The notes under the pieces are model-generated. The model had not been told where the DNA came from and made no database searches. It saw nothing but the letters and a program-made list of their open reading frames with translations. 64,000 nucleotides of DNA, taken from contig JANQNB010000023.1 in NCBI GenBank assembly GCA_028279755.1, forward strand, positions 13,390 through 77,389. Reading direction: 5' to 3'. How positions within the stretch are numbered: position 1 is the first letter of the stretch; the number at the start of each line of letters is the position of its first letter. A program made the position numbers and the translations under genes. Below, one piece after another: positions 1 through 64,000 of the stretch. The stretch comes from Candidatus Nanoarchaeia archaeon. Its GTDB lineage: Archaea; Nanobdellota; Nanobdellia; Woesearchaeales; UBA525.

Positions 1-442
1 ACACAAGTTCGTCGCCGTGCTTTGCCACTGCATTGACAGGCACGCCGCGGACGTCGTTGCCGGTGATTTTGAAGTAGGGGTCGAGCCTGATCGTTCCTGT
101 TGGGTCGGTGAAGGACCAGTCGAGTTCAAAAACGCGTTCTTGCAGCGTATACTGGTACTTGTCCGCATCCGGAACAATATTCGGCCGCAGCCAGGTCCAG
201 TCCTCGATCGTGTGGAAGCCGTATTGCTCGATTGTGATCTTGGCCGGCAGTTTCGGCAGGTACGCGATTTTCCCGCTCGCGTGGCCGCTGACGGGGATGA
301 TACCAAACAATGAGACCTTGATCGTCGCTTCCTGTGGTTGTTTGAGCGTGTTGCTGACTGTCACCATGGATTTGAGCGGGAGGAGAAGATAGACCAAGAT
401 GGCAACAAGAATGACAACAGCGATTTTCCACCGCAATTCCAT
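1..442 (-). CDS. hypothetical membrane-anchored protein, N-terminal part (gene continues past the window edge)
   Basis: Absent from the ORF track because it runs off the edge. A reverse-strand ATG at 442 is followed by MELRWKIAVVILVAILVYLLLPL (one TM helix) and about 147 stop-free codons of genome-typical composition. Confidence 0.5.
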   Translation of the reverse strand, partial: MELRWKIAVVILVAILVYLLLPLKSMVTVSNTLKQPQEATIKVSLFGIIPVSGHASGKIAYLPKLPAKITIEQYGFHTIEDWTWLRPNIVPDADKYQYTLQERVFELDWSFTDPTGTIRLDPYFKITGNDVRGVPVNAVAKHGDELV

Positions 443-454
443 CGCAGAAAGTGA

Positions 455-1465
455 CTATGGAGCGTTAATAAAACTAGTGATTGCTTTGATCAGCATCGTA
501 GCGTAGCTGCCCTTTCCCAAGGTGAATGTCAAGGTGCATTTTTTCTTGCCAGGAAAGCAGTCATCATCCTCAAGCGCCCCAAGCTCAAGCTCCTTCACAT
601 CAATGAAGGCGTCGCGATTCTCGCCTTCCAGCGAGAGGTTGGGCAATTGCTTGATCACGAAATCGCGCGGCGTGAGGCTGTTCATTGCCAAAACGTCCTC
701 AACATACTTCTGGATAGCAGGGTCTACAGGCTCATTCCCGAAGCCTGGGAGCGGCAATGATTTATTTTCCATATTGTCATTAATTCCAGGGAAGACAAGC
801 GTGCCCTGGCTGTATTGCAATCGAGAGATCGTCTCAGCATTGTCCTCGATATAGCGCGCGAGCACCTCGTTCCACAGCTTGCTCTGGAAGGCATGGAGAT
901 AGAGCTTGAGGATCGTGTGCGGCACTTTCTGGATCGCGCCGACAAAGTCGGTTGGCGATTTCGTGAGATGTTCCTTGACTGCCGGCTCATCAATGAGCCC
1001 TGCTGCTTGCTTGAACTCTTTCCTGACAAGGGCTTCGCCAATACGCGCGTTGTTCGTGCTGAAACGCTGCTCGTCGAAATAATTCGGAACGCATCTCGGT
1101 AAGGACAGGACCTCATTCTCCATATTCCTGATGACTATCGTGAACGTATTCCCGTCGAGAACGCCAAGAGAGAGTGCTTCATCAACATAACCACAATATT
1201 CAATATTAAGGTTCGGGAGTTTAAGTTTTTCTTTTCCCTTGACTGTGAAGTATTGGGTCGTTACTGCTTTCTTGTCCTTTGCGCCAGCATAGCCAACCGC
1301 TTTGCGATCGACATGAAACGCTTTCGCAAGCTCGCGCGCGACATCCTCAGTATTCTTGTTCTTTTTCGTGACCTTGAGGAGCAGGTATCTGCCTTCCTCC
1401 TTGACATCATGGCTCGCAAGCTCTTCAACGACAAAGTCTTCAGGGATGTGCTTCAGGACGTACAT
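455..1465 (-). CDS. truD: tRNA pseudouridine synthase TruD/Pus7 family
   Basis: 336-aa ORF with GYAGAKDK (catalytic Asp motif) and NYFDEQRF, both typical of TruD. Confidence 0.85.
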   Translation of the reverse strand: MYVLKHIPEDFVVEELASHDVKEEGRYLLLKVTKKNKNTEDVARELAKAFHVDRKAVGYAGAKDKKAVTTQYFTVKGKEKLKLPNLNIEYCGYVDEALSLGVLDGNTFTIVIRNMENEVLSLPRCVPNYFDEQRFSTNNARIGEALVRKEFKQAAGLIDEPAVKEHLTKSPTDFVGAIQKVPHTILKLYLHAFQSKLWNEVLARYIEDNAETISRLQYSQGTLVFPGINDNMENKSLPLPGFGNEPVDPAIQKYVEDVLAMNSLTPRDFVIKQLPNLSLEGENRDAFIDVKELELGALEDDDCFPGKKKCTLTFTLGKGSYATMLIKAITSFINAP

Positions 1466-1519
1466 TGCAGCGTGGAATGAGGGAACCTTAATAAATCATT
1501 TTCTGGTTCGCTCAGGCAG

Positions 1520-1594
1520 GGGCCCGTAGCTCAGCTTGGATAGAGCACTTCCCTCCTAAGGAAGGGGTCGGGGGTTCGAATCCCTCCGGGTCCG
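1520..1594 (+). tRNA. tRNA-Arg (anticodon CCT), no intron, CCA not encoded
   Basis: Hand-folded 75-nt cloverleaf: GGGCCCG-TA-GCTC-AGCTTGGATA-GAGC-A-CTTCC-CTCCTAA-GGAAG-GGGTC-GGGGG-TTCGAAT-CCCTC-CGGGTCC-G. Confidence 0.9.
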
Positions 1595-1659
1595 TCCTCA
1601 CGTCCTTCGGACGTTCAGGGGGTTGGAGAGTAATTCGTTGAGAATAGCTCCCCAACCCG

Positions 1660-1733
1660 TTCGCTTTCGCCAATGACGAACATTTCGCTAGAGACCTTGT
1701 GTCTTGAAGAGAGTTAGCTGAGGCGAAAGCGAA
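1660..1733. terminator. perfect 12-bp inverted repeat between the convergent tRNA-Arg and the lipoprotein gene; possible bidirectional terminator hairpin
   Basis: TTCGCTTTCGCC (1660-1671) is the exact reverse complement of GGCGAAAGCGAA (1722-1733). A second hairpin, GGGTTGG...CCAACCC, lies at about 1618-1658. Confidence 0.35.
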
Positions 1734-2660
1734 TTATTTCAGAACAGCATTGATCTCGTCTGGCCGGTAGCCGGCTTTCTGCAGCGCACTCCTGATGGCG
1801 TCGTTCGGCATGCCTTTCGCGCGTTGTTTCTGCACGTAGTCCACGAGCTGTGGCGAGGGCGGAGATCCACCGATCGCACCAAGCGTCTTCGGCTCGATTG
1901 GTGCACCGCTTGTCGGTGTTGCAGGGTCTGGCCCGGCCGTGCTTGGCTCGCTCGGCATCGCTTCCCGTTTCCGTTTCCCATGCTTGGCCAGGAGCACAAA
2001 GAGTATGATGATGACCAGGAGAACCCCACCTCCGATGGCAGCTGTTGGCATCAGATTCAGTGTTCTGCTTGTCACATGGAGCTGCTCACCTTCCTCGACC
2101 TCGAGCAGGTCGATCGTCACTGTGTTCCCATCAACCTCGCCAATGGCTGCTGCACTGATCGTGCCAGGCATGGTGAGCGTGTAGGTGAATTCCATCCCCA
2201 TCATCTTGAGCATGTCAGCGCTGCCGTCAGCTCCTGGCGGCGCTCCGGCATTGAGATCGTCAGAATCGCCGGCAAGACCCTTGGCCTTGGCGACATCGAT
2301 CTCATATGTCTTGTAGGGAATGCCGTTTGTCACGATCACTGCGGATTCTTCCTTGGGCAGCCGCCCGGTGATGATCATCTTGTTGTCGTCAGTCACTGTG
2401 CATTGGCGATCAAGCAGAGCGAGCTCGTCGCTGTCCATGTCTTCGCAGCTTGGCATTGCCATGCCCATATCCATGCTGCCGTTCGTCATGTTCGATTCGT
2501 TCATCTGTGCAGCAGCCAGACCCATCATTGGCGAGAAGTCATACGTGATCGTGACATCCGAGTCGCCGTTCGGCAGCACGACCTGGTCCATGTGGATCTT
2601 GATGCACCCGCTGAGGAGGAATAGGAGGATGGCAAGTGAGAACAGCACTCTCCTCTTCAT
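1734..2660 (-). CDS. putative lipoprotein with C-terminal TM helix and a short cytoplasmic helical tail
   Basis: N-terminal signal with lipobox (LLFLLSGC), a C-terminal hydrophobic segment (GGGVLLVIIILFVLLA), a Pro-rich linker, then the tail LVDYVQKQRAKGMPNDAIRSALQKAGYRPDEINAVLK. Confidence 0.6.
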   Translation of the reverse strand: MKRRVLFSLAILLFLLSGCIKIHMDQVVLPNGDSDVTITYDFSPMMGLAAAQMNESNMTNGSMDMGMAMPSCEDMDSDELALLDRQCTVTDDNKMIITGRLPKEESAVIVTNGIPYKTYEIDVAKAKGLAGDSDDLNAGAPPGADGSADMLKMMGMEFTYTLTMPGTISAAAIGEVDGNTVTIDLLEVEEGEQLHVTSRTLNLMPTAAIGGGVLLVIIILFVLLAKHGKRKREAMPSEPSTAGPDPATPTSGAPIEPKTLGAIGGSPPSPQLVDYVQKQRAKGMPNDAIRSALQKAGYRPDEINAVLK

Positions 2661-2681
2661 GCTGTATTCTTCCAGAACAGC

Positions 2682-3215
2682 TTATTTAAAGTTTGCTATG
2701 AGTTCCTTGTACCGCGTTTCAGCAAGCTTTTTTCCAGAGTCAAGGGTGCAAGCTTTAGTGAACCACGCATCTATTTTCCGCAGAAACTTTTCTTCACCAA
2801 GCTGTTTTTGTTTCCGTTCCAGCAGGATCTCATCAAAAAAAAGCGCGACGCCGTCAGCAGCCTGAATCACCTTGACCTCGAGCTTGTCAGTTGTGCCGAT
2901 CCATTGCGTGCCATGCTTTCGGACACATTCGACGATGAGTTCGATTTTTTCCTGCGGAAGCCCGAGATCCTCAAGAAAAGCCTGCGACCATTGCGCTCCG
3001 CGCTCAGCATGATCGTCGCGACCGGCAGCAGTGCCGATGTCATGCAACAACGCTGAGATTTCGAGCAGCTCTTCGTCCACCCCTTCGATCTTCGCAATTT
3101 TCACTGCGTACTCGCGCACCAGGCGCGTGTGCTGTTCCCAGAGCGTCGGGTCTGTCTCGTTGTCGATGCAGAACGGCTTGGCGAACTCCTCGACTTGCTC
3201 GATGAGCTCGCTCAT
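2682..3215 (-). CDS. HD-domain metal-dependent phosphohydrolase
   Basis: LLHDIG motif with a downstream His/Asp pattern. Its ATG overlaps the stop of the upstream HD gene (ATGA at 3212-3215). Confidence 0.7.
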   Translation of the reverse strand: MSELIEQVEEFAKPFCIDNETDPTLWEQHTRLVREYAVKIAKIEGVDEELLEISALLHDIGTAAGRDDHAERGAQWSQAFLEDLGLPQEKIELIVECVRKHGTQWIGTTDKLEVKVIQAADGVALFFDEILLERKQKQLGEEKFLRKIDAWFTKACTLDSGKKLAETRYKELIANFK

Positions 3216-3796
3216 TTGAGCAAGCCCCGCTGCTTTGCCTCAGCGAACATCTTCTCGTGCAAGGCGAGCGTGAGTTCACTGTGCTGCATGATGGGGCGCT
3301 TCTTTTCGTCAACCTGCCGAGCAGAGATGCCGAGCCGTTTCCAGGAAGAGCCTTCACTGGCCAGGTTCATCGCCATCGGGTGCAAGCGGTCGAAGGCCTT
3401 GAGGAACTTCGCCTCCTTTGTCTCTTCAGCCTCGAACTCCAGAAAGAGGTCAAGGAATTCCTTGCCCACATCATCTGGGAGGCGTCCGAAGATCTCTTTT
3501 GCAGCTTTGCGTTCCTCTGCCTGCTTGTTCTTCCGTGCTTCCTCGTCAAAGAAGGGCACATCGCCAGATTCGATTTCAACGATGTCGTGGATGATTGCCA
3601 TTTTCACCGCTTTCAGCATGTCAAAATCCTCAGGAAAGTCCTTTTCGAAGAGCAGGAGCATGAGCGCGAAATGCCAGGAATGCTCAGCGCTGCTCTCGCG
3701 GCGACTGATATCAGAAAGATCGACTGCTCGATAGACTTGCTTGAGCTTCTCAGTGTTCCGAACAAAATCCAGGAGTTGATCATAGCGATCAGTCAT
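3212..3796 (-). CDS. HD-domain 5'-deoxynucleotidase (YfbR/HDDC2-like)
   Basis: ESSAEHSWH ... AIIHDIVEIESGD motifs. Start moved to MTDRYDQLL (ATG 3796) because a TATA element lies about 25 nt upstream; the track's 18-codon extension would cover that promoter. Confidence 0.7.
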   Translation of the reverse strand: MTDRYDQLLDFVRNTEKLKQVYRAVDLSDISRRESSAEHSWHFALMLLLFEKDFPEDFDMLKAVKMAIIHDIVEIESGDVPFFDEEARKNKQAEERKAAKEIFGRLPDDVGKEFLDLFLEFEAEETKEAKFLKAFDRLHPMAMNLASEGSSWKRLGISARQVDEKKRPIMQHSELTLALHEKMFAEAKQRGLLK

Positions 3797-3818
3797 CCTC
3801 GCAGGTAGCTGGGAACCG

Positions 3819-3827
3819 TATAAAAAA
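3819..3827. promoter_or_regulatory. shared back-to-back TATA element for divergent, probably leaderless genes
   Basis: TATAAAAAA reads as a TATA box on both strands. It lies about 25 nt from ATG 3796 (reverse) and ATG 3854 (forward). Confidence 0.4.
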
Positions 3828-3853
3828 CTATGGAAAAACATAAAATACATTCC

Positions 3854-5311
3854 ATGTTGCTACCCGGGGTGAGAGATGACTGGATTATTGCGGGCGAGTG
3901 GGATAACATCCCGATGTTTATCATCGACTCGTGGAATGGCATTTACAACAACACCGTAACAAAGGAACTGTGCGGCGACTTCCTGCGCGTTCTTCAGTTC
4001 ACCACAGGGAAGAATCATGAATACATGTACCTCTCCACGAGCAGCGAGCAGCATCTTGTCGAACTTCTTCGGGACATGTTCCGGAAAGACGCAAAAGCGT
4101 TCCATAAAATCATGGACAACTACTACAAACAACGCGAGAAGAACCTTGAGCGCATGCGAGAGATCGCAGCCCTTGACCTCCGCAAGCTCAGCAACAAAGA
4201 ACTGCTCGAGGTTTTCCGCGAGTCTCGCACGCTCGTCGGCTACAGCGGGGCGCATGATTGGTTCAGCTTCGGCGTTGATCGTCGTATTATTGATATTGTA
4301 GAGCTCGACGAATATTTCAAAGAGCATCCGGAAGAGAAAGATGCCATTCTGAATTTCACGAGTCCTGATGCCTTGCTGACGACTATCAAAGAGGAAATTG
4401 AGCTCCTCAGTCTTGCCAAGAAAGCGAAAGGTCTCAGTCGCGAAGGGATTAAGAAAGAATTCGAAAAGGAGCTCGCACAACTCAGTGAAGACTTCGGATG
4501 GCTGAGCGCGCTCATCTATTATCCTATCAAGAATGCGGCCGCTTATGCTGAAGAGATCCATGAACTGTCGCAGAAAGACACGCTTGATGAGGAACTCGAG
4601 GAGAAAGAGAACTACACCGCAAATATCAACAAGGCGCTCGCGGAATACATCAAAGAGAAGCAACCGCCGCAGAAGGTCATTGATAGCATCAACGCGATCA
4701 GAAAACTCAGTGAGATACGCGCTGTTGGTGAAATGGATGCCATCTATGGCTTCACTCGATTCCGCAACATTGACAAGGAGATCCAATCACGATTCAGTCT
4801 AAGCCAGGATCAGTATTATGCCTTGTATCTTGACGAAGTGGAAGCCTTGCTGAAAGGCCGAACGATCGAGATCGACTACGATCAGCGTTTTGAACTTGAT
4901 GGCACCTACCGTGACGATGATGGCAAGTTCCAGGAGGTCGAGAAGGCTACAGAACTCTTTGCGCGGCTCCAGAAGCAAAAACGACAAGGCGAAGAGCTCA
5001 AAGGCATGCCAGGTTGCCCAGGAACTGCTCGCGGAACTGTGCGGATTATTCGTGGTTCGAACGATATTGGCAGTTTCAAAGAAGGGGACATACTTGTCGC
5101 AAAAGCTACCTGTGTCGATTATGTCGTGATCATGAAGAAAGCGGGTGCGATCGTGACCGAATATGGCGGGATAACTTCTCACGCTGCAGTCGTCTCGCGC
5201 GAGCTGGGCGTTCCGAGCGTGATCGGCGTTCCCAACGTAACCGAGCTGCTGAAAGAAGGCGAACGCGTTGAGGTCGACGCAGACAAAGGCGCGATCACAC
5301 GAATAGAATAA
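3854..5311 (+). CDS. PEP-utilising-enzyme mobile (swivel His) domain protein, paralogue 1
   Basis: C-terminal CPGTARGTVRII...GDILVAKATCVDYVVIMKKAGAIVTEYGGITSHAAVVSRELGVPSVIG matches the phospho-His swivel domain of PpsA/PPDK. The N-terminal ~330 aa are helical and unassigned. An alternative start is ATG 3830 (ORF track), but that sits directly on the TATA box. Confidence 0.75.
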   Translation: MLLPGVRDDWIIAGEWDNIPMFIIDSWNGIYNNTVTKELCGDFLRVLQFTTGKNHEYMYLSTSSEQHLVELLRDMFRKDAKAFHKIMDNYYKQREKNLERMREIAALDLRKLSNKELLEVFRESRTLVGYSGAHDWFSFGVDRRIIDIVELDEYFKEHPEEKDAILNFTSPDALLTTIKEEIELLSLAKKAKGLSREGIKKEFEKELAQLSEDFGWLSALIYYPIKNAAAYAEEIHELSQKDTLDEELEEKENYTANINKALAEYIKEKQPPQKVIDSINAIRKLSEIRAVGEMDAIYGFTRFRNIDKEIQSRFSLSQDQYYALYLDEVEALLKGRTIEIDYDQRFELDGTYRDDDGKFQEVEKATELFARLQKQKRQGEELKGMPGCPGTARGTVRIIRGSNDIGSFKEGDILVAKATCVDYVVIMKKAGAIVTEYGGITSHAAVVSRELGVPSVIGVPNVTELLKEGERVEVDADKGAITRIE

Positions 5312-5378
5312 TAATATTTTCTATATTGAAAATAATTAGCCCATCACATTAATAAATCCCTTTCCGCCCTTTCCAGGC

Positions 5379-6500
5379 ATGAGCATCAAGGAGCGGATCA
5401 AGAAGGTCGGGTGGAAAGAAGCGCTCATCACCAAGGCAATCGTGGGCTCGATCATCGGCGGCCTCGTGCTCACTGTTGCGCTGGTCTGGGGCATCGGCGT
5501 GCAGGAAGTACTCGCCACCTTTCTCAACGCGAAATGGTACCTGATCATCGGCTACCTCCTGGTGAGCATCGCGATCGCGATCGGGGTCACGTACAAGTGG
5601 GGCATCGCGCTCGACGCATACGGAGTGAAGCTGCCATTCAGCACCCTGTTTATTTTCCGCTTGATCGGCTTCGCAGTCGGCTATGTCACCCCGATGGCGC
5701 ACGTCGGCGGCGAGCCTGTTCGCGCATTGCTCGTCGGCAAGCAGGGCATCCCGTACAAAGTGAGTTTCAGCGCAGTCATCGTCGACAAGATGCTCGAACT
5801 CATGTTCAACATCGCGATCTTTTTCATTGGTGCGTTGATCATCGCCAACGCTGCCGACTTCCCGCTGGTTGCCAGGGCCACGATCTTCGTGCTCAGCCTC
5901 ATCCTCGTCGTGGCAGCATCGATCTTCACCTACAACGTCTTCAAGAAGAAGAAGGTCTTCGTGCCGATCCTCAAATTCCTCCGCTTCCACAAGCGGAAGA
6001 ACTGGAAGAGCCTGTCCAAGAGCGTCAACGAAGTCGAGCTCCTGATCGAGCATTTCTACGCGAACCGCAAACGGCATTTCCATCGCTCCCTGCTCGTCAA
6101 CGCGATCCTCTGGGCCCTGATGTTCATGGAGTACAAGTTCGCGCTGCTCATCCTCGGGTACGACGCGAACATCTTCGGCATCTTCCTCTTCCTGACAGGC
6201 GTGGGGATCGCGTACAGCATTCCGATACCCGCAGCCTTGGGTGTGCTCGAACTGGGCCAGATTTCGGCCGGCGCATTGCTCGGCATCAAGGCAGCGGTGG
6301 GCGTTGCGCTCGCCTTCCTCATCCGCATCCGGGACATCCTGTGGACGATCGTCGGGCTCATCCTGCTGGCCATCTTCCATCTCAACATCTTCAACCTGTA
6401 CAAGAAGAGCAGGGACGCCGCAGCCAAGTACAACTTCAAGCATCTGCATCCAGAGCTGCGCACCCTGTATCGAGGCATCAGCGACGAATTGACAAAATGA
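5379..6500 (+). CDS. flippase-like / lysyl-phosphatidylglycerol-synthase TM-region family membrane protein (UPF0104)
   Basis: 373 aa and polytopic. The N-terminal pattern (KWYLIIGYLLVSIAI...LIGFAVGYVTPMAHVGGEPVRALL) is typical of this family. Confidence 0.6.
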   Translation: MSIKERIKKVGWKEALITKAIVGSIIGGLVLTVALVWGIGVQEVLATFLNAKWYLIIGYLLVSIAIAIGVTYKWGIALDAYGVKLPFSTLFIFRLIGFAVGYVTPMAHVGGEPVRALLVGKQGIPYKVSFSAVIVDKMLELMFNIAIFFIGALIIANAADFPLVARATIFVLSLILVVAASIFTYNVFKKKKVFVPILKFLRFHKRKNWKSLSKSVNEVELLIEHFYANRKRHFHRSLLVNAILWALMFMEYKFALLILGYDANIFGIFLFLTGVGIAYSIPIPAALGVLELGQISAGALLGIKAAVGVALAFLIRIRDILWTIVGLILLAIFHLNIFNLYKKSRDAAAKYNFKHLHPELRTLYRGISDELTK

Positions 6501-7618
6501 ACCACCATATCGTCATGGAAGGGCTACGCATCGGCATGCACGGCCTGCGCTGCCATTTCACCGGGCCGAAACGCTACAAGGGTAACGCCGCAGCGATCTG
6601 CACCCAGATCATGGAGGGCTGCTGGGACGAGCAACTCGGCATCTTCATGACCAGCCAGCATAATTATCCGCATTTCTACGCGCGCGACTTCGGCATGTGC
6701 GTCGACTCCCTGCTCGCGCTCGGCCATCGGCAACGCGTCAGGCAAACGCTTGCATGGGCATTGCAACGCTATCTGGAAGCAGGTCGTGTGACCCAGATCA
6801 TCAGGCGCAACGGCAAGGCCTATAATTTCCCTGATTGTGAAAGCCCGGACGCGCTCGCCTTCCTGCTCTACAGCATTGCGGCATTGAATGATAAAAAACT
6901 CCAAAAAAAATACAAAGCCTTCCTGGAAAAAGAACTGCGACGGTTCGTCAAGGCTGTCGTCGACACGAAAACCGGGCTGTGCAAACGCGGCATGCATCTC
7001 GGCGGGATGCGGGACTACGCAATCCGCGACAGCAGCTGCTACGACAACGTGATGCTAGCTGCCATAAAAAAATACTCAAAAAAATTAAAACTCAAAAACC
7101 CCTTGTCCAAGTACAACTATGAGAAACTGCTCATCAAAAACTTCTGGACAGGCTCCTACTTCAAGGACGACATGGTGAACGACGAGCTGACAGGCGACGC
7201 GAATGTTCTCCCTTTCTGGTTCCGCGTCCTGCCGAAGAGCAAAGAGAAAACCCTGTTCAGGAAAGCCCTCACTGCTATGAAAGGCCTCGACCTCGACAAG
7301 CCAGTCGCGCTCCGCTACGAACCGCACAAGAATGCGAGCGTGAAGATGCACTGGATGGACCCCTTGACCGGCTCGTGGGAGACAGACACGGTCTGGATCC
7401 ACCTCGGCAATCTCTTCCTGCAAGCTGTGGCACGGCTCGATCCAAAGACTGCAAAGACCTACTTGTTAGGACATAAGAAACTCATCGAGCGCGAACGCCA
7501 TTACCCCGAACTGCTGAACAAAGAGGGGAAACCGTTCAAGGCCTTCTTCCTCCATGCTGACGACAGCATGCTCTGGGCATGCAATTATCTGGCGCTATCG
7601 AAAAGACTGAAGATCTAG
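6497..7618 (+). CDS. six-hairpin (alpha/alpha)6 glycosidase-like protein
   Basis: Real start is MNHHIV (ATG 6497), overlapping the upstream stop (ATGA). Helical-repeat composition with YARDFGMCVDSLLALG and WIHLGNLFLQAV-type segments. The family call is tentative. Confidence 0.45.
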   Translation: MNHHIVMEGLRIGMHGLRCHFTGPKRYKGNAAAICTQIMEGCWDEQLGIFMTSQHNYPHFYARDFGMCVDSLLALGHRQRVRQTLAWALQRYLEAGRVTQIIRRNGKAYNFPDCESPDALAFLLYSIAALNDKKLQKKYKAFLEKELRRFVKAVVDTKTGLCKRGMHLGGMRDYAIRDSSCYDNVMLAAIKKYSKKLKLKNPLSKYNYEKLLIKNFWTGSYFKDDMVNDELTGDANVLPFWFRVLPKSKEKTLFRKALTAMKGLDLDKPVALRYEPHKNASVKMHWMDPLTGSWETDTVWIHLGNLFLQAVARLDPKTAKTYLLGHKKLIERERHYPELLNKEGKPFKAFFLHADDSMLWACNYLALSKRLKI

Positions 7619-8449
7619 ACGCAACGCCTTTTTCGGGAACGACGCCGCTTTCTGGATCCCGCCCTTGACGCCGCGCTCGAACTTCGTGGCGACACTGCCC
7701 TTGGCATAGTTCAACGCGCGCTCGTGCGGCTTCAGCTCGGTGCCGACGATGCGGACATGGCCGCGCTTGATATTGTCCAGGTGTCCTTTGATTGAGCGAG
7801 CCTTGCTCACCGTGACAGCGCTGCCCAGGGCGTTGAGCATGTGGCCGTCGCTGCCGCCAGCCATCCCCTTGCCCAATTGCACAGCCCAGCCCAAGGCTGA
7901 GAGGTTGCTCCTCCTCGTTTCAGTGCAGTTGATGACCTCGACGCTGTCAAAGCCTTCGATAAGCGGCTTGTGCTGCTTGCGACGGAAGAACGGATACGCC
8001 TTCCTCGGCTGCGGCGCGAACGGGTGCGGCATGTGCACCACGCAGTTCTCTTTTTCGAGCCAGAGCAGGATGTCGCGGATCCGGAACGGGGTACGGCTCG
8101 ATCGCAGCGCGTTCTTGTCCTTGAGCCAGGGCGCGATCCGCTTGTTGTAGAATCGTTCAAGGTCCTTGTCATTATAGAAATAGGCGATGACTTCCTTGCC
8201 CTGCTTGCTGCACAGCTCAACGCCAGGAATGATCGGCGCGTTCTTGAATTTGCGGGCCTCGAGCACGCCGCCGATCCTGTTATGGTCAGTGATCGCGACA
8301 TAGATGCCGAGCTTGCGCGCCATGGCCACGATATCCTTCACCAGTGTCTTGCAGTCATGGCTGTGGCTCGTGTGAAAATGCATGTCTGCGACAAAGCCGA
8401 GCTTCCGCAGCGCTGGGATATCCGGTGCCTCGTGATCCACCCTGAGCAT
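7595..8449 (-). CDS. PHP-domain metal-dependent phosphoesterase
   Basis: ADMHFHTSHSHD ... ITDHN motifs of the PHP family. Confidence 0.75.
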   Translation of the reverse strand: MLRVDHEAPDIPALRKLGFVADMHFHTSHSHDCKTLVKDIVAMARKLGIYVAITDHNRIGGVLEARKFKNAPIIPGVELCSKQGKEVIAYFYNDKDLERFYNKRIAPWLKDKNALRSSRTPFRIRDILLWLEKENCVVHMPHPFAPQPRKAYPFFRRKQHKPLIEGFDSVEVINCTETRRSNLSALGWAVQLGKGMAGGSDGHMLNALGSAVTVSKARSIKGHLDNIKRGHVRIVGTELKPHERALNYAKGSVATKFERGVKGGIQKAASFPKKALRLDLQSFR

Positions 8450-8527
8450 GGAAACGATGCCCGGACACCGGTTTATATGATTTTTCTTTCAGAGTTGGGG
8501 GTCAGCGCAGCGGCACTATTCACCTCC

Positions 8528-9067
8528 TCAGAACTTATCCTTAAGGAGTCCCAGGTGCCAACCGAGCCAGTGCGAGCCAGCGCTGAACAGCCCGTTGAAG
8601 ACAAGGAGGAAGACGAACCAGGCCCAGCCCGGCCAGAACAACCAGAAGGTAAGCAGGAAGGCGCCAAGGGTGTAATCGATTTGGTCCCAGGGCACAAAAG
8701 GCCTGCCTGGCTTGATCTGAAAACGCCGCTTGAGCAGGCTCTTACCAGTGTCTCCAACGAAGATCGCGCCGAACGCGAGGAGGAAGCCGTACCACCAAGG
8801 GAAGGACTCGTAGGGGATGAATGGGGTCTTGACAGAAGCGGTAAGCACATATTTCTGGAGCAGGAAGACAAGGCCGCCGAGGAGCGTGCCGCCGATGACG
8901 CCACGCCAGGTCTTGTTCTCGCCAAGCAAGCGCTTACCTCGAAACTTGAGGCCAAGATCCACCGGGGTTTCCCAATGAGGAAAGAGCTTCGCAACAGAAG
9001 AGGGAGCGCTGTTGGCAATATACCCTGGCAGGAAGCAGTAGACAAGTTGCAGTGCTTGGAGTATCAT
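8528..9067 (-). CDS. carS: CDP-archaeol synthase
   Basis: LPGYIANSAPS ... GENKTWRGVIGG, the CarS (DUF46) signature; 179 aa, multi-TM. Confidence 0.8.
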   Translation of the reverse strand: MILQALQLVYCFLPGYIANSAPSSVAKLFPHWETPVDLGLKFRGKRLLGENKTWRGVIGGTLLGGLVFLLQKYVLTASVKTPFIPYESFPWWYGFLLAFGAIFVGDTGKSLLKRRFQIKPGRPFVPWDQIDYTLGAFLLTFWLFWPGWAWFVFLLVFNGLFSAGSHWLGWHLGLLKDKF

Positions 9068-9074
9068 AACGCAC

Positions 9075-9656
9075 CTATAGTTTCGGGAACTTGAGCAGGC
9101 TGAGCATCAGTATCCCTGCAAAGAGCGTCACAATGGCAAGCCCCCAGCCTGGTAGCATGAGTGACGGCAGATCGATCGCGTGCGGCAGGCTGACGAGCAG
9201 CACGAGGAAGGCCGCTGCCGGGACTGGCAAGCCGACATAATTCTTTTCCGCCTTGCCAGCTTCTTTTATCAGGTTGAAACGCGCCAGCCGGAACGCGGCA
9301 GCGAGCCCGTAGAGCGCCGATACTGCGAGGATGAGATCATCGCCAGGGAAGAAGCTCAGGAGGATGACGCCAGGCGCGATGCCGAACGTGACAAGGTCTG
9401 CCAAGGAGTCCAGCTCTCGGCCGAAATCATGCGCGAGCTTGTACGCGCGGGCGATCTTGCCGTCGAAATAATCGAAGATCATGCCCGCAACGACGAGTAT
9501 GATCGCGATAAGGGTCTCGCCCTTGATCGCGCTGAAGACAGCTGCGACGCCGGCGACGAGATTCAGCGCAGTGATAAGATCGGGAAAAGTCACCTCAAAT
9601 CCAAGAGCTCTGATGATGGGAAAAGTCTCAGTCCTCGCTTTCTTCGCTTTTTTCAT
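9075..9656 (-). CDS. pssA: CDP-alcohol phosphatidyltransferase, archaetidylserine synthase-like
   Basis: DYFDGKIARAYKLAHDFGRELDSLADLV fits D-G-x2-A-R-x8-G-x3-D-x3-D. Membrane protein, adjacent to carS and psd. Confidence 0.75.
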   Translation of the reverse strand: MKKAKKARTETFPIIRALGFEVTFPDLITALNLVAGVAAVFSAIKGETLIAIILVVAGMIFDYFDGKIARAYKLAHDFGRELDSLADLVTFGIAPGVILLSFFPGDDLILAVSALYGLAAAFRLARFNLIKEAGKAEKNYVGLPVPAAAFLVLLVSLPHAIDLPSLMLPGWGLAIVTLFAGILMLSLLKFPKL

Positions 9657-10291
9657 TTGAACTCACCAATCACCGTCTCGCCATCGATCACCGTGTCGCC
9701 TTCCTTGATACGGAGCTTTGTCTTGTCAGGCAGCACGATGGCAACCTGGCTGCCGATGTTGATGAACCCAATAGGCTCGCCTTTTTCTACTTTTTGGTCC
9801 TTCTCCACATAGCACGAGATGCGCCGCGCCACCACGCCAGCGATCTGCACGATTTTGAAACGGCCGTGCATGGTTTTGAAGAGAATCTCGTTCTTCTCGT
9901 TCTCGAGCGTGATAAGGCGTGCTGGATCCTTGACTGCGTTGTGGAATGTTCCTTTGGTATATCGAGTGGCAACGACCGTTCCTGCTGCTGGTGCGCGTTG
10001 GTAATGGACATGCAAGGGCGTCATGACGATGAGCACAAACCAGCCCTTCTTGGCCACGTCCTCGGCGAGGAACTCGACACTGCCTGTGTTCCATTTCTTT
10101 GCCTTCACCTTCTTGGCGTTGAACTGCTTGACGACTGCAACAGTGCCATTAGCAGGACTCACAATCAATTTTGGGTTTTTGGGGATTGATCTGAGCGGTT
10201 GCCTGCAGAACCAGAGGCGCCAGAAGAGCAGGAGCGCGATGATGAGGAAGAGCAGGGCGTAAACGATACCGAGGAGGAGCGTCGAGGTCAT
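9653..10291 (-). CDS. psd: archaetidylserine/phosphatidylserine decarboxylase proenzyme-like
   Basis: N-terminal TM, then the PLHVHYQRAP region and a C-terminal GFINIGSQV segment (a G-S self-cleavage-type site). Overlaps neighbours by 4 nt on both sides. Confidence 0.65.
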   Translation of the reverse strand: MTSTLLLGIVYALLFLIIALLLFWRLWFCRQPLRSIPKNPKLIVSPANGTVAVVKQFNAKKVKAKKWNTGSVEFLAEDVAKKGWFVLIVMTPLHVHYQRAPAAGTVVATRYTKGTFHNAVKDPARLITLENEKNEILFKTMHGRFKIVQIAGVVARRISCYVEKDQKVEKGEPIGFINIGSQVAIVLPDKTKLRIKEGDTVIDGETVIGEFK

Positions 10292-12126
10292 GTGTGCTTC
10301 TTCAGGAGTTCCATGACCTGCTTTCCTGAAGCTTTGCCGCGCAGGCGTTTCATCGCCTCGCCCATGAGCGCGTTCACCGGCGCTTTCGGATCCGCCTTGA
10401 TTACGGCCTTGACGACCTTCTCGATCTCCTTGGTGTCGACTGCTTTGTACTTGGAAAAGTCAATCCTCTTCCCGTCAGCAAGGTGTGCGAGAAGTTCAAT
10501 GACTGCGTCTTTCGGAACAAGGCCTTCATTCACCTTGGCAAGAATCTCCTTGAGTTCCTTCTCCCTGCCAATGAGGTCGACGTCCTTCCCATACCTCTTC
10601 TTCAGTTCTTTCGGGGTGTCGAGCAGGGTCGTCGCGACAAAGACTGGCGAGAGCTGCGGGAATTCCTTCACGTACTCGTCGAATGGCCAGCCGTCATGCA
10701 GCAATTCTTTCGCATGTGCCGCGTTGATCTTGTACTTCTTGACCAGCGCAGCCTCCTGGTCTTTCAGGAGTTTCGGGACAACGATCTTTGCCTGGTCGAC
10801 GTGCACGCGGCGAATGTCGGTTTCCGGATACATGCGGGCCGCGCCAGGCATCGGGCGCAAATAACGGGTCGTGCCGTCAGGGTTCGCCTTGCGGACCTCG
10901 CCAGGGACGCCGTGCAGCAATTGCTCAAGCCGCGGAATCAGGACAAAGGCGAAGAACTCCTCGATCCGTGTCTTGTCGCCGAGCAGGAGGATGAAGGCAT
11001 CGCCTTTCTTCGCTTTCAGGGCTTTGCGTGCCGATGCGATTGCAGCGCTCGTGAATTTGTACTTTGCCAGTTTCTCGTCGCTGTGGATGATCCCGCCGAA
11101 GCCGAAGGCTTTCGCGTAGCCCGCGAGTTCAGTGCCGAGGCGATAGTCGGGGAAGAGCTCTGTGCCGAGCAGGCCTTCAAAGCCTGGGAGTGCGATGCCG
11201 ACGAGCGACGCTCCTTTCTTGATCCCGCTCGTGACGAACGGCGCTGCCTTGTCGAAGAATTTTGACACGTCGTGGGGCGCTGGCAGGAGGATCTCGGTGA
11301 TCGCGCGCTTCTTCAGCTCTTTCTTGATCTGCACCAGGCCGTGCTGGCGCAAGGCTTCATTCCTGACCCAATCAGGAACAAGTTTGAGGTCCTGCGCACC
11401 CTTGATCTCGACGCGTGCTCCTTCGGTGATCGACACATTGAGGTCTTGCCTGATCGTACCGAGCCCGCGCTTGCATTTCCCAGTGCTCCTGAGCAGCATG
11501 CCGATCTCCGCAGCCACGCGTTGTGCCTGCTCCGGAGAGGTGATGTCCGGCTCTGTGGCGATCTCTGCCAAGGGGATGCCAAGCCTGCTCAGGTTGTACA
11601 CGTCCTCGCTTGCCTTGCGCTCGATAATCTTGCACGCGTCTTCCTCCAGGCAGATCGTCTGGATCCTGACCGGCTCCTCAAGGAGCTTGCCGCCGAGCGC
11701 GACGAGCGCGGTGCGTTGAAATCCCGACGTGTTCGATCCGTCCACGACTGTCTTGCGCATGACATGGACCTCGTCGAGGATTTCTGCATTGACAAGCTTT
11801 GCCACTTGCAGCGTGGCGTCGAGCGCGGCAGGATTGAGCGGACTTGGGGGCTCTTCGTCAAGCTCGACAAGGCAGCACGTGTCATGATACCCGTGATAGC
11901 GGAAGCGTTTCGCCTTGATCTGTTCCGCAGCCGCTGCTGCATCGACCTCGCCAGTCTCGCCCGCGCTGGCGCGCAAGTACCGCGTCACCTGGAAGTCCGG
12001 CTCACCTTCATGGATGATGCACGGGCAGCGGCAGAAGAGCTTGCCAGTATCCAATTGCTGATGAATCTCGAGCCCGCATTTCAGGCCGAGCGATGAGATG
12101 TCGACACCCTTCCCCATAGCTTCCAC
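10288..12126 (-). CDS. gatE: glutamyl-tRNA(Gln) amidotransferase subunit E
   Basis: 612 aa. LKCGLEIHQQLDTGKLFCRCP is the archaeal GatE N-terminus, and the C-terminal tail is GatB/YqeY-like. Confidence 0.9.
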   Translation of the reverse strand: MEAMGKGVDISSLGLKCGLEIHQQLDTGKLFCRCPCIIHEGEPDFQVTRYLRASAGETGEVDAAAAAEQIKAKRFRYHGYHDTCCLVELDEEPPSPLNPAALDATLQVAKLVNAEILDEVHVMRKTVVDGSNTSGFQRTALVALGGKLLEEPVRIQTICLEEDACKIIERKASEDVYNLSRLGIPLAEIATEPDITSPEQAQRVAAEIGMLLRSTGKCKRGLGTIRQDLNVSITEGARVEIKGAQDLKLVPDWVRNEALRQHGLVQIKKELKKRAITEILLPAPHDVSKFFDKAAPFVTSGIKKGASLVGIALPGFEGLLGTELFPDYRLGTELAGYAKAFGFGGIIHSDEKLAKYKFTSAAIASARKALKAKKGDAFILLLGDKTRIEEFFAFVLIPRLEQLLHGVPGEVRKANPDGTTRYLRPMPGAARMYPETDIRRVHVDQAKIVVPKLLKDQEAALVKKYKINAAHAKELLHDGWPFDEYVKEFPQLSPVFVATTLLDTPKELKKRYGKDVDLIGREKELKEILAKVNEGLVPKDAVIELLAHLADGKRIDFSKYKAVDTKEIEKVVKAVIKADPKAPVNALMGEAMKRLRGKASGKQVMELLKKHT

Positions 12127-12149
12127 AATTAGAGGAGCGTTTATATGTT

Positions 12150-13514
12150 TTACTCAGCCCTGCGAGCATGGCCCTTTGTCGCGTCGAGCTTGATTGTATC
12201 GCCGTCTGCGAAGCTGACTGTTCCATTGAGCGTGCCAACGATGCATGGCTTCTTCAGCTCGCGTGAGATGATCGCAGCGTGGCACGTAACCCCGCCCTCG
12301 TCAGTGATGATGCCCACGCTTTTCTCGATCGCGGCGATATAGTCAGGCGTGGTCATAGTGGTGACGAGAATGCGACCAGGTTTCATCTTGTTCAGCTGTG
12401 CTTTGGTCTTGATCACACAAGCCGGAGCTTCGATTGTTCCCGGATAGCAGGACATGCCCCTCACTTCCTTGCTGGCTTTCGCAATCGGCAGGCCTTTCAA
12501 CAAGGATGCAGGAGGTGTTCCTGTATAGATGACCGTCTTGCCATTGACAAGATCATCGTTGTAATGCTCCATCCGTTCTTTGAGGTCGCTAGGGATCTGC
12601 TTGGCGTCGAGTTCCTCGATCGTGAAATACGGCATCTCCTCACTGCGCACGTCGAGCTGCTGTGCCATGGCTGCGAGCAAGGGCATGGAGCAATAGCCGA
12701 AGTGCGTGAGTGCGTCTTTCTTGTCAGTCCTGAGTGTAATGATGTCGCGGAGCACGGGAATCCAGGCTGACAACTCCTTGTCCACAGCATATTTCGCTGC
12801 TTCCTCTTCTGCTTTTGCCTCAAGCTCTTTAAGGTTTGCTTCAAACTCTGCAAGCGTTTTCTCTGGTTCCTTGATCTCCTTGATGCGCTGTCTGTAGAAC
12901 TCCTTTGTGAACGGCGTTCCCTTGAAATGGCGCATGTCTTGCCAGCAGAAACGCTCAGTGTGTTTTTCCAATCCTTCTTCTGAGAAATCGACCGCAAGCT
13001 TGTACAAGGACTCTTGTTCTGCAGTCGCCATGGTGTGCTTGGATGCCACTGCAAGCGTGGTGAAGGAGGTGTTGACATCCTTTGTGTGCTTCTTGAGCAG
13101 GGCCTTGATGCGTCGCTCGACTTCCTGGTCGATGCCATAGCCAAGCGGGTATATCTCAGCGAATACTGGATACGCAATGTCCAAGGCCTTGTGGAATTTC
13201 TCGAGTAACTCGGCATAAGAGAGCCCTGTCATCCTGTCTTGGCGCAGTTTTCTTGCATGTGCATAGAGCTTCTCAACATCTGCATAGAATTGCCTGACCA
13301 GGCCAGCGAAATATGTAACTGCTTGCTGTTTCAGGATTTCCGCAAAAGTCGCATGCTCGTCTTCATCAAGATAAATGCTGGCATCAACTGTCCGGCGATG
13401 GTGCACGCAGAAATCCAGATCCAACAGCTTGCGCATAGGCTCACCCCATGAGTAGTTCAGCAAACTGCTCCAGAGTGGTGTATGCTCTCGTACAACTCCT
13501 TTTTCCCACTTCAC
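12150..13514 (-). CDS. PEP-utilising mobile-domain protein, paralogue 2
   Basis: C-terminal CYPGTIEAPACVI...ILVTTMTTPDYIAAIEKSVGIITDEGGVTCHAAIISRELKKPCIVG. Proposed start is GTG 13514 (MKWEKG...), about 28 nt downstream of AAATATAAAA; ATG 13436 is the alternative. The remainder of the 774-aa track ORF is antisense to cdc48. Confidence 0.7.
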   Translation of the reverse strand: MKWEKGVVREHTPLWSSLLNYSWGEPMRKLLDLDFCVHHRRTVDASIYLDEDEHATFAEILKQQAVTYFAGLVRQFYADVEKLYAHARKLRQDRMTGLSYAELLEKFHKALDIAYPVFAEIYPLGYGIDQEVERRIKALLKKHTKDVNTSFTTLAVASKHTMATAEQESLYKLAVDFSEEGLEKHTERFCWQDMRHFKGTPFTKEFYRQRIKEIKEPEKTLAEFEANLKELEAKAEEEAAKYAVDKELSAWIPVLRDIITLRTDKKDALTHFGYCSMPLLAAMAQQLDVRSEEMPYFTIEELDAKQIPSDLKERMEHYNDDLVNGKTVIYTGTPPASLLKGLPIAKASKEVRGMSCYPGTIEAPACVIKTKAQLNKMKPGRILVTTMTTPDYIAAIEKSVGIITDEGGVTCHAAIISRELKKPCIVGTLNGTVSFADGDTIKLDATKGHARRAE

Positions 13515-13620
13515 CAGGTTTTGGAGAATGCTGTGCGTTTTATATTTTTCTTCGTCGAGAAGCCAGCGTAAACCTTTTAAACCGCCTGGAAATACGGCGC
13601 AGTAACGCTGGTGGTAAGAA

Positions 13621-15918
13621 ATGACTGTTCCTGAAGTGAAACTCAAGGTCGCGGAAGCGATCCAAGACGACGTCAACAAAGGTATCGTCAGGCTCGATTC
13701 CGGGTATATGCGCGAGCTTGACATCAGGCCCGGCAATATTGTCGAGATCAATGGCGAGCGCGGCACTGTCGCGATCGCTGATCGCTCCTTGCCTGGCGAC
13801 ATCGGCCTGAACATCATCCGCATGGACGGCCTGATCAGAAGGAATGCGCGCACGACGATCGGCGAACAGGTCAAGGTGAAGAAAGCCGAGGTGCACGAGG
13901 CGAAGAAAGTCACGATCGCACCTGCCAGAAGCGGCATCATGATCAGAGCGAATCCGCAGATCTTCAAGCGCGGCCTTCTGGGACGAGCAGTCCTGAAAGG
14001 CGACATTGTCGGGCTCGGCGGCACGAAGCGACGAAAGAGCGCGATGAGCGACAACCCCTTCTTCAGCGACATGGACCTCTTCTCAAGCATGATCAACGAA
14101 TCGTTCACCTTCGGGCTCGGCGACCTGAAGTTCGTGGTGGTCGATGTCCAGCCTGCGAAGAAAGCAGTGCTCGTGACTGAGCACACGGACGTGGTCTTCA
14201 ATCCTGAAGCAGTCGAGCTGAAAGACGAGGAGAGCGCGATCGACGTCTCGTACGAGGACATCGGCGGCCTGGACGAAGAGCTGGCGAAAGTGCGCGAGAT
14301 GGTCGAGCTGCCACTGAAGCATCCGGAGATCTTCGAACGCCTCGGGATAGAACCGCCGAAAGGCGTGCTCTTGCACGGCCCGCCAGGCACAGGAAAGACC
14401 CTGCTGGCGAAAGCTGTCGCGAACGAGACCCAGAGCAACTTCTTACTGATCAACGGCCCGGAAATCATGAGCAAGTATTACGGCCAGAGCGAAGAGAATT
14501 TGCGCAAGAAGTTCGAAGAAGCGGAGAAGAACGCGCCTTCCATCATCTTTATCGATGAGATCGACGCGATCGCGAGCAAGCGCGAGGAGAGCAAGGGTGA
14601 AGTCGAGCGGCGCGTAGTTGCGCAACTCTTGGCGATCATGGACGGCTTGAAATCGCGCGGCAAGGTCGTTGTCATCGCCGCGACAAACATCCCGAACCAA
14701 CTCGATCCTGCATTGCGGCGACCTGGACGGTTCGACCGCGAGATCGAAATAGGTGTGCCAGGCGTTGCCGGCAGGCTCAATATCCTTAAGATCCACACGC
14801 GCAACATGCCCTTGGACGACAAAGTCAACCTGAAACGATTGTCTGAAGTCACGCACGGCTTTGTGGGCGCCGACCTGTCCAGCCTTGCGAAAGAAGCGGC
14901 GATGATCGTGCTTCGGCGCGCGCTGCCTGACCTGAACCTGAAGGAAGACGAAGAGATCCCGAAGGAAGTCCTGGAGAAGCTCTTCATCAAGCAGCAGGAT
15001 TTCGTTGACGCGCTCAAGGTTGTGCGTCCGAGCGCGATGCGCGAAGTCCTCGTGCAGGTGCCTGACGTGAAATGGACTGACATCGGCGGCCTGGACGACG
15101 TGAAACAAGAACTTGTCGAAGCTGTCGAATGGCCATTGAAGCATAAGAGCGCGTTCACCCGCTTGGGTGTGAAACCGCCGAAAGGCGTGTTATTGTACGG
15201 GCCGCCAGGCACAGGCAAGACGCTCTTGGCAAAAGCTGTCGCGAACGAAAGCGAGGCAAACTTCATCCTGGTGAAAGGCCCAGAGATGCTGAGCAAATGG
15301 GTCGGCGAGAGCGAGAAGGCGGTGCGCAAGATCTTCGAGAAAGCAAGGCAGACAAGCCCAAGTATTATCTTCTTCGACGAGATTGATAGCATTGCGCCAC
15401 GCCGCGGGCTCGGCGGCAACGAGAACAACAATGTTGCAGAGCGTGTTGTCAATCAATTGCTGACTGAGATGGACGGCTTGCAGGAGCTGCAGGACATCGT
15501 CATTGTAGCAGCAACGAATCGGCCAGACATCATCGACACCGCCTTGCTGCGGCCTGGACGCTTCGATAGGATCATCCTCGCGCCGGTGCCGGACAAGCCG
15601 ACACGGAAGAAGATCTTCGACGTGCACACCAAGGACATGAAGCTGGGCAAGGACGTGAATATCAGCGCGATGGCTGAGCGAACAGACGGCTATGTCGGCG
15701 CTGACATCGAAGCGGTATGCAGGGAAGCAGCGATCATGGCGCTCCGGAAGGACATCAAGGCGAAGAATGTCGGCATGGACTTCTTCGAGGAAGCCCTGAA
15801 CAAGGTGCGCCCGAGCACCACGAAGGAGATCGAGGACAGCTATAAAGAGCTCGAGAGCCACTTCCGGACCGCGCAAGGCGCGCGCATGAAAGACGAGAAG
15901 CCGAGCTATTATGGATAA
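13621..15918 (+). CDS. cdc48: Cdc48/VCP-type AAA+ ATPase (two AAA domains)
   Basis: 765 aa with a double-psi-barrel-like N-domain and two [17 protein letters not shown] Walker A modules with DEID Walker B. Confidence 0.92.
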
Positions 15919-16028
15919 ACCTTTTCAGAATTCTTCATTATATAAAGGTAACAAAGCAGAAGATATAAAAAGCGGGAGGTCCTCCGTGCAGGAAAAGGGG
16001 GGAGCACCATTATCCGGGGTGGTATGCG

Positions 16029-17051
16029 ATGAAAAAGATACTGATGATTCTCGCGGCTCTTGCTGCGATTATGGCCTTGAGCCTGGCTGCTGTGGCGTTC
16101 GAGAACCACGTGCGCTGGAACAACCAACTGGACGAGTGCGTCTACTTCTACGTCAACGCAGAAGGAGACAGCCAGAGCTGCTATGTGCCAGAAGAGAACT
16201 GTGAAGGACAGAGCGTGCGCGACATCAATAAGGACGTTGATGCCAGCACGTGCTATTACATCCCGCGCAAGGAGCAGGCACGGATCGCTGCGTCGACCGA
16301 ATGCGAAGAGTTTGTCGAAGGCGACCTGATCGTGCTCCAGTATGACGGGAACGATCCTGACGGGGACGATCTTACCTATACCTTCGGCGAGCCGTTCGAC
16401 GAGGAGCAGGAATGGCAGACCGAGCGGGGCGACGCTGGCGAGTACAATGTCCGCGTGACTGTGAACGACGGCGACCTCAGCGATGAAGCAGTCGTGTGCT
16501 TCCGCATCCTGCCTGGCAACCACCCGCCAGTCCTGACCGTCGATAGCGTGGCAGTCAACGAAGGCGACACTGTGCGTCTGCAACCGGAATGCACTGACGA
16601 GGACGGCGACGCAGTTCGCTTGACGTATGCCGGCTGGATGACCAGCAGCAGCAAGCAGACAGGCTACGACGACGCAGGCACCTACCAGGTGACCGTCATC
16701 TGCACTGACACTGAGGGAGAATCTGACCAGGAGACGGTGAGCATCACTGTTGAGGACGTGAATCGCGCACCAGTGCTTGATGTCGGCTCTGAAGATGTCG
16801 AAGTGGTCGAGACCGAGCTTGTGCGGCTGAAGCCGACCTGCACAGACCTTGAAGGCGGCGCGGTCACGATCGCGTACAGCGGCGACATGGACCAAGCGAC
16901 CTGGCAGACCGGCTACGACGATGCTGGCGTGTACAGCGTCACCGTCACGTGCGCTGACGAGACAGATATGGAAGCGAGCGAGCTCGTCACTGTGACTGTG
17001 CTGGACAAGAACCGGCCGCCGATGATCACCGCCATGGTGGTCAAGGGCTAG
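16029..17051 (+). CDS. secreted protein with three tandem cadherin/PKD-like Ig repeats
   Basis: Signal peptide MKKILMILAALAAIMALSLAAVA. Three repeats of about 85 aa each end in N(H/R)(P/A)PV(L/M) and contain TGYDDAG(T/V)Y.VTV.C.D. Confidence 0.7.
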   Translation: MKKILMILAALAAIMALSLAAVAFENHVRWNNQLDECVYFYVNAEGDSQSCYVPEENCEGQSVRDINKDVDASTCYYIPRKEQARIAASTECEEFVEGDLIVLQYDGNDPDGDDLTYTFGEPFDEEQEWQTERGDAGEYNVRVTVNDGDLSDEAVVCFRILPGNHPPVLTVDSVAVNEGDTVRLQPECTDEDGDAVRLTYAGWMTSSSKQTGYDDAGTYQVTVICTDTEGESDQETVSITVEDVNRAPVLDVGSEDVEVVETELVRLKPTCTDLEGGAVTIAYSGDMDQATWQTGYDDAGVYSVTVTCADETDMEASELVTVTVLDKNRPPMITAMVVKG

Positions 17052-17092
17052 ATCCAAAACGCTTTTAATTCCTTTTCTTCTTCTCATTCTTC

Positions 17093-17440
17093 ATGGATCC
17101 TGTCGTGAAGATCCTGGTCAGCGTTCCGAAGCAGGATGAGGAGAAAGTACGCTTGGCACTCGGCAAGGCTGGCGCTGGCAAGATCGGGAATTACTCCTAT
17201 TGCAGCTATGTGACAGCTGGCACCGGCCACTTCCTCCCGCTCGAAGGCACGAACCCGCATATCGGGAAGCAAGGCGAAATCGCAGACGTCGACGAGGTAC
17301 AGATCCAGACTGTGTGCTACAAGAAAGATCTTCCTGTCGTGCTCAAGGCGATGCGCGACGCGCACCCGTACGAGGAGATCGCGTACGACATCATCCCCTT
17401 GCTCAACCACGAATATGACACATATGTCGGGAAGAAATAG
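17093..17440 (+). CDS. NIF3-insert/YqfO-like small protein (COG3323-type, PII-like fold)
   Basis: 115 aa; VKILVSVP...LGKAGAGKIGNYSYCSY...GTGHF...HPYEEIAYDIIPL resembles this family. Confidence 0.5.
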   Translation: MDPVVKILVSVPKQDEEKVRLALGKAGAGKIGNYSYCSYVTAGTGHFLPLEGTNPHIGKQGEIADVDEVQIQTVCYKKDLPVVLKAMRDAHPYEEIAYDIIPLLNHEYDTYVGKK

Positions 17441-17505
17441 CTGCCTAAAGCAAATTTTTATAAATTCTCTGAGCATGTTTTTGCTCACAAGCGGGGTGCA
17501 GGATC

Positions 17506-17898
17506 ATGGGTTTGAAACGGACTGTACGGAAAACCAGGAAGAAGGTGGTAAAGTTGGCGAAGAACAAGAAAGTCGTGAAACGCGTCGCCATCGGCGCAGC
17601 GGTTGCGGCGGCAGTCGCGGCAAGCGTCGCTGGCTATAAGTACGCAAAGAAGAAAGGCCTTGACAGGAAGGCGAAAGCAGCGGTCAAGAAGGAGATCGTG
17701 AAGCTCGAGAAAGCCATCAAGAAGACGGCTGTCAGTGCGGAGAAGCGCTTCAAGAAGGCGATGGACCGCGAGCACAAGAAGCATAAGCCGAAGAAAGCGA
17801 CGAAAAAGAAGGCTGTGAAGCGAAAGACCGCCAAGAGAAAGACAACCAAGCGGAAGACCGCTAAGCGAAAAACCACGAGGCGGCGACGCCGAAGGTAA
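17506..17898 (+). CDS. highly basic Lys/Arg-rich protein with one hydrophobic segment
   Basis: 130 aa and extremely K/R-rich, with AIGAAVAAAVAASVAGY in the middle and a C-terminal (KRKT[AT])x4 followed by RRRRRR. Confidence 0.55.
   Translation: MGLKRTVRKTRKKVVKLAKNKKVVKRVAIGAAVAAAVAASVAGYKYAKKKGLDRKAKAAVKKEIVKLEKAIKKTAVSAEKRFKKAMDREHKKHKPKKATKKKAVKRKTAKRKTTKRKTAKRKTTRRRRRR
17818..17877 (+). repeat. four imperfect 15-nt tandem repeats encoding KRKTA/KRKTT
   Basis: aagcgaaagaccgcc / aagagaaagacaacc / aagcggaagaccgct / aagcgaaaaaccacg. Confidence 0.7.
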
Positions 17899-17933
17899 AA
17901 AGTTTTAAACCCCTTCCCACTTTTTCTCTCCTT

Positions 17934-19229
17934 ATGAAAGCGCGTATCGGACAGCACATCAGCTTCTCCTACAAAGGCAAGCAACTCCACGGCATGGTGC
18001 TCAACGACGAGAAGGGCAAGTTCGTGCTCAAGCTCGACAGCGGGTATAACATGACAGTCGGGCCTGACCAGCTCAAGGAAGTCAAGGAGCTCAAAGTCTT
18101 GCCGAAGCAACGAGAGGCGAGAACCCAGAAGAAGCAAGCCAGCGGGCTGCCGAAAGTCGCGCTGCTCCATACCGGAGGCACGGTCGCGAGCCGTGTCGAT
18201 TACGAGACTGGGGCAGTCATCGCGCAATACACTGCCGAGGAAATCCTCGACCTCTATCCTGAACTGCTCGAGATCGCGGATATCAAGAGCGAGCTGATCA
18301 GCAATATGTTCAGCGAGATGATGCGCTTCGGACATTGGAACGTCTTGGCACGGGCTGTGGACAAGGCAGTCAAGGATGGCGCCCAGGGAGTGATCATCAC
18401 GCACGGCACTGACATCCTGCACATGACAAGCGCCGCGCTGTCCTTCGCGCTCGAGAACTGTCCTGTTCCGGTCTTGCTTGTCGGCAGCCAGCGTTCGAGC
18501 GATCGGCCGAGTAGCGACGCGGTCACCAACCTGCTCTGCGCAGTCCAGTTCATCGCAAAGGAGAAATTCACAGGCGTGGCCCTGTGCATGCACGAAGGGA
18601 TCGAAAAGGACGACTGCGTCGTCTTCCCTGCGTGCCGCGTGCGCAAGATGCACACTTCTCGTCGTGACGCATTCAAAGCGATCAACGACACACCTTTTGC
18701 TCGTGTCCACTATCCCTCGCTGAAAGTGGAGCGCTTGCGCGTGTGTCCAGCAGACGCGTCCGGCAGGTTCGCAGTGCGGGAATTTAACGAGAAACTCAAG
18801 ATCGGCCTGTTGCAGATCCATCCGCATTTCTCGGTCGAGGAGTTGAAAGCGTACGAAAAGTTCGACGGTCTCGTACTCAGTCTCACAGGCTTGGGTCATG
18901 CGCCGACCATGGCGACTGACGAATACAACAAGGAGAATGCAAAGATCTACGACGAGCTCAAGCTCTTGGCGAAGAAGATGCCCGTCGTGGGAGCGCCGCA
19001 GACGATCTATGGACGGGTGAACATGAATGTGTACTCGTCAGGCACGCAATTAATAGGCGCGGGCGTGCTTGGCCAGGACTGCGATGCCACGCCTGAAACC
19101 GCGTTCGTCAAGCTCGCCTGGCTGCTCAGCAATTACGATAAGAAGGAAGTCCGCAAATTGTATGGCGAGAATCTGCGCGGCGAGTTCTCAGCACGGAGCG
19201 AGGAAGACGGCTTCGCAACGCCGGAATAG
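17934..19229 (+). CDS. gatD: glutamyl-tRNA(Gln) amidotransferase subunit D
   Basis: 431 aa. The asparaginase-type core has LLHTGGTVASRVDYETGAV and HGTDIL motifs behind a GatD-type N-terminal extension. Confidence 0.88.
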   Translation: MKARIGQHISFSYKGKQLHGMVLNDEKGKFVLKLDSGYNMTVGPDQLKEVKELKVLPKQREARTQKKQASGLPKVALLHTGGTVASRVDYETGAVIAQYTAEEILDLYPELLEIADIKSELISNMFSEMMRFGHWNVLARAVDKAVKDGAQGVIITHGTDILHMTSAALSFALENCPVPVLLVGSQRSSDRPSSDAVTNLLCAVQFIAKEKFTGVALCMHEGIEKDDCVVFPACRVRKMHTSRRDAFKAINDTPFARVHYPSLKVERLRVCPADASGRFAVREFNEKLKIGLLQIHPHFSVEELKAYEKFDGLVLSLTGLGHAPTMATDEYNKENAKIYDELKLLAKKMPVVGAPQTIYGRVNMNVYSSGTQLIGAGVLGQDCDATPETAFVKLAWLLSNYDKKEVRKLYGENLRGEFSARSEEDGFATPE

Positions 19230-19240
19230 ATAGAAAGTGT

Positions 19241-19687
19241 TTACTTCTTTTTCTTTGCTGGCTTAGCAGGCTTCTTCTCCGGCTGCTGCACATTCACCTT
19301 TGGCAAAGGCACCGGCGCCGGCAAGCCGAGATCGCGAGCTGTGAGGAGCGCCTGGATGTTCGTGCGCTCGAGCACGTGATTGAGCACGTTCGGCATCATC
19401 TCCTTCGGCAAGCGCTTGTTCTTCTTCCACTCAGCCATCACGCCTTCAGCTGTCTTCGCGTTCTCGAGCACGACAACGTCACCCTCGAACGTGAGGTTGC
19501 CCAGCTCCGGACTGAACCGCGTCTCAAAGAGGAAATGGATCTTCAGGCCTTTCTTGCCCTGTCCCATGCTCAGGTTCGCGTCCTGGACATCCTTGATCGC
19601 CACATTATTGTTGATCTTCACCTTGCCCCGGGCAGGACCCTTCTTCTCGCCCAGGATCTTGGTAAATCCGAAACCAACGATAACCAT
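19241..19687 (-). CDS. hypothetical protein with Lys-rich C-terminal tail
   Basis: 148-aa ORF of good coding composition with no recognisable motif. Confidence 0.5.
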   Translation of the reverse strand: MVIVGFGFTKILGEKKGPARGKVKINNNVAIKDVQDANLSMGQGKKGLKIHFLFETRFSPELGNLTFEGDVVVLENAKTAEGVMAEWKKNKRLPKEMMPNVLNHVLERTNIQALLTARDLGLPAPVPLPKVNVQQPEKKPAKPAKKKK

Positions 19688-19742
19688 TGAATATCACCTG
19701 TGTGTGTAGTGGCTGGGCAGAATCGAGGGGGTTATTTAAAGC

Positions 19743-20738
19743 TTATGGAAGCTCCCAAACCCGTGAAAACTCTGCGGAGAAGCCTTCTGCGACCTCTTTG
19801 TCGTGAATGATAAGCACGTTCTCGTCGTTCCGCGTATTGCCGTTCTTGCTCGGGTTGTAGCTGCCGAAGATGACGGTTTCCTCATCGATGATGAACACCT
19901 TGTGGTGCATGGTCGCAGGGTTTGAGTCGAAGCGGACATCCAGGCCTGCATCATCGAGTTTCCCGTATTCAGAATACCGGCTTTCCTGGCGTTTTTCAAA
20001 AACTCCTTTCACCTCAACACCCTCAGCATGTTTTTCGATCAGCATTTCTCCTATAGGGTCACTCGTAAAGGAAAAAGTCATGAACTGAATTGTATTTTTG
20101 GTCTTGTCTAATTCCTTGAGCACTTCCTCTTCGCAATCGTCTTCAGGACAGAAATAGTTCTCGATGATAAACTCGTTGTCGCCATCAAAGTGAGTAATTT
20201 TTTCGTATTTTACCTTCTTTTCTTTCTTCCCCTGCAACTCCTCAAACTCATCAAGATAGTTCTGCGCGAGATATGCTCCTTCGATGACCACGAGGTTGTT
20301 GTCGTTCTTGTTGATGCCGTTGTCTGTCGGATTTGTCGAGCCTGTGATCACTGTTTTCTCGTCGAGGATGCAGAACTTGTTGTGCATCAGGCCGCCATGC
20401 GGCGCTTTGATTTCTGTGCCAAAGCCTTCGTAGTAGTCCTCAAATACCAGGACTTCCGCCTCCTTGTCGTCGAGTAACTGTTCAAGCACTTCATAGTCCA
20501 GGTCATAGAATGCGCATTTGACTTCGTCAGCGGTTTCGATCGCTGCAAGCATGGCAGCTTCGCAATCGTCGACCTGGCAGAAGTATACGTCGAAGCTTCC
20601 GTGCTGTTCCGGAACAACTTCGGTGATGATGCTGCCGGTGAGTATTGCATCATGGTTGCCGATGAAAAAGGCGAGGACTGTGACGATGGCTACAAACAGC
20701 AGGAATCTGGGCAAAGGTTTCCGCAAAAGCCATTTCAT
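19743..20738 (-). CDS. phospholipase D / Nuc-like phosphodiesterase with N-terminal TM anchor
   Basis: Two HKD motifs: MHNKFCILDEKTVITGSTNPTDNG and MHHKVFIIDEETVIFGSYNPSKNG. Confidence 0.8.
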   Translation of the reverse strand: MKWLLRKPLPRFLLFVAIVTVLAFFIGNHDAILTGSIITEVVPEQHGSFDVYFCQVDDCEAAMLAAIETADEVKCAFYDLDYEVLEQLLDDKEAEVLVFEDYYEGFGTEIKAPHGGLMHNKFCILDEKTVITGSTNPTDNGINKNDNNLVVIEGAYLAQNYLDEFEELQGKKEKKVKYEKITHFDGDNEFIIENYFCPEDDCEEEVLKELDKTKNTIQFMTFSFTSDPIGEMLIEKHAEGVEVKGVFEKRQESRYSEYGKLDDAGLDVRFDSNPATMHHKVFIIDEETVIFGSYNPSKNGNTRNDENVLIIHDKEVAEGFSAEFSRVWELP

Positions 20739-20771
20739 AACGCGGATTGGAGCATGGCTGATACTTAAGCC

Positions 20772-21236
20772 TTACTTTTTCCTGGCCGAATGCTCGTTGA
20801 GCCAGGCGAAGCTCTTCCGCAAGCTCGGCTTTGTCTGCGCCTGCTGCTTCTGGAGCTGTTCCAGGAGTTTTCGCACGTCATCTTCCGGCGCGAGCGGCTT
20901 GCCGGTGAGCTTGTGCCGTTTCGCATAGGTGAGAATCATGGCTTCCGGGATCGTCGCCATGAGGAGTGTGAATTTGTTCTTGTCGTCTTTGTCCTCGAGA
21001 TAACTCCGTAACTCCCTGACCAATTCGTTCTCGAGCGAGGTGGGTATGAAGGCATTCTTCCTTTTGGTGTTCTTGGGGACAATGACAATCTTGGCCCTGT
21101 CCTGCAGGATGCTTGTCAGGAGTGTTTTCAGGACCTTGCACTCTACACTTTTCGTGTCGATAAGAAAGAGTTCGTTCTTGATCTCGTGAGGACGCAGCTC
21201 TTTCCGGACAAGCTGTTCGATCTTGCTTTTGGCCAT
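20772..21236 (-). CDS. hypothetical protein
   Basis: 154-aa ORF of coding-like composition with no confident motif. Confidence 0.45.
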   Translation of the reverse strand: MAKSKIEQLVRKELRPHEIKNELFLIDTKSVECKVLKTLLTSILQDRAKIVIVPKNTKRKNAFIPTSLENELVRELRSYLEDKDDKNKFTLLMATIPEAMILTYAKRHKLTGKPLAPEDDVRKLLEQLQKQQAQTKPSLRKSFAWLNEHSARKK

Positions 21237-21468
21237 CAGGCGCTGGAATAGGGGCTAGCTTAATGCCTTTTCGTTCTCATTCTGGAATGGTTACAACAGC
21301 GCAACATTTAAAAAGAAAATCTCTATTCCGGAGTGATAACGCCTGTTGGCGGGCACGGGGGTGAAGCGCACAATCACAACTATTGCTTCTCACCTCTTTT
21401 TCCCGGGAAGGCCCTTCGCTTTGCGCGAGGGGTTTTCTCGGGTTTGATTTTGAGAACTGGGAATAGGT

Positions 21469-21561
21469 TTAATCCTCTTCTGCTTCTTCAGACTGACAAC
21501 AAAACTCCTTTTCCTTCTCGCTCAACTTCTTCATGTGGCCGCCGCCACATCCGCATCCCAT
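21469..21561 (-). CDS. candidate 30-aa Cys-rich small protein (MGCGCGGGHMKKLSEKEKEFCCQSEEAEED)
   Basis: Too short for the ORF track. GAGGTGA lies 5 nt upstream of the ATG, in an otherwise unassigned gap downstream of the ACT-domain gene. Confidence 0.4.
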   Translation of the reverse strand: MGCGCGGGHMKKLSEKEKEFCCQSEEAEED

Positions 21562-21649
21562 GAATTTCACCTCAAAGTATTTTCTCCCTGAAAGCGCTCC
21601 ACGATATTTATCAATATCGTGCATACTTGAACAAGAATTATATAAATGG

Positions 21650-22315
21650 CTATCTGGTGAGGCTCAGCACTGCTTCATGCGCACGCATCAGGTTCTCCTC
21701 GGCGAGGAAGATGCTAATGCGCGGCTCTGCGCTGATGATCGCAAGGATGTTCACCCCGTAGTTCGCGATCTCGTTCGACAAGCGGGCCATCACTCCTTTG
21801 CTGTCCCAACCGTCAGCCGTCAAAGTGAGCGACAACTCGGCTAAGCCTTCCTGGATCTCGATGATGTTCCCCTCGGGAAAGAAGGTCTTGGCGCGTCCCA
21901 ATGATTCTGAATCGATCATGCACAAGGTCTCGTTCCTGCTCTTGATCAGGCGGAAGATCTCGCTCTTGTAGAATTCCGGATCCTTCATCAGGTCGCTCAG
22001 ATACTTGTACAGGTTCGTGCTGTTCTTGAGCTGCAGGCCCGTGATCTTGGTTTTGGTCGTGACGACCGCTTCCTTCAATGCCTGGCGCACGCCTGCTGTC
22101 AGCTCCTGCACTTCCTCGCTCGCCTTGTAGCGCCGGATCGCGCTGATCACGCTGTCGAGACTGCCTTCAAGGCCGTGCTGCTCTTTCAGGTAGGCAGCGA
22201 GTCCTGAGACGTTGATCACGCCTCTGGCAAGGTCTTTCCTGATGCTCGGGTCCTCATCGATGAGAGCCCACACTCTCTTCGTGATACTTGTCATACCTGC
22301 ACTGAATCCGGTCAA
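21650..22315 (-). CDS. ACT-domain protein with N-terminal HTH-like region
   Basis: C-terminal LSLTLTADGWDSKGVMARLSNEIANYGVNILAIISAE is ACT-like. The start may be the internal MTSITK. Confidence 0.5.
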   Translation of the reverse strand: MTGFSAGMTSITKRVWALIDEDPSIRKDLARGVINVSGLAAYLKEQHGLEGSLDSVISAIRRYKASEEVQELTAGVRQALKEAVVTTKTKITGLQLKNSTNLYKYLSDLMKDPEFYKSEIFRLIKSRNETLCMIDSESLGRAKTFFPEGNIIEIQEGLAELSLTLTADGWDSKGVMARLSNEIANYGVNILAIISAEPRISIFLAEENLMRAHEAVLSLTR

Positions 22316-22391
22316 GCTTTAAAAATTTACTGTCGAAATGATTCATATCAGGATAATAAGTTTTAAAACTAACAAATCTATCCACGAGAAC

Positions 22392-23228
22392 ATGGTAGGG
22401 CGTGTTGCATGCATACTCATTCTTCTCCTGCTTGCGGCCTGCGCCAGCGAGCCGCAACTCGAGCCGCTGAATGAGACAAACCAGACGGAAAACGTCACAG
22501 TGCCTGAGCCAGAGGCGCCGGTCGTTGAACCTGTCGACGAAGATCCTGAACAGCCGCCAGTACAGCCTCCTGAGAGAACGCCAATTGAGAAAGCGCCAGT
22601 GCCTGACTGGCTTGCCACGTTTGCGAACAAGGCGCCGAGCTACAGCTACATCATCCAGGATGAAACCCTTGGCGAGGTCATGATCAGGATGCAGCCTGGC
22701 GAGATCCAATACCGGCCGCTCGAGTACTTCTTCGAGGTCGAAGACGACGTGATCACGCTGTCGCGCATTGAGCTCGAAGATGCGGACGAGGACCTGGTCG
22801 AGGACATCGAACAAGGCGATGAAGTCCTCATCCATTACGCGTGGAAGAGCGGGAACAATCCGGTGAGCGGGTGCTACCTCCACAGCAGTCGGCGCTTCGC
22901 GTACGAGGTCGAGAACTGCATCGACGTCGCGGATGTGCAGCTCATCCACGAGAACCTTGCCTTCCCGGTCGAGCTCGTGCTCGCGCACGACTGGTACGAG
23001 CGCTATTTCGACGAACTCCCGTACAAGACCGAGCAAGGCTACGATCACGAGGATGATTATTCTGACCGGGATTATATCGCGACGCGCGCGTATTACGACA
23101 ACGGCGACGGCACCACGACCGTGCTGTACGTCGAGGAGTTCTTCAAGTTCATCCTGAAAGTGCAAGTGCTCAACAAGGACAATCTTGTTCTGGAAGATTA
23201 CGAGTACGGCGGCCTGACGCTGGGGTGA
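22392..23228 (+). CDS. putative lipoprotein with acidic/Pro-rich linker
   Basis: Start moved to MVGRVACILILLLLAACAS (lipobox). The 3' end overlaps the convergent LAGLIDADG-like ORF by 31 nt. Confidence 0.6.
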   Translation: MVGRVACILILLLLAACASEPQLEPLNETNQTENVTVPEPEAPVVEPVDEDPEQPPVQPPERTPIEKAPVPDWLATFANKAPSYSYIIQDETLGEVMIRMQPGEIQYRPLEYFFEVEDDVITLSRIELEDADEDLVEDIEQGDEVLIHYAWKSGNNPVSGCYLHSSRRFAYEVENCIDVADVQLIHENLAFPVELVLAHDWYERYFDELPYKTEQGYDHEDDYSDRDYIATRAYYDNGDGTTTVLYVEEFFKFILKVQVLNKDNLVLEDYEYGGLTLG

Positions 23229-23803
23229 AGATGTTCTTGAATCAGATCGATCACTCTTCTTAGAAGCACATCACTTACATAAATATGGCAGATTCCTGTT
23301 GGAGATGTCGCGTTTGATTTTTCAAACAATCTAATTTGTTCTGGTGACACATTTAGCTTCGCTCTCCAGTATTGTTCAACTTTTTCAGAAGGATCTTTTA
23401 CGAAAATCTGAACTGCACCCACAGGCAGATCAATCCTCTTGAGCAACCACTGACGCTCAAGTTCGTCGAGAACTGCTCGCATGTCTTTCGCATTCGAATT
23501 AGTAATAGTCACCCGACGATAGTTCGATTTTCCTAGTTTATTCGCACCTTCACCCTCGAGAAATCCCAAAACCCAAAAGAAAGATGAACTAAGTTCAATT
23601 CGACTAGGAAATAATCGCTTCACTAGTCGAGGTACAGCGGAGTTCAAGACGCGATAAAAAACTAGAATCTCCTTCTCAGAAACTTGCTCAACTTCCAGGG
23701 AATATTCCGCACTAGTTGTCCAAGAGGGATATGTGAGTTTACCTTCAACAACTGGTTGCAGTTCTAGCCACTGTCCGAGTTCCGCACAAATTTCCGATTT
23801 CAT
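23198..23803 (-). CDS. LAGLIDADG homing-endonuclease-like protein, single motif, free-standing
   Basis: 201 aa from MKSEICAELG. FFWVLGFLEGEGANKLGKSNYRRVTITNSNAKDMRAVLDEL fits a LAGLIDADG-type helix plus following strands. Visibly AT-richer than its neighbours, with its own CTTATAAG box upstream. The track's 315-aa version runs through the tRNA. Confidence 0.5.
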   Translation of the reverse strand: MKSEICAELGQWLELQPVVEGKLTYPSWTTSAEYSLEVEQVSEKEILVFYRVLNSAVPRLVKRLFPSRIELSSSFFWVLGFLEGEGANKLGKSNYRRVTITNSNAKDMRAVLDELERQWLLKRIDLPVGAVQIFVKDPSEKVEQYWRAKLNVSPEQIRLFEKSNATSPTGICHIYVSDVLLRRVIDLIQEHLHPSVRPPYS

Positions 23804-23874
23804 ACTAAAACCTTGAAATCGTGAAATTTGAAGGAAGGAGGGCTTATAAGCGCTGCGTACGGTTGACCAGTGCT

Positions 23875-23919
23875 TAAAAAAGAAAAACGGAGGACTTCCG
23901 AAAAATCCGGAAGCCCTCC
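23875..23919 (-). terminator. 12-bp hairpin plus T-runs directly after the tRNA
   Basis: Reverse strand reads GGAGGGCTTCCG-GATTTTT-CGGAAGTCCTCC, followed by GTTTTTCTTTTTT. Confidence 0.6.
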
Positions 23920-23923
23920 TGAG

Positions 23924-24082
23924 TAGCGGGGGGAGGATTTGAATTCGGCGGGGACCAGCACTCGACTGTATCCCCTCCTCCGACCTCCGGGTCTCTCCTG
24001 TTCCGAAGAACGGTATGAGCCCGACGGGCACTCCTAGTTGGGCGTTCTGCCAAACGAGGCAGGAACTCTGCCCTACCCCGCT
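23924..24082 (-). tRNA. initiator tRNA-Met (CAT) carrying three insertions/introns (D-arm ~30 nt, canonical 37/38 21 nt, T-arm 33 nt)
   Basis: Reverse strand reads AGCGGGG-TA-GGGC-[40 nt incl. D-loop]-GCCC-G-TCGGG-CTCATA-[21 nt]-A-CCCGG-AGGTC-GGAGG-[33 nt]-TTCAAAT-CCTCC-CCCCGCT-A. It has A1:U72, three G:C pairs at the base of the anticodon stem and a CAU anticodon. Confidence 0.85.
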
Positions 24083-24104
24083 GGGTACGGCGAACTCGAG
24101 GCGC

Positions 24105-24112
24105 TTTATAAA
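24105..24112 (-). promoter_or_regulatory. TATA box of the tRNA-iMet gene
   Basis: TTTATAAA ends 22 nt upstream of tRNA position 1. Confidence 0.6.
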
Positions 24113-24244
24113 GCTTTGGCGTTGTCGCACCACTGCGGCAGCCATCCGCTATCACTCCCTACGTGTATCAGATTCAGTAAGTCTACAAGTGCAATACAGA
24201 GGCTGTCAAGGCAGTGGTGCTACTGTCTGCAATGAGAAAGCGTG

Positions 24245-24358
24245 ATCAGTCCCACCAGCATTCGATGGCGTCGTCAGCTGGCGTGCGCTGGCCAAGATCC
24301 TCCACACGCGGGTCCCGATACAATCGCATCCTCTCTGGACTCTTTGCTGACATCTTCA
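24245..24358 (-). CDS. small protein A of the ECWWD family (37 aa, or 35 aa from the second ATG)
   Basis: MKMSAKSPERMRLYRDPRVEDLGQRTPADDAIECWWD. GGAGG lies 8 nt before the second ATG (24352), and TATGTATAAATA sits upstream. Confidence 0.6.
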
Positions 24359-24441
24359 TCCCCTCCAGTGTATGCTAAGGTATGAAGGTATTTATACATA
24401 TGCAGCCGAAAACGTATCAAAGAGGTCGCATTTCGCCGTTT

Positions 24442-24570
24442 TCAGTCCCACCAGCACTCGACACGGTCGTCAGCATCTGTGCGCTTGTCCAGCTCGACCA
24501 GTCGTTCCTCGTAGGGCTTCGGCTTGTATTTCTGTTTTTTCGGCCTTTTCACCAGCTTGGGCTTTTTCAT
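24442..24570 (-). CDS. small protein B of the ECWWD family (42 aa)
   Basis: MKKPKLVKRPKKQKYKPKPYEERLVELDKRTDADDRVECWWD, with AGGTG upstream. Confidence 0.6.
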   Translation of the reverse strand: MKKPKLVKRPKKQKYKPKPYEERLVELDKRTDADDRVECWWD

Positions 24571-24674
24571 AGGAGCACACCTACTAGCTCCTGTTGGCGT
24601 AAGCAGGGAGAAGTAAAACAACTATTTATTGATAGTGACCGAGAATTGGGCAAAACAGGCTGTAATGGCCGGAA

Positions 24675-24767
24675 TCAGTCCCACCAGCACTCGACACGGT
24701 CGTCAGCAGGGCCTTTAGGACCGAGCTCTGTGACACGTGGATCGTTGGTATTGGACTTTGAATTCAT
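24675..24767 (-). CDS. small protein C of the ECWWD family (30 aa)
   Basis: MNSKSNTNDPRVTELGPKGPADDRVECWWD. Compared with copy A it carries multiple synonymous differences in the conserved tail (GAC/GAT, CCG/CCA, GTG/GTC, CTT/CTC, GGC/GGT, GAA/GAG). Confidence 0.6.
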   Translation of the reverse strand: MNSKSNTNDPRVTELGPKGPADDRVECWWD

Positions 24768-24869
24768 GTGTTTGCCCCCAATTATATTAACTACTAAGAA
24801 GTGGTAAAACTAATATATAAAATTTTCGATTGTGCTTTTAAACAGCCTGTACTGGCAGAATTCAACAGA

Positions 24870-25718
24870 TCACGCTGGATCGATGTGCACAAAGGCCTTG
24901 TTCACTTCTGGCAAGCGCTCGATATCATGCTGCACGCTCATGGCAATCGTGTGTGCGACGCCCGAAGCGACGCGGGAATTGACCAGGATGTGGATCTCGA
25001 CATGGACATAACTGCCGACATAATGGCTCCGAATCTTATGGATGCCGCGCACGCCGCGGACAGCGCTGGCCGCATGCCGGATCTTGTGATCCAGGGATTT
25101 CGGCGGAGCAGCACCCAAGAGATAGTCGACATTCTTCCTGCCAAGCTTATACGCTTCGTTGAACAGGAAGATGCTGATGATCAGGGCTGCGACGTCATCC
25201 AGCCAGGGAAAGCCGGTCGAGGCGAAGACCAGGCCTGCAAGGGCTGTGCACGTGATCAGCACGTCGTTCCTGCTGTCGTCGCTGGTCGCGAACAAGGCCG
25301 GGCTGCGCGCCTTCAAGGCAGCGACATGGGCCTCGTGGCTGAGCAGGATCTTCGCGACGATCGCTATGAGCAGGCTCGCCACGATCAGCCAGTCGAGATG
25401 GTGCGGGCCGCTGCCGCCAATGAGGTTGAAAGCCGCGCTCCGTAGGAATTCGAAGGCGGCGATGCCCATCAGGATCGCGATGACAAACGCCACCATGGGC
25501 TCTGCCCGGGCGTGGCCGAACGGATGCCCTTTGTCCGCTTTCTTATGGCTCTCCCTGACGCTCCAATGCACGCCGAAGCTGTAGAGCATGTCCAACAGAG
25601 AATTTGTCGCGTCTGCGAGCACAGCGAGAGAGTTTGCTGCGATGCCAGCGAAGAGTTTCAGGATGAAGAGCGTGCCATTAATGACGATCGAAAGAACCGT
25701 GACTCGCTTCGCGTGCAC
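24870..25718 (-). CDS. cation diffusion facilitator (CDF) family metal efflux transporter
   Basis: LFAGIAANSLAVLADATNSLLD ... GHPFGHARAEP; six TM helices plus a C-terminal cytoplasmic domain. Confidence 0.8.
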   Translation of the reverse strand: MHAKRVTVLSIVINGTLFILKLFAGIAANSLAVLADATNSLLDMLYSFGVHWSVRESHKKADKGHPFGHARAEPMVAFVIAILMGIAAFEFLRSAAFNLIGGSGPHHLDWLIVASLLIAIVAKILLSHEAHVAALKARSPALFATSDDSRNDVLITCTALAGLVFASTGFPWLDDVAALIISIFLFNEAYKLGRKNVDYLLGAAPPKSLDHKIRHAASAVRGVRGIHKIRSHYVGSYVHVEIHILVNSRVASGVAHTIAMSVQHDIERLPEVNKAFVHIDPA

Positions 25719-25769
25719 CTACCCACCTCTTGGACAGCAACGAGAAGGTTGAGGTTAAAAAGGTTTTGG

Positions 25770-26972
25770 CTAGCTTCGCAGCCAGGCCGCTTCTTCAGGG
25801 TCGAGCTCAAGCTGCTCGCTGATCATTGAGGCTGTTGCTTTGTCGTTCTGGAAGATGGGCTTGAGCAGGAGCACATCATTGAGCACGCGTCGCGTGCTTG
25901 CATGACTCGCCGCGCCGAGCTTTTCCGCGATGGCTTTCTTCTTCGCGTTGCGCGCGTTCGCCATCCAGATCATCAAGGGGCGCGAAGAGCGCTTGTACTT
26001 CGGCACTGTCGCGTACTTCTCCTTCTTTGCCAAAGCGATGCCGGCAGTGAAGAGCTTGTAGATGTAAACGTAGAAACGGTAGTACTGCCATCGCCGGATG
26101 CGACCGAAGAATTTGTCAGCCTCAGCCAGGACGTCGTAGGCGTTTGCCAAGTCTTCCGGTTTTGTGTATTCCTTCGGCAGGTTCGCATCGATCCAGAGGA
26201 AGAGCTGGTCGATATCCACGTCGACATTGTCGAACGCTGGCAAGGCGACGTCTGCGCTTGTGGTTTTGAAGACGCGCGTGAGCGCTTGCTCGATCGCTTC
26301 TTTCTGTTCCCGCTCGCCCAGCGCTTCGAGCTCTTGCATCGTGATTTTTTTCCCGTCGCTGAGTGTCTGCAGGTCGTTGATCGCGGCGCGGGCGTCACCG
26401 CCGACACGGTGCGCGATGGCACTGATCGCTTTGTCTTCTGCTGCGATCTTCTCTGATTTCGCGATGCGCGTCAGCAAGACAGCGATGTCTTTTGCGGAAA
26501 GCGGGTCGAACGCGACGCACTCCGCCGCTTTCTTCAAGGCTTTCAGTTTCTTGCTCTCTACATCGTTGCACGTCACGATGACAGGAAAGCGCGCGTCCTT
26601 CACCAGCGCGATCACTGCCTGGATCCCGCCGCGGTCCTTCATGCCTGACAAGCCGTCAGCCTCGTCGACAAGGATGACCTTGCCTTTGAAGAACAGGCTT
26701 TGTTGGTTCAAGGCAGCGCCGAGCAATTCGTTGATCGCCGCTTTGTTGCGTACGTCGCTGGCGTTGACTTCGATCACTTCGAGATCCAGCTCTTCGGCAA
26801 GCGCGTACACGCTCGCGGTTTTGCCTGTGCCAGGCGGCCCGTAGAGCAGGAGCGGCTTCGCTCCCTTGGCATGCGATGACACAAACTGTCGAATGCGTTC
26901 GACTCCTTTGTCTTGGCCAACGACCTCCTTCGCGCTGTACGGCGCGTGCTTGCGGATCCATGGGAGTGGCAT
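25770..26972 (-). CDS. rfcL: replication factor C large subunit
   Basis: PWIRKHAP...VVGQD...[19 protein letters not shown]...EVNASDVRNK, then ILVDEADG. Confidence 0.85.
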   Translation of the reverse strand: MPLPWIRKHAPYSAKEVVGQDKGVERIRQFVSSHAKGAKPLLLYGPPGTGKTASVYALAEELDLEVIEVNASDVRNKAAINELLGAALNQQSLFFKGKVILVDEADGLSGMKDRGGIQAVIALVKDARFPVIVTCNDVESKKLKALKKAAECVAFDPLSAKDIAVLLTRIAKSEKIAAEDKAISAIAHRVGGDARAAINDLQTLSDGKKITMQELEALGEREQKEAIEQALTRVFKTTSADVALPAFDNVDVDIDQLFLWIDANLPKEYTKPEDLANAYDVLAEADKFFGRIRRWQYYRFYVYIYKLFTAGIALAKKEKYATVPKYKRSSRPLMIWMANARNAKKKAIAEKLGAASHASTRRVLNDVLLLKPIFQNDKATASMISEQLELDPEEAAWLRS

Positions 26973-27005
26973 GGAGAAATGGGAAAGATGTTTGCTTTTA
27001 ATGCT

Positions 27006-28271
27006 TTACCTGCCGCGCATGACTGTCTTGACATTCCGGGGCTTAATCTCTGACAGATACAAGGTGTTCGGTGTCAGGTCAAAAGTGAGTAGGGGATCGG
27101 CAAATCCGCGCAGCATATGAGAATACAACTTTGCCCCGCCCAAATCGAGTGAGTTTTTAGACTCGTACGCAGCTGTCACGTCCTCGCTTTGCCAATAATA
27201 TGATGGTTGGATACCACATATTTGCCTTGTGACTGCAAGCACGTCCGGGCTTCCTTCAGTCTCCAGCGCAATAAATTCCAGCATCCGTACAAGTTTTGCC
27301 AGTGTGCTTGGTTCGGTTTCTTGTGGGATCACAATTGTTGACACTTGCTCTGTCGCTTCCGCACTCCGATCTGTCCATTGATCAGTGATTGCAATAATGC
27401 GATGATGATCAAGTCCAAGGCCTTGTATGATGCCAGTGTAGATCTTTCCCATGTGATCAGGTTGACAGACATATTGCCCTGGATCATCATCATGATGCCG
27501 AAAGAACGAGACTCCTGGCACTGAACAGAAAGCGTGAAAGTAACGATCAAGTGAGTATTCTGATTCAGGTTCCCCCGGGACTCTCAGCAGACCACTTCTT
27601 TGCAGAATCTGCGTCAAGGTACGCTCTTCATAATCTGCCTCCCCTGGAATGGCAGCTGCCTGGCTGGTTGTCAGGATCATCTGATAGCCATTGTCAGTGT
27701 TTATCCGATCACTCATATCTGCCAAGGTGACAAAGAGCTTCCGTCGATATGCATTCCTTTCGCGTGTGGCCCATCCATCCTCTTTATACGTTCCTATCTT
27801 TGTCCTGAAAAAACCGGAGCGTATCGGACCATCAAAATCGAAAAAGAGTGTCGGGCCGTCATATGTGGGATCAAACTCGACTTCAGGACGCAGATCAAAA
27901 TGCATTGGTGGAATGCCAAGATGAAACTCTGCGATGTGATCCATCATCTCGCGTATCGAACGTCCTCCCATCTTGAGATGTCCAAGAAAGTGGAAAACAA
28001 CGCTGTGGCAAAGCATTTTCTCCCTCCACGCAGCGTTTGCCAGTGCGATCAACGTACCGTGCGGTTTATCTTCATGCACTTGTCGGAGTAGCTCTCGCGC
28101 TTCATGCTCTTTTTCGAAGCGTTCGTGAAAGATAGTGCCGACTGCCTGCAAGCTATGGAGCCGTCGCTCTTGCCCTGGTTCTAAGATTGGGAGTGAGAGC
28201 CCCTCTCCAATAGATCGATCATAGAGCGCGACAGCTTGCAGACCATTCGTGACAGGTTTCATTCGACTCAT
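27006..28271 (-). CDS. hypothetical protein, possible HAD-like core (FFDFDGPI ... IIAITDQWTD)
   Basis: 421-aa ORF, AT-richer and with different codon choice than its neighbours. The motif reading is weak. Confidence 0.4.
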   Translation of the reverse strand: MSRMKPVTNGLQAVALYDRSIGEGLSLPILEPGQERRLHSLQAVGTIFHERFEKEHEARELLRQVHEDKPHGTLIALANAAWREKMLCHSVVFHFLGHLKMGGRSIREMMDHIAEFHLGIPPMHFDLRPEVEFDPTYDGPTLFFDFDGPIRSGFFRTKIGTYKEDGWATRERNAYRRKLFVTLADMSDRINTDNGYQMILTTSQAAAIPGEADYEERTLTQILQRSGLLRVPGEPESEYSLDRYFHAFCSVPGVSFFRHHDDDPGQYVCQPDHMGKIYTGIIQGLGLDHHRIIAITDQWTDRSAEATEQVSTIVIPQETEPSTLAKLVRMLEFIALETEGSPDVLAVTRQICGIQPSYYWQSEDVTAAYESKNSLDLGGAKLYSHMLRGFADPLLTFDLTPNTLYLSEIKPRNVKTVMRGR

Positions 28272-28336
28272 GCAGAGCCTAGAAGCAGCAGAAACTTAAA
28301 AATGTGCTCTTTTTGATTACTAAATAGTGGTTAAAT

Positions 28337-28750
28337 CTAACGTGTTGCTTTCTCCGGCACACGGTACTCTTCCCATCTGACTTTCTTCGCCTTGATCGCG
28401 TCGCGCAGGCTGCGTTCAACGCTGCTTAAGCGCGAGCCGCCAGATTTGACCTCGACGAACACGACCTCGTCGATCGCCTTGTCATCCATGCCTGTGAACA
28501 CGAGGAAATCGATGGGCTTGCCGATGAAGCGGGCTTCTGTGGGCTTCCAGGGAAAGTCCGGCAGGAAGGGCGCCAATTGCTCACTGAACTGTCCAGAAAG
28601 GACTGCGCGCGAGCGCTTGATCGCATCTTTCCTGATGTCTTCGACGTCTTCCTTCAAGCGCTGTTTCATCACCGCCTTGCCGAGCAGGTAGCCGAGCCAG
28701 GCTGCGATCGCTGCGGCGAGAACAATGAGGATGACGCTGAGGAGATCCAT
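28337..28750 (-). CDS. membrane-anchored Holliday-junction-resolvase-like (PD-(D/E)xK) endonuclease, COG4741-type
   Basis: N-terminal TM (LLSVILIVLAAAIAAWLGYLLG), then a coiled segment, then PIDFLVF...VVFVEVKSGGSRLSSVERSLRDAI. Confidence 0.6.
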   Translation of the reverse strand: MDLLSVILIVLAAAIAAWLGYLLGKAVMKQRLKEDVEDIRKDAIKRSRAVLSGQFSEQLAPFLPDFPWKPTEARFIGKPIDFLVFTGMDDKAIDEVVFVEVKSGGSRLSSVERSLRDAIKAKKVRWEEYRVPEKATR

Positions 28751-28840
28751 AGAGGCACTGGAGCATTCCCACTTTTTAACGGTTCTGTTTAAGATAAATT
28801 ATTTAATGCAGCGCTTCCTGTCCATTGATGGGGTGATAGT

Positions 28841-29230
28841 GTGGTAAATTATCTTGCAGTATTGGTGGCATCTGTCGCAGGATTTCTCGTCGGCTGGATA
28901 TGGTACGGGCCATTGTTCGGCTCGCTGTGGATGCGCCTCGTGGACATGAAGAAGACAGACATGAAGCCAGCGGCAGGGCCGATGATCATGGGTTTCATCA
29001 CGACGCTTGTGACTGCCGGCGTGCTCGCCTGGCTCTTGCAACTGACAGGGATGCAGACGCTTACCGGCAGCATCGGGCTTGCCGCGCTGATCTGGCTGGG
29101 CTTTTTCGCGACAACCAGTCTCGGCGGCGTGCTCTGGGAAAAGAAGCCCTTGGCCCTATGGTTCCTCAACAACGCGTATTACCTCGTTGTTCTGATAGTC
29201 ATAGGCCTGATTCTCGGCGCCTGGGTGTAA
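28841..29230 (+). CDS. DUF1761-family membrane protein
   Basis: GTG start. LAVLVASVAGFLVGWIWYGPLFG is the characteristic N-terminus; 4 TM helices. Confidence 0.6.
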   Translation: MVNYLAVLVASVAGFLVGWIWYGPLFGSLWMRLVDMKKTDMKPAAGPMIMGFITTLVTAGVLAWLLQLTGMQTLTGSIGLAALIWLGFFATTSLGGVLWEKKPLALWFLNNAYYLVVLIVIGLILGAWV

Positions 29231-29352
29231 TTATTTTCTTTATTGAAAACAATTTTTCTCGACGATTCATAACTCCAAAGCGTTTCGCACTCTTGACGAC
29301 ATATTTATAATCCAAGCACTTCATGGCTGGCATAAGCAAGAAAGGTGAGATC

Positions 29353-31530
29353 ATGCGAACCCTCATTACCTTATGCATCATGGGCATGCTGCTTGTCGCA
29401 GCGTGCGCACAAGCGCCTCCGCCTACAGGGGAGGATACGTATCAAGTCAACGACAATGTGGAACTCTCCGGCTCGACCCAAGAGCTGAAGAAGTTCGAAA
29501 GCGTGGAAGAGCTGCGCGACTTTCTCAAGGAAAACCAGGGCCAGAGCTATGGCTACGATGAGTGGGGTGGCATGCGCGGCGGCGTCATGATGGAAATGGC
29601 GGCAGATGTTGCCATGGCACCGCAGGCGATGGGCGCAACCAAGAGCGCGTCGAACGGCGCTGACGATTACAGCACCACGAATGTGCAGGTCGAAGGCGTT
29701 GACGAAGCCGACTTTGTCAAGAACGACGACAAATACATCTACCTGCTCTCTGGCGACAATCTCGTGATCGTCGATGCGTACCCGGCAGAGGATGCGGACA
29801 TCCTTTCGAAGACTGACATCGACGGCCAGCCGCGCGACATGTTTGTGCACGGCGATACCCTTGTTGTGTTCGTGGACCGGAACGATTACGTCTACGCGCT
29901 GCCAGAGTTCGACATCATGCCGCGACCGCATTACACGCAGCAATTGCATGTCATGGTCTACGACATCGCTGACCGTGAGGATCCAGAGCTCGAGGACGAG
30001 TTCACGATCAACGGCCGCTACCTGCAGAGCAGGATGATCGGCGAGCACGTCTACTTCCTGACGCAGGAGAACGTGCGCATGTACGATTACTGGCCTGACG
30101 TTCCGGTCATTCGCGATGCTGACAGTGTCGTCGTCCGCCCGGAGATCTACTACTTCGACAACCCCGAAGACAACTACCAGTTTGTCACAGTCGCGAGCCT
30201 CGCGCTGAGCGATTTGGACGTCGAAGCCAAGAGCTATCTGATGGGATACGCTTCCACGATCTTCGTCAGCCAGGACAACCTGTACGTGTCGTACCAGAAG
30301 AACATGCCATGGCGCTATTACGAGGACGAGAAGGAAGAGAAGTTCTGGGACGTAGTTGTGCCGGAGCTGCCGGCGAGCGTGCGCAGCCAGATCAATGCTG
30401 TCAAGGATGACGATCTCAACGCTGCTGAAGAATGGGGCCTGATCCGCGAGATCCTCCAGGACATGTACGACGAGATGGACGAGGACGATGCGGCAGATCT
30501 TGTCGAGGACATCAACGACGCTGTCCGCGAATGGGAATGGGACCGTGAAGAAGAGCGGCGCAAGACCATCATCCACAAGATCGCTGTTGATGAAGGTGAT
30601 ATTGATTACGTCGCAAAGGGCGAAGTGAAAGGACAATTGCTCAACCAGTTCAGCATGGACGAGTACAACGGCGATTTGCGGGTTGCGACGACCACGTATG
30701 TCTATAGCAGACAGGGCAGCACGCAGTGGAACAACGTGTATGTCCTTGATGAAGACATGGACATGATCGGCGAGCTCGAAGGCCTTGCTGAGGACGAGCG
30801 GATCTACTCCACGAGGTTCATGGGCGAGCGCCTGTACATGGTGACCTTCCAGCGCATCGATCCCTTGTTCGTGATCGACCTGTCGAACCCCCGCGACCCA
30901 GAAGTGCTCGGCGAGCTGAAGATCCCCGGCTTTTCAGATTACCTGCACCCCTATGACGAGAACCACCTCATCGGGGTCGGGAAAGAGACCAAAGAGAACG
31001 AATGGGGCGGCGTCTCATTGAAAGGTGTGAAGGTTTCGCTGTTCGATGTCAGCGACGTCGAGAATCCAAGGCAAGTGGATGTGATCGAGATCGGCGGGCC
31101 TGGCTCGACAACTGAAGTGTCGCAGGACCACAAGGCATTCCTGTTCGACAGGGACAAGCAAGTCATGGTCTTGCCTGTCAGGGAAGTCAAGGAAGACTGG
31201 CGCTGGGAAGACCGCTGGCGTTATTCGAACCAGCGAGTATGGCAAGGCGCGTACGTGTATACGGTGACTGAAAACGGCTTCGAGAAGCGCGGCAAGGTCT
31301 CGCACTACGAAGGCAGCGAGGAAAGCCGCTGGTACTGGGGCTCGCCCGCAGCAGTTCGCCGTTCCTTGTACATGGACGACGTGCTGTACACGATCAGCCA
31401 GCGAACGATCGAGATGCACGACATCGACAGCGTTGAAGAGATCAACGATCTTGACCTGCCGTACAGCGAACCAGACTACCGCCACTATCCAGAACCGATG
31501 CCATTCGTCGACGTCGACTGGGTAGAATAA
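29353..31530 (+). CDS. secreted beta-propeller-domain protein (COG4880 / Beta_propel family)
   Basis: Start at MRTLITLCIMGMLLVAACA, with GGTGA 4 nt upstream. YSTTNVQVEGVDEADFVKNDDKYIY and a C-terminal YLHPYDENHLIGVG are typical of the family. Confidence 0.75.
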   Translation: MRTLITLCIMGMLLVAACAQAPPPTGEDTYQVNDNVELSGSTQELKKFESVEELRDFLKENQGQSYGYDEWGGMRGGVMMEMAADVAMAPQAMGATKSASNGADDYSTTNVQVEGVDEADFVKNDDKYIYLLSGDNLVIVDAYPAEDADILSKTDIDGQPRDMFVHGDTLVVFVDRNDYVYALPEFDIMPRPHYTQQLHVMVYDIADREDPELEDEFTINGRYLQSRMIGEHVYFLTQENVRMYDYWPDVPVIRDADSVVVRPEIYYFDNPEDNYQFVTVASLALSDLDVEAKSYLMGYASTIFVSQDNLYVSYQKNMPWRYYEDEKEEKFWDVVVPELPASVRSQINAVKDDDLNAAEEWGLIREILQDMYDEMDEDDAADLVEDINDAVREWEWDREEERRKTIIHKIAVDEGDIDYVAKGEVKGQLLNQFSMDEYNGDLRVATTTYVYSRQGSTQWNNVYVLDEDMDMIGELEGLAEDERIYSTRFMGERLYMVTFQRIDPLFVIDLSNPRDPEVLGELKIPGFSDYLHPYDENHLIGVGKETKENEWGGVSLKGVKVSLFDVSDVENPRQVDVIEIGGPGSTTEVSQDHKAFLFDRDKQVMVLPVREVKEDWRWEDRWRYSNQRVWQGAYVYTVTENGFEKRGKVSHYEGSEESRWYWGSPAAVRRSLYMDDVLYTISQRTIEMHDIDSVEEINDLDLPYSEPDYRHYPEPMPFVDVDWVE

Positions 31531-31543
31531 ACCTCTTTTCTTT

Positions 31544-32722
31544 TTATTCAGCGACAGTCAGCGCTTCTTTCACCAGCTTCATCGCCTGCTCGACATCATC
31601 CGCGTTCGTGTTCCTGCTCAAGCGGACACGGGCAAATGCTTTCGCGACCCTGATCACGCCGATCACCGTTCTGGGTCCGATCTCGACCAGGAGATTCTTC
31701 TCCTCTTTCTTCAGCTGCTCGATGAAGTCGACGATCATGCTCTCGTACTTGTCGTCGAACGCGACGTTCAGTTTCAATGCGTACTCGCTGTACTCCTTGA
31801 CAAAGCGGGCGTCGCCGTCCTCGATCTCGCGCACGTCGTTGCGCACGATCTTCCGCGTGATCTTCTCCAATTCCTTGCCTTTCGGCTTGCGGATCAGGAA
31901 GACGAGATGGAATCGTGAGAGGAGCGCGTCGTCGAACGGGAGTTGCGCGCGCAGGAACTTCACGTCCTTGCCCACGAACTTGTCGCCTTTCGGGTTCGCG
32001 CTCGCGAGGACGCGGATGCGCGCCTTGAATTTCTCGTGCTTGCCTTTCTTGTCATAGGTGACAAAGCCTTTCTCCATCGCACTGTACAAGCCTGCGCGAT
32101 CCTCCTTTTTCATCAGGTTCAGCTCGTCGATGCAGGCAAGGCCTTCGTCAGCCTCGACCAACAAGCCAGGGTTGAATTCCTTGCCTTCGTACACGCCGAC
32201 AAGCCCGGCCTTGCTCGCGCCAGAACCGAGGCCGAAGATCGCGTGCGGTGCGAGGCGTTCACTGCTTCGCAGGATCTCAGTCTTGCCAGTGCCGGGATCG
32301 CCGAGGAGGAGGACATGGAAGGCTTCCTGGGCGAAGAGAAGCAGCGCTGCTGCCTGTTTCGCGTCCTGCATGCCGACGATGTTCGGAGCCACGATGCCGC
32401 TGATCTTTGCCAGCGCGTCCTTGCGAAACAAACGGAAGGCATCAAGCTTCGCCGCATCCGCTACCTTGCGGTTGATCCGTTTCACGAAGTCGGCCACGCG
32501 TTCTTCCTCTGTCGCGAGGTCGAGCTGCACCCAGCTCGTGTCTGGGCAGATCCTCGCGCCGAACTGTTCTTCATGGAAGCCGATCTTGCGCAGCTTGCTC
32601 AGGTACTTGATATCGCTGAGCTCACGCTTGCCCACGTACTGGCTGAGCCGCTTGATCATGCTTCTCCGGGAGCGTCCGAACGGCAGGATGAGCCGGAACA
32701 CGTCGATGAGCCGCTTCTTCAT
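31544..32722 (-). CDS. MCM-family AAA+ ATPase lacking the N-terminal OB/zinc-finger domain
   Basis: 392 aa from MKKRLID. APNIVGMQDAKQAAALLLF, GDPGTGKT, CIDELNLM and LLSRFHLVF (arginine-finger region) are colinear with the MCM catalytic core. Only about 105 aa precede it. Confidence 0.7.
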   Translation of the reverse strand: MKKRLIDVFRLILPFGRSRRSMIKRLSQYVGKRELSDIKYLSKLRKIGFHEEQFGARICPDTSWVQLDLATEEERVADFVKRINRKVADAAKLDAFRLFRKDALAKISGIVAPNIVGMQDAKQAAALLLFAQEAFHVLLLGDPGTGKTEILRSSERLAPHAIFGLGSGASKAGLVGVYEGKEFNPGLLVEADEGLACIDELNLMKKEDRAGLYSAMEKGFVTYDKKGKHEKFKARIRVLASANPKGDKFVGKDVKFLRAQLPFDDALLSRFHLVFLIRKPKGKELEKITRKIVRNDVREIEDGDARFVKEYSEYALKLNVAFDDKYESMIVDFIEQLKKEEKNLLVEIGPRTVIGVIRVAKAFARVRLSRNTNADDVEQAMKLVKEALTVAE

Positions 32723-32766
32723 GCAGGCCCTGAGCCGCGCGCTGTTAATAAATATTTGGAGAATAG

Positions 32767-32776
32767 TTTTATAAAA
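32767..32776 (+). promoter_or_regulatory. TATA box in the divergent MCM-like / AP-superfamily intergenic region
   Basis: TTTTATAAAA lies about 22 nt upstream of ATG 32798, with GGAGG in between. A second AT box, TTAATAAATATTT, faces the other way. Confidence 0.4.
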
Positions 32777-32797
32777 CGCGGGAGGCCAGTTCAGCGC

Positions 32798-33928
32798 ATG
32801 CACAAGCCTGACTACAACGGCGGCTCGATCCTGAATCTCATGGCCAGCATCATCGCCGCGCGCGGCGGGAAGCGCGAGTACAAAGAGCTTTCCTCGCTGC
32901 GCGCCAAAGAGCTCAAGGATGCTGACAACCTGGTCTTGCTGGTCATTGACGGCATGGGCTATGAATGGTTGCGCAAGCATGGCAAAGGCAGCTTTCTCGC
33001 TTCGCAGGTGCGCGCGCAGCTGACTTCAGTGTTTCCTGCGACAACGTCAGCGGCAATGACTGCAATCTACACCGGCGTGCCGGCGAAGAAGCACGGGCTC
33101 ACGTGCTGGCACATGCTCTTCAAGGAATGCGGCATGGTGCTCGCCGCCCTGCCGCCGCACACCCGGAGCTGGCAGCTCGACCTTGAGCATATGAAACCCC
33201 GGCAAGTGGTGCCGGTAACGAGCGTCTTCGAGAAGATCGACATGCCGAGCTTCCAGATCCAGCCGAAAGAATTCAAGGATTCCGCCTATAACAAGCGCGT
33301 GAGCGCTGGCGCAAAGATCCTGACATACACGAAGTTGGGCGGAATGTTCCGCAAGATCAAGAAAGCGATGAAACAGCCAGGCAAGAAATTCGTGCTCGCG
33401 TACTGGCCAGAACTCGATCTCATCCTGCACCATGCGGGCACGAAGAGCGCGGAAGCGCAGCAGCATTTCAAGGTGCTCGACAAGAAGCTCGCGCGCTTTG
33501 TGAAGAAAGTGAACAACGCCACACTAGTCATCACTGCAGACCATGGTTTGCACGATGTGTCGCGCAATGTCTGGGTGCACAAACATCCGGTGATGGAAGA
33601 AGCGATGTCATTGCCGCTGTGCGGGGAAGGGCGATTAGCGTATGCGTACGTCCATCCTGAGAAGGCGAAGAAATTCGAGAGCTATGTCAAGCGGAAACTG
33701 AAGCACGCGTGCACGATCCATAAGAGCAAAGACCTGCTTTCCTGGTACGGGCCTGGCAAGGCGCATCCGCATCTGCAGCATCGCATCGGGGATTATGTTC
33801 TCATCGCCAAGCCCGGCTGGGCGATCAAGGATCGTGTCTGGGGCGAAGGCGGCTCGATGAGCACCGCACGACACGCAGGCGTTTCAAAAGAAGAGATGCA
33901 CGTGCCGCTGATCGTCATTGAGAAATGA
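32798..33928 (+). CDS. alkaline-phosphatase superfamily protein (nucleotide pyrophosphatase / PglZ-like)
   Basis: 376 aa from MHKPDYNGG. LLVIDGMGYEWL, SVFPATTSAAMTAIYTG and VITADHG motifs. The upstream part of the 661-aa track ORF is antisense to the MCM-like gene. Confidence 0.7.
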   Translation: MHKPDYNGGSILNLMASIIAARGGKREYKELSSLRAKELKDADNLVLLVIDGMGYEWLRKHGKGSFLASQVRAQLTSVFPATTSAAMTAIYTGVPAKKHGLTCWHMLFKECGMVLAALPPHTRSWQLDLEHMKPRQVVPVTSVFEKIDMPSFQIQPKEFKDSAYNKRVSAGAKILTYTKLGGMFRKIKKAMKQPGKKFVLAYWPELDLILHHAGTKSAEAQQHFKVLDKKLARFVKKVNNATLVITADHGLHDVSRNVWVHKHPVMEEAMSLPLCGEGRLAYAYVHPEKAKKFESYVKRKLKHACTIHKSKDLLSWYGPGKAHPHLQHRIGDYVLIAKPGWAIKDRVWGEGGSMSTARHAGVSKEEMHVPLIVIEK

Positions 33929-35354
33929 TTTTGACTATGCCTTTTTCTGCGTCGACTTCGATAAGATCACCGTCCTTGAAGATGCGTGTGGCGTCTTTTG
34001 TGCCAATCACACAGGGCGTACTCATCTCCCTGGCAACAATCGCGGCGTGACAGCTCAAGCCGCCTTCGTCAGTGACCATCGCAGCAGCTTTCTCTATAGC
34101 AGGAACATAATCAGGGGTTGTCATGCCGGTAATGAGAATGTCGCCCTGCTTGACCTTATCGATCTCTTTTGCTGAGTTAAGTACTCTTGCAACTCCTGTG
34201 ACTTTTCCTCTATGCGCGACTTGACCTTTTACCACATTCTCATCCAGCAAGTCACCTTCAACAATCTTCAGGATATTCTCATCCGGACCATCAAGATCAT
34301 ACAACTGCATGTCCTTGAGTATGAAACCGTACCATTTCCTACGCTTATTGATTCGTTCTGTGTCGAGCTGCTCACCCTCGAGTCCTTTTTCAATCTCCCA
34401 ATAGTACGCTGCCGATACACTTTGCAAACCGAGCTTCTTCTGAATCGCTTCGAAAAGATCGTTCAATGCATAGGCTGATTCGATCAATGCTTCAAGGCGC
34501 CGAAACCTGACAAGTGGCAATTGCTGCGCATCGACAAAGAGCCTGAGCAAGCGCTCGCTGAATTTGTATTTCGATGTCAGCGCTGCTTGCCTCTCCTTGA
34601 TTGCCGCTGTTTCTTCTTGCATTGCTTGCAATTCCTTTTCAGGATCTTTCATGGCTTCAATCTCTGCTGTGAAGGTTTCAAACGACACAGGCTCAAACCA
34701 GATACCGTGATCTTCAAGCCATTTGTACTGGTCATACACTTTCCTGATCGCTGACTCTGGCGCCTTGTCGACTGCGAGTTGCAGCATGGCTGCTCTCTTC
34801 AATTGCATGGTGGATGGCTCTGTCGACGAGATCATGCTTGTCATGGTGTCGAGAAAAACAGAGAAATCCTTTTTCGGGTCGATGTGCTTGGCGAGTTCAG
34901 CCTCAATCTCTGCACGCATCCATTCCTCAGGACCCAATGGAGGGAAGAGGTGGCTCATGAGCTTGATCGCTCGTTGCGTGTATTCCTGGAATCCTTGCAG
35001 CAGGTCTGTGAAGTCTTGCCCTTTTGCCCAGGAGACGATGTCTTCGCTATCTTGCAGTGCTTTGGCAAAATACTTGCTGAGAAACCTATCGTCCTTTTCT
35101 GCCTCAGCGATCATCGTCTGCTGGAGACGCGCGAATTCGTCCTCAGAATGGTAAACATCGTAATTCAGCAAAACGACTGTTGGCATTCTTGAATCAAAAC
35201 CGAGTTCTGGATTAATGATAGCATCGCCGACTCGCAAGTAGGAGTTCATGAGTGGGCTGTTCGCCCTTTTGACCACCTTATACCAATTGACGCCAGTGAT
35301 GTCAGGTAGTGTATCTGCTTGTACAACATTGTGTTCTTTGTCGAGCATTTTCAT
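33915..35354 (-). CDS. PEP-utilising mobile-domain protein, paralogue 3
   Basis: Start MKMLDKEHN overlaps the stop of paralogue 4 (ATGA at 35351-35354). C-terminal GDILITGMTTPDYVPAIEKAAAMVTDEGGLSCHAAIVAREMSTPCVIG. Confidence 0.75.
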   Translation of the reverse strand: MKMLDKEHNVVQADTLPDITGVNWYKVVKRANSPLMNSYLRVGDAIINPELGFDSRMPTVVLLNYDVYHSEDEFARLQQTMIAEAEKDDRFLSKYFAKALQDSEDIVSWAKGQDFTDLLQGFQEYTQRAIKLMSHLFPPLGPEEWMRAEIEAELAKHIDPKKDFSVFLDTMTSMISSTEPSTMQLKRAAMLQLAVDKAPESAIRKVYDQYKWLEDHGIWFEPVSFETFTAEIEAMKDPEKELQAMQEETAAIKERQAALTSKYKFSERLLRLFVDAQQLPLVRFRRLEALIESAYALNDLFEAIQKKLGLQSVSAAYYWEIEKGLEGEQLDTERINKRRKWYGFILKDMQLYDLDGPDENILKIVEGDLLDENVVKGQVAHRGKVTGVARVLNSAKEIDKVKQGDILITGMTTPDYVPAIEKAAAMVTDEGGLSCHAAIVAREMSTPCVIGTKDATRIFKDGDLIEVDAEKGIVKIISQ

Positions 35355-36415
35355 TCGATCTTCCTCACAACACCTTTCTCGGCGTCCACTTCGACGATGT
35401 CTCCATCGTTCAGGTCTTTTGTCGCGCGTTGCGTGCCGATGACACACGGCTTCTTGAGTTCGCGCGCGACGATCGCCGCATGACATAAGACGCCGCCGCC
35501 GTCAGTGACAAAAGCTGCGCTTTTTTCGATTAAAGGAACGTACTCTGGACGGGTCATTCCAGCAACAAGGATATCTCCTGGCTTGAAGTCTTTCGCTTTG
35601 TCAGGATCATGCACGATCTGTACACGGCCTTTCGCAGTTCCGGGATATGCTGTCTGACCTTCAATCTCATCGCTTTGTTTGCCGAGCACGAGTTCTTCTG
35701 CTTTTGTGACATCATCTCCAAGCAGGATGTGCATTTTGCCTTCGTGGAAATAGAATGCGCTTTGTTTGTTGCGTTGTTCGAGCATTGCTCTGTCTGGCAG
35801 TGTTCCATCTTGGAGGTATTGCTCAAATTCGTCTTTGGTCATTGCCCGGATAAGTTTTGCTGGGTAGCCAGTTTTTTTCTCGTGAAAAGCTGACAGCTGC
35901 ATGGTGAATTCCAGGAATTTGGTGAACAATGGCTCTGCATACACTCGAGCGTCTTCGAATTGTGGCAAATATTTTTTGAGAAGCTCGGCCGGAAGGTAGT
36001 CGACCAGCACCTTGACTTGGATGTGGTAGGGATAGTACTCGAGAACATTGTTGTGCAATCGCTGGAACTCTTCTAAGCTCACATCTTTACTCATGAGCTC
36101 GTCAAAAACCGCCATAAACTCATCAGTTGTCTTCTTCAGCAGCATGCATAGTTTGTCCACAAGTGCAGGGTCTTTCGCGATCTGCGCGATGAGTTCTTCG
36201 CTGAATCGTTTCTTGTCGGCGATGGGCTGGAAGCCTGCGCCCGTGCCATCATGCCAGGTGATGATGGTCTGGTGAACATAGCGCTTGATGTTGTCGGCAA
36301 AGGGCATCCGTGAATAGAATTCGCCAAAACGCGTGAGATCCACTGGCGGCCATCTGCCACTGAATTGGCTTTCCCACTTCGTAGCCGCGAGCGCTTGCTG
36401 AATCGCTGAGTCCAT
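35351..36415 (-). CDS. PEP-utilising mobile-domain protein, paralogue 4
   Basis: C-terminal GDILVAGMTRPEYVPLIEKSAAFVTDGGGVLCHAAIVARELKKPCVIG. Confidence 0.75.
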   Translation of the reverse strand: MDSAIQQALAATKWESQFSGRWPPVDLTRFGEFYSRMPFADNIKRYVHQTIITWHDGTGAGFQPIADKKRFSEELIAQIAKDPALVDKLCMLLKKTTDEFMAVFDELMSKDVSLEEFQRLHNNVLEYYPYHIQVKVLVDYLPAELLKKYLPQFEDARVYAEPLFTKFLEFTMQLSAFHEKKTGYPAKLIRAMTKDEFEQYLQDGTLPDRAMLEQRNKQSAFYFHEGKMHILLGDDVTKAEELVLGKQSDEIEGQTAYPGTAKGRVQIVHDPDKAKDFKPGDILVAGMTRPEYVPLIEKSAAFVTDGGGVLCHAAIVARELKKPCVIGTQRATKDLNDGDIVEVDAEKGVVRKIE

Positions 36416-36446
36416 GGTTCAGAGAAATGATGCATATTTAATAAAG

Positions 36447-36701
36447 CTACTCACAGCTGCAGATGCAGCGATTGCCGAGACTGACCGGATTGCCAGCATA
36501 GCTGACTACCGTCTTATCCTTTGAAGTGCAAAAGGCGTCACAGTCGCAACGCCCGTCCTCGTCACAGGGAAAGGTATCAGGACCGCAATCGAAACGATAG
36601 CGATCAAAACAGCCATTGTAATCAGCATCGCACACATGACTGTAACCAATGCCACCGCATGCTGTGAGTAGCAGCGTGACCATGAAGAGTATCTTTTTCA
36701 T
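36447..36701 (-). CDS. small Cys-rich lipoprotein (84 aa)
   Basis: MKKILFMVTLLLTACGG (lipobox) followed by 12 further Cys. Starts 2 nt after the stop of the upstream transporter gene. Confidence 0.6.
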   Translation of the reverse strand: MKKILFMVTLLLTACGGIGYSHVCDADYNGCFDRYRFDCGPDTFPCDEDGRCDCDAFCTSKDKTVVSYAGNPVSLGNRCICSCE

Positions 36702-36703
36702 TT

Positions 36704-38143
36704 TCACAACCGTTCCTTGTTCGCCATCGCGACGAGGATGAAGTAGAGTGGCGCGACGACAAGGACGAGACCGAGGCCGACGATGAGGAAGAGCATCTCC
36801 ATGCCGATGGTGTGCGCGAGCCACGCACCAACTGGAACGAGGATAAGATAGGGAAGCGCGACATAGAGCCCGAGGCTCATGAAATACTTCTTGCGCGTCT
36901 CTTCATCCATCAATTTGCGGGCGAGCAGTCCTTGCGCAAAGCCGACGATGGCAGCGCCGATCACGCTGAAGATCAACGCGGCCGCGACAGAAAGAATGTG
37001 CGCATTATAGACGAGCGTGAACGGCAATATCGCGGTCAGCAAGGTGCCGAAGACAAGCATCGGCGAGAGGCCAATACTGCGCTGCAGCTTTTTCGTAAAC
37101 CAGGGCCCCATGAAGCTCGTGACGATCGCGATGCCATACAAGACCGCGACGTTCAGGAAGCCGCCGAACACTTCTGTCTGGAAGCGCTGGTAGATGAACA
37201 GGCCGTAATAGCTCTGGCCGAGCACTTCAAGCAGGCCAGTCACGGTCGTTGCGAAGATGAGGAGCTTGATGTACCGGTTCTTGAACAGGGACTTCGCATG
37301 GACATGCAACGCCGAGCAATGCTCCTTGATGAAGCGGCCGAGGCCGTAGTGGCGTTCTTCACGCTGCCCTTTCAGCAGGGTGAGCAAATACCCTGAAATA
37401 ATAAAGGCGAAGGCCGTCACCTCGAAGGCGAGCAGGTAGCCGACCGGGTGGAAGGTCATACCCCAGAACTGGAAGCTGAACGCGGTCGTGTCTGGGAAAT
37501 AATCCAGGATCCACGCGCCGCCAAGCATGGCGATCATAGTGATGAGCACGCCGTACTTACCCATGCGGCGGAGCACACGTCCCATCTTTTCGCGCCGTAT
37601 CGTCTCCACGACAAGCTTGTTGTACAGGTCGCCATAGGTCACGACACCCAGGCCGGCGAGGAGCAGGCCGATGGCGAAGAGCCAGACGAATTCGCCACGG
37701 CGCGCAAAGGCCATGATGAGAAAGCTGAAGCCGAAGAGGATTCCCGCAGCTGAGATCGTGTTCTTGCTCACCTTGTGGACTTTCGCGTATTCCTGCATCA
37801 CTGCAGTGATGAGCATGCTGATGACTGTGCGGAGGCCGTTGAACAATCCCAGCAGGAACAGGCCCGCACCAGTCTGGAAGAAGAGGATATTGATGAATTG
37901 CGGAGCGGCAGCGCCATAGCCGACGCGATCGATGAACTCCCGCACTGCCAGCAATCGCGAATTATGCTTGTCGTTCTTGTCCTGGCGGTCGACATGCTCG
38001 TTGGTGACGTCGCGGAGCGCTTCGTCAACCTCATGCTCTGCAAAGCCTGATTCGATCAGATTCGTCCGGAGCTTTGCCGGGCTTTCCTTCTTCCCCAACC
38101 CCTCCTGCACTGCCTGCCGCAGCTTCTCATCCATGCCTGGCAA
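36704..38143 (-). CDS. MFS-type transporter with N-terminal cytoplasmic helical module
   Basis: 479 aa and about 12 TM helices. The N-terminus is LRQAVQEGLGKKESPAKLRTNLIESGFAEHEVDEALRD. Confidence 0.55.
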   Translation of the reverse strand: MPGMDEKLRQAVQEGLGKKESPAKLRTNLIESGFAEHEVDEALRDVTNEHVDRQDKNDKHNSRLLAVREFIDRVGYGAAAPQFINILFFQTGAGLFLLGLFNGLRTVISMLITAVMQEYAKVHKVSKNTISAAGILFGFSFLIMAFARRGEFVWLFAIGLLLAGLGVVTYGDLYNKLVVETIRREKMGRVLRRMGKYGVLITMIAMLGGAWILDYFPDTTAFSFQFWGMTFHPVGYLLAFEVTAFAFIISGYLLTLLKGQREERHYGLGRFIKEHCSALHVHAKSLFKNRYIKLLIFATTVTGLLEVLGQSYYGLFIYQRFQTEVFGGFLNVAVLYGIAIVTSFMGPWFTKKLQRSIGLSPMLVFGTLLTAILPFTLVYNAHILSVAAALIFSVIGAAIVGFAQGLLARKLMDEETRKKYFMSLGLYVALPYLILVPVGAWLAHTIGMEMLFLIVGLGLVLVVAPLYFILVAMANKERL

Positions 38144-38229
38144 CGCCGCGAAAGACGTTTATAAATTTATTGTCTCGTGTTTCTACCCAGGAACTGTACA
38201 AAAAGTTTAAATAGCTCCCGAGCGGCGGA

Positions 38230-39477
38230 GTGTTGATGTTCAGTTTCACGAAAAGCAGCCATCACCATAAGGGTCGGATTCTCCAGAAATGGGTGTTTGA
38301 TGCGAAAAGTCCGCTCTTGAGCAGCGCTGCAGCTGTCGACATCGACAAGGACGGTAAGAAGGAGATCGTCTTCGGCACCAAGGACGGCAAGGTCTTCTGC
38401 ATCGACGAAGAGTCGAACAAAAAGTGGGAGTATGACATCAAGGAGAAAGTGGGCGAGACCGAAAGTTTTTTCTACGACGCTGAGCGGATCGACAGCGTGC
38501 CGGCCACGCCGACGATCAAGGACCTGAACGGGGACGGCAAGCCAGAGATATTATTCGGCACAGAACTGGGCATCGTGTACTGCCTCTCGCACAACGGCAA
38601 GCTGCTCTGGCAATACCGCACCGAGGGTGCGGTGCGCGGCCGGATCATCGTCGAGGACGTAGACAACGATGGCCACGCGGAAGTGCTGTTCGGCTCGACC
38701 CAGGGCAAATTCATCATGCTCGACAACGCCGGCAAGGAACGCTATGTCATCGAAGTCGAGGGTGCGATCGAGAGTGAGCCTGCTGTCAGCACAGAAGGCG
38801 CGACGCAGATCATCTTCGGCACAGAGAAGGGCGAGCTCCACAGCTACAGCCCGTTGGGCAAGCAGCTCTGGACCTTTCCTGCGCAGGGCGCGATCAGGAG
38901 CAAGCCGGTCTTCGGCAAGCTCATGTCAAGCACTGATGTCGTGTTCGGCGACATGACCGGCATGCTGTATTGTATCGATCTCAAGGGCAACGAGCACTGG
39001 AAGTTCAAGACCGAGGGCGCGATCTACGGACGCGCGACCATCGCGGATCTGAACGCTGACGAGGCGAACGAGGTCGTGTTCGGCTCGTGCGACAACCGCG
39101 TGTACTGTTTAAGTCATCGTGGCGAGAAGATGTGGAGCTACGAGACCGACTTCTGGATCGTGACCAGCCCGATCGTGACCGATATCGACGACGACGGCGC
39201 GCTCGAGGTGGTGGTGGGCAGCTTTGATCACAATCTTTACATCCTGGACGGCGAAGGCGCGTACAATCTCGATTACATGCCAGGATTGTCAGGGGTCGCG
39301 CACCAGGCAGGCCATTACACGAGCGTCATGACCCAGGAGCCTGGCAAGCAGGTGGGCAAGCGCCTGTGGCAGATCCGCACGCAGGGCATGATCGTCGGAT
39401 GCGAGGAACTGGAGAAGGACAATATCATCGTCAACGTGAAAAGTGGTTATGTGGATGACATTACACATACCAAGTGA
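38230..39477 (+). CDS. PQQ-like / FG-GAP-type beta-propeller repeat protein
   Basis: Repeats of D(I/L/V)(D/N)xDGxxE(I/V)(V/L)FG(T/S)xxGx(V/I)xC(I/L) followed by WxY/F. The start is GTG 38230 or ATG 38236. Confidence 0.7.
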   Translation: MLMFSFTKSSHHHKGRILQKWVFDAKSPLLSSAAAVDIDKDGKKEIVFGTKDGKVFCIDEESNKKWEYDIKEKVGETESFFYDAERIDSVPATPTIKDLNGDGKPEILFGTELGIVYCLSHNGKLLWQYRTEGAVRGRIIVEDVDNDGHAEVLFGSTQGKFIMLDNAGKERYVIEVEGAIESEPAVSTEGATQIIFGTEKGELHSYSPLGKQLWTFPAQGAIRSKPVFGKLMSSTDVVFGDMTGMLYCIDLKGNEHWKFKTEGAIYGRATIADLNADEANEVVFGSCDNRVYCLSHRGEKMWSYETDFWIVTSPIVTDIDDDGALEVVVGSFDHNLYILDGEGAYNLDYMPGLSGVAHQAGHYTSVMTQEPGKQVGKRLWQIRTQGMIVGCEELEKDNIIVNVKSGYVDDITHTK

Positions 39478-39526
39478 AACATTTAAATACTAAGAGCTTT
39501 CAGGAGTATGAAAAGGAGTGTGAGGC

Positions 39527-40342
39527 ATGGCGGAATCCGTTGTTTCTGACAAGCACCAGATCAATCGCATCAAGATGCACGTCCAAGGTCTTGATGAGAA
39601 TATCCAGGGCGGGGTTCCTGAAGGCAATATCACGCTCGTTTCCGGCGCAGCAGGCACGATGAAGAGCAGCGTCTGCTTCAACGTGCTCTATCACGAGGCT
39701 GTAGCTGGCAAGAACAGCATCTACATCTCGCTCGAGCAGTCGGCTGAATCGCTCGTCAATCACATGATGAACATGGATTACGACATGCGCCGCATCAACC
39801 TCGTGATCATCAAGGAGCTTGCTGAACTGAAGACCCGGATGGCGGAATTACAGGACCAAACGCTCGGCAGCATGATTATCGTCGACATGGGCACGATCCG
39901 CAAGGAGATCCGCGACGTGAACACGGACAACAACAAGAGCTGGCTGAACGTGATCAAGAACGTGGTGAAGAAGATCCACACTGATGCAGGCTGCCCGCTC
40001 TTCGTGCTTGACTCGCTCAGCGCGCTCTACGTGCTCTCGCGCTTCGAGAACCCCAGAATCGAGCTGTTCTACATTTTTGAGTACCTGCGCGACATGCGCA
40101 TCACGAGCTTCCTGATTTCTGAGATGCCCCTGGATGGCAGCAAGTATTCTGAATATGAGATCGAGGATTTCCTCGCTGACGGCATCATCACCATCAGGCT
40201 GACGCCCTTCCGGCGCCAGGTCGTGCGCGAGATCGCGGTTGTGAAGATGCGCGCCACAGCGTGTAATAACGACATCTTCAGCCTTGAATTCCGGAACGGC
40301 CAGTTCCAGGCCCTCTACGGCGGCCAGAATCCCTTGCTTTAG
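39527..40342 (+). CDS. KaiC/RadA-like RecA-superfamily ATPase domain protein with atypical P-loop
   Basis: GLDENIQGGVPEGNITLVSGAAGTMKSS... The Walker A reads GAAGTMKS (Met where the consensus has Gly); FVLDS is Walker-B-like. Confidence 0.65.
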   Translation: MAESVVSDKHQINRIKMHVQGLDENIQGGVPEGNITLVSGAAGTMKSSVCFNVLYHEAVAGKNSIYISLEQSAESLVNHMMNMDYDMRRINLVIIKELAELKTRMAELQDQTLGSMIIVDMGTIRKEIRDVNTDNNKSWLNVIKNVVKKIHTDAGCPLFVLDSLSALYVLSRFENPRIELFYIFEYLRDMRITSFLISEMPLDGSKYSEYEIEDFLADGIITIRLTPFRRQVVREIAVVKMRATACNNDIFSLEFRNGQFQALYGGQNPLL

Positions 40343-40356
40343 ACCCTTTTCTATTA

Positions 40357-40564
40357 CCACGCTGCCTTGGCATAGAGACCAGGCGCGAATACGAGCGCAG
40401 CTCGTGATATGAGCGCCTGGGACATACCCGCGCAGAGCGCGGGATAAGTGCCGCAGCGTGGAGAGAGGTGCCATCACCGCGGCGCTCTCGCTACGCATGG
40501 TTCGCGAGTGTCTTCGCGAACCTGGGAACGCAGTGACCATGCCGCGCCAAGGCGGTGATGGCAC
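40357..40564. repeat. two adjacent GC-rich nested-hairpin elements (E3 40357-40461, E1 40468-40564); candidate structured ncRNA or MITE-like repeat
   Basis: Perfect pairings: CCACGCTGC/GCAGCGTGG (9 bp), CCAGGCGC/GCGCCTGG (8), CCCGCGC/GCGCGGG (7), GTGCCATCACCGC/GCGGTGATGGCAC (13), GCATGG/CCATGC and TTCGCGA/TCGCGAA. No plausible ORF. Confidence 0.55.
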
Positions 40565-40572
40565 GAGCGCCC

Positions 40573-40635
40573 AAAAGACCAAAATCCGTTCAAAATCAGA
40601 GAAATGCCCTGAAATCTAGAGAAAGCCTTATAAAC
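40573..40635 (+). promoter_or_regulatory. six phased A-tracts followed by a TATA box (CTTATAAAC, 40627-40635)
   Basis: A-tracts begin at 40573, 40581, 40592, 40602, 40612 and 40622 (about 10-bp period), directly upstream of the TATA-like box. Confidence 0.45.
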
Positions 40636-40827
40636 CTTTTATGCAATCACTATGGCTTAATGAACGACAGCAGTATGATCGGGATTCACAAGCGACTCGC
40701 CCTGTCATATCGCTGGCTCTTCTTCCCTTTTGCTCGCCCGGTGTACGCGTAAACCGTGTGTAACCGGGCGTCATGGGCTACAAAACTCAAAACTTCTTCT
40801 TTTTCCTCGACTCCACAGGTGAAAAAA

Positions 40828-41313
40828 ATGCAAGATCCGGCACCAGCGGCCCCTTCACGGAGGCCACCACTCACAGCAGTGCATCCGATCACTGGCTATA
40901 AATCCTCAAGCATCGAACAAGCAGTAGCTGGGTACAATCGGGATGCCCAAGCACTTACTGACCAGATTACAGCAGGGGTACACAGTGCTGTGTGGGAAGA
41001 CCATAAGAGAGGATACCCACATATACGCATTGGCGACGAAGGCTACGATCTCAACGCAGCATTGGACGAGGTCTACCAAGCAGGAGTCGCGTCAGCGCAA
41101 GAGCTGCTACACCTAACCCAAGGAGCAGCTTCCAAAGCAGTGCAAGCAGCGATTGGTAAACAACTCCTCCACGAGATTGGACGAGTAGCTGGAGAAGCGC
41201 ATCCAGAAAGCGTCCATACAACGCTGGAAGACATGGCAGTGAGTTATGGAGTTCCTCGGATGCAGGTCCAGGCGACTCGAACTCGCGTGCTAGGTAATAT
41301 TGTGTGGATATGA
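40828..41313 (+). CDS. ORFan P1 (161 aa), Ala/Gln-rich, helical
   Basis: Start MQDPAPAAP, with AGGTGA 7 nt upstream. The stop overlaps the start of P2 (ATGA). Confidence 0.55.
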   Translation: MQDPAPAAPSRRPPLTAVHPITGYKSSSIEQAVAGYNRDAQALTDQITAGVHSAVWEDHKRGYPHIRIGDEGYDLNAALDEVYQAGVASAQELLHLTQGAASKAVQAAIGKQLLHEIGRVAGEAHPESVHTTLEDMAVSYGVPRMQVQATRTRVLGNIVWI

Positions 41314-41717
41314 TGCAACTCCAACAGGTATTGACGGTGGCGGGGCCGCTCGAGGCCCGCCTGCGGAACACGCCCACCACAGGGCAGCCATTGTTCGACG
41401 GCAACGGCCAGATCATCTGGGCCAGCGGTCCTGACACGAACGCGCGCATCGGCCAGATCGTGTTCGAACGTGTCAGCGAAGCCATCAGCGCGTGCGCCGT
41501 CGGCGAGGGCCGCCTCTATACCCGCTTGGAATCGTGCCTGAACACAGCGACGATAAACATCTTGACGCAATATCCTGAGGTCAAGCCTGCGGAAGCGCGC
41601 CGCATCGCGTTCGAGATGATCTGGCGCGGCATCAACCTGCTTCTCCGCTGGATCCCGCCAGGATTGCAGGCGACAATGGAGGCCCTGGCGAACTTCGCCC
41701 ACAGGACAGCAGGGTGA
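41310..41717 (+). CDS. ORFan P2 (135 aa), distant paralogue of P1 and P3
   Basis: ATG 41310 overlaps the P1 stop. Shares an N-x2-(L/I)-x-(E/Q)-(V/I)-(Y/V)-x3-V-x2-A segment with P1 and P3. Confidence 0.55.
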   Translation: MMQLQQVLTVAGPLEARLRNTPTTGQPLFDGNGQIIWASGPDTNARIGQIVFERVSEAISACAVGEGRLYTRLESCLNTATINILTQYPEVKPAEARRIAFEMIWRGINLLLRWIPPGLQATMEALANFAHRTAG

Positions 41718-41726
41718 TCTGAAGGT

Positions 41727-42218
41727 ATGACAATTCGATCCTATGTCGGAGCGCTGCCATCTGAACCAGACTGCACGCTATACGAGACCCAAATGCGAGA
41801 CATTGAAAAGCGAAATCCGCGCGGATTGGCGCATGTCGAAACAAAAGTGCGTCGTGGCCTGGCCGGGCATCTCTGTGGTCGTCTGGGGAATGGCAAGCCT
41901 ATCGATGTCAAATTCTTAGCAGGACAATATCAAAACGGCGTGGCACTCATGCAGCAACGCACAGGAGTAAACACGAATATCGCTGAGGTGTACGTGCTCA
42001 GAGTCGTGCAGGAAGCGGTCGAGACCGCAGCGATGAACGTGATGGCAAATAATTCCCACCTTGACGGATTTGCTGACTTGGCGCAACGAGTCATTGAGAA
42101 GCTCATGCCGCTTGTCGGGACGCCATACGCTGCCGCTGTCACACTGACTCGCGTACAGGACCTTGCAGACCATCTACGACAACCTTTAAGAGTCGTGCCA
42201 GATCACTCTGACGCATGA
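41727..42218 (+). CDS. ORFan P3 (163 aa), distant paralogue of P1 and P2
   Basis: GAAGGT upstream. The stop overlaps the HAD gene start (ATGA at 42215-42218). Confidence 0.55.
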   Translation: MTIRSYVGALPSEPDCTLYETQMRDIEKRNPRGLAHVETKVRRGLAGHLCGRLGNGKPIDVKFLAGQYQNGVALMQQRTGVNTNIAEVYVLRVVQEAVETAAMNVMANNSHLDGFADLAQRVIEKLMPLVGTPYAAAVTLTRVQDLADHLRQPLRVVPDHSDA

Positions 42219-42865
42219 AACTCGTCTGTTTCGATCTCGATGGCACCCTGATCGATGAGTTTGAAGGTCATGAGTACTGGGGCACCTTGCACCGTACTAT
42301 CGAGGGTGAGGTAGGCCAGCGCAAGAATCTCCAGCGCATGGCTGACTACAAGGCTGGCAAGATCTCATATCGGGACTGGGTCGATCTTGATCTTGGCGAC
42401 TTCCAGAAGCTGGGCGCGACGAAAGCCGACTTCGAGAAAGCGGCACAGAAGCACGCGCTCTTCCCTGGCGCGAAAGAAGCGGTTCGAGAACTGCACGCGC
42501 GCGGGTACAAGCTCGCAGTGATCAGCGGCAGCCTGAACATCTTCATTGATTTTCTATTTCCTGATCATCCCTTTGATGACGTGTTCGCGAATGAAGTGTG
42601 GTTTGACGACGAAGGAAAGATTGCCGGATGGAAAGATACGGTGTACGAGGACGGTGCGAAGCATAAGGCCTTGCGGATGATCTGCGAACGCGAAGGGATT
42701 GACATCAAGGACAGCGTGTTCGTCGGCAACTATGACAACGACATCGACGCGATGGAAGCGGCCGGGTTCGCGATCGCCTTCTTGCCGAAGAGCGAGGGAG
42801 TGCGCGCGGTTGCTGACGTCGTCATCGAGAAGAAGGACGTACGAGAAATTCTCAAGCACATTTAG
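42215..42865 (+). CDS. HAD-superfamily phosphatase, phosphoserine-phosphatase-like (HAD-IB)
   Basis: VCFDLDGTLID (motif I), ISGS (motif II region), GNYDNDIDAMEAAG (motif IV). Confidence 0.75.
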   Translation: MKLVCFDLDGTLIDEFEGHEYWGTLHRTIEGEVGQRKNLQRMADYKAGKISYRDWVDLDLGDFQKLGATKADFEKAAQKHALFPGAKEAVRELHARGYKLAVISGSLNIFIDFLFPDHPFDDVFANEVWFDDEGKIAGWKDTVYEDGAKHKALRMICEREGIDIKDSVFVGNYDNDIDAMEAAGFAIAFLPKSEGVRAVADVVIEKKDVREILKHI

Positions 42866-42870
42866 TGCAA

Positions 42871-42961
42871 GGCTGTCGCGGCGCTTGTCGCTTCTGCATC
42901 AGAAGTGCGTCAGATTCGGTGAGTCTGACCGGGTACCACTAACCGCGCCAAGGCGACAGCC
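42871..42961. repeat. third copy (E2) of the GC-rich hairpin element, filling the convergent intergenic gap
   Basis: GGCTGTCGC-GGCGC-...-GCGCC-AAG-GCGACAGCC has the same outer architecture as E1 (X-GGCGC...GCGCC-AAG-X'). Inner hairpins are CTTCTG/CAGAAG and GTCAGA/TCTGAC. Confidence 0.55.
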
Positions 42962-43269
42962 TAATCTTCTAACAATTTTGCGCTGCTGATATTGTCAGCC
43001 AGAACGATCGTTTCCTTCGCGCAGAACGGGCAGCGCTTGGGCGTGATGTTCGCGCGCGAGAAGGTGAAGCCGCACGAGGTGCAGGCATAGCCGGTCTTGC
43101 TCAACGGCGGGCTCGCGTCGTAACGCATCGCGTCCGCGTGCTCCTGGACCGTGAGGCCGCGGCATTGCATGCAGACGAGCGTGCTGCCGTCTTTCGCGTA
43201 CTTCATATCACCCAGCGGCACTTGTTGGAGACACCTGCCGCATTTCATCAGCATGGCATCCTTGTCCAT
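42961..43269 (-). CDS. double zinc-ribbon protein (102 aa)
   Basis: Start MDKDAMLMK. Four CxxC pairs: CGRC...CMQC and CTSC...CPFC. Confidence 0.6.
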   Translation of the reverse strand: MDKDAMLMKCGRCLQQVPLGDMKYAKDGSTLVCMQCRGLTVQEHADAMRYDASPPLSKTGYACTSCGFTFSRANITPKRCPFCAKETIVLADNISSAKLLED

Positions 43270-43357
43270 AGGAGAGGTAAGGGAAAGCAAGTATTTAATG
43301 ATTCTCCTCGAAAAATATAAAACAGGGAGTTTCTCAATCAGGGTGAGAGGTGAGGCA

Positions 43358-44428
43358 GTGAACAAAGCAGGCGGTCCGGTATCGAAGCAGGAACTCATCG
43401 ATCAGCACATGGCGATTCTGCGGGGCCTGCAATACGAGTCAGGGCTGTTCGCAGCCTCGCGCAAGGATGTCGATACTGGCTATGACAAGAGCTGGCTGCG
43501 CGACAATTTCTATGAATGCCTCGCCTTTGAGGTGCTTGGCGAGTGGGAGGTCGTGCGCAAGACGTATCGCGCGCTCTTGGACGTGTTCAAGAAGTACGAG
43601 GAGAAGATCGACTGGGCGATCACGCACAAGCCGACAGAGCGCTGGCAGTATATCCACGCGCGCGTGCATCCTGAGACGTTCGAGGAATTCTGGGAGGACT
43701 GGGGGAATAAGCAGAACGATTCGGTTGCTGCGATATTATGGCGGGTCGGCGAGCTGGAGAAAGCCGGTTTTTCCGTGCTTGAGAGCGAGGATGACCGTCG
43801 GATCGTGCAGAAACTCGTGCAATACCTGGCCACGATCGAGTACTGGCATGATTTCGATTCGGGCATGTGGGAAGAGAGCGAGGAAGTGCACGCTTCTTCT
43901 ATCGGTGCGTGCGTCGCCGGCCTGCAGGCGGTGAAAGCCATCGGTTTCGACGTGCCGGAAGACCTGATCAAGAACGGGAAAGCAACATTGCGCCAAATGC
44001 TGCCGCGCGAGAGCGCGACCAAGTTTGTGGACCTGGCCTTGTTGAGCCTGATCTGGCCGTACCGGGTCGTGACAGTGAAGGAACGGGACGCGATCCTGAA
44101 GAATGTCGAATATTTATTGCTACGGCGGAAAGGCGTGATCCGGTACAAGAACGACCACTACTACAACAAGAACGAGGACGGATATTCCGAAGAAGCGGAG
44201 TGGTGCTTCGGCCTGTCCTGGCTGGCGATCATCTACGAGCAGCTCGGCAAGAAGCGCAAGACCAAGAAATTCGTCAAGGCCATGATCGAGACGCAGGATG
44301 ATGAAGGCTTTATCCCGGAATTGTATTATTCCAATACTGAAGAGCCGAACGACAACGCTCCGCTGGGCTGGGCGGAAAGCTTGTTCGTCGTCGCCTTGCA
44401 CAAGGTGAATGAGAAGCTGTTGGAGTGA
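43358..44428 (+). CDS. glycoside hydrolase family 15-like (glucoamylase / phosphorylase-kinase alpha-beta type) protein
   Basis: SWLRDNFY, GNKQNDSVAAILW, DSGMWEESEEVHASSIGA and LGWAESLFVVA motifs. Proposed GTG start at 43358 follows GGTGAG and a TATA (AAAAATATAAAA); ATG 43298 is the alternative. Confidence 0.7.
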   Translation: MNKAGGPVSKQELIDQHMAILRGLQYESGLFAASRKDVDTGYDKSWLRDNFYECLAFEVLGEWEVVRKTYRALLDVFKKYEEKIDWAITHKPTERWQYIHARVHPETFEEFWEDWGNKQNDSVAAILWRVGELEKAGFSVLESEDDRRIVQKLVQYLATIEYWHDFDSGMWEESEEVHASSIGACVAGLQAVKAIGFDVPEDLIKNGKATLRQMLPRESATKFVDLALLSLIWPYRVVTVKERDAILKNVEYLLLRRKGVIRYKNDHYYNKNEDGYSEEAEWCFGLSWLAIIYEQLGKKRKTKKFVKAMIETQDDEGFIPELYYSNTEEPNDNAPLGWAESLFVVALHKVNEKLLE

Positions 44429-44511
44429 TTCGTCACTACTCTTTGACGAAAAATGTAGGACAAAATTTATAATTCTCACATCTTTCCGCCGTCGACAACG
44501 GAGGGGGTAGT

Positions 44512-46011
44512 ATGAAGGATGCAGCAATTGCTGAAGATGTTTCTGCCAGATTTGTCCAATACTGCGAGATTGACACGGGCTCGCTAGAAGCGGTCGAAGA
44601 AGTGCCGTCAACGCCCGGACAGCGAGAACTCGCCGAGCTGCTTGGAGAGCAAGCTGAGGACATGGGATATCAAGCAGACCTGATGCCGTTCGGGTTGCGG
44701 GTCAGGACAAGAAACGATCTCGCCAATCGGACACCTATCGCGTTCGGTGCGCATCTGGATACGAGTGAAGATGCAGCGAACGAAGGTGTTGTTGTGCACA
44801 CACACGACTACAAAGGCGGAGACATCAAGCTCGCGAATGGAGCAGTTATCTCGCCGGACCGGTTCGCTGGATTGGAAAAATATGTTGGCGATACAATCTT
44901 CACATCAACTGGCGAAACCTTGCTCGGGGGCGACGACAAAGCCGGTCTCGCCGCGATCATGACATTCCTGAAATTAATGCAAGTGCAAGGCACACCTCAC
45001 GGTCGGATCGACTGCCTGTTCACCTATGATGAAGAAACAGGATTGTGCGGAGCAGAACGAGTGAATCCGAACGAGGATACCGACGCGAGGTATATCTACG
45101 TCTTCGACAATGTCGACGGTGAGCTCGGCACTGACACATTCAACGCAGCCGGCGCGACACTGACCATTCCATCTCATGAAGTCGAACGGTTCCAAGGCTA
45201 TGGTGCGACGATCAGACTCAATGGTGTTGCTGCATTTCCCGGCCATGGCAAGAGCAAAGGGATGATCGATGCGTTCCGCAACCTACCTCTCGTGCTCAGG
45301 ACCATCCAAGAGGCGAATGGCATTGTCACAAGGATCGATGGCGGCTGGGGCGGCATCGACATCGAAGCAGTTGTCCCGTCAGAAAGGGATCTTGCATTCT
45401 TCTACGTGCTCAATGACAAGCGTTTCAGCGATGGCACGCAAGCTGTGGTGCACAAGATCGGGAGCGCCCAAAGCGTGTTTGGCGGCTATGATCTCTCAGC
45501 AGTTGCCCAGCACATTCTGGGGGTCCCGTACGATATCTCTGCAGAACAGACTGACGGGGCTCAAGGCTATGTCCAGCCACGGAATATCGTCACGAAAGAC
45601 GGCCAGGTTGTGCTTGGTACCTTGCTCCGCAGCTTCCAGCTGGACGAGCTCGAGCGCTTCAAAGCCATGGTACGTGCTTCCACTCCAGGAGTGGAGATCG
45701 AGGATCAGTACCGCAACATGGCAGAAGCCCTCGAAGAGACGCCAGAGATCGTTAAAGTGGCACAATGGGCAATGACACAGGCAGGAGTCGCAGATATCCG
45801 GAGCCCCCACACGCGTGGCGGCACAGAATCTGCTGTCTACACCCTTGCTTGGGGACTAACAGAGAATGGGAGAAGAATACCCTCTGTCAATCTCGGCGCG
45901 TTCGGCGATGGTTACCATACAGAACTGGAATGGGCGTCGCTCGGCGGCATGATGCGAGCAGTCAAGACAGCACAGTTCTTGAGGCAAGCAGCTGTTGATG
46001 GGCTCTTGTAA
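44512..46011 (+). CDS. M20-family peptidase, peptidase T-like
   Basis: GAHLDTS, LLGGDDKAGLAAIM and FTYDEETGLCGA motifs, with GGAGGGGG upstream. Confidence 0.75.
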   Translation: MKDAAIAEDVSARFVQYCEIDTGSLEAVEEVPSTPGQRELAELLGEQAEDMGYQADLMPFGLRVRTRNDLANRTPIAFGAHLDTSEDAANEGVVVHTHDYKGGDIKLANGAVISPDRFAGLEKYVGDTIFTSTGETLLGGDDKAGLAAIMTFLKLMQVQGTPHGRIDCLFTYDEETGLCGAERVNPNEDTDARYIYVFDNVDGELGTDTFNAAGATLTIPSHEVERFQGYGATIRLNGVAAFPGHGKSKGMIDAFRNLPLVLRTIQEANGIVTRIDGGWGGIDIEAVVPSERDLAFFYVLNDKRFSDGTQAVVHKIGSAQSVFGGYDLSAVAQHILGVPYDISAEQTDGAQGYVQPRNIVTKDGQVVLGTLLRSFQLDELERFKAMVRASTPGVEIEDQYRNMAEALEETPEIVKVAQWAMTQAGVADIRSPHTRGGTESAVYTLAWGLTENGRRIPSVNLGAFGDGYHTELEWASLGGMMRAVKTAQFLRQAAVDGLL

Positions 46012-46082
46012 ACCCATTTCTTCCATTATTTGTTGGAGTAAAATGAGGTCATCTTAATTATTTTCCATATAGAAATATATTC

Positions 46083-47651
46083 TTGTCACTGGACAAAGAT
46101 ATAAACCGCCAGCATGTTCAAGGCGTGACGGTGGGTGCAAAGGGACTGATCATCAGCGGCAGCTTTGGCGAATTATTGGCACGGCAGAAAGCAAGCGAGG
46201 AATTCGAGCTCGGAGAGCTTCTCATAGCAGAATCGGCTGATGCGAAGACGCTGATGCAGGTGTACGATCTGCTCTATGGGAGTCAGGTGAGTGAGCAAAA
46301 TCTTGAACTGATCTCTGGCATGACGCTTGAGGAAGGCACGTCCCTGGAGTTCATGGATCCGCATCTTCGTAATTATACCTTGGCAAAGCTCAAGAGCCTG
46401 ATCACAATACCAAAAGAAAGCAAGAAGAAATACAAAGCGAGCAAAGCCTTGCCTGGTTTCTTCAGCGAATTGCTCGAGGTTGAGAAGCAGGACATCAACT
46501 TCATCACCAAGCCGAAGAATCCCTTATTCCTCGGCGATATGCGATCCGGGTCGAAAGTGCTGGAGCTTCCTCTGTTCCTTGATGGCAAGAAAGCCCTGAG
46601 CCATCATGTTTTAGTGCCTGCGACAACAGGTCGCGGCAAGTCTAACCTGGTCAAATGCTTGCTCTGGAAGCTCGCAGCAGAAGATTACGCCGGAATGCTT
46701 GTGCTGGATCCGCATGACGAGTATTACAACGCAGAACCAGGATTGAAACAGCATCCAGCAAAGGACAAAATCAAGTATTATTCTCCTGAACCATTACCTG
46801 GCACTGATTCCTTGGTGTTCAATCTCAAAGATGTCACGCCAGACCATTTCAGCGGCGCTGTCGACTGGAGCACGCCGCAGAAAGAAGCGCTGAGCGCGTA
46901 CTGGAAAAAATTCGGCAAGGAATGGATTGAAGCAGTCGTCCTCGAGAAACCGTTGGATAATAAGTATCACGAAGGAACGCTGGGGGTGATCAGGAGAAGG
47001 GTTATGGACTTGCTCTCCTTGACCTGGGACGGCGAAAAATTGCACAGTGATGGCATTTTCAAACTCAATGCTGGCGCGTCGACGATCACTGACATCGTGA
47101 AAGCGATCATGGACGCAAAGATCGTCGTTGTCGACACAAGCGGTTTCGACGGACGCGAAGAAATTCTCATAGGAAGCATGATCACGACAGAGTTGTTCAA
47201 GGCGTACAAGCGCGCGAAGACAAAAGGAACGTTGAAAGACACGCCTGTTGCGTCGATTGTTCTGGAGGAAGCCCCCCGTGTTTTGGGTAGAGAGGTTCTG
47301 GAGAAAGGTCGTAACATCTTCTCGACGATCGCGCGCGAAGGCCGGAAGTTCAACGTCGGCTTGCTGGCGATCACGCAATTGCCAAGCCTTATTCCCCGCC
47401 AGATACTGGCGAACATGAACACCAAGATCATCCTTGGCATCGAGATGAAACCAGAGCGGCAAGCGATCATCGAGAGCGCGGCGCAGGACCTGTCGCAGGA
47501 CGATCGCGCGATCGCGAGTTTAGACAAAGGCGAAGCGATCGTGACAAGCAACTTCGCGCCGTTCGCCTTGCCAGTGTATGTTCCCTTATTCGATACCATC
47601 GTTGAAACACGTAGAGATAACACGCAGCGTGCGTACCCGGGATTGGGATGA
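46083..47651 (+). CDS. HerA-like (DUF87/COG0433) P-loop ATPase
   Basis: [17 protein letters not shown] (Walker A), [10 protein letters not shown] (Walker B) and [33 protein letters not shown]. The TTG start at 46083 sits just after a TATA-like box, so GTG 46125 is a plausible alternative. Confidence 0.8.
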
Positions 47652-47986
47652 ATAGAATCGTCGTCAAATCAGACCGTCGCATCAGCCTCGACGCACTGTT
47701 CCGGCTCTTGTGTAAGAACGAAAGCCAGTTGGTAGGCAAGGTCAGGGCGTCACGAGGGTTCCCGCGTATTCCAATGTGGGGCTCGCCTAGGAAAATCGCC
47801 GCATACATGGAACTGCTGAAAGGCGAGTTTCCCTTTGTTCCATGGAGCTATGAGCCTGAAGAAACACACCTGGGGGATCGCATCCGGTATCGGTATCATT
47901 GCCGGCGTGTTGTCGATAGCGGCAACGATTTCACCAATTGCGCAGAGGAACGGGTCACCATAACATTGTACAGGAGAGTTGCATGA
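47648..47986 (+). CDS. ORFan (112 aa) translationally coupled to the HerA-like gene
   Basis: ATGA overlaps at both ends; no recognisable motif. Confidence 0.5.
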
Positions 47987-48363
47987 TGGCAGTCGCGGTG
48001 CGGGAACAACCTGAGTTTGAGCTCTTGGTAGATCGTATCATACTTTGCGAAGAAGCCACCCGAATACTCAAACAGAACAGGCACGCCCACATTGAATGGG
48101 AAGGTCCTGATGAGGTTAAGAGGGAAAGCTTAATGGCTTTGAACGATGCAGTAATGCGTCCCAGACCTCTACGCTTGTACGGCGATTTCTACTGTTACTG
48201 GCAGGTCCGTCATCGTACCTGGGACATCACACTGGGATCATTCCGACATCGTTTTGACTTCATCTGGACACCTCGCGGGGAGAATCCTCAGTTCGGTGAT
48301 CATTATACCTACGCACGACGACAAATTTCTACAACATTCGCGAATCACGAGAGATATGCATGA
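47983..48363 (+). CDS. ORFan (126 aa), Trp/Arg/His/Tyr-rich
   Basis: Start MMAVAVREQ at the ATGA overlap, with CAGGAGAG upstream. The stop overlaps the Nudix start. Confidence 0.5.
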   Translation: MMAVAVREQPEFELLVDRIILCEEATRILKQNRHAHIEWEGPDEVKRESLMALNDAVMRPRPLRLYGDFYCYWQVRHRTWDITLGSFRHRFDFIWTPRGENPQFGDHYTYARRQISTTFANHERYA

Positions 48364-48827
48364 AACTCGCGACGCTTGTCTATGTTCGCCGTGACGGCAA
48401 GACCCTGATGGTGCAGCGCGGCAAGAAAGCGAACGACATGCACGCAGGCGTGTGGAACGGGCTCGGCGGCAAGATGGAAGGGGACGAGACTGCCGAGCAA
48501 TGCGCTATCCGCGAGCTTGAGGAAGAGACCGGACTTGTCGCGACAGCAGTGACTGAGAAAGGCGTGCTGAACTTCCCTGCGAATGTCGAAGGCAGCGGGG
48601 AAGCATGGAAGGTCTGGGTGTATGAGGTCACAGAATTCGCTGGCGAGCTGCGCGACGATTGCCCTGAAGGTGAACTCGAATGGGTTGATGACGAGAAAGT
48701 GCTTGACCTGCCATTGAACGAAGGCGATTACATCTGGATGAAGTGGTTCTACGACAATAAGCATTTCGACGGCACCTTTGTCTACGACAAGAAGAAATTG
48801 CAGGATTGGAGCGTTGTTTTTAGCTAA
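48360..48827 (+). CDS. Nudix hydrolase (MutT-like)
   Basis: Nudix box GGKMEGDETAEQCAIRELEEETGL. Confidence 0.85.
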   Translation: MKLATLVYVRRDGKTLMVQRGKKANDMHAGVWNGLGGKMEGDETAEQCAIRELEEETGLVATAVTEKGVLNFPANVEGSGEAWKVWVYEVTEFAGELRDDCPEGELEWVDDEKVLDLPLNEGDYIWMKWFYDNKHFDGTFVYDKKKLQDWSVVFS

Positions 48828-49543
48828 GGCCTCGCCAGGTTCCACAGGAATTCGAATTGCTTTCTATGGCTGTCGGCGATGCGTTGGCTTTCGATGACGA
48901 TGAGGTGCATCGGATCGCCACGATGGAACAAGTATACTTTGTTCTGGTGAATCGTGGTCATCGTACCACCGAAGGCCGCAGGATCGATCTCACGATAGTC
49001 GATGTGCGGCTCTGGCAAGCGCGTCCCGCCTTCTGCGATGACAATCCGTTCTTTAGTGTCATTCTCCTGCAGCACTGTAAAGTACTGCTTGAGATAGATC
49101 GGTTCGACAGTGCTCGCGAAGTCCTCATCCACGCTCAGGATCAGGATAGTGTCGTTGTGTCGAACATTCGCAGCGATGTCCTTGAGCATGGTACGGAACG
49201 CGCGCCTCCCTTTATGCAGCTCGATCCGTGTTTCTTCCTTCTGTTCAGTGAAGAGCTGGCTCAACTGCGGCAAGACCTGATCCAGTTGCTTGAGTTGCAT
49301 CTCCACACCGTCGCGCAGCACCTTTGGATCCTGCGCCTGGTAGTGCTTCTTTTTCCCGACGAGCACAGTATTGACGATGCCGCGCTCGAGCAGCCGGTCA
49401 AGGGTGTCGTAGATATAGCTCCGATGAAGCCCTGTCACTTCTGCAAGCCTGGTCGGGTTGAGCGCTGTGTGCCTGAGCAAGGCGAGGTATACTTTGATCT
49501 CGTTGCTTGTCAGCCCGAGTTCGCGCAGTTCTGCTTCGAACAT
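48824..49543 (-). CDS. TrmB-family transcriptional regulator
   Basis: Start MFEAELRELGLTSNEIKVYLALLRHTALNPTRLAEVTGLHRSYIYDTLDRLLERGIV (wHTH), followed by a C-terminal TrmB-type effector domain. Confidence 0.75.
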   Translation of the reverse strand: MFEAELRELGLTSNEIKVYLALLRHTALNPTRLAEVTGLHRSYIYDTLDRLLERGIVNTVLVGKKKHYQAQDPKVLRDGVEMQLKQLDQVLPQLSQLFTEQKEETRIELHKGRRAFRTMLKDIAANVRHNDTILILSVDEDFASTVEPIYLKQYFTVLQENDTKERIVIAEGGTRLPEPHIDYREIDPAAFGGTMTTIHQNKVYLFHRGDPMHLIVIESQRIADSHRKQFEFLWNLARP

Positions 49544-49657
49544 ACTGACAAGCGATGGAAAGGAGTTTATAATTATTTCGTAAGATATCTTACGACAAAG
49601 CTTTAAGTAGAAAAACTCATTATTTATTATCACAAAGTAACAATTGGGGGGAGTATC

Positions 49658-50296
49658 ATGGAAATAGTTCAAAAACGACCAACTGTGGTCTATGACATTC
49701 TCGGGCCAATGTATCACTATGATGCAGCAGGATGGCCTGAGGACAAAGGGGCGGTAGTACCGCTTATTGAGCTCATCAAGAGACATAATTTTGCAGCAGC
49801 GACGCTACGAGAAGAATCAGAAGTGGAAGAACGAATGCTTGCTTCTGGGCTTACAACACCATTAATCACGCCAGGATTCGTTGAAAGCGCGATATACGTG
49901 CAGCGAGCAGGCGGGCTACCGGTTATCGTTACTGCAGGTACGCCAGGCACTGCAGCCATCACCCTCGAAGCAGCTGCGAGGGATTATCAAGAACGAACCG
50001 GAGAGCGTGTCGACATGGCCAGGTTATTCCCTGATTCGTGTGTCCATAGCACCCTTGACATCGGAAGCAAAGCAGAGCCAGCCACGTGGATGCGAGCAGT
50101 GTGGGAGAACCACGGGATCGTGCCTGTCGTCGCCACATATGAAGATTCTCTGAAGAACCTTGAAGCAGCCACTGCAGGACTACAAGGGCATGGTTTCCAT
50201 GTTGTCCACGACGGCCCTATTCAGCGCGTTGCGCCAAATCTTTATAAGGGCAGCATGCGCGCCCTGCAACCAGTGCTTGAAGAGCTGTGCAGGTGA
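49658..50296 (+). CDS. hypothetical protein
   Basis: 212-aa ORF with GGGGGAG upstream and no confident motif. Confidence 0.5.
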   Translation: MEIVQKRPTVVYDILGPMYHYDAAGWPEDKGAVVPLIELIKRHNFAAATLREESEVEERMLASGLTTPLITPGFVESAIYVQRAGGLPVIVTAGTPGTAAITLEAAARDYQERTGERVDMARLFPDSCVHSTLDIGSKAEPATWMRAVWENHGIVPVVATYEDSLKNLEAATAGLQGHGFHVVHDGPIQRVAPNLYKGSMRALQPVLEELCR

Positions 50297-50300
50297 CCAT

Positions 50301-51629
50301 ATGCCGCGACTTGATCACGAGAAATACGATTTCTTGTGGAAAGTCGATAATATCTCATTTCTTTTTACCAGTTATTGGCTTCATGGTCTCTATCGTAAGA
50401 TCGACTGCTTCATCGCGTGCAAAGGAAGCGATTGGAGCTTCTACATAGAGAAAGAAGAGCGGGCACGGCTGTCAAAACAAGGCTTGAAGCTTTTCGAGGA
50501 AGAGTTGAAGCCCTTCAAGAAAGAGATGGGTGTTGTCCTTGCAGAGGCCGACAAGCTCTTTCCGGAAATCGAGGCATGCGATCCGAGGACCTTCTCTGAT
50601 GAGCGGCTGGCCGACGCGTTCAAACAGCTCGTCGTGTTCGCTCAGCGTCTCTGGGAGCTCTTCTTCCACACTGAATATTTCAACCACGACCTGGTACAAG
50701 AAAAAGCTGAAACGCTGGGGATTATAGGTAACGAATACCTCACGAGTAGTCCGAAAGAAGTCATTCAGTCAAAAGAGCGCTATGAGCGCTGCAAACTCTC
50801 ACTTCACTCAACTCCTGAAGCGATCAAGAAGCACGCGAAGAAATACAGTTTCATCAAGTACAACGAGTCAGGACCAACCCTCACGCCACAGATGCTCACA
50901 GAAGAACTGGCAACTATCACCAGTCCTGAAAAGATCATCGATGAAATCGATGCGAAGCACGACGCTGTCATCGCAAAACGCAAGGAGCATCCCCTCGCCA
51001 CCGCGATTCGCGAGATGGCAGAGCTCAAGTTCATCGTCCGGAGCTATATCAATAAGCTGTGGTTCGGCAACAACCTTATGAAGAGGTATCTCGACGAGAT
51101 TCAGAAGCGTACCGGCATCCAGAATTTTGACAACTATGACTGGCACGAAGTGCTCCGGGCACTGAAAGGGGAAAAAGTCGACGTCCCAAAACGCGACGTG
51201 TATGTCTGGGGAAAATTCAATGATTGGGAACCAGTCATTGGCGAGGAAGCGCGGCCGTTGGTCGATCAAATCATGAGCATCAAGCCCGGACAGACGACCA
51301 TGACCGGCATGATCGGCAACCGAGGTACGTACACTGGCACCGTCAAGATCATTCCTTTCGACGTCGAAGCAGACCTGCCAAGCCTGATTGCAGAGATGAA
51401 GCAAGGCCAAGTTCTTGTCACTGGTTCAACCGGCCCGGAGATGATCAAAGCATGCCACAAAGCAGGCGCGATCGTGACAGAAGAAGGGGGGATCTGCAGC
51501 CATGCCGCGATCGTCTCGCGCGAGCTTGGGATCCCATGCGTCATCAGGACGGAAATCGCGACACGCATTCTCAAAGACGGTGATCGTGTCGAAGTCGACG
51601 CAGAACGCGGCATCGTGCGGAAGCTCTAG
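50301..51629 (+). CDS. PEP-utilising mobile-domain protein, paralogue 5
   Basis: Start MPRLDHEKYDFLWK, with AGGTGA 5 nt upstream. C-terminal GQVLVTGSTGPEMIKACHKAGAIVTEEGGICSHAAIVSRELGIPCVIR. Confidence 0.75.
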   Translation: MPRLDHEKYDFLWKVDNISFLFTSYWLHGLYRKIDCFIACKGSDWSFYIEKEERARLSKQGLKLFEEELKPFKKEMGVVLAEADKLFPEIEACDPRTFSDERLADAFKQLVVFAQRLWELFFHTEYFNHDLVQEKAETLGIIGNEYLTSSPKEVIQSKERYERCKLSLHSTPEAIKKHAKKYSFIKYNESGPTLTPQMLTEELATITSPEKIIDEIDAKHDAVIAKRKEHPLATAIREMAELKFIVRSYINKLWFGNNLMKRYLDEIQKRTGIQNFDNYDWHEVLRALKGEKVDVPKRDVYVWGKFNDWEPVIGEEARPLVDQIMSIKPGQTTMTGMIGNRGTYTGTVKIIPFDVEADLPSLIAEMKQGQVLVTGSTGPEMIKACHKAGAIVTEEGGICSHAAIVSRELGIPCVIRTEIATRILKDGDRVEVDAERGIVRKL

Positions 51630-51665
51630 ACAACATTTTAATACTAAGCCTTTCTTATTCCTTTC

Positions 51666-51983
51666 ATGAACGTGCTCTTCGTCTGCAATCAGAATCTCCA
51701 CCGGAGCGCGACTGCCGCTGAAATCTTCAAGAAAGAGTTTACCACCCAATCAGCAGGACTCTACAGCGAGCCTGCCATCACACGTGAAGAGATGTCCTGG
51801 GCGGATCTCATCATCGTCATGGAGGATTTTCAGCGCACTGAACTCTCCAGACGCTTCCCAAAACTCTATCTTCAGAAGCGGATCCTCTCACTGGACATCC
51901 CTGATTTCTATGGTTATATGCAACCAGAACTCATCACCTTGCTGCACACAAAGATGGAAAATCTACTGGAGCCACCGCTCTAG
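51666..51983 (+). CDS. low-molecular-weight phosphotyrosine phosphatase / ArsC-like protein
   Basis: N-terminal VLFVCNQNLHRS matches the CX5R(S/T) P-loop. Confidence 0.7.
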   Translation: MNVLFVCNQNLHRSATAAEIFKKEFTTQSAGLYSEPAITREEMSWADLIIVMEDFQRTELSRRFPKLYLQKRILSLDIPDFYGYMQPELITLLHTKMENLLEPPL

Positions 51984-51999
51984 CAGCTTTTATGTTTGT

Positions 52000-52851
52000 T
52001 CACCGCAACACGTGATAGAATGCTTCGAAGATGGGTGTATCGCTCGTGACTGAAACAAAGGCACAGTCAGTTTCCTCGCACAGGCTTTTCAGCTTCATGA
52101 TGTGATGCATGAGCTTGTTCTGATAGTCGCTCTTCATCCGCCTGCTGATAAACGTGCGCATCTTGTCGTGCGTCTCCGCGTCCTCGAGCAGGACGTCGCC
52201 AGAGAGCGCAAGTTCCCGCTCCGCAGGATCCAGCACCTGGATGACGTAGACCTCGCTGCGCCGGTAGCGGTGGAGGATCTCCTCGACCTCGTCGAGGTTG
52301 TAGAGGAAATCGCTGATCAGCACGATCAACGAACGGCCGCTGATATTCTTCTTGTACTCGTCCATCGCGTGCTTGAACCCGGACTCGCCATCAGCCTTCA
52401 GCTTGCTCATGATGTCCAGGATGTGGATCAATTGGTTCGTGCCTTTCTTCGGCCGCAGCCTTTTGACTTTCTCGCTGAACGTGGCAAAGGTGAATTTCTC
52501 GTTGCGCTTGACTGCCATGTATGAGAAACCAAGGCCGAGCATGGCCGCGTATTCGAATTTCTTCATGTGCTTGCCGTAGTTCATCGAGCCAGAGCTGTCG
52601 ACAAGGATGTGCACGACGAGATTGCGCTCTTCCTCGAAACGGCGCACGAAGAATTTATCTGTGCGAGCGAAGATGTTCCAGTCGATGTGCCGGAAGTCGT
52701 CGCCTGGCACGTAGGCCTTGTAATCCTGGAAGATCAGGCCCTGGCCCTGCGCCGCTGCCTGGTGCTCGCCATGCAGGTCAGCATGCACCTTCTTCTTCAG
52801 GATCAGCTGCAAGCGATCCAGCGATTTCAGGAAATCAAGGCTGATTGCCAT
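52000..52851 (-). CDS. DUF58 (vWA-like) protein of the MoxR operon
   Basis: DYKAYVPGDDFRHIDWNIFARTDKFFVRRFEEERN ... ILVDSSGSM. Confidence 0.8.
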   Translation of the reverse strand: MAISLDFLKSLDRLQLILKKKVHADLHGEHQAAAQGQGLIFQDYKAYVPGDDFRHIDWNIFARTDKFFVRRFEEERNLVVHILVDSSGSMNYGKHMKKFEYAAMLGLGFSYMAVKRNEKFTFATFSEKVKRLRPKKGTNQLIHILDIMSKLKADGESGFKHAMDEYKKNISGRSLIVLISDFLYNLDEVEEILHRYRRSEVYVIQVLDPAERELALSGDVLLEDAETHDKMRTFISRRMKSDYQNKLMHHIMKLKSLCEETDCAFVSVTSDTPIFEAFYHVLR

Positions 52852-52852
52852 C

Positions 52853-53800
52853 CTACTTCAGCAACTCTCCGACCACGTCGTCTGTCGTCTTGCCTTCGCG
52901 CTCTGCCTTGAACGAGAGCACGATCCTGTGGCGCAGCACCGGGTATGCCATTTCCTCGATGTCCTTGAGGCTGACATACTTGCGCCCGTCGATGAGCGCA
53001 CGCGCCTTTGCCGCCATAATGACACCAAGGCTTGCTCGCGGACTCGCGCCGTACTCGATCAGGTCTGGCACGCTGCGCGTCTTCGCCACGATCTCCACGG
53101 CCCGCCGCTTGATGTCGTTCGCGATCGGCACCTGCCGTGTCAGCTTCTGCAGCAATTTGAGCGAATCCCCGCTCAAGAGCGTCTTCAATTTTGCAACTGC
53201 CTGCGCGCGCGTATAGCGTTCCACGATCTCGAGCTCGTCGTCCATCTTCGGATAGTCGATCAGGATCTTCAGCAGAAACCTGTCAGTCTGCGCTTCCGGC
53301 AACGGATACGTCCCTTCCTGGTCGATAGGGTTCTGCGTCGCGAGCACGAAGAACGGCAGGTCCAGGGGGAAGGTCTGGTTCCCGACTGTGACTTGCTTCT
53401 CCTGCATGCTTTCCAAGAGCGCGGCCTGCGTCTTCGGCGTGGCACGGTTGATCTCATCCATCAGGATGATGTTCGCGAAGATCGGGCCTTTCTGGAACTT
53501 GAAGATCTTCTTCCCGTCCTTCTCCTCGATCACGTAGGTGCCGATGATGTCGCTGGGCATTAAATCCGGCGTTCCCTGGATTCGGGCGAACTTCAGGCCC
53601 ATTACTTCAGCGATGGCCTTGATCATGCTCGTCTTTCCCAGGCCAGGATAGCTTTCCAATAATGCGTTCGCATCGCACAGGATCGCGACGAGAATCTGCT
53701 GCATCACGTCTTCCTGACCGATGATCTTCTTCGCGACTTCGCTCGTCACATTCGTGAAGGTCGCCTTGAGTTTCTCTATGTTTTTGACCGTGTCTGCCAT
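52853..53800 (-). CDS. MoxR-family AAA+ ATPase
   Basis: IIGQEDVMQQILVAILCDANALLESYPGLGKT...IQGTPDLMPSDIIGT...ILMDEINRATPKTQAALLE. Confidence 0.88.
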   Translation of the reverse strand: MADTVKNIEKLKATFTNVTSEVAKKIIGQEDVMQQILVAILCDANALLESYPGLGKTSMIKAIAEVMGLKFARIQGTPDLMPSDIIGTYVIEEKDGKKIFKFQKGPIFANIILMDEINRATPKTQAALLESMQEKQVTVGNQTFPLDLPFFVLATQNPIDQEGTYPLPEAQTDRFLLKILIDYPKMDDELEIVERYTRAQAVAKLKTLLSGDSLKLLQKLTRQVPIANDIKRRAVEIVAKTRSVPDLIEYGASPRASLGVIMAAKARALIDGRKYVSLKDIEEMAYPVLRHRIVLSFKAEREGKTTDDVVGELLK

Positions 53801-53809
53801 ATGGTCACC

Positions 53810-54595
53810 TCATTTGATCTTCTGCGAGTAGTCCGCAGCTGTCTCTCGATCCTTAATGTTTGTCAGCCCGCCGGTGTAGGCCTCGCTCGCCTGCGCCGAC
53901 ACGTCGACAGGATAGCTGTCAGGGACGTCTGAGCTTGGGTCAGCCTCGTCCACTGTGGTGAAATCGATGCGGTTCAGGCTCTGCTCGAGCTTGATGTCCA
54001 GGTCCTCGTCGCCGAGACGGGCGATGCTCGGGTCGCCGTAGATGTCGTCGTCAGCGCCTTCGAGATCGATGCCTTCCACCCCTTCGTCGCCGACAAGGCC
54101 GCCAAAGTAGCCGTCGAACTTTTCCTTCATGCCGGGCAGAGGGTTCTCGAACTTCTGGATGTTCACGTTGAAGAATGCCAGGCTCACCAAAGTCAGGCTG
54201 AGCACGAACATTGCCGCCACCTTGAACCCGATCTGCTTGAAGTCGAGGAACGTTCCACTCGAAACTTCGCGCATCTTCTCGATCAGGTCGGCGAAGAGCG
54301 CGTGCGCCATCAGATTCTCCTCGGATTTATTGTCAGCAGCAGTGCGGAGCATCTCCCGGATTTCCGGATTGCGATCCTCGATGTATTTCAGGCTGAGCTG
54401 CCGGGCGCGCCACCAGACATCACCGGCAAGGAAGAGTACTGCTACCAGTAAGGGCAGCATGACCCCGATGCCGAAGATGCTGAGCAGCAGGAGCAAGACG
54501 AGGAAGACGACGGTCGCGTCGAGAAACGCGTTGAGGATGATTACTTTGAGCATCTCAAAGCGGATCTCGTTCAGGAGAGAATTGATCGCTGCCAT
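53810..54595 (-). CDS. membrane protein of the MoxR/vWA operon
   Basis: 261 aa with 3-4 TM helices and an acidic C-terminal half. Its start overlaps the upstream stop by 1 nt. Confidence 0.5.
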   Translation of the reverse strand: MAAINSLLNEIRFEMLKVIILNAFLDATVVFLVLLLLLSIFGIGVMLPLLVAVLFLAGDVWWRARQLSLKYIEDRNPEIREMLRTAADNKSEENLMAHALFADLIEKMREVSSGTFLDFKQIGFKVAAMFVLSLTLVSLAFFNVNIQKFENPLPGMKEKFDGYFGGLVGDEGVEGIDLEGADDDIYGDPSIARLGDEDLDIKLEQSLNRIDFTTVDEADPSSDVPDSYPVDVSAQASEAYTGGLTNIKDRETAADYSQKIK

Positions 54596-55077
54596 CAGCT
54601 CGCTGCCTCACACGCATCAAGATCGTCCTTCAGGTCCTGTTTCTGGGACTGGAGCACTGCCACATCGTCTTCGAGATCCTCGATGTCAGCAGCCAGGCTG
54701 GAGATGTTGAGCAAGGCCTTGCTGTAGAGCTCCTTGAACTGCTCTTTCTGCAGGGTCATCGAATTGAGATCTGCCTGGGTCGCGTCTAGCTCGTCCTTCT
54801 TGCTTTCGAGTTCTGACACTTTCTGTCCGTAGAGCGTGTCGTACTTGGCGATGTCCTGGCTGGTCTCGTTCAGCTCTGATTCGCGCTCTTCCAGCACGTC
54901 CATGTAGTTCTCCAGGGCGGCACGGCACTCGCTCAGGTTCAGCGAGGTTGTCTCGAACTGGTCGGTCCGTTGCTGCAGGCTGCGCTGGTAGAGCACGGTC
55001 GAGCCTGTGGCCACGAGTACGAGCACGAGGATGAGCCCGATGAGCGCGAGGTTGATGTTCTTACCGAGGAATCCCAT
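54595..55077 (-). CDS. membrane-anchored coiled-coil protein
   Basis: N-terminal TM (INLALIGLILVLVLVATG) followed by heptad-rich sequence of about 120 aa. Confidence 0.5.
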   Translation of the reverse strand: MGFLGKNINLALIGLILVLVLVATGSTVLYQRSLQQRTDQFETTSLNLSECRAALENYMDVLEERESELNETSQDIAKYDTLYGQKVSELESKKDELDATQADLNSMTLQKEQFKELYSKALLNISSLAADIEDLEDDVAVLQSQKQDLKDDLDACEAAS

Positions 55078-57672
55078 TTATCCTTCCCTCCGTTGTGTGA
55101 TGCGGCGCACCGCGATCTCGATGAGGAAGATGAGCATCGCCGCTGCAAGGAATGGCAGGATCAGCACCTCTTTCTGCAAGGTGACACGCCTGCTGACTTC
55201 CTTCGCGTGCTCCACTATTGCCTCGTCGTCTGATGGTTTAAATACTTTTCCGCCGGTCGCGGCGACGACAGCGCCCAGCCCGGGATTCAGTCCGACGCTG
55301 TCCAGCTCTGTCGGCCGGTTCGTCGCATAGGTGTGGCCGAGCAGCGTACCAAAGCCCGGCTCGTCAGGTTCAAAGCTCGCACGGTAACGGTTGCCTTCCT
55401 TGCTGAATGTGAGCCCTTCGGCAGTCACGGTCGAGTCGGATTGCACAGTGACGGTGCCTTGCCGGTTGGTGCGCACGTCCTGGATGTCGACAAAGTAGGC
55501 CTCTTTCCGTTGCGGGTCGCCGATCGCCCAGTTGATCGTGCGGCTCACGAGGAGCGAGTTCTCATCATTGAGCAGTTGTCCAAGGTTGTTGCCGGCATAC
55601 ACAGTCCAGGTCGCGACGCGGCCGTTGCCATAGCGCCAGGTGGTCAAGGCCGGCTGTCCTGAATCCGCTGCAAGCAGGAATTCTGCCGTGTCTTTCGGCG
55701 CCACTTCGCTGTACGCGTTCAGGATTGCGCTGGGCTCGATGTCGCGGGTGATGAAATGCGTCAAGCTCATCGGCACGAGGGTGAACTCCTGGCCGTATTC
55801 CTTGGCTTTCGGATCGCCCCACTTGATCAGCAGCGTGTGCAGTTTTGTCGCGCGGTCGTACGTGCCGTCGCCGGCAGCAGCGAATTCCTTCATGAAGACC
55901 TCGTCCACTTTTTTCGGGAAGAGCGCGTCTTCGGTGACCCCGACGCCGATGCTCATGAAGTTCACGCCGTATTGCTTGCGCGCGTTGCTCGCGATCGTCA
56001 GGAGCTGCTGCTTAAGCGGGCTCATCGCGCCCAGGCCTGCGCTGTAGCGTCCTGTCGTGAGCAGGATGATGTGTTTGTCACCGCCCACGCCGGCGAGCAT
56101 CTCGACCGCACCTCTGAGCGCAAGGTCTGGCGAGGTCGGGCCGCCTGGCGTGATCCGAGGGATCTTCTCGACGATCTCCTTGCGGTTGTTGTACAGGTTG
56201 TCCAATGGCTCGATGATCTTGACCGAGTCTGCGATGAGCTCGTCGGTGGAGGCGTAATCGCTCCCGCCAGGGATGAGGCCGAAGGCAATCACGCCGACTT
56301 TGTTCTCGAGCTTCAATTGCTCGATCGCTTCCACTGCCTGCGCTTTGATCACGTCGCTCGCGGTCGTGCCTTCTTCGTAATAATAGGCGTTGATCCAGGT
56401 CTCGCCGAACTCTTCTGTGGAGTAGAACACGTCCTTGCCGGCAGTGATGTGCTGCTCGTACTGCGCCTTGCTGCTGAAGCCTTTGCGCCCGCCGGTCGTG
56501 CCGCTCATGTCGAGCACGAAGACAAGGTTGGCGCCGCCTTTCTTGCGTTCGCCCTTGCCCACCTTGACCGGGAGCAGGGACTCAAGCGCAGAGCCGGAAT
56601 AGCCGCCGCGGTCGAAGCTGTCCATACCGCCGAAGAAGACCAGGCCGTTCCCGTAATACTCGCCGTCCTCGTCGATGAGATAATCGTGCAGCTCCTGGGT
56701 ACGCGCCATGGACTCGACCGGCACGTCGTTCGCGATGACCGCATAATAGGGATCCAGGTCGGCAGGCAGGCTGCCTCGCTTCTCCACAGTGTAGAGCTCG
56801 CGGAGCAGGAGCTCGACCGGGCTGTTCTTCTTGCTGACAAAGAGCACCTTCGGCTTCTCCAGGACATGCACTGCTTTGTAGTAGACGTTGTTCTCAGCCT
56901 TCGCGTCGCTCGTGGTGATGATTGCTTCGATCTTATGGACGCCTTCGTTGAACTGCTGCGTGAACGTGATTGTGCCTGGCCCGACCGGCTTGTCCAGCAC
57001 CTTGGCGTTGTCGACATGGACTTCGAGGTTCACGGTATCGTCCGGATCAGTGGTTGAGACCTTGACGACATAGGTGGCATCGCTGTCTGCCACGACCTTG
57101 CCCGGCCCGCTGACGACCACGGCTGCGTCCCTGTTCAGTTCGCTGAGGTTGATTGCGCTGACTGAGACGTTGATCGTCGCGGCGTAGAACGCGACGTCGT
57201 CGAGGATCGGTCCCTCGTTCACATTGCCGTCGCTGATCAGGAGGAGGTTGCCGCCCGGCTCCAGGTTACGCAGCACTGCCGAGCCGACGTCACTGGTGAG
57301 ATTGCTGCCGATCACGCGTTTTGTTGTCGGGATCCTGCCGTCCAGGTCGTCGATAAGCTGGTCGACGAATTCCATGTCCATCAGGGCGCTGCTCGCGCTC
57401 TGGTCGACAAGGACTGTCACTCGTGGATTGCCTTTTGTCTCGCGCGCCTCTTCCTGGTATGGCTGCGCGAGCGCGAGCACGACGAGAGTGATGATGAGGA
57501 CCCTGCTCACAAAAATCCATACCCGTTTCCGTCGCTGGCTCCGTCGCTCGTCCTCAGTGAGGGGCAGGCTGACGAAGTTCCTGGTGATGAGGATGAGGAG
57601 CAGGAGCGCCGCTCCTGGGATGAACCAGAGTACCCAGGGATAGAGGAGTTTGAGCGAGGCGAGTTCGATCAT
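55078..57672 (-). CDS. large vWA-domain membrane protein (BatA/BatB-like N-terminus)
   Basis: The N-terminus LKLLYPWVLWFIPGAALLLLIL is Bat-type. VLVDQSASS and LVFVLDMSGT are MIDAS-like segments. There is a C-terminal TM. Confidence 0.65.
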   Translation of the reverse strand: MIELASLKLLYPWVLWFIPGAALLLLILITRNFVSLPLTEDERRSQRRKRVWIFVSRVLIITLVVLALAQPYQEEARETKGNPRVTVLVDQSASSALMDMEFVDQLIDDLDGRIPTTKRVIGSNLTSDVGSAVLRNLEPGGNLLLISDGNVNEGPILDDVAFYAATINVSVSAINLSELNRDAAVVVSGPGKVVADSDATYVVKVSTTDPDDTVNLEVHVDNAKVLDKPVGPGTITFTQQFNEGVHKIEAIITTSDAKAENNVYYKAVHVLEKPKVLFVSKKNSPVELLLRELYTVEKRGSLPADLDPYYAVIANDVPVESMARTQELHDYLIDEDGEYYGNGLVFFGGMDSFDRGGYSGSALESLLPVKVGKGERKKGGANLVFVLDMSGTTGGRKGFSSKAQYEQHITAGKDVFYSTEEFGETWINAYYYEEGTTASDVIKAQAVEAIEQLKLENKVGVIAFGLIPGGSDYASTDELIADSVKIIEPLDNLYNNRKEIVEKIPRITPGGPTSPDLALRGAVEMLAGVGGDKHIILLTTGRYSAGLGAMSPLKQQLLTIASNARKQYGVNFMSIGVGVTEDALFPKKVDEVFMKEFAAAGDGTYDRATKLHTLLIKWGDPKAKEYGQEFTLVPMSLTHFITRDIEPSAILNAYSEVAPKDTAEFLLAADSGQPALTTWRYGNGRVATWTVYAGNNLGQLLNDENSLLVSRTINWAIGDPQRKEAYFVDIQDVRTNRQGTVTVQSDSTVTAEGLTFSKEGNRYRASFEPDEPGFGTLLGHTYATNRPTELDSVGLNPGLGAVVAATGGKVFKPSDDEAIVEHAKEVSRRVTLQKEVLILPFLAAAMLIFLIEIAVRRITQRREG

Positions 57673-59492
57673 CAGAAGTCACCTCTGTACTTGACGTAGA
57701 GTATCTCGAACAAGAGGAGGATGAACGCTGCCCACAGGGCGTGCCTGCTCAGGTCTTTCGGCACTTTCTCTGTGCCTTCGTCGTCGCCATGGCCGTTCAT
57801 CTTGCTCAGGTTGCCGTCGAAGTTGAGGGCTGACTCCGCATCGCTGAGCAGGTTGGCCGCGATCGTGCGATCCGGCAAGGTGTAGAGTCCTGCGTGCTCG
57901 ACCGGGATGAGGCTGCTCGTTATCGTGCCGCTCGGGGTCTTGACTTTCGTGTCTTTGGGGAAGCTGAACAGCGTGCCAGTCCTGACATTGAGGTTCTCGA
58001 CGCTCGGCCGGTGGGTCAATTGGTCGAAGATGCGGCGCCAGTACACCGGGTAGGTCGGGTCGCGGGTGAAGCTCGCTTTGAGCTCGTCGATGCCGTAGTA
58101 GAGCACTGTGCCCTTGCCGACGCTGTCCATGACGATGACCGGGTCGTCGTCAGCCCATGCCAGGACGCGGACCTCCTCGTCGGCTGCCACGCGGAGATAG
58201 CTGCTCACCTGTCCGAACTCGACGTTCTCGACAAGCGTGCCTTCGCCGCCAGTCAGCCCGGTGCGGGCGCCTTGGCTCTCCTCGACTGGTGCGACCGGGA
58301 GCAGGCCTTGCCAGTCGAGCCCGAACAGCCCTGCCTGGCTGAAGACGATGAGCGCGCCTCCGTTCTCGATCTGCTCCTTGATGGTCTTGACATAGCCGGG
58401 CAGGATGAAATCGTACGTTGCCTCGTAGACCACGTACACGTCGTGGTCCAGCCGCGGGATCTTGGGCGGGACTGCGTAGTCGATCTCGAACGTCGTTGGG
58501 AAGTTCTCCTGGATGACGTTGAGTGCTATGAGGAAATTGCTGCTCCTGACTTTCGCTTCGTTGTTCGTGATGATCAGGAGCTTGATCGTGTTCTTGTCTG
58601 GCGCGCTCGTATAGATCGTGTTGTCTGCCAGGAGGTCGTCGTCTTCCTTGATCGTGATCTCTGCGACGCCTGCTGGCGTGTTGAAGCTGATCTCCTTGCT
58701 CTCGCCTGGCGCGAGCAGCACGCTTTGATCTGCGTCGCTGATTGTCAAGGTTATTTCTTCTGGCCGTGTGTTGAAGTTCTTGACCCATAATGAGCTTGAC
58801 GAGGGCCCGACTGCCAGGTCTATGATGCCGACGTTCTTGGCCGCGCTCGTGATCGGAAGGTATTCCACTTCTGCGCCACTGGCTTCGAGCAGGTCTGCGC
58901 TCGTGTCATAATCGCGGTCCCCAGCTGTGGCGACAAAATCGCTCAGCACGACCACGCGCGTGCCCGCTCCTGCGAAACCCGAGGCGAGTCCCAGGGCGTC
59001 GCTGATACTGGTTGCGGTGTCTGTCGGTTCGAGAGTTCGTAAAGCTTCCTTTGCCCTGCCTGACGAAACCCGCTCGACGACAATAGTCGGCGCTTCTGTG
59101 ATGGTGATGATCGTGTTCTCCTTGCCGAGGTTGTCCTCTGCGAGCGTTACTGCTTGGTCGAAGCGGTCGCCTGCTTGCATCGAGGCGCTCGTGTCGATGA
59201 GGATCACGGTCTGGTCTGCGAGAAAGGTGCGCGGCACGTTGATGTATGGCTTGGCTACTGCTGCGATGAGCACGAGCAGGAGCAGGAGGTGGAGCAGGAA
59301 GAGCAGGTCCTTGAGCCAGTTCCTGAAGAAGTTGTTGATGTTGCTCTTGCCCACGTCTTTCATGATGAAGAGCAGGCTGGGAATGGTCTCGTGCTTGGGT
59401 TTCGGCTTGATCAGATAAAGGAGCAGGAAGGGTATGAGTACGACTGCTGTTGCTAGGCCTGCTGGGTTGAGGAAATAGCTGCTGAGAGCCAC
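57672..59492 (-). CDS. vWA-domain membrane protein (BatA-like)
   Basis: GTG start after GGTGGTGA. FLNPAGLATAVVLIPFLLLYLIKPK is a Bat N-terminal motif, and VILIDTSASMQAGDRF is a vWA MIDAS. Confidence 0.7.
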   Translation of the reverse strand: MALSSYFLNPAGLATAVVLIPFLLLYLIKPKPKHETIPSLLFIMKDVGKSNINNFFRNWLKDLLFLLHLLLLLVLIAAVAKPYINVPRTFLADQTVILIDTSASMQAGDRFDQAVTLAEDNLGKENTIITITEAPTIVVERVSSGRAKEALRTLEPTDTATSISDALGLASGFAGAGTRVVVLSDFVATAGDRDYDTSADLLEASGAEVEYLPITSAAKNVGIIDLAVGPSSSSLWVKNFNTRPEEITLTISDADQSVLLAPGESKEISFNTPAGVAEITIKEDDDLLADNTIYTSAPDKNTIKLLIITNNEAKVRSSNFLIALNVIQENFPTTFEIDYAVPPKIPRLDHDVYVVYEATYDFILPGYVKTIKEQIENGGALIVFSQAGLFGLDWQGLLPVAPVEESQGARTGLTGGEGTLVENVEFGQVSSYLRVAADEEVRVLAWADDDPVIVMDSVGKGTVLYYGIDELKASFTRDPTYPVYWRRIFDQLTHRPSVENLNVRTGTLFSFPKDTKVKTPSGTITSSLIPVEHAGLYTLPDRTIAANLLSDAESALNFDGNLSKMNGHGDDEGTEKVPKDLSRHALWAAFILLLFEILYVKYRGDF

Positions 59493-59595
59493 GAGTCACC
59501 ACCGAGCGCTGCTTTTTATGTGGCCCTCGATCATTTATAAAGCTTTGCTAGGCTTGGAAAGGCCTCAAACGAGGCCAGCGCATTTGGATGTAGGG

Positions 59596-59787
59596 CTAGA
59601 TAGAAAGAATGTCAGGCGCTTCTCTGAGTGTTTCGAGGTATGCGGCGCGCATGTGTCGCGCCTGTTCTTCTCTGCCGAGCGCGAGGTATGCTGGTGTGAA
59701 TGGTTCGCCAGAGGGAAAACGACGGAGTGGGTGTTCGAAACCAGGGAGATGCACAGGTGGATCGTGAGATTCGTATCTCGCTTCCAT
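59596..59787 (-). CDS. candidate small protein (63 aa)
   Basis: The only co-oriented ORF in the 360-nt gap between pgi and the vWA operon. An AT-rich box lies upstream; no motif. Confidence 0.35.
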   Translation of the reverse strand: MEARYESHDPPVHLPGFEHPLRRFPSGEPFTPAYLALGREEQARHMRAAYLETLREAPDILSI

Positions 59788-59854
59788 ATAGCAGCGATGC
59801 GTTCTGGTTTAATAAGAATATTGCCGGAATTCTCGGAAGATTTACGGAACAGGG

Positions 59855-61069
59855 TTAGTTCTTATGGCGTTTCTCCGCCATATCCAACCGTTCCTGCAAC
59901 GCGATCTGCTTGCTCAATTCCACGCCTGGCTGGTTAAAGGGGTCAAGATGACGCAGCCACGCGCTGTAGACCGCCACATACATCCAGAATGCAGTGAGCT
60001 CGCCCAGCGTTCCAGGATTGAGCATGTCCACAGCGATCGTAGCATTCGGGATCTTCATCTCGTCGGCAGCGCCCTTGATACCATGATAGTCTGCGTACAG
60101 AGCGTCACTCAACCGCTCTCCGGAGAGAGCGGCGAGCTCAAGCTCTTTGACGTGCAACCCGGACAGTTGTTGATCTTCAGGCAGAGTGAACTCTGACTCT
60201 GCTTGCTCCACGCGCGTGAACAAGCCGACCATGCGGTGCGGACCGTCGAAGAATTTCTGGTTGCTGTGATGATGGCATTCGCTGCCTTCAGTGAACAGAT
60301 AGGTCTGGCCCTTGCCCTGCTTGCACACGCTCTCGTGCATGAGCTGGGTCCAGAGTTCGATGCTGCCAGCCAAGGGCTTGCTGTAGATCGGCGCGTAGAC
60401 TTCAGTGAAGCCTTGCTGTTCTGCGAGCAGTAACGCAGCTGCCAAGCGCAAGGCAGGATTCTTGTCAATGCCTTTCTTGGGATGGCACTGCCGGAAGACC
60501 GCGTGCATGCCGTCCACGAATGAGCGGACGTCGATGTAGATGAGCGCGCCTGGCACCATCGCGCATTCTGTGCCGACCGAGAAACGGCCGCCGATAGATG
60601 GATGGCGAACCTGCTCGAGCTCCTTCACCTTGGCCAATTGGTGCAGGCCGCCTTCGATGTTCTCGGTGATGATGAGCTTGCGATATTCCTGGAAGCAGAG
60701 GAAGTTCTCGATCACTTCGACGTTCGTCCCGCTCTTGCTGATCACGAGCACGAGGGTGTCATCAGGCAAGCATCGGCTCCTGACATAGTTGATGTACGTC
60801 GGGTCTTCAGTGTCGACGATGTACACGCGTTTCGTGGTCCGGTAGCGTGCCAATGCTGTGTACAAAGCGCGGAAGCCGGAAACACTGCCCCCGCGTCCGA
60901 TGATGACGAAGTTGGAGATGCCAGCGTATTTTCCTGCCAAGCTGTACAAGGTGTCATAGTCTGGCAGATAGCTCGCGAAGCTTGGCGGCTCGCTGAGCTG
61001 GATGTTCTTGAGCTGATCGCTCAGTTGCGAGAAGTCTGACGGCAAGGTATGTAGGTCGATCCTCAGCAC
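59855..61069 (-). CDS. pgi: glucose-6-phosphate isomerase
   Basis: VIIGRGGS, LVISKSGTNVE, IGGRFS and FNQPGVE are colinear with PGI/SIS motifs. Confidence 0.85.
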   Translation of the reverse strand: MLRIDLHTLPSDFSQLSDQLKNIQLSEPPSFASYLPDYDTLYSLAGKYAGISNFVIIGRGGSVSGFRALYTALARYRTTKRVYIVDTEDPTYINYVRSRCLPDDTLVLVISKSGTNVEVIENFLCFQEYRKLIITENIEGGLHQLAKVKELEQVRHPSIGGRFSVGTECAMVPGALIYIDVRSFVDGMHAVFRQCHPKKGIDKNPALRLAAALLLAEQQGFTEVYAPIYSKPLAGSIELWTQLMHESVCKQGKGQTYLFTEGSECHHHSNQKFFDGPHRMVGLFTRVEQAESEFTLPEDQQLSGLHVKELELAALSGERLSDALYADYHGIKGAADEMKIPNATIAVDMLNPGTLGELTAFWMYVAVYSAWLRHLDPFNQPGVELSKQIALQERLDMAEKRHKN

Positions 61070-61196
61070 TGTACCCCCTCAGGCACAAAGAGGACGAAAT
61101 ATAGTATATAAAGAGTTCTTATCATTCGCGAGTGGATACTGTCCAGAGGGAATTTTTTTATAGTGCAGCAGCCATAAGTCCCGCCAGAGGTGAGAC

Positions 61197-61496
61197 ATGT
61201 TCATCAAAACCCTGAATGATGTTCCGGGCGACAAGGCATTCTGGTTCTGCAACAGCACGCGAGCCCTCAACCTCTATCAGCTCGTCGACACCATCGAGCA
61301 TACGAACGACGATGTGTTCCAGTACCATGTCGGAGAGAACCGGAATGATTTTGCGCAGTGGATTCTTGACGTGCTCGAAGACGAGGTGCTGTACAACTCA
61401 ATCAAAGATGAACGCGACAAGCACTGGCTGGTGCAGAAAATCCGCAAGCGCATCAAGGAGCTCGAAGAGCAGATGAACAAAGAAACTGGCGGTTAG
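61197..61496 (+). CDS. hypothetical protein (possibly DUF5752-like)
   Basis: 99 aa with GAGGTGAGAC upstream. AFWFCNSTRALNLYQLVDTIE...FQYHVGENRNDFAQWI. Confidence 0.55.
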   Translation: MFIKTLNDVPGDKAFWFCNSTRALNLYQLVDTIEHTNDDVFQYHVGENRNDFAQWILDVLEDEVLYNSIKDERDKHWLVQKIRKRIKELEEQMNKETGG

Positions 61497-61726
61497 CAGA
61501 ATTCGCTGCAATAGCTGCAGTCATAGGGCGCGATCACAGAACAGGTCTTTCCTTTCCCGTCTTCTTCAAAGAGACAGCACTCCTTCAGTTCACTCGTCTG
61601 AATAACCGCGTCCCCGACGACGACGCCCTGCTCGGTTTCGTGGAAGGTGACATACCCTGTATATCCGAGGCCCACGAGAATGATGACAGCCAGCGCAACA
61701 GCGATAGCGAGGTGGTGTCGTTTCAT
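61493..61726 (-). CDS. small membrane-anchored Cys-rich protein (77 aa)
   Basis: TM helix LAIAVALAVIILVGLGY, with seven Cys in the last 25 residues. Confidence 0.55.
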   Translation of the reverse strand: MKRHHLAIAVALAVIILVGLGYTGYVTFHETEQGVVVGDAVIQTSELKECCLFEEDGKGKTCSVIAPYDCSYCSEFC

Positions 61727-61759
61727 TGTTCCTGCCCTGATTCTGTAGCTTTTATAGTT

Positions 61760-62386
61760 TTAGTAAATGATGCCGACGACAAGCGTCTCGATCTGCTCGA
61801 AACTGACCTGCTCAGCATCAGGTTCCGGATTGTTATCCCCTTTGAGCGTATAGCGCACCCCTTGATTGTCCTGGGTGATCCCAACCACGCGATGCATCAC
61901 GAGCCGATCGTCGCAATTCTGGCAACGGTATCCGACGATGTCGCCGATGTGGATGTCGCGCATGCTCATCGGTCTGATCACGAGGATGGTCGCGTCAGTA
62001 TCTGCTATCGGATCCATGCTGTTGGTGTCTGCAAGGATGACCGGCATCGCGCCGCTGATATTCAGCACCACTCGGTCCTCATAGACACGTATGTTCTCTA
62101 TAGGCAGCCGATCTGCAGGACTGGGCACGTCCCAGCGCCGCGCTTCCCACACCTCAATCCGGTTGAGGCAGGTCTCAAGGCTGTCGTTGTGCTGCTGCTG
62201 ACAGGCTTGCTGCTCAAGGAGCAGCTCCTGCAGGCGGATATTCTGATCGCGTAACGCATTGTTCTGCGTCGTGAGATCCTCGATGAAGGATTGGCGTTTG
62301 ACATCCTCAATGTCATCACCATCGTCAAGCGGAGCAGTGCACGCGATGAGAAGGATGGTCAGCACAGACACCAGGACAGCTCTCAT
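61760..62386 (-). CDS. signal peptidase I, archaeal/ER (Sec11) type, with N-terminal coiled extension
   Basis: ADTNSMDP (catalytic Ser), GDIVGY, VMHRVVG (His) and LKGDNNPEPD motifs. Confidence 0.65.
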   Translation of the reverse strand: MRAVLVSVLTILLIACTAPLDDGDDIEDVKRQSFIEDLTTQNNALRDQNIRLQELLLEQQACQQQHNDSLETCLNRIEVWEARRWDVPSPADRLPIENIRVYEDRVVLNISGAMPVILADTNSMDPIADTDATILVIRPMSMRDIHIGDIVGYRCQNCDDRLVMHRVVGITQDNQGVRYTLKGDNNPEPDAEQVSFEQIETLVVGIIY

Positions 62387-62412
62387 AAGTGTCCTTATCG
62401 CCCCTGGCCTAT

Positions 62413-63159
62413 TTATACTTTTTCCAACGCTTCCTCAATGGTTTCCGCAAAGGTCTCGTAGCTTTGGCTGCCGATGATCTTGACCCCGTTGATGAAGAAT
62501 GTGGGCGTGCTCGTCACCTCGCCGCGGAGCAGGCCGTGCTGTTCGTCGCGCTCCGCTTCCTGGTGCTGGCGCCTGCTCGCGCGGCACTCGTTCAGCACAG
62601 TCATGTTCACCCCGTTCGCCAGCGCAGTCTCGTTCACAAGCTGTTCGCTGATCCTCGCCTGCTGCTCGTAGAACGCGTGGTGGAACTCCCAAAAGCGGTC
62701 TTGCTCCCCAGCGCAGTTGACAGTTGCGGCGACGTCAAGCGTCTGCGAATGAAGCTCTTGTATCGGATAATCCCGGAAGACAAAGTTGGCTTTGCCGGTA
62801 TCGATATAGCTGGCCTTGAGCTGGTCGAAGGTATTCACATGGAAGTGCGCGCATGCCTGGCAGAGGTAATCGCTGAACTCGATGATCGTCACCGGGGCAT
62901 TGGGATCGCCAAGCATCGCATCGTCATCGACGCCGACGTCGTAACGGAAGTCTGCTGGCGCTTCCGGCTCGTCGCTCGTGAACCAGCCATTGTAGAACGC
63001 GAGGATGCCGAGCACGATCACGACAAAGATGGTGATCGCGATGACATTCTCTTTCCATTCGGACTCTGGCGCTTTCGCGTCCTTAAGCTCGTCTGCTGCG
63101 ATCTTCTTCGGCTCGATCTTGGCGAGCTTCTTCGCTGGCATGTCCAATGAGAAAAGCAA
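62413..63159 (-). CDS. membrane-anchored DsbA-like thiol:disulfide oxidoreductase
   Basis: TM anchor, then VTIIEFSDYLCQACAHFH (CxxC) and a thioredoxin-fold C-terminus (TPTFFINGVKI). Confidence 0.75.
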   Translation of the reverse strand: MLFSLDMPAKKLAKIEPKKIAADELKDAKAPESEWKENVIAITIFVVIVLGILAFYNGWFTSDEPEAPADFRYDVGVDDDAMLGDPNAPVTIIEFSDYLCQACAHFHVNTFDQLKASYIDTGKANFVFRDYPIQELHSQTLDVAATVNCAGEQDRFWEFHHAFYEQQARISEQLVNETALANGVNMTVLNECRASRRQHQEAERDEQHGLLRGEVTSTPTFFINGVKIIGSQSYETFAETIEEALEKV

Positions 63160-63174
63160 GGGGAATAAAAAGCT

Positions 63175-63822
63175 TTACACATAGCCGTTCAGGAGCAGCT
63201 TGCCCAGGGTTGTCAATTCGACGTGGATCCGGCCGCCGACGTCCTTGGTCTCGACCAGGCCGAGCTGCTTCAGGCCTTCGCTCTTGAGGTTGCCGTTGAT
63301 GTGATAGCTCACCAGCGACAGGCTCATCTTCGCCCGCTGGCTCAGGTTCTCGAGCGAGCTGCAGCAATCAGGCTCTCCGAGAAGCATGAGCAGCTTCATC
63401 TTCCTGTCACTGAGCAGCTTGTAATAGCTGAACTTCAGGACTGGCAAGACCATGATCTGGCCCTCGTCAGTCATGCCGAACGCCTTCACGCCGTTGACAA
63501 AAGCCGCGCTGGTCGCGGCGCAGTTCGTGATGCCACGGCCGGAGGCGACGTTGATGATGACTTCTGTCTCTTTCGGCGTGTGCTCGGTGATGTCGTGCAC
63601 GATCCTGAAGAGCTCTTCCCAGATCGGGCCTTTCACCCGCTCGACGCGTGTCGGGATCTTGAAGCGTTCGAGATCCGCCTTGATGCTTTCCGCTTCTCGG
63701 AGATGGTCTGGTTCTGCGATGAGCACGACGCGCTCGGTCGGGAATTCCTTGATGCCGAGGAAGATCGTGTCGGATTCGCCGCCGACCGGTGCGATGATAA
63801 TGTGTTTTCCCATGAGGTTCAC
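63175..63822 (-). CDS. Rossmann-like (CARF/Csa3- or DUF6293-like) plus winged-helix regulator
   Basis: N-terminal KHIIIAPVGGESDTIFLGI...VVLIAEPD...INVASGRGITNCAATSAAF, and a C-terminal wHTH-like LSQRAKMSLSLVSYHINGNLKSEGL. Confidence 0.5.
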   Translation of the reverse strand: MNLMGKHIIIAPVGGESDTIFLGIKEFPTERVVLIAEPDHLREAESIKADLERFKIPTRVERVKGPIWEELFRIVHDITEHTPKETEVIINVASGRGITNCAATSAAFVNGVKAFGMTDEGQIMVLPVLKFSYYKLLSDRKMKLLMLLGEPDCCSSLENLSQRAKMSLSLVSYHINGNLKSEGLKQLGLVETKDVGGRIHVELTTLGKLLLNGYV

Positions 63823-64000
63823 CCCGAAAAATATCTGTTTTGAAAATCAAAGAAGGGTTTCATATATAAAATTATTTGTTTTGTGAATTCAAATTCACAT
63901 TTGAGGAGAAATTACACGGAAATTAAGGAAAGAAAATCGAAAAGGTTTATGATGCACCCATCACCAGGCCGGAACTGAGATCCTTGTACGGCTGTTCCAG

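Follow-up and report, generated by a model that had tools for sequence, protein, structure and literature searches.

On the minus strand of the window, by which we mean the whole 64-kb stretch of DNA that was analysed, positions 24082..23924 hold a predicted precursor gene for initiator tRNA-Met. It is 159 nt long and contains three introns, which in tRNA numbering lie at 15/16 (30 nt), 37/38 (21 nt) and 53/54 (33 nt). Exon 1 (24068..24082, AGCGGGGTAGGGCAG) covers positions 1-15 with the acceptor 5' strand, U8, A9, the D-stem 5' strand, A14 and G15; its sequence is the same in two of the related loci described below, L122 and L129. It is followed in the D-loop by intron 1 (24038..24067, AGTTCCTGCCTCGTTTGGCAGAACGCCCAA), which reads AGTTCC...CGCCCAA, and by exon 2 (24014..24037, CTAGGAGTGCCCGTCGGGCTCATA; positions 16-37), which provides the remaining D-loop, the D-stem 3' strand, the anticodon stem 5' strand and the CAU loop. 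Intron 2 (23993..24013, CCGTTCTTCGGAACAGGAGAG) occupies the canonical site and precedes exon 3 (23977..23992, ACCCGGAGGTCGGAGG; positions 38-53) with the anticodon stem 3' strand, the variable loop AGGUC and the T-stem 5' strand. Intron 3 (23944..23976, AGGGGATACAGTCGAGTGCTGGTCCCCGCCGAA) separates this exon from exon 4 (23924..23943, TTCAAATCCTCCCCCCGCTA), which comprises the T-loop, the T-stem 3' strand, the acceptor 3' strand and the discriminator A73. CCA is not encoded in the genome at the 3' end of the gene. A sequence-only reading of the locus had divided the reverse strand into 18 segments of 7-2-4-40-4-1-5-6-21-1-5-5-5-33-7-5-7-1 nt, and this parse proved to be exact. The same reading had assigned about 30 of 40 D-region nucleotides to an insertion; the insertion is indeed there, and its extent can now be refined to exactly 30 nt (24067..24038) between positions 15 and 16. 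An independent Logan assembly (run SRR20820740) reproduces the locus and its surroundings over 341 nt with 100% identity.

The gene is flanked by putative signals for transcription. A TATA box, TTTATAAA (24112..24105 on the minus strand), ends 22 nt upstream of the mature 5' end, and a BRE-like purine-rich AAAG (24117..24114, minus strand) lies upstream of it. On the other side, a terminator-like hairpin with T-run (23873..23919, minus strand) is made up of GGAGGGCTTCCGG-ATT-TTTCGGAAGTCCTCC, with the hairpin at 23919..23889, and then GTTTTTCTTTTTT. An upstream box at 22 nt and a downstream hairpin with T-run had both been noticed before, and both are present as described. The AAAG-TTTATAAA arrangement is also found upstream of the L122 orthologue, TATA boxes precede the genes of other relatives, and the tRNA genes of relatives likewise end in a GC-rich hairpin and a T-run.

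When the four exons are joined, the product is a 75-mer, AGCGGGGUAGGGCAGCUAGGAGUGCCCGUCGGGCUCAUAACCCGGAGGUCGGAGGUUCAAAUCCUCCCCCCGCUA, for which the cloverleaf is both the minimum free energy (MFE) and the centroid fold and which ARAGORN calls as tRNA-Met(CAT). This bears out the proposal of an initiator tRNA-Met with insertions in the D-loop, at 37/38 and at 53/54. The initiator identity elements that had been listed for it were all recovered in the spliced molecule, namely the A1:U72 pair, G:C pairs at 29:41, 30:40 and 31:39, the CAU anticodon and the AGGUC variable loop. The anticodon arm reads UCGGG-CUCAUAA-CCCGG, with a 5-bp stem and a 7-nt loop that contains U33 and A37, and the canonical cloverleaf nucleotides U8, A14, G18G19, G53, U54-U55-C56, A58 and C61 are in place. 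Compared with the intron-less initiator genes of Thermococcus (several genomes among the matches listed), 73 of the 75 nucleotides are identical, the differences being A9 and U27. The pattern of the 20-nt 3' exon occurs once in the window, where 0.00 occurrences were expected, and the tRNA match at this locus is far beyond chance. The same 20-nt 3' exon is shared by bacterial tRNA-fMet genes, which were abundant among the genome-contig matches listed.

The unspliced locus was not called by ARAGORN, neither by default nor in intron mode, nor by Rfam at gathering thresholds or at E<=10. The only ARAGORN call in the window was an intron-less tRNA-Arg(CCU) at 1520..1594, and screening the rest of the window for hidden tRNAs by T-arm plus acceptor complementarity brought up this gene alone. 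Likewise, no second intact initiator anticodon arm was observed elsewhere in the 64-kb window. After removal of introns 2 and 3 alone, ARAGORN reported a tRNA-Ser(act) with an intron, which we regard as a mis-call. Running ARAGORN over all D-region deletions as a boundary test proved non-discriminating, because the program tolerates many D-arm variants, and this enumeration was replaced by a scan for bulge-helix-bulge (BHB) geometry and by the comparison with Thermococcus. A metagenome scan with the exact exon sequences of the window, in which introns 2 and 3 were required, yielded 0 matches.

For the BHB scan every pair of a 5' and a 3' site of the 159-nt precursor was tested for a 4-bp central helix, two bulges of 3 nt each, and both an outer and an inner helix. 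In the central helix, four exon nucleotides, the last of them 2 nt before the 5' site, pair with four intron nucleotides, the last of them 2 nt before the 3' site. Among all splice-site pairs only three gave strict BHB motifs, and one of these is exactly the 30-nt D-loop intron. Intron 1 has a strict hBHBh' motif with a fully paired central helix (GGGC:GCCC, 4/4), 2 bp in the outer helix and, in the inner helix, 4 bp followed by another 4 beyond a bulged C. The central helix has a pairing probability of 0.68 in the unconstrained ensemble, and the motif is present in the centroid fold. The D-arm boundary had been considered ambiguous on the grounds that two GCCC tracts could close the D-stem. 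This ambiguity is settled by the strict hBHBh' motif, which places the intron at 15/16: of the two GCCC tracts, the one within the inserted sequence supplies the intron side of the BHB central helix, opposite GGGC of the D-stem, and the exonic one is the true D-stem 3' strand. The D-loop that results from the BHB-predicted 15/16 junction, AGCUAGGAGU, is the same as that of Thermococcus.

The other two introns have relaxed motifs. In intron 2, which is hBH-like, the anticodon stem, with 5 bp, serves as the outer helix, three of the four central-helix positions are paired (A35.G mismatch) and there is a 3-nt 3' bulge; its internal hairpin, GUUC-UUCG-GAAC, is out of register. The BHB register of this intron lies +5.5 kcal/mol above the MFE and has an ensemble probability of 0.01 or less. 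Intron 3 is of the HBh' type. Three of the four positions of its central helix are again paired (CGG:CCG, formed by C48-G49-G50 with CCG), the fourth being an A.G mismatch; the 5' bulge measures 3 nt, the inner helix has 6 bp, and there is no outer helix. Here, the BHB register is at +2.3 kcal/mol relative to the MFE, also with an ensemble probability of 0.01 or less. Hence all three introns show a BHB or a relaxed motif, introns 2 and 3 under the relaxed definition only, and the earlier statement that the insertions lack textbook BHB motifs remains true of introns 2 and 3 and fails for intron 1. As none of the three BHB-type motifs needs the prior removal of another intron, they can in principle coexist in the precursor.

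The whole tRNA gene is overlapped by an open reading frame of 315 aa on the same strand (23198..24145), which is called as a protein in NCBI and in Logan. All of its homologues (n=41) are 177-213 aa long and align to about 57% of the ORF, at the C-terminal end only. Since homologue coverage is limited to the C-terminal part, we take the true downstream gene to be 23803..23198, encoding 201 aa, and the first ~114 codons to be a read-through artefact. The ORF had been dismissed as spurious as a whole, which is appropriate for the N-terminal part that runs across the tRNA and does not apply to the C-terminal 201 aa, a real conserved gene. Inside the supposed N-terminal coding region there are, besides the terminator hairpin, a TATA-like box and the conserved motif ACTGG(A/T)CA. 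The downstream protein belongs to a conserved family of ~180-210 aa in Woesearchaeota-type archaea, for which no Pfam match was found, and its AF2 model (pLDDT 89) gave no PDB fold match at E<=0.001. A LAGLIDADG homing endonuclease was suspected because the protein has an LGFLEGEG motif. The suspicion was not supported: of 29 members, no more than 2 matched LAGLIDADG_3, at E=0.068, and no PDB match was obtained with the confident AF2 model. The family was not found beside the intron-less initiator genes of Woesearchaeota, Micrarchaeota or Nanoarchaeota. None of the ~60 ORFs of the window matched a splicing endonuclease (EndA, tRNA_int_endo-type Pfam).

The archaeal proteins encoded in the window include GatE, Cdc48, MCM, TruD, TrmB, HerA and a Hjc-like nuclease. 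GatE has its best named matches, with up to 71% identity, in 'Candidatus Woesearchaeota archaeon', and nearly all further named matches are Woesearchaeota, apart from one 'Nanoarchaeota archaeon' and one 'archaeon D22'. On the basis of the GatE matches, we assign the genome to the Woesearchaeota (DPANN). Named homologues of the downstream protein are labeled 'Candidatus Woesearchaeota archaeon' or plain 'archaeon', and those window proteins that were looked up and found in the collection were all singletons at 90% identity. The named matches together with these singletons indicate a sparsely sampled Woesearchaeota lineage as the host.

Relatives of the tRNA gene were sought in the DNA around homologues of the 315-aa ORF, which gave 15 further loci and, with the window, a set of 16 genes. 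In all 15 relatives an initiator tRNA gene is situated directly upstream of a member of the same protein family and is interrupted by one to six BHB introns, and all 15 splice in silico to a 75-nt tRNA-Met(CAT). When unspliced loci of relatives were submitted to ARAGORN, no initiator tRNA was called in any of those tested. Introns at 15/16 are present in 14 of the 16 genes (13 of the 15 relatives), those at 37/38 in eight (seven relatives) and those at 29/30 in seven. Positions 7/8, 53/54 and 59/60 are occupied in two genes each, in the case of 53/54 by the window and L138, and positions 13/14, 20a/21, 43/44 and 45/46 in a single gene each. Altogether, the 16 genes, window included, contain 38 distinct introns at 11 positions, with one to six introns per gene; four BHB introns are found in L123, which has an independent assembly (L135), and six in L138, the precursor of which is 217 nt long.

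The splice boundaries of the relatives were set to the best BHB among those shifts that give the same mature sequence, a procedure that slightly favours the BHB statistics; with this choice, the central helix was paired at four of four positions in 29 and at three of four in eight of the 38 distinct introns, compared with 2.8% of randomly placed intervals of the same length for 4/4. Pairing of the central helix ranged from 0.76 to 1.0 per position as opposed to 0.35-0.40 in the random control, and the BHB signal of the 38 distinct introns was lost when the 3' site was slid by 1-3 nt.

Individual introns could also be followed between loci. The closest relative is L122, whose downstream protein is ~55-60% identical to that of the window. 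Its exons are identical to those of the window in 74 of 75 positions, and its third intron is located at 29/30 instead of 53/54. Intron 1 of the window is homologous to that of L122, with differences only in the apical hairpin part; in more distant relatives the inner helix has another sequence and is still paired, and the inner helices of the 15/16 intron covary among the relatives. The 3' end of intron 2, ...AGAGAG, is common to L129, L141 and L146. The 53/54 intron of L138 is 34 nt long and has the same GCCGAA 3' end and the same 3/0/6 geometry, including the A.G mismatch, as that of the window, with an inner helix of unrelated sequence. When 12 initiators, either spliced or intron-less, were aligned, standard pairs made up 99.6% of the cloverleaf cells, seven pairs showed compensatory double changes, and the columns of A1:U72 and of the anticodon-stem G:C pairs were invariant in all 12. 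The covariation score was reached by 0 of 500 shuffles, and slid controls fell to 45-60% paired.

The most likely scheme is the standard archaeal pathway, in which processing would proceed as follows. Transcription would start ~22-25 nt downstream of the BRE/TATA element and stop at the T-run past the 3' hairpin. Each intron of the 159-nt precursor would pair with the exon just upstream of its 5' splice site and thereby form a BHB central helix, the exon partners being the D-stem 5' strand for intron 1, anticodon-loop nucleotides 32-35 for intron 2 and C48 with the T-stem 5' strand for intron 3. EndA would cut in both 3-nt bulges and an RtcB-type ligase would join the exons. The ends would be trimmed by RNase P and RNase Z, and CCA would be added post-transcriptionally. 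In this scheme we infer transcription, the actual cleavage and the acceptance of the relaxed motifs by the host EndA. It is reasonable to assume that an EndA of broad specificity would be needed for the relaxed motifs.

Could the locus instead be a decaying initiator copy that has accumulated insertions, with a functional intron-less copy elsewhere in the genome? In favour of such a pseudogene, a strict BHB motif is absent from two of the three insertions, and standard tRNA finders make no call at the locus. However, the exons agree with those of Thermococcus in 73 and with those of L122 in 74 of 75 positions, although the neighbouring proteins are only ~55-60% identical, and all insertions have BHB geometry. 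Furthermore, the gene has kept its locus in 15 relatives, where its stems show compensatory changes and where it has a promoter and a terminator of its own. Archaeal genomes usually have a single initiator tRNA gene, which also counts against this explanation. Taken together, conservation and covariation in the 15 relatives lead us to the view that the gene of the window is probably not a pseudogene; the comparative data exclude chance and argue strongly against a decayed copy, which we consider improbable. Still less credence can be given to the idea that the 315-aa ORF is genuine, with some 115 N-terminal residues coded across this stretch and the tRNA-like pieces coincidental. The frame is open from 24145 to 23198 and has been called as a protein in both NCBI and Logan, but 41 of 41 homologues are confined in length and alignment to the C-terminal portion, and the upstream DNA of the relatives is a tRNA gene without a consistent reading frame. 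The terminator hairpin, the ACTGG(A/T)CA motif and the TATA-like box within the supposed coding region are also hard to reconcile with a coding function, as is the tRNA match, and we regard this explanation as practically negligible.

A further possibility is that the gene is functional and that at least one insertion, most plausibly the one at 53/54, is not removed by EndA and is instead a retained expansion or the target of some other activity. Intron 3 lacks an outer helix and has one central mismatch, and in the ensemble the T-stem is preferred and the intron forms a stacked hairpin (pairing probability 0.62 for the T-stem versus 0.01 for the BHB central helix). On the other hand, if 33 nt were retained between G53 and U54, the T-loop would be lost, and with it the contact to the D-loop. 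In addition, HBh' motifs with a central helix, a 3-nt bulge and a 6-bp inner helix are a known class of relaxed EndA substrates (PMC4090602), and the recurrence of this geometry and of the GCCGAA end in L138, with an unrelated inner-helix sequence, speaks for a splicing motif. We therefore judge this possibility to be very improbable. Self-splicing group I or group II introns were ruled out, since the insertions are 21-33 nt long and there is no match to an Rfam intron family. The exons are contiguous, in order and on one strand within 159 nt, which is not the arrangement of a split or permuted tRNA gene. Hence we conclude, from sequence comparison, that the locus is very likely a real and functional initiator tRNA-Met gene of a Woesearchaeota (DPANN) host, with short, protein-spliced BHB-type introns at 15/16, 37/38 and 53/54.

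The initiator tRNA is essential and normally encoded by a single-copy gene. An annotation that lacks it and contains a false 315-aa protein in its place misstates both the completeness of the genome and the proteome. The failure of ARAGORN and of the Rfam tRNA model on multi-intron DPANN tRNA genes is in line with what Kaneta et al. 2018 anticipated. For archaeal tRNAs in general 'up to three' introns are documented; L138, with six, has twice that number, and confirmation of the relatives with four and six introns would double the documented maximum per archaeal tRNA. With 38 distinct introns, the 16 orthologous genes form a compact natural data set for the study of intron gain and loss and help to define what a DPANN splicing endonuclease must accept. 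One might go further and speculate that a 15/16 intron of ancient origin is an obligatory part of the initiator gene in this one clade of Woesearchaeota, that the gene is a hot spot for the gain of BHB introns, and that the linked ~190-aa protein is a dedicated partner in processing or regulation of the precursor and not a chance neighbour. We put this forward as a tentative and rather unlikely proposal.

In the openly accessible literature searched, we found no description of this gene or of a clade-wide initiator 15/16 intron and no archaeal tRNA gene with more than three confirmed introns. The arrangement nevertheless resembles several known systems. Split and permuted tRNA genes, such as those of Nanoarchaeum equitans and Caldivirga maquilingensis and the permuted tRNA-iMet of Thermofilum pendens (PMC4090602, PMC3218864), follow the same BHB/EndA logic and can affect the initiator tRNA. 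Unlike these, the gene of the window has four contiguous and ordered exons, and neither trans-splicing nor a circular intermediate is needed. A further likeness is offered by the Thermoproteales, for which multi-intron tRNA genes with relaxed BHB motifs and 'up to three' introns per gene are reported in PMC4033280 and PMC8450103, citing Sugahara et al. 2007/2008. In Pyrobaculum, Thermofilum and Caldivirga, as in the window, the exons are co-linear, short introns occur at canonical and non-canonical positions, the introns have BHB or relaxed hBH/HBh' motifs, and the genes escape ordinary tRNA finders. EndAs of broad specificity are known to cleave relaxed motifs of the hBH and HBh' types (PMC4090602). 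The window differs from the Thermoproteales in that its host is a DPANN archaeon (Woesearchaeota) and not a crenarchaeon, presumably without a CSL-bearing (alpha-beta)2 EndA, in that the initiator 15/16 intron is conserved clade-wide, and in that relatives exceed three introns.

Within the DPANN superphylum itself, the ARMAN-2 epsilon2 enzyme is a broad-specificity EndA (PMC3239211, PMC3488258), and Kaneta et al. 2018, whose tRNA gene predictions covered one Woesearchaeota genome along with further DPANN genomes, linked loop-bearing (L3) alpha4 EndAs to more tRNA gene disruption and took incomplete tRNA sets to point to 'unidentified disrupted tRNA genes' (PMC5829648). The disrupted tRNA genes of this superphylum, to which the window also belongs, share with it multiple and non-canonical introns, which are tied there to EndA variants. 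In the Asgard archaea, three new genomes of Atabeyarchaeia and Freyarchaeia have introns in 92-95% of their tRNA genes (PMC11291895), and for Atabeyarchaeia-2 a three-intron iMet(CAT) gene is tabulated (PMC11291895, Supplementary Data 4). This gene resembles that of the window in its three introns and its occurrence outside the Thermoproteales, with a precursor of 191 nt versus 159 nt here; it belongs to another phylum, and the sole other tRNA of the window, Arg-CCU, is intron-less. The sequence-only reading had considered a three-intron initiator tRNA unusual for a genome of this kind. With a DPANN host, disrupted tRNAs known in that group (PMC5829648) and the three-intron initiator of an Asgard archaeon (PMC11291895), this was overstated, and a three-intron initiator tRNA-Met gene in DPANN is less exceptional than first assumed.

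In 15 further loci, as in the window, the initiator tRNA gene is followed directly by a gene of a conserved protein family of about 180-210 amino acids (window 23198-23803, minus strand; family alignment A1), the members of which share the motifs LGFLKGEG, GKSNYRRFTITN and GVCHxYxSDVLLRRVID. No Pfam family covers it. The protein was modelled confidently by AF2 (pLDDT 89), and a fold search of the PDB with this model gave no match at E<=0.001. Ahead of the gene, the motif ACTGG(A/T)CA is conserved in 14 of 23 related loci. It precedes the gene's TATA box at a fixed spacing of about 21-23 nt and may represent a transcription-factor site. In the window it is found at 23864-23872 (minus strand), and among the loci it occasionally appears as a direct repeat. 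A long conserved 5' leader precedes the start codon in L123, L125, L132 and L154.

On the other side of the tRNA gene, the approximately 725 nt between its promoter and the cation-efflux gene (window 24146-24870) contain neither a Pfam-recognisable ORF nor an Rfam match. In the closest relative, L122, the equivalent interval is filled by an 861-aa ATP-grasp gene. Elsewhere in the window, a minus-strand cluster (52000-59492) is arranged in the order MoxR (AAA_3), DUF58, DUF7502, VWA and BatA/DUF7407/DUF7408/DUF7406. The BatA-DUF740x and VWA pair recurs in the Woesearchaeota locus L125, where it adjoins the downstream-protein homologue. Five window ORFs carry a C-terminal PEP-utilizers mobile domain (PF00391) as their sole Pfam match (3830-5311, 12150-14474, 33915-35486, 35351-36415 and 50160-51629), the third and fourth of which overlap. 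Their N-terminal regions are long and unannotated, and the set looks like an unusual paralogue expansion.

In two related loci, the predicted introns outnumber the three of the window gene. L123 (GCA_964640255.1) encodes at 4471-4661 an initiator tRNA with four predicted BHB introns at 7/8, 15/16, 45/46 and 59/60, each with a fully paired (4/4) central helix. The same sequence was also recovered as L124 (ENA) and L135 (JGI Ga0114922_10006813), giving three sources in all. Directly ahead of the gene stands a partial duplicate, AGCGGGGTTTTTAT. Back-to-back with the initiator gene is a second interrupted tRNA gene (about 4226-4352, minus strand). Its anticodon loop reads TTGCTAA, and it probably encodes tRNA-Ser(GCU), interrupted by a non-canonical intron. 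ARAGORN detected neither of the two genes.

In L138 (JGI Ga0180009_10049955), the orthologous initiator gene lies between about 350 and 130 nt ahead of the protein match (at 1103) and appears to contain six BHB introns, predicted at 7/8, 20a/21, 29/30, 37/38, 43/44 and 53/54. The central helix is 4/4 in four of these and 3/4 in the remaining two, and in silico splicing converts the 217-nt precursor into a 75-nt tRNA-Met.

Interrupted initiator genes also occur in other lineages, namely in L103 and L119 (Candidatus Micrarchaeota) and L044 (Candidatus Baldrarchaeota), with precursors of 154, 104 and 138 nt. Their insertions, near 9/10, in or adjoining the anticodon arm, or at 7/8, differ in position from the Woesearchaeota pattern. 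With three introns per archaeal tRNA as the published maximum, the apparent six of L138 would double that number.

Follow-up and report, generated by a model that had tools for sequence, protein, structure and literature searches.

Proteins of fewer than 50 amino acids are routinely overlooked in annotation, and to our knowledge almost nothing is known about the small proteins of DPANN archaea, which are not culturable alone. In the archaeon Methanosarcina mazei, sP26 binds glutamine synthetase and sP36 binds AmtB; both are shorter than 50 residues, escape annotation and work by attaching to a larger partner. The CDF transporters, a universal family that includes human ZnT and bacterial FieF, CzcD and MntE, are thought to be controlled by metal binding at their own cytoplasmic domain. 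It is established that transporters, metal exporters among them, can be bound and modulated by small proteins; MntS/MntP, MgtS, SgrT and AcrZ are examples (PMC10710835). MntS (42 aa), which acts on the Mn exporter MntP of E. coli, and the modulators in the pairs MgtS-PitA/MgtA, MgtR/MgtU-MgtA/B, SgrT-PtsG and AcrZ-AcrB are all shorter than 50 residues, have their own promoters and act by direct post-translational binding to the transporter (PMC10710835). A review of such modulators contains no small-protein partner of any CDF (PMC10710835).

Here we describe a family of small genes found next to a CDF exporter gene in a 64-kb stretch of archaeal DNA (the window) and in related genomes. They resemble the MntS class in encoding only 25–45 residues, in apparently having their own promoters and in being tied to the gene of a metal exporter, probably of the Mn/Fe type; the binding itself is what we hypothesize. 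However, they have no sequence similarity to MntS, the exporter is a CDF rather than MntP/UPF0016, and the host is archaeal. Apart from MntS and SgrT, most known transporter modulators cross the membrane as single-pass peptides; the products here, by contrast, are highly hydrophilic and acidic and, unlike the MntS-type modulators, form a conserved pair or triple of paralogues. With sP26 and sP36 they have in common the archaeal host, the small size and their absence from annotation, but they are unlike them in sequence and in proposed partner, and they come from a DPANN archaeon that is uncultured.

Results

Three small protein-coding genes belong to a previously undescribed family

An initial annotation of the window had described three small ORFs on the minus strand, referred to here as genes A, B and C (Table 1), and their translations are exactly as it gave them. 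Each ends in ADDx[VI]ECWWD-stop, the common C-terminus noted there, and the pattern GARTGYTGGTGGGAY has three exact matches in the 64 kb, which are these ORFs and no others. Gene A contains an in-frame second ATG at 24353, 6 nt farther from a GGAGGGG SD-like element upstream of its start; this second ATG may be the true start, giving a product of 35 residues. For gene B, the ORF listing extends the start to a TTG at 24621.

Table 1 Features of the small-gene locus and its immediate surroundings (window coordinates).
Feature	Position	Strand	Description	Basis
Small gene C	24675-24767	minus	30 aa, subtype 2-like (DPRVTELGPKGPADDRVECWWD core)	ORF and translation
Small gene B	24442-24570	minus	42 aa from ATG, subtype 1 (PYEERLVELDKRTDADDRVECWWD core)	ORF and translation
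Small gene A	24246-24359	minus	37 aa, subtype 2 (DPRVEDLGQRTPADDAIECWWD core)	ORF and translation
TATA-like box of gene C (aaaattttatatatta)	24811-24826	minus	putative promoter, 44-59 nt before ATG	from sequence
Second AT-rich box of gene C (ttaatataat)	24781-24790	minus		read from sequence
TATA-like box of gene B (atcaataaatagttg)	24619-24633	minus	putative promoter	from sequence
TATA-like box of gene A (atgtataaatacc)	24387-24399	minus	putative promoter	upstream-region comparison
CDF metal exporter gene	24870-25718	minus	Cation_efflux and ZT_dimer domains	Pfam, 2.7e-37 and 1.2e-13
Intron-bearing initiator tRNA-Met-like gene	~24082-23924			missed by both ARAGORN and Rfam

Homologues with the same C-terminal module and the same stop position were found on ten other contigs. 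The family thus comprises 19 members on 11 contigs, including the window, all of them 25–45 residues long and none lying within a longer protein; genes C and A score 63.7 and 59.8 bits, respectively, against the family HMM. Conservation is confined to the C-terminal 22 residues, which read [DE]xR[VLI]xELxx[RK]TxAD[DE]x[VIL]Ex[WYF][WM] and are followed by 1–2 residues and the stop, and the conservation of this module far exceeds chance. The N-termini vary in both length and sequence. The very basic N-terminal tail that had been pointed out for B is indeed there, but it is not a family-wide feature, the N-termini being poorly conserved throughout.

All 19 members keep the reading frame and the place of the stop, which lies 1–2 codons past the aromatic pair, and the sole indel in the core is one in-frame codon, present in four members. 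Substitutions are concentrated at third codon positions. Among the orthologues of the best-sampled subtype (type 1, see below), we obtained a pS of 0.62 and a pN of 0.22, corresponding to a dN/dS of ~0.20, and mean pairwise differences of 0.24/0.20/0.47 at codon positions 1/2/3. The type-2 genes have reached saturation at synonymous sites (pS 0.76), with a pN of 0.32. Within the window, our codon listing of A and C agrees with the earlier one on all seven synonymous differences over the common core, and the interpretation offered then, that selection purifies a protein rather than preserving a DNA repeat, is supported by the type-1 dN/dS and the codon-periodic differences. On comparative sequence evidence A, B and C are genuine protein-coding genes under purifying selection, because frame and stop are kept, dN/dS is close to 0.2 and no member lies inside a longer protein.

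These results also bear on whether the block could be an untranslated DNA or RNA element, that is, a repeat, a regulatory RNA or part of an antisense gene. The block is present three times in the window at 64–73% nucleotide identity, and a 141-residue antisense ORF (24382–24807, plus strand) spans B and C, both of which would fit such an element. However, the codon-periodic substitutions and the dN/dS of ~0.2 argue against it, there is no Rfam match at E values up to 1, and the RNAs fold no better than shuffled sequences (z of −0.03, −0.97 and −1.52). The antisense ORF is broken into pieces of 25–73 residues in two other loci (L002 and L003) and has no Pfam match. The frame-breaking indels that the initial annotation had associated with an RNA or DNA element were not found in any of the 19 members, in which both frame and stop are intact. 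We consider this explanation largely refuted, with next to no probability left to it.

All matches of a profile search among 1.84 billion representative proteins were 32–52 residues long, and two word-index searches of 5.8 billion clusters gave 11 proteins, all 32–64 residues long as called. A separate, earlier word-index search found only protein B of the window, because most members are too short to be called as genes. Indeed, B (P0001) is the sole product of the three that is found as a predicted protein in large collections. Its orthologues are P0003, P0006, P0008, P0009 and P0010, and the nearest relative of C is L024a/P0002 (MKESNTSDPRVTEVGQRTQADERVEHWWD). Six representative members had no match in Pfam-A or NCBIfam at E values up to 10, and the family profile gave nothing beyond a chance match (E=2) among PDB sequences, in agreement with the earlier comment that the family was not recognisable. 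This is a previously undescribed family, and it is restricted to one narrow Woesearchaeota-like (DPANN) clade of the archaea.

Several look-alikes were rejected in the course of these searches. The sole match of the strict DNA pattern for DDx[VI]ECWWD in GTDB, in Gordonia sesuvii, does end with a stop; we took it as a chance match because it lies antisense within the gene of a 477-aa Ser/Thr kinase and about one match was expected. A looser DNA pattern, run against GTDB, JGI metagenome and IMG/VR contigs, gave one real new locus, L009. Its remaining matches were without the upstream R[VI]xEL segment and reached no better than E=0.002 with the family HMM. A phage/freshwater protein ending in ...TVDADDPVETWWN (L011/L022) resembles the family at its C-terminus only.

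Two subtypes and a surplus copy

The family divides into two subtypes, the 'PYEER' type 1 and the 'DPRV' type 2, which are usually found as a pair and may act together. The window carries a copy beyond this usual pair, gene C, which is placed between the CDF gene and the type-1 gene B. Genes B and C have their final 34 nt, stop codon included, in common (T GCT GAC GAC CGT GTC GAG TGC TGG TGG GAC TGA), as first described, and the 'ECWWD' ending is common to all three window copies and otherwise unique. The recent gene conversion proposed from this identity fits our assignment of B to subtype 1 and C to subtype 2, and the sequences are consistent with homogenisation of the B and C 3' ends in this way. 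A third copy would have arisen in the window genome, and the 3' ends would then have been homogenised.

The small genes are linked to a CDF exporter gene

As the initial annotation had stated, the array adjoins a CDF metal exporter gene and an intron-rich tRNA-iMet locus. Against NCBIfam the exporter gave a CDF superfamily match, with the FieF, MamM and MntE models matching below their cut-offs. Its site A consists of NxxxD in TM2 and DxxxD in TM5, with no His. Mn transport is associated with site-A variants that have no His (PMC10932157). The exporter is FieF/MntE-like, and its N-D/D-D site without His suggests Mn/Fe, and not Zn, as the transported metal.

The CDF gene is the immediate same-strand upstream neighbour of the small genes in 8/9 loci with flanking sequence (the window, L002, L003, L009, L025, L027, L028 and L104), and the CDF orthologues of the seven loci other than the window are 60–80% identical. 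For P0011 (L103), the most divergent family member, the preceding gene is instead one for a malate/lactate dehydrogenase. In a set of 75 CDF loci, taken from GTDB species representatives, small genes were found only beside CDFs at least 69% identical to that of the window. The locus L004 has the CDF and no small gene. The wider contexts differ by locus and include an RFC large subunit gene, Ldh/MetK upstream with VIT1/H+-PPase downstream, MarR/SHOCT, and GNAT/ATP-grasp. The adjacency to the CDF is the most informative feature of the small genes. It could be in part inherited synteny, since all loci come from fairly close relatives, as the CDF identities indicate. A comparison of CDF residues specific to the genomes that carry small genes gave 12 scattered positions and no convincing binding patch.

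The tRNA-iMet gene, by comparison, is a neighbour in 4–5 of the nine loci. It lies downstream of the array in the window, L002, L009 and L028, which could point to a function tied to this tRNA or to translation: the products might bind a translation or tRNA-processing factor, or act as leader peptides that sense Trp codons. The trp leader peptides have tandem Trp codons shortly before the stop, and here too tandem Trp codons lie just 5' of it. In addition, a 13-nt stretch of the B/C 3' end recurs within the third tRNA intron of the window. However, this 13-mer has no match in L002, and the tRNA is not adjacent in L003, L027 and L104, where the CDF is. Some members have FM, YW or YY in place of WW, which indicates a constraint on aromatic residues and not on Trp codons, and protein-level conservation extends to 20 more residues. 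The downstream genes include no Trp-biosynthesis or tRNA-Trp gene but another small gene, tRNA-iMet, GNAT and others. We therefore hold a role of this kind to be very improbable.

Short tandem paralogues with T, K/R, D, E and aromatic residues in the core, as in microviridin cores, could also be RiPP precursors in tandem copies, for example graspetide- or microviridin-like ones with Thr/Lys-Asp/Glu cross-links. A GNAT gene and a gene for a 937-aa double ATP-grasp protein do adjoin the small gene of L003. However, the same pair adjoins the CDF gene of L004, where there is no small gene, and homologues of it are absent from the 64-kb window and from L027, L028 and L009. No radical-SAM, YcaO, lanthipeptide or peptidase-ABC genes recur in the family neighbourhoods, and the N-terminal 'leader' is the least conserved part, which is the reverse of RiPP precursors. 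The chance that these are RiPPs is in our view slimmer still, and the suggestion that the peptides are modified finds no enzyme recurring beside the genes to account for it.

The products are hydrophilic peptides with a putative docking module

All 19 members are hydrophilic, with GRAVY values from −0.5 to −1.75, and have no hydrophobic or transmembrane stretch and no signal; the last 22 residues have a net charge of −1 to −5. The secreted peptides considered in the initial annotation find no support in these properties, and small toxins of the membrane type are excluded because the peptides are too hydrophilic. The proposal of metal binding through a single Cys also fails, as the Cys occurs only in the window and is replaced elsewhere by H, W, A, Q, G, R, E, N or Y. 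Among the 19 members, neither Cys nor His is conserved at any position. The aromatic pair occurs as WW, YW, YY or FM.

An AF2 model of B, built from a 13-sequence alignment, had a mean pLDDT of 70.5, which is only moderate confidence, and contained a single short helix at residues 32–38 with the rest as coil. Read as a helix, the C-terminal part has A/I/W/W along one face, opposite a face of acidic residues. The products are thus predicted to be cytoplasmic, acidic and largely disordered mini-proteins, in which the module would be an extended segment followed by a short amphipathic helix with an Ala/Ile/Trp/Trp face and an acidic face. Because the peptides are very hydrophilic, we infer that the module probably serves as a short linear docking motif that folds upon a partner protein.

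The C-terminal position of the module called for comparison with known docking motifs. An HbYX-type motif was rejected, as the tail past the aromatic pair is 1 or 2 residues long and the penultimate residue is not Tyr/Phe. A closer likeness is to the PIP box, which is C-terminal in most archaeal partners of PCNA. The end of the module, D-x-x-[VIL]-E-x-[WYF]-[WM], fits the spacing of Q-x-x-[LIVM]-x-x-[FYW]-[FYW], with V/I/L at position 4 and the aromatic pair at positions 7–8, and AF2 places a short helix here in an otherwise disordered carrier. The peptides could then be clamp regulators or inhibitors that bind PCNA, like TIP of the Thermococcales or eukaryotic p21. In the window, the gene upstream of the CDF encodes the RFC large subunit, with a Holliday-junction-resolvase-related (Hjc-like) endonuclease gene and an MCM gene close by; the 64 kb contain no PCNA gene. 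However, position 1 is Asp in 19/19 members and never the defining Gln, and the conserved R-[VLI]-x-E-L-x2-[RK]-T segment has no counterpart in PIP boxes. The replication neighbours are also not conserved, their place being taken elsewhere by Ldh, MarR or unknown genes, whereas the conserved neighbour is the metal exporter. A PCNA ligand is thus rather improbable.

The linkage to the CDF would be explained equally well if the products acted in metal homeostasis without binding the exporter, either as acidic cytosolic Mn/Fe buffers or chaperones that serve or compete with it, or as ligands of a metal-responsive regulator. The cores are strongly acidic with invariant D and E, and in L027 a VIT1 Fe/Mn transporter gene lies next door. 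Moreover, extremely Asp-rich putative micro-ORFs, unrelated to the small-gene family, are found at the same spot downstream of the CDF in L003, L004 and L104 (MGDDDYDDEYDGDDDDWD, MGYDDPDFDSDDGGDDWDDDA and MGYDDEGDEGDELLGWD...). However, these occur in three loci only and their coding status is putative. The family has neither conserved Cys/His nor a recognisable carboxylate-cluster motif, and its invariant R, L and aromatic pair point to protein–protein contact rather than ion binding. We consider metal buffering or regulator binding unlikely, though less so than PCNA binding.

Proposed role at the exporter

We tentatively favour a different function, namely that the mini-proteins, as docking-type modules, are post-translational modulators of the adjacent CDF exporter. 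The CDF is the most likely target because the small genes have been kept at its 3' side while all other neighbours changed. The C-terminal module would bind the CDF, probably at its cytoplasmic domain, and the bound mini-proteins would modulate metal efflux, in the manner of bacterial MntS with MntP or MgtS with PitA/MgtA. A more specific and more doubtful version is that the type-1/type-2 pair is the first known small-protein partner of a CDF and an archaeal switch built on peptides, in which the acidic C-terminal helix with its Trp-Trp pair would dock on the CDF cytoplasmic domain and so gate the export of Mn/Fe, with three copies homogenised by gene conversion in the window genome.

Docking of the mini-proteins on the exporter, if real, would mean that a universal transporter family has a new level of regulation. 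Otherwise the finding is a modest one, a new and narrowly distributed family of small proteins. In either case the family is a comparatively validated example of small proteins with a strong genomic link to one transporter. Docking would be directly accessible with synthetic peptides, which carry a built-in fluorescence probe in their two Trp residues.

Promoter-like and flanking elements

Each of A, B and C is preceded by an AT-rich TATA-like box and a purine-rich SD-like element, which we could read from the sequence as the initial annotation had, and each is followed by T-rich sequence. A sigma-70-type scan, a mere proxy for archaeal promoters, counted 5 AT-rich promoter-like sites where 0.7 were expected. 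About 30 nt around the box of gene A resemble a type-2 promoter region conserved in L009 and L025 (..ACGTTTCG.GCTCA.A.GTATAAGTA..). From these features we infer that the boxes would act as archaeal promoters of the three genes.

In three other loci, clusters of the pentamer GTAAC/GTTAC are common to the promoter regions of the CDF and the small genes, which account for 5/5 of the locus occurrences in L009, 5/5 in L025 and 5/7 in L028. Because the two kinds of promoter have these clusters in common, there are hints that CDF and small genes may be co-regulated in L009, L025 and L028. GTAAC/GTTAC was rejected as an operator of the window promoters, as the motif is absent from the window. Separately, a palindrome, ACAG(G/C)CTGT, recurs in the window past the stops of the CDF gene, of gene C and, in degenerate form, of gene A.

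Three small genes downstream of a CDF exporter

The minus strand of window positions 23900-25100 was read and all ORFs of 20 aa or more were listed, reproducing exactly the three small peptides of the initial annotation, encoded by genes A, B and C downstream of the CDF metal exporter gene (Table). A back-translated ECWWD pattern occurs three times in the 64 kb window, each time at one of these genes. That annotation was also right about the seven synonymous differences separating A from C and about the 34 nt over which B and C are identical, and each gene has, as claimed, its own upstream signals on reading of the sequence: an AT-rich TATA-like box 28-63 nt before the ATG and a purine-rich, Shine-Dalgarno-like element of the GGAGGTG type, comparable to the one at the CDF gene (aagaggtggg). 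T-rich sequence lies downstream of all three stop codons. In gene A, the Shine-Dalgarno-like GGAGGGG directly abuts the first ATG, so that the second ATG (24353) may be the true start. A palindrome, ACAG(G/C)CTGT followed by T residues, is found shortly past the CDF and gene C stop codons, with a degenerate form past gene A, and could be a terminator or a duplication-boundary signal.

Table. Positions of features in the window and on related contigs
Feature	Location	Strand	Remark
CDF exporter gene	window 24870-25718	-	
Gene C	window 24675-24767	-	MNSKSNTNDPRVTELGPKGPADDRVECWWD
Gene B	window 24442-24570	-	MKKPKLVKRPKKQKYKPKPYEERLVELDKRTDADDRVECWWD
Gene A	window 24246-24359	-	MKMSAKSPERMRLYRDPRVEDLGQRTPADDAIECWWD
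Palindrome past CDF	window 24842-24850	-	
Palindrome past gene C	window 24655-24663	-	
Degenerate palindrome past gene A	window about 24196-24207	-	ACAGCCTCTGT
tRNA-iMet-like gene, 159 nt	window 24082-23924	-	downstream of gene A
13-mer in tRNA-iMet	window 23954-23966		GTCGAGTGCTGGT
13-mer in genes B and C	window 24450-24462, 24683-24695		
LAGLIDADG-like ORF	window 23198-24145	-	LGFLEGEG
LAGLIDADG-like counterpart	L002 1529-2176	+	LGILLGDGS
RFC large subunit	window 25770-26972		
Hjc-like endonuclease	window 28337-28750		Holliday-junction-resolvase-related
MCM	window 31544-32980		
Paralogue	window 3830-5311	+	
Paralogue	window 12150-14468	-	Pfam match, looser tail
Paralogue	window 33915-35486	-	
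Paralogue	window 35351-36415	-	identified by tail alone
Paralogue	window 50190-51629	+	identified by tail alone
GTAAC/GTTAC clusters	L009 701-756, 1774, 2055		
GTAAC/GTTAC clusters	L025 639, 1630, 1868-1876, 1955		
GTAAC/GTTAC clusters	L028 2276-2331, 3549		
Putative Asp-rich micro-ORF	L003 1247-1303	+	MGDDDYDDEYDGDDDDWD
Putative Asp-rich micro-ORF	L004 7096-7161	+	MGYDDPDFDSDDGGDDWDDDA
Putative Asp-rich micro-ORF	L104 529-651	+	MGYDDEGDEGDELLGWDIHGD...
C-terminal look-alike	L011 983-1015	-	...TVDADDPVETWWN-stop
C-terminal look-alike	L022 6827-6859	+	

The genes belong to a narrow family of mini-proteins

Homologues, which the initial annotation had proposed to search for, exist, and all of them are tiny. 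Downstream of the CDF, related contig L002 carries two homologous small genes (MALASRLKNKVEHLPRDERVVELGTRDAADEHVEWWWN and MNRDPRIEELTPRTAADDRIEAWWV) and L003 carries one (MKWDRVIPYEERVVLLDKGWTAADEYIEHFMN), and contig L009 with its two copies was found by a degenerate DNA pattern. An HMMER profile search of 1.84 billion representative proteins returned only five proteins of 32-52 aa, and a total of 11 (32-64 aa as called) came from two word-index searches of 5.8 billion clusters. Once contigs had been retrieved and scanned with the HMM in six frames, the family stood at 19 members on 11 contigs, none embedded in a longer protein. Beyond L009, scanning contigs from GTDB, JGI metagenomes and IMG/VR gave only chance-like matches. 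A Gordonia match to the family pattern lies antisense to a kinase gene and was dismissed as chance-like. A longer protein with a look-alike C-terminus, found on a freshwater metagenome contig (L011) and an IMG/VR viral contig (L022), was also rejected, as it scored E=0.06 against the family HMM and the upstream segment is missing. Pfam, NCBIfam and PDB hold no match, in line with the initial failure to recognise the family. Together the members make up a new family of small proteins with a narrow distribution among DPANN archaea.

The alignment gives the signature [DE]-x-R-[VLI]-x-E-L-x-x-[RK]-T-x-A-D-[DE]-x-[VIL]-E-x-[WYF]-[WM], followed by 1-2 residues and the stop. R, D and E never vary, W fills the second aromatic position in >90% of members, and the N-terminus (3-20 residues) differs between members in both length and sequence. 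The single Cys initially listed as a relevant feature does not hold up: it is restricted to the ECWWD of this genome, its place is taken elsewhere by H, W, A, Q, G, R, E, N or Y, and no Cys or His is conserved across the family. Two subtypes are normally paired, type 1, '(K)PYEER[LV]VEL[DG]KRTAADExIE' (window B, L002a with a DERVVEL start, L003, L009a, L024b, L025a, L027, L028a and L104), and type 2, 'DPR[VI]xEL..' (window A and C, L002b, L009b, L024a, L025b and L028b). L023 and L026 carry a third, 'DNRVIEL' form, and P0011 on L103 is the most divergent member.

Selection acts on the protein sequence

Nei-Gojobori counting over the 22-codon core gave pS 0.62 and pN 0.22 for type 1 orthologues (dN/dS about 0.20) and a saturated pS of 0.76 with pN 0.32 for type 2; for the pairs L009b/L025b and window B/L027, pS was 0.64 and 0.87 versus pN of 0.08 and 0.17. 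Mean pairwise differences at type 1 codon positions 1/2/3 are 0.24/0.20/0.47. This dN/dS, with differences mostly at third positions, bears out the protein-level purifying selection first proposed from A and C. The sole indel in the core is one in-frame codon in 4 members, and no frame-breaking indels were found there among family members. A non-coding element is effectively excluded by this selection together with the lack of any Rfam family for the region at E up to 1 and the folding of the three mRNAs, which was no better than that of shuffled controls. A 141-aa antisense ORF was rejected as the gene because it is not kept in relatives and has no Pfam match. We regard it as very probable that the three ORFs are real genes.

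Although B and C are of different subtypes, their 34-nt 3' ends are identical, and ECWWD is common and unique to the three window copies. Gene conversion among the copies best explains these sequence patterns, in agreement with the recent B/C conversion suggested initially.

The CDF exporter is the only constant neighbour

CDF adjacency could be judged on nine contigs with sufficient flank. In eight of these (the window, L002, L003, L009, L025, L027, L028 and L104), the small gene or genes lie directly 3' of an orthologous CDF on the same strand, these CDFs being 60-80% identical to that of the window; the exception is L103, where the member follows a malate/lactate dehydrogenase gene. The genomic link to the CDF exporter, whose place beside the array was noted at the outset for the window, is strong. 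All else varies. On the 5' side of the CDF lie the RFC large subunit in the window, Ldh (other strand) plus MetK in L027, a 132-aa ORF, SHOCT and MarR in L028, and a 154-aa ORF in L009 and L025. On the 3' side, the small genes are followed by tRNA-iMet in four loci (the window, L002, L009 and L028), but a tRNA-linked role is weakened by L003 (GNAT plus double ATP-grasp), L027 (an unrelated 51-aa ORF, VIT1 and H+-PPase) and L104 (an Asp-rich ORF). The usual order is CDF, type 1, type 2, tRNA-iMet (L002, L009, L028; L025 ends after type 2), and that of the window is CDF, C (type 2-like), B (type 1), A (type 2), with an identical C-like to B-like order in L024.

Three MAGs labelled Candidatus Woesearchaeota have contigs with CDFs that share 79%, 69% and 59% identity with the window CDF; with the archaeal informational genes of the window, this marks the host as a Woesearchaeota-like DPANN archaeon. 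When 75 CDF loci of GTDB species representatives were scanned with the family HMM, small genes were found only beside CDFs at least 69% identical to that of the window, and none beside its 59%, 41% and 40% relatives; the family is therefore young and narrow, bound to a single CDF lineage. L009/L029 (CAZSAS010000010.1), labelled 'uncultured Methanosarcinales archaeon', has a CDF 71% identical to the window CDF and the window's order of CDF, small genes, tRNA-iMet, ACT-domain protein and PLD; its taxonomic label or binning may be wrong.

In L009, L025 and L028, GTAAC/GTTAC pentamers are concentrated in the CDF and small-gene promoter regions (5/5, 5/5 and 5/7 occurrences) and rare elsewhere in the loci, and some form inverted repeats such as GTTACAGAAGGTGTAAC. 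This hints at a candidate operator of a regulator common to both; the motif is absent from window 23-27 kb.

The window CDF has Cation_efflux and ZT_dimer domains, and its matches to the FieF, MamM/MamB, Cdf31 and MntE models all fall under the equivalog cut-offs. By alignment, its transport site is N39-x-x-x-D43 (TM2) and D148-x-x-x-D152 (TM5), without His. Because His-less site-A variants accompany Mn transport according to a recent review of zinc transporters, as in ZnT10 and MTP11 (PMC10932157), an Mn/Fe-type specificity is a reasonable inference.

A possible docking motif

Every member is very hydrophilic (GRAVY -0.5 to -1.75) with an acidic core of net charge -1 to -5, and none has a hydrophobic segment or a conserved Cys or His. 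AlphaFold2 modelling of B from a 13-sequence alignment gave a single short helix, residues 32-38 (DADDRVE), in otherwise coil (mean pLDDT 70.5). A helical projection read by eye places A(i-4), [VIL](i), W(i+3) and W(i+4) on one face and acidic residues opposite. As modelled, these features fit a short linear motif folding onto a partner, its acidic Trp-Trp C-terminus a distinctive docking-type motif; they fit neither an autonomous domain nor a membrane peptide nor a metal-thiolate site. We rejected a RiPP precursor, since no modifying enzyme, whose co-occurrence the initial annotation had asked about, recurs in the neighbourhoods examined, and the N-terminus is the variable part, and also a Trp leader, since WW is replaceable by FM, YW or YY and the remaining peptide is conserved. 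The spacing of the motif also fits a PIP box, with a hydrophobic residue at 4, two aromatics at 7-8 and a C-terminal location; however, an invariant Asp replaces the defining Gln, and the replication-gene neighbourhood is not conserved. In the window (54.5% G+C) this comprises RFC, the Hjc-like endonuclease and MCM, which with GatD and GatE are archaeal informational genes.

Bacterial small proteins bind transporters and alter their activity or stability, as in MntS-MntP, MgtS-PitA/MgtA, MgtR/MgtU, SgrT-PtsG and AcrZ-AcrB, and the one regulator of CDFs listed in the review consulted is metal binding to the cytoplasmic domain (PMC10710835). As a kind, transporter-linked small proteins are known; what is new is this family, together with its host and its link to the CDF. 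Because of this analogy, and because the CDF is the sole constant neighbour, we tentatively propose, as a possibility we hold at well under even confidence, that the mini-proteins dock on the CDF through the Trp-Trp helix, most plausibly at its cytoplasmic domain, and modulate efflux, perhaps with types 1 and 2 working jointly. Less probable still is a role in metal homeostasis that involves no CDF binding, with the mini-proteins as acidic metal buffers or ligands of a regulator. This gains slightly from putative micro-ORFs, unrelated and extremely rich in Asp, that occupy the same position in L003, L004 and L104, 3' of the same CDF lineage; L004 has one without the WW family, and the window has none.

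The tRNA-iMet locus and other window features

The tRNA-iMet-like gene is interrupted three times, by insertions of about 30 nt in the D-loop region, about 21 nt past the anticodon loop and about 33 nt in the T-loop. Spliced by hand, it is called by ARAGORN as a 75-nt tRNA-Met (CAT); unspliced, it was missed by ARAGORN and Rfam. An A1:U72 pair, characteristic of initiator tRNAs in archaea, can be read from its sequence, and the promoter GAAGCT(T/A)TATAAAG is conserved before it in the window, L002, L009 and L028. The third (T-loop) insertion contains, in the same orientation, an exact copy of a 13-mer from the V-E-C-W codons of B and C, which may be chance or a recombination trace; no L002 equivalent was seen at a glance over ORF translations. 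Directly 3' of tRNA-iMet is a LAGLIDADG-like ORF without a Pfam or NCBIfam match, with a counterpart at the same place in L002; its 315-aa length in the window is probably an artefact of upstream extension through the tRNA. Finally, four or five paralogous genes lie within the 64 kb, an unusual local expansion, and three combine a match to the PEP-utilising-enzyme mobile-domain Pfam with the tail ..DGDx[VI]EVDAEKG[IV]V...

Follow-up and report, generated by a model that had tools for sequence, protein, structure and literature searches.

Two hairpin elements downstream of a kaiC-family gene belong to a previously undescribed family with an invariant AAG bulge in Woesearchaeota

What is the structured block at positions 40357-40564 of this DNA, which begins 14 nt past the stop codon of a KaiC-family gene? 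We analyzed the window, that is, the whole 64-kb stretch, together with related Woesearchaeota contigs. The block is two neighboring, opposite-oriented members of a previously undescribed family of ~100-base hairpins. The elements of this family may work at the level of DNA or of RNA; their behavior is most like that of selfish or recombination-prone intergenic repeats. The block and its neighbors are arranged as follows.

39527..40342, plus strand: gene for a KaiC-family ATPase (Pfam PF06745, E = 3e-36), directly upstream of the block
40357..40461, minus strand: element E3, 105 nt, a family member
40462..40467: spacer AGAGAG, 6 nt, which separates the 5' ends of E3 and E1 at their head-to-head junction
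40468..40564, plus strand: element E1, 97 nt, a family member
40565..40827: AT-richer spacer, outside the elements
40828-41313, plus strand: ORF A, orphan, translationally coupled
41310-41717, plus strand: ORF B, orphan, translationally coupled
41727-42218, plus strand: ORF C, orphan, translationally coupled, overlapping the HAD ATG
42215..42865, plus strand: HAD-IB phosphatase gene, with E3/E1 at its left and E2 at its right
42870..42962, plus strand: element E2, 93 nt, third member in the window, 2.3 kb downstream

The genes at this locus run in the order MFS transporter (minus strand), FG-GAP beta-propeller, KaiC, HAD phosphatase and GH15, and orthologues of the KaiC-like protein (83-90% identity) are found in MAGs of Woesearchaeota (DPANN). 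The kaiC stop and the HAD start lie ~45-60 nt apart in L001 and L002, the closest relatives. The same interval measures 1.87 kb in the window, where it holds the structured block, the AT-richer spacer and ORFs A, B and C. The AT-richer spacer contains two CAAAATC direct repeats and, at ~40622-40636, a TATA-like box (AAAGCCTTATAAACC) that resembles the HAD promoter region of the relatives. Open reading frames across the block itself are purely mechanical: one of 53 aa without a Pfam match and one of 244 aa antisense to kaiC.

The earlier note had described the block as a set of nested inverted repeats, and every one of them is present:

40357-65 with 40453-61: CCACGCTGC/GCAGCGTGG, in E3
40379-91 with 40408-20: CCAGGCGC.../...GCGCCTGG, in E3
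40427-33 with 40437-43: CCCGCGC/GCGCGGG, in E3
40468-80 with 40552-64: GTGCCATCACCGC/GCGGTGATGGCAC, in E1
40495-501 with 40536-42: GCATGGT/ACCATGC, in E1
40499-507 with 40514-22: GGTTCGCGA/TCGCGAACC, in E1
40481-87 with 40565-71: GGCGCTC/GAGCGCC, the second arm just past E1

The segment 40345-40580 folds at -121.4 kcal/mol on the plus strand (z = -6.7) and at -120.7 kcal/mol on the minus strand (z = -6.4), each measured against 200 dinucleotide shuffles; 0/200 shuffles matched its fold energy. A sliding-window scan of all 64 kb, corrected for GC content, places the block among the strongest fold outliers on both strands. The minimum-energy folds make E3 a three-way junction and E1 a long irregular hairpin. 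Read on the minus strand, E3 consists of the 9-bp closing stem CCACGCTGC/GCAGCGTGG, a GGCA/UGCC helix, an AAG bulge and the three-way junction, whose hairpins are CCCGCGC-UCU-GCGCGGG and CCAGGCGC...GCGCCUGG. E1 has the 13-bp closing stem GTGCCATCACCGC/GCGGTGATGGCAC, a GGCGC/GCGCC helix, an AAG bulge and a long irregular inner hairpin.

That E1 on the plus strand and E3 on the minus strand share the design X-GGCRC...GYGCC-AAG-X' had been noticed before, and the observation extends to a third site, 42870-42962, where E2 reads AGGCTGTCGC-GGCGC...GCGCC-AAG-GCGACAGCCT. E2 begins 4 nt past the HAD stop codon and at its far end shares 2 nt with the stop codon of a convergent minus-strand ORF (42961-43398). 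The head-to-head placement of E3 and E1 also stands, their 5' ends being 6 nt apart. They are not, as had been supposed, two copies of one structured element: their identity, 54%, is that of the shuffled baseline (50 +/- 3%), and they are instead diverged members of a dispersed family. Nor did the proposed pseudoknot or switch, in which GGCGCTC (40481-87) pairs with GAGCGCC (40565-71), find any counterpart in E2 or the other members. GGCGCUC is a recurrent motif of the family, and E3 contains a GAGCGCC of its own (40411-17).

How large is this family? The descriptor "stem X, GGC...GCC, 3 nt, X-prime" found E2 and then elements in L003, L004 and L005, and a covariance model, R1, was built from six full-length members. 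E3 scores 89 bits against R1 (E = 3e-19), but E3 is itself a seed sequence of the model; E1, which lies outside the seeds, scores 27.7 bits (E = 4e-4), and E2 scores 32.8 bits (E = 2e-5). Descriptor and model together find only these three copies in the 64 kb of the window. R1 and the descriptors combined yield ~21 members in the window and related Woesearchaeota contigs, 19 of them clean and the rest variants. Besides E3 (minus), E1 (plus) and E2 (plus), there are four in the L003/L357 genome, one in L004, four in the L005/L355 genome, seven in the L006/L359 genome, two in L346, one in L352/L353 and one each in the metagenome contigs L284 and L294. The relatives were sampled as pieces of up to ~20 kb each, and copy counts refer to those pieces. 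Density thus ranges from three elements in the 64-kb window, through four each in L355 and L357, to seven in 20.8 kb of L359, which is one element per 3 kb in that relative.

GC-rich Woesearchaeota host this lineage-specific family. All loci with members have a GC content of at least 54%, and elements occur in 0/29 related loci with 53% GC or less; a few GC-rich related loci also lack them. An exact 33-mer search of one genome per species gave no match, and BLASTN found nothing like the block in phage and plasmid collections. Degenerate family patterns met only chance matches in GC-rich phage genes among viral contigs; 0 passed the stem descriptor, and hence nothing links the family to viruses. 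Metagenome contigs searched with a stricter pattern gave 98 matches, and the only true members among them are those in L284 and L294. We found no description of the family in Rfam, in the phage and plasmid collections or in the literature searched.

The 19 clean members share the design 5'-...GC-GG...CC-AAG-GC...-3'. The closing stem is 6-13 bp long, free in sequence, and ends in G-C and C-G pairs. The AAG is always unpaired and always on the 3' strand, and the next helix opens with two G-C pairs; the C-G, G-C and G-C pairs and the AAG are invariant. The helix adjoining the bulge has at least 4 bp in 12/19 members and 3 bp plus a mismatch in 7/19. Beyond it the interior is variable, usually a small and a longer hairpin that form a three-way junction (E3, E2) or one irregular hairpin (E1), and total length runs from 91 to 143 nt. 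Certain loop motifs, CCUCCCUCCGGUCCGGG and GCCCUGCAUGAAUCGGGC, recur between genomes.

Pairing in the closing module (93.9% of cells, a percentage inflated by construction because some members were found with descriptors that require a stem) is accompanied by changes on both sides in 10/13 pairs, 60 cells in all. The observed covariation score was reached by 0/500 column shuffles, and sliding the 3' partner by 1-3 columns lowers pairing to 28-47%. A full-length subfamily alignment shows compensatory changes in 13/29 pairs. Two lines of evidence are unaffected by the descriptor bias: the R1 matches outside the seeds and a test of bulge identity. For the latter, we took from 359 kb of Woesearchaeota DNA every structure with a stem of at least 8 bp, a 3-nt bulge and a 3-bp helix. 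The bulge reads AAG in 11 of the 58 instances, where ~1 is expected, although one of the 11 (L016) lies in AT-rich coding sequence and is a false positive. The persistence of AAG alongside perfect stems points to constraint rather than simple palindrome correction. Kept in every copy, the AAG and the perfect stems argue for a factor that reads the helix-bulge-helix core.

The earlier note had left room for a mere terminator palindrome. About 20 further copies, strong covariation and the lack of a match to any known MITE or Rfam family together mean that the block is not one.

Where do the elements sit? They occupy spacers between tandem, convergent and divergent genes and may point either way with respect to their neighbors (~8 sense and ~7 antisense to the flanking genes). 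Some form adjacent pairs: E3/E1 head to head, and in L359 the tandem pairs 10849/10965 and 17320/17467. L003, L004 and L352/L353 have an element in the spacer between the beta-propeller and kaiC genes. The window, L001, L347, L349 and L354 have none there: the spacer measures ~50 nt, and the stop codon adjoins the TATA box. In L352 the insert is flanked on one side by the final codons of the beta-propeller gene and on the other by an intact copy of the stop-plus-promoter sequence "AAGTGAAACATTTATAAA", with the conserved kaiC TATA box; this one insertion alters the last codons of the gene. Subfamily does not track location. E2 and L005 5648-5762 both follow HAD and belong to different subfamilies, and L003 3754-3865, L005 5648-5762 and the L284 element are alike at three different loci. 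In several genomes the elements left of HAD are on the minus strand and those right of it on the plus strand. As a signal of replication polarity this was dropped: in L357, an oriC-like region (4295-4774) has minus-strand elements on both sides.

Most pairs of copies are 46-62% identical, against the shuffled baseline of 50 +/- 3%. Identity within a genome is 46-61%, and the best pairs, at 67-68%, are between genomes. L003 and L004 carry elements at the same site: third codon positions of their kaiC genes are 83% identical, the elements only 67%, and in these elements 3/9 closing pairs are doubly substituted and none is unpaired. The flanks of 19 members contain no target-site duplications. 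Conserved terminal inverted repeats are lacking, the terminal stems differing between copies, and the window and the annotated related loci contain no transposase, integrase, recombinase or HUH gene.

We read the family as structure-defined, REP/MITE-like intergenic hairpin elements that are recognized at the bulge by a putative factor, and we give this reading a probability of roughly 45%. The elements would act through the folded hairpin, as single-stranded DNA in replication or repair and/or as passively co-transcribed RNA; they are probably co-transcribed passively. A trans-acting, lineage-specific factor would recognize the helix-bulge-helix core, and the bulge would remain invariant while the remainder drifts because this putative factor reads that core. 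The elements may spread or be replaced like bacterial REP/REPIN or other non-autonomous foldback elements. Once established, they could secondarily serve as stable stem-loops at mRNA ends, and their spacers may be sites of gene-content turnover, of which the orphan A-B-C cassette would be an example. Several findings speak against a repeat-element reading. Active REPIN or MITE families consist of near-identical copies, and copies here are barely above shuffled identity within a genome; target-site duplications, conserved terminal repeats and a mobility gene are all missing. Moreover, the perfect stems of diverged copies and the compensatory change at the same site could equally be explained by host-level selection on an RNA.

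Perhaps, then, the elements are cis-acting RNA modules: co-transcribed stem-loops that protect or define transcript ends, or relaxed bulge-helix-bulge (BHB) motifs that the splicing endonuclease EndA would cut to give processed or circular RNA. The strong compensatory change fits such a role, as does the filling of spacers right past stop codons (14 nt for E3, 4 nt for E2), and E2 and L355 10673-10791 lie exactly between convergent genes. However, orientation is mixed with respect to the flanking genes, divergent promoter spacers are occupied too, and there is no strand signal from G-U pairs. Over the closing module, the AAG strand has 7 G-U pairs and 4 A-C mismatches, the latter being what the opposite strand would show as G-U, and these counts favor neither strand. 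For the EndA version in particular, the likeness to a BHB is a 3-nt bulge between a long helix and one of ~4 bp, the bulge lying 3' of the 4-nt strand. On the 3' strand, the outer helix, the 4-nt helix strand and the 3-nt bulge correspond to half a BHB motif; the helix by the bulge reaches at least 4 bp in the 12 members noted above, with 3 bp and a mismatch in the other 7, and DPANN splicing endonucleases accept relaxed motifs. Yet a true BHB has a second 3-nt bulge and an inner helix (h'), and the elements have neither: they have one bulge only, the 3 nt after the 5'-strand helix are unconserved, and a multi-helix junction follows on the inner side. BHB motifs also need no specific bulge sequence, and here the AAG is invariant. 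We regard cis-acting RNA modules as unlikely.

Might the elements instead be a multi-copy family of independently transcribed ~100-nt noncoding RNAs, with variable interiors on a protein-binding AAG-bulge scaffold? The scaffold is conserved and covarying, and loop motifs CCUCCCUCCGGUCCGGG and GCCCUGCAUGAAUCGGGC recur across genomes. TATA-like boxes lie at ~-25 to -50 upstream of a few members: L284 (ATATAATGATA), L004 (TTTATAAA), L003 571-676 and L359 17320; the box at L359 17320 stands ahead of a tandem pair of elements, and there is no other gene for it to drive. However, several of the TATA-like boxes are the promoters of neighboring genes, and the majority of members lack a TATA box within usable distance. 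No oligo-T tracts that might end a transcript follow the elements, and no terminator-like sites (39500-41500) or sigma-70-like sites were found near the block. E3 and E1 abut, E2 directly follows coding sequence, a gene has had its final codons altered by an insertion, and orthologous sites in close relatives are empty. There is also no strand asymmetry: in 11/16 members the complement folds no less stably. With inconsistent TATA boxes, no G-U strand preference and a complement that folds at least as well, nothing points to a discrete noncoding RNA gene; the genomic behavior of the block resembles that of an intergenic repeat element more than that of a dedicated RNA gene. We consider a family of independently transcribed RNAs improbable.

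Another possibility is that the elements are folded single-stranded DNA recombination sites which, by analogy with integron attC sites, would bring in or rearrange genes at hot spots like the kaiC-HAD spacer. The gene content of that spacer differs in nearly every relative. Pairs with a minus-strand element on the left and a plus-strand element on the right bracket HAD in L005, a HAD paralogue in L006 and A-B-C-HAD in the window. ORFs A-B-C (40828..42218) are a variable insertion adjoining the elements, between them and HAD; they have no counterpart in the related loci examined and no Pfam, PHROG, NCBIfam or PADLOC match. Homologues of ORF C number 0 among 5.8 billion protein clusters, and those of ORF A 0 among 1.84 billion representatives. 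Codon usage in ORFs A and C looks foreign (GC3 of 0.44 and 0.52 versus 0.72 in host genes). The idea that ORFs A, B and C encode a transposase was rejected: they have no domain matches, no HUH motif and, in the searches just given, no homologues. The elements share with attC sites a structure-defined imperfect hairpin, a short conserved core, extrahelical bases on one strand, very low identity, variable length (91-143 nt) and a position at the 3' ends of genes, likenesses that make an analogy and not membership. Unlike attC sites, they have no R''/R' (AAC/GTT) cores, that is, no RYYYAAC/GTTRRRY sites at their ends; their core is internal rather than terminal, their orientations are mixed rather than forming a co-oriented array, and neither intI nor any other integrase gene was found in the window or related loci. 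Some relatives (L348, L357) have genes inserted at this hot spot with no element present, and variable, perfectly paired outer stems would be unexpected if crossovers took place inside the site. The attC-like reading is very doubtful.

Finally, an ordinary terminator palindrome or a chance GC-rich palindrome is scarcely credible: the block does lie just past a stop codon, but 39500-41500 holds no GC hairpin with a T-run, downstream flanks lack T-runs, folding stands at z ~ -6.5 on both strands, about 20 related elements carry the invariant bulge and covarying stem, and divergent promoter spacers are occupied.

What would such a family mean? Dense, structure-conserved repeats are unexpected in DPANN archaea because their genomes are small and contain little noncoding DNA. 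Should the elements prove to be mobile or recombinogenic hairpins, REP- and attC-type biology would reach into Archaea, with an enzyme that recognizes folded single strands rather than sequences, and the invariant AAG bulge would point to a novel, lineage-specific enzyme. Should they prove to be RNAs, Archaea would have a new RNA scaffold in which the bulge is a defined site for protein binding. A bolder proposal, which we also hold to be unlikely, is that they are the sites of a new archaeal system that reads the shape and extrahelical AAG of a folded single-stranded nucleic acid, either in DNA recombination or transposition or in making endonuclease-processed, possibly circular, RNAs. Such a system would represent structure-based recognition with almost no sequence conservation beyond ~10 nt. 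In its DNA form it would parallel attC/IntI or REP/RAYT and mark spacers that take up foreign orphan genes such as A-B-C. In practical terms, the elements can mislead screens for noncoding RNAs, and they mark variable spacers where orphan genes appear.

How does the family compare with known systems? The earlier note could fit the block to no known RNA family, tRNA or attC site, and we agree. Rfam 15 at the gathering threshold finds only a tRNA-Arg (1520-1594) in the window, a permissive Rfam scan of 40200-40800 gives only noise with E > 1, ARAGORN finds no tRNA at the block, and no attC-type core is present. By eye, the defining motifs of 5S rRNA, SRP RNA, RNase P RNA, H/ACA and C/D RNAs, SECIS elements, Y RNA, kink-turns and GAAA-tetraloop receptors are absent. 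For the kink-turn (an L7Ae site), the helices flanking the bulge begin with Watson-Crick G-C/C-G pairs in 19/19 members, with no sheared G-A.

Like MITEs, the elements are small, noncoding and intergenic, with terminal inverted repeats that fold back. Unlike MITEs, they have no target-site duplications, no parent insertion sequence was identified, and conservation between copies is limited to the 2-3 bp adjoining the bulge, so that there is no conserved terminal inverted repeat; we do not assign them to that class. A MITE census places one Woesearchaea genome, at 105 MITEs per Mb, among the MITE-densest archaea and does not describe this family (PMC11602168).

REP, REPIN and BIME elements are mobilized by RAYT (Y1 HUH) transposases. 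No RAYT gene was found in the 64-kb window or the annotated related loci. REPs are 20-40 nt long and REPINs, built from two REPs, ~100 nt; a GTAG or CGTC tag marks them, and copies in the same genome are closely alike (PMC3733652, PMC6006769). REP-RAYT systems have been reported only from Bacteria, Archaea having only IS200-type Y1 transposases (Quentin et al., PMC6006769). The present family differs in unit size (91-143 nt), in its branched interior, in its motif (GC-GG...CC-AAG-GC, with neither GTAG nor CGTC at the stem foot of any member), in copies that are only ~46-62% identical and in its host, a DPANN archaeon. By size, tag and within-genome similarity, then, it does not belong to REP/REPIN. 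The resemblance to REP/REPIN/BIME elements lies elsewhere. Both are intergenic hairpins, often just past stop codons or between convergent genes, in both orientations, single or in adjacent inverted or tandem pairs, without target-site duplication and with no adjacent protein gene. In both, the content varies between strains, the hairpin is kept by compensatory change, and a small conserved tag is combined with the kind of stem irregularity that recognition needs.

Three translationally coupled orphan ORFs lie between kaiC and the HAD phosphatase gene in the window (40828-42218):

40828-41313, ORF A
41310-41717, ORF B
41727-42218, ORF C

All three are missing from every relative compared, and very large protein searches returned no homologues. 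The GC3 values of ORF A (0.44) and ORF C (0.52), set against 0.72 for host genes, give these two a foreign appearance. The A-B-C block as a whole looks like a recent foreign insertion. A further feature precedes the block:

40618-40665, AAAGCCTTATAAACC, then, about 20 nt further, ATG GCT TAA

This segment is similar to the promoter and start region of the HAD gene in relatives, for example at the Woesearchaeota locus L001. The ancestral promoter of the HAD gene may survive here and today drive an A-B-C-HAD operon.

Two repeats were observed near the 3' end of E1, the plus-strand member of the head-to-head pair of AAG-bulge elements (~100-nt intergenic hairpins with an invariant 3-nt bulge in a long stem). 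CAAAATC occurs twice as a direct repeat (40580-40597). Immediately 3' of E1 lies ACGAGCGC (40563-40570), a motif also present within the minus-strand element, E3; the site may be left over from another, degraded element, or it may bind a protein.

The promoter of kaiC is itself highly conserved in architecture. In the window (39478-39526) and in L001, L003, L004, L347-L349, L352 and L354, a TTTATAAA box is followed by about 25 nt, the Shine-Dalgarno-like AAAAGAGGGTGAG and the ATG. In element-free genomes, this promoter directly adjoins the upstream stop codon.

Elsewhere in the window, we noted a set of related genes:

3830-5311, 12150-14474, 33915-35486, 35351-36415 and 50160-51629, five paralogous proteins

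Pfam recognises in them only a PEP-utilising-enzyme mobile domain (PF00391) at the C-terminus; the long N-terminal parts are unassigned. The top plus-strand structure outlier of the window is 21341-21480, inside a 414-nt spacer (21237-21650), with a GC-corrected z of about -4.6. It has no Rfam match, and ATTTAAAAAG lies upstream of it at about 21308. This segment could be an unannotated ncRNA.

The L003 genome contains an origin-like region, about 1.5 kb upstream of kaiC:

L357 4295-4774, origin-like region between cdc6/orc1 and the beta-propeller gene

We found three ORB-like boxes here (TTCCAGTGGAAAT, ATTCCTGTGGAAAG and an inverted GGTTCCAAAGGAAATG), together with an AT-rich stretch carrying ~24-nt tandem repeats. 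The same spacer holds a foldback element different in kind from the AAG-bulge elements (about 4560-4730), in which ~140 nt of GC-rich DNA lie between terminal inverted repeats of 16 bp that match perfectly (GGGCTCTTAGGCAAAT/ATTTGCCTAAGAGCCC).

At L348, the beta-propeller gene/kaiC spacer (3903-4141) contains ~100 nt of GC-rich DNA flanked by an 11-bp direct repeat, GTAGCGAATAA. This repeat looks like a target-site duplication around a small insertion of another kind, in a spacer that holds AAG-bulge elements in other genomes.
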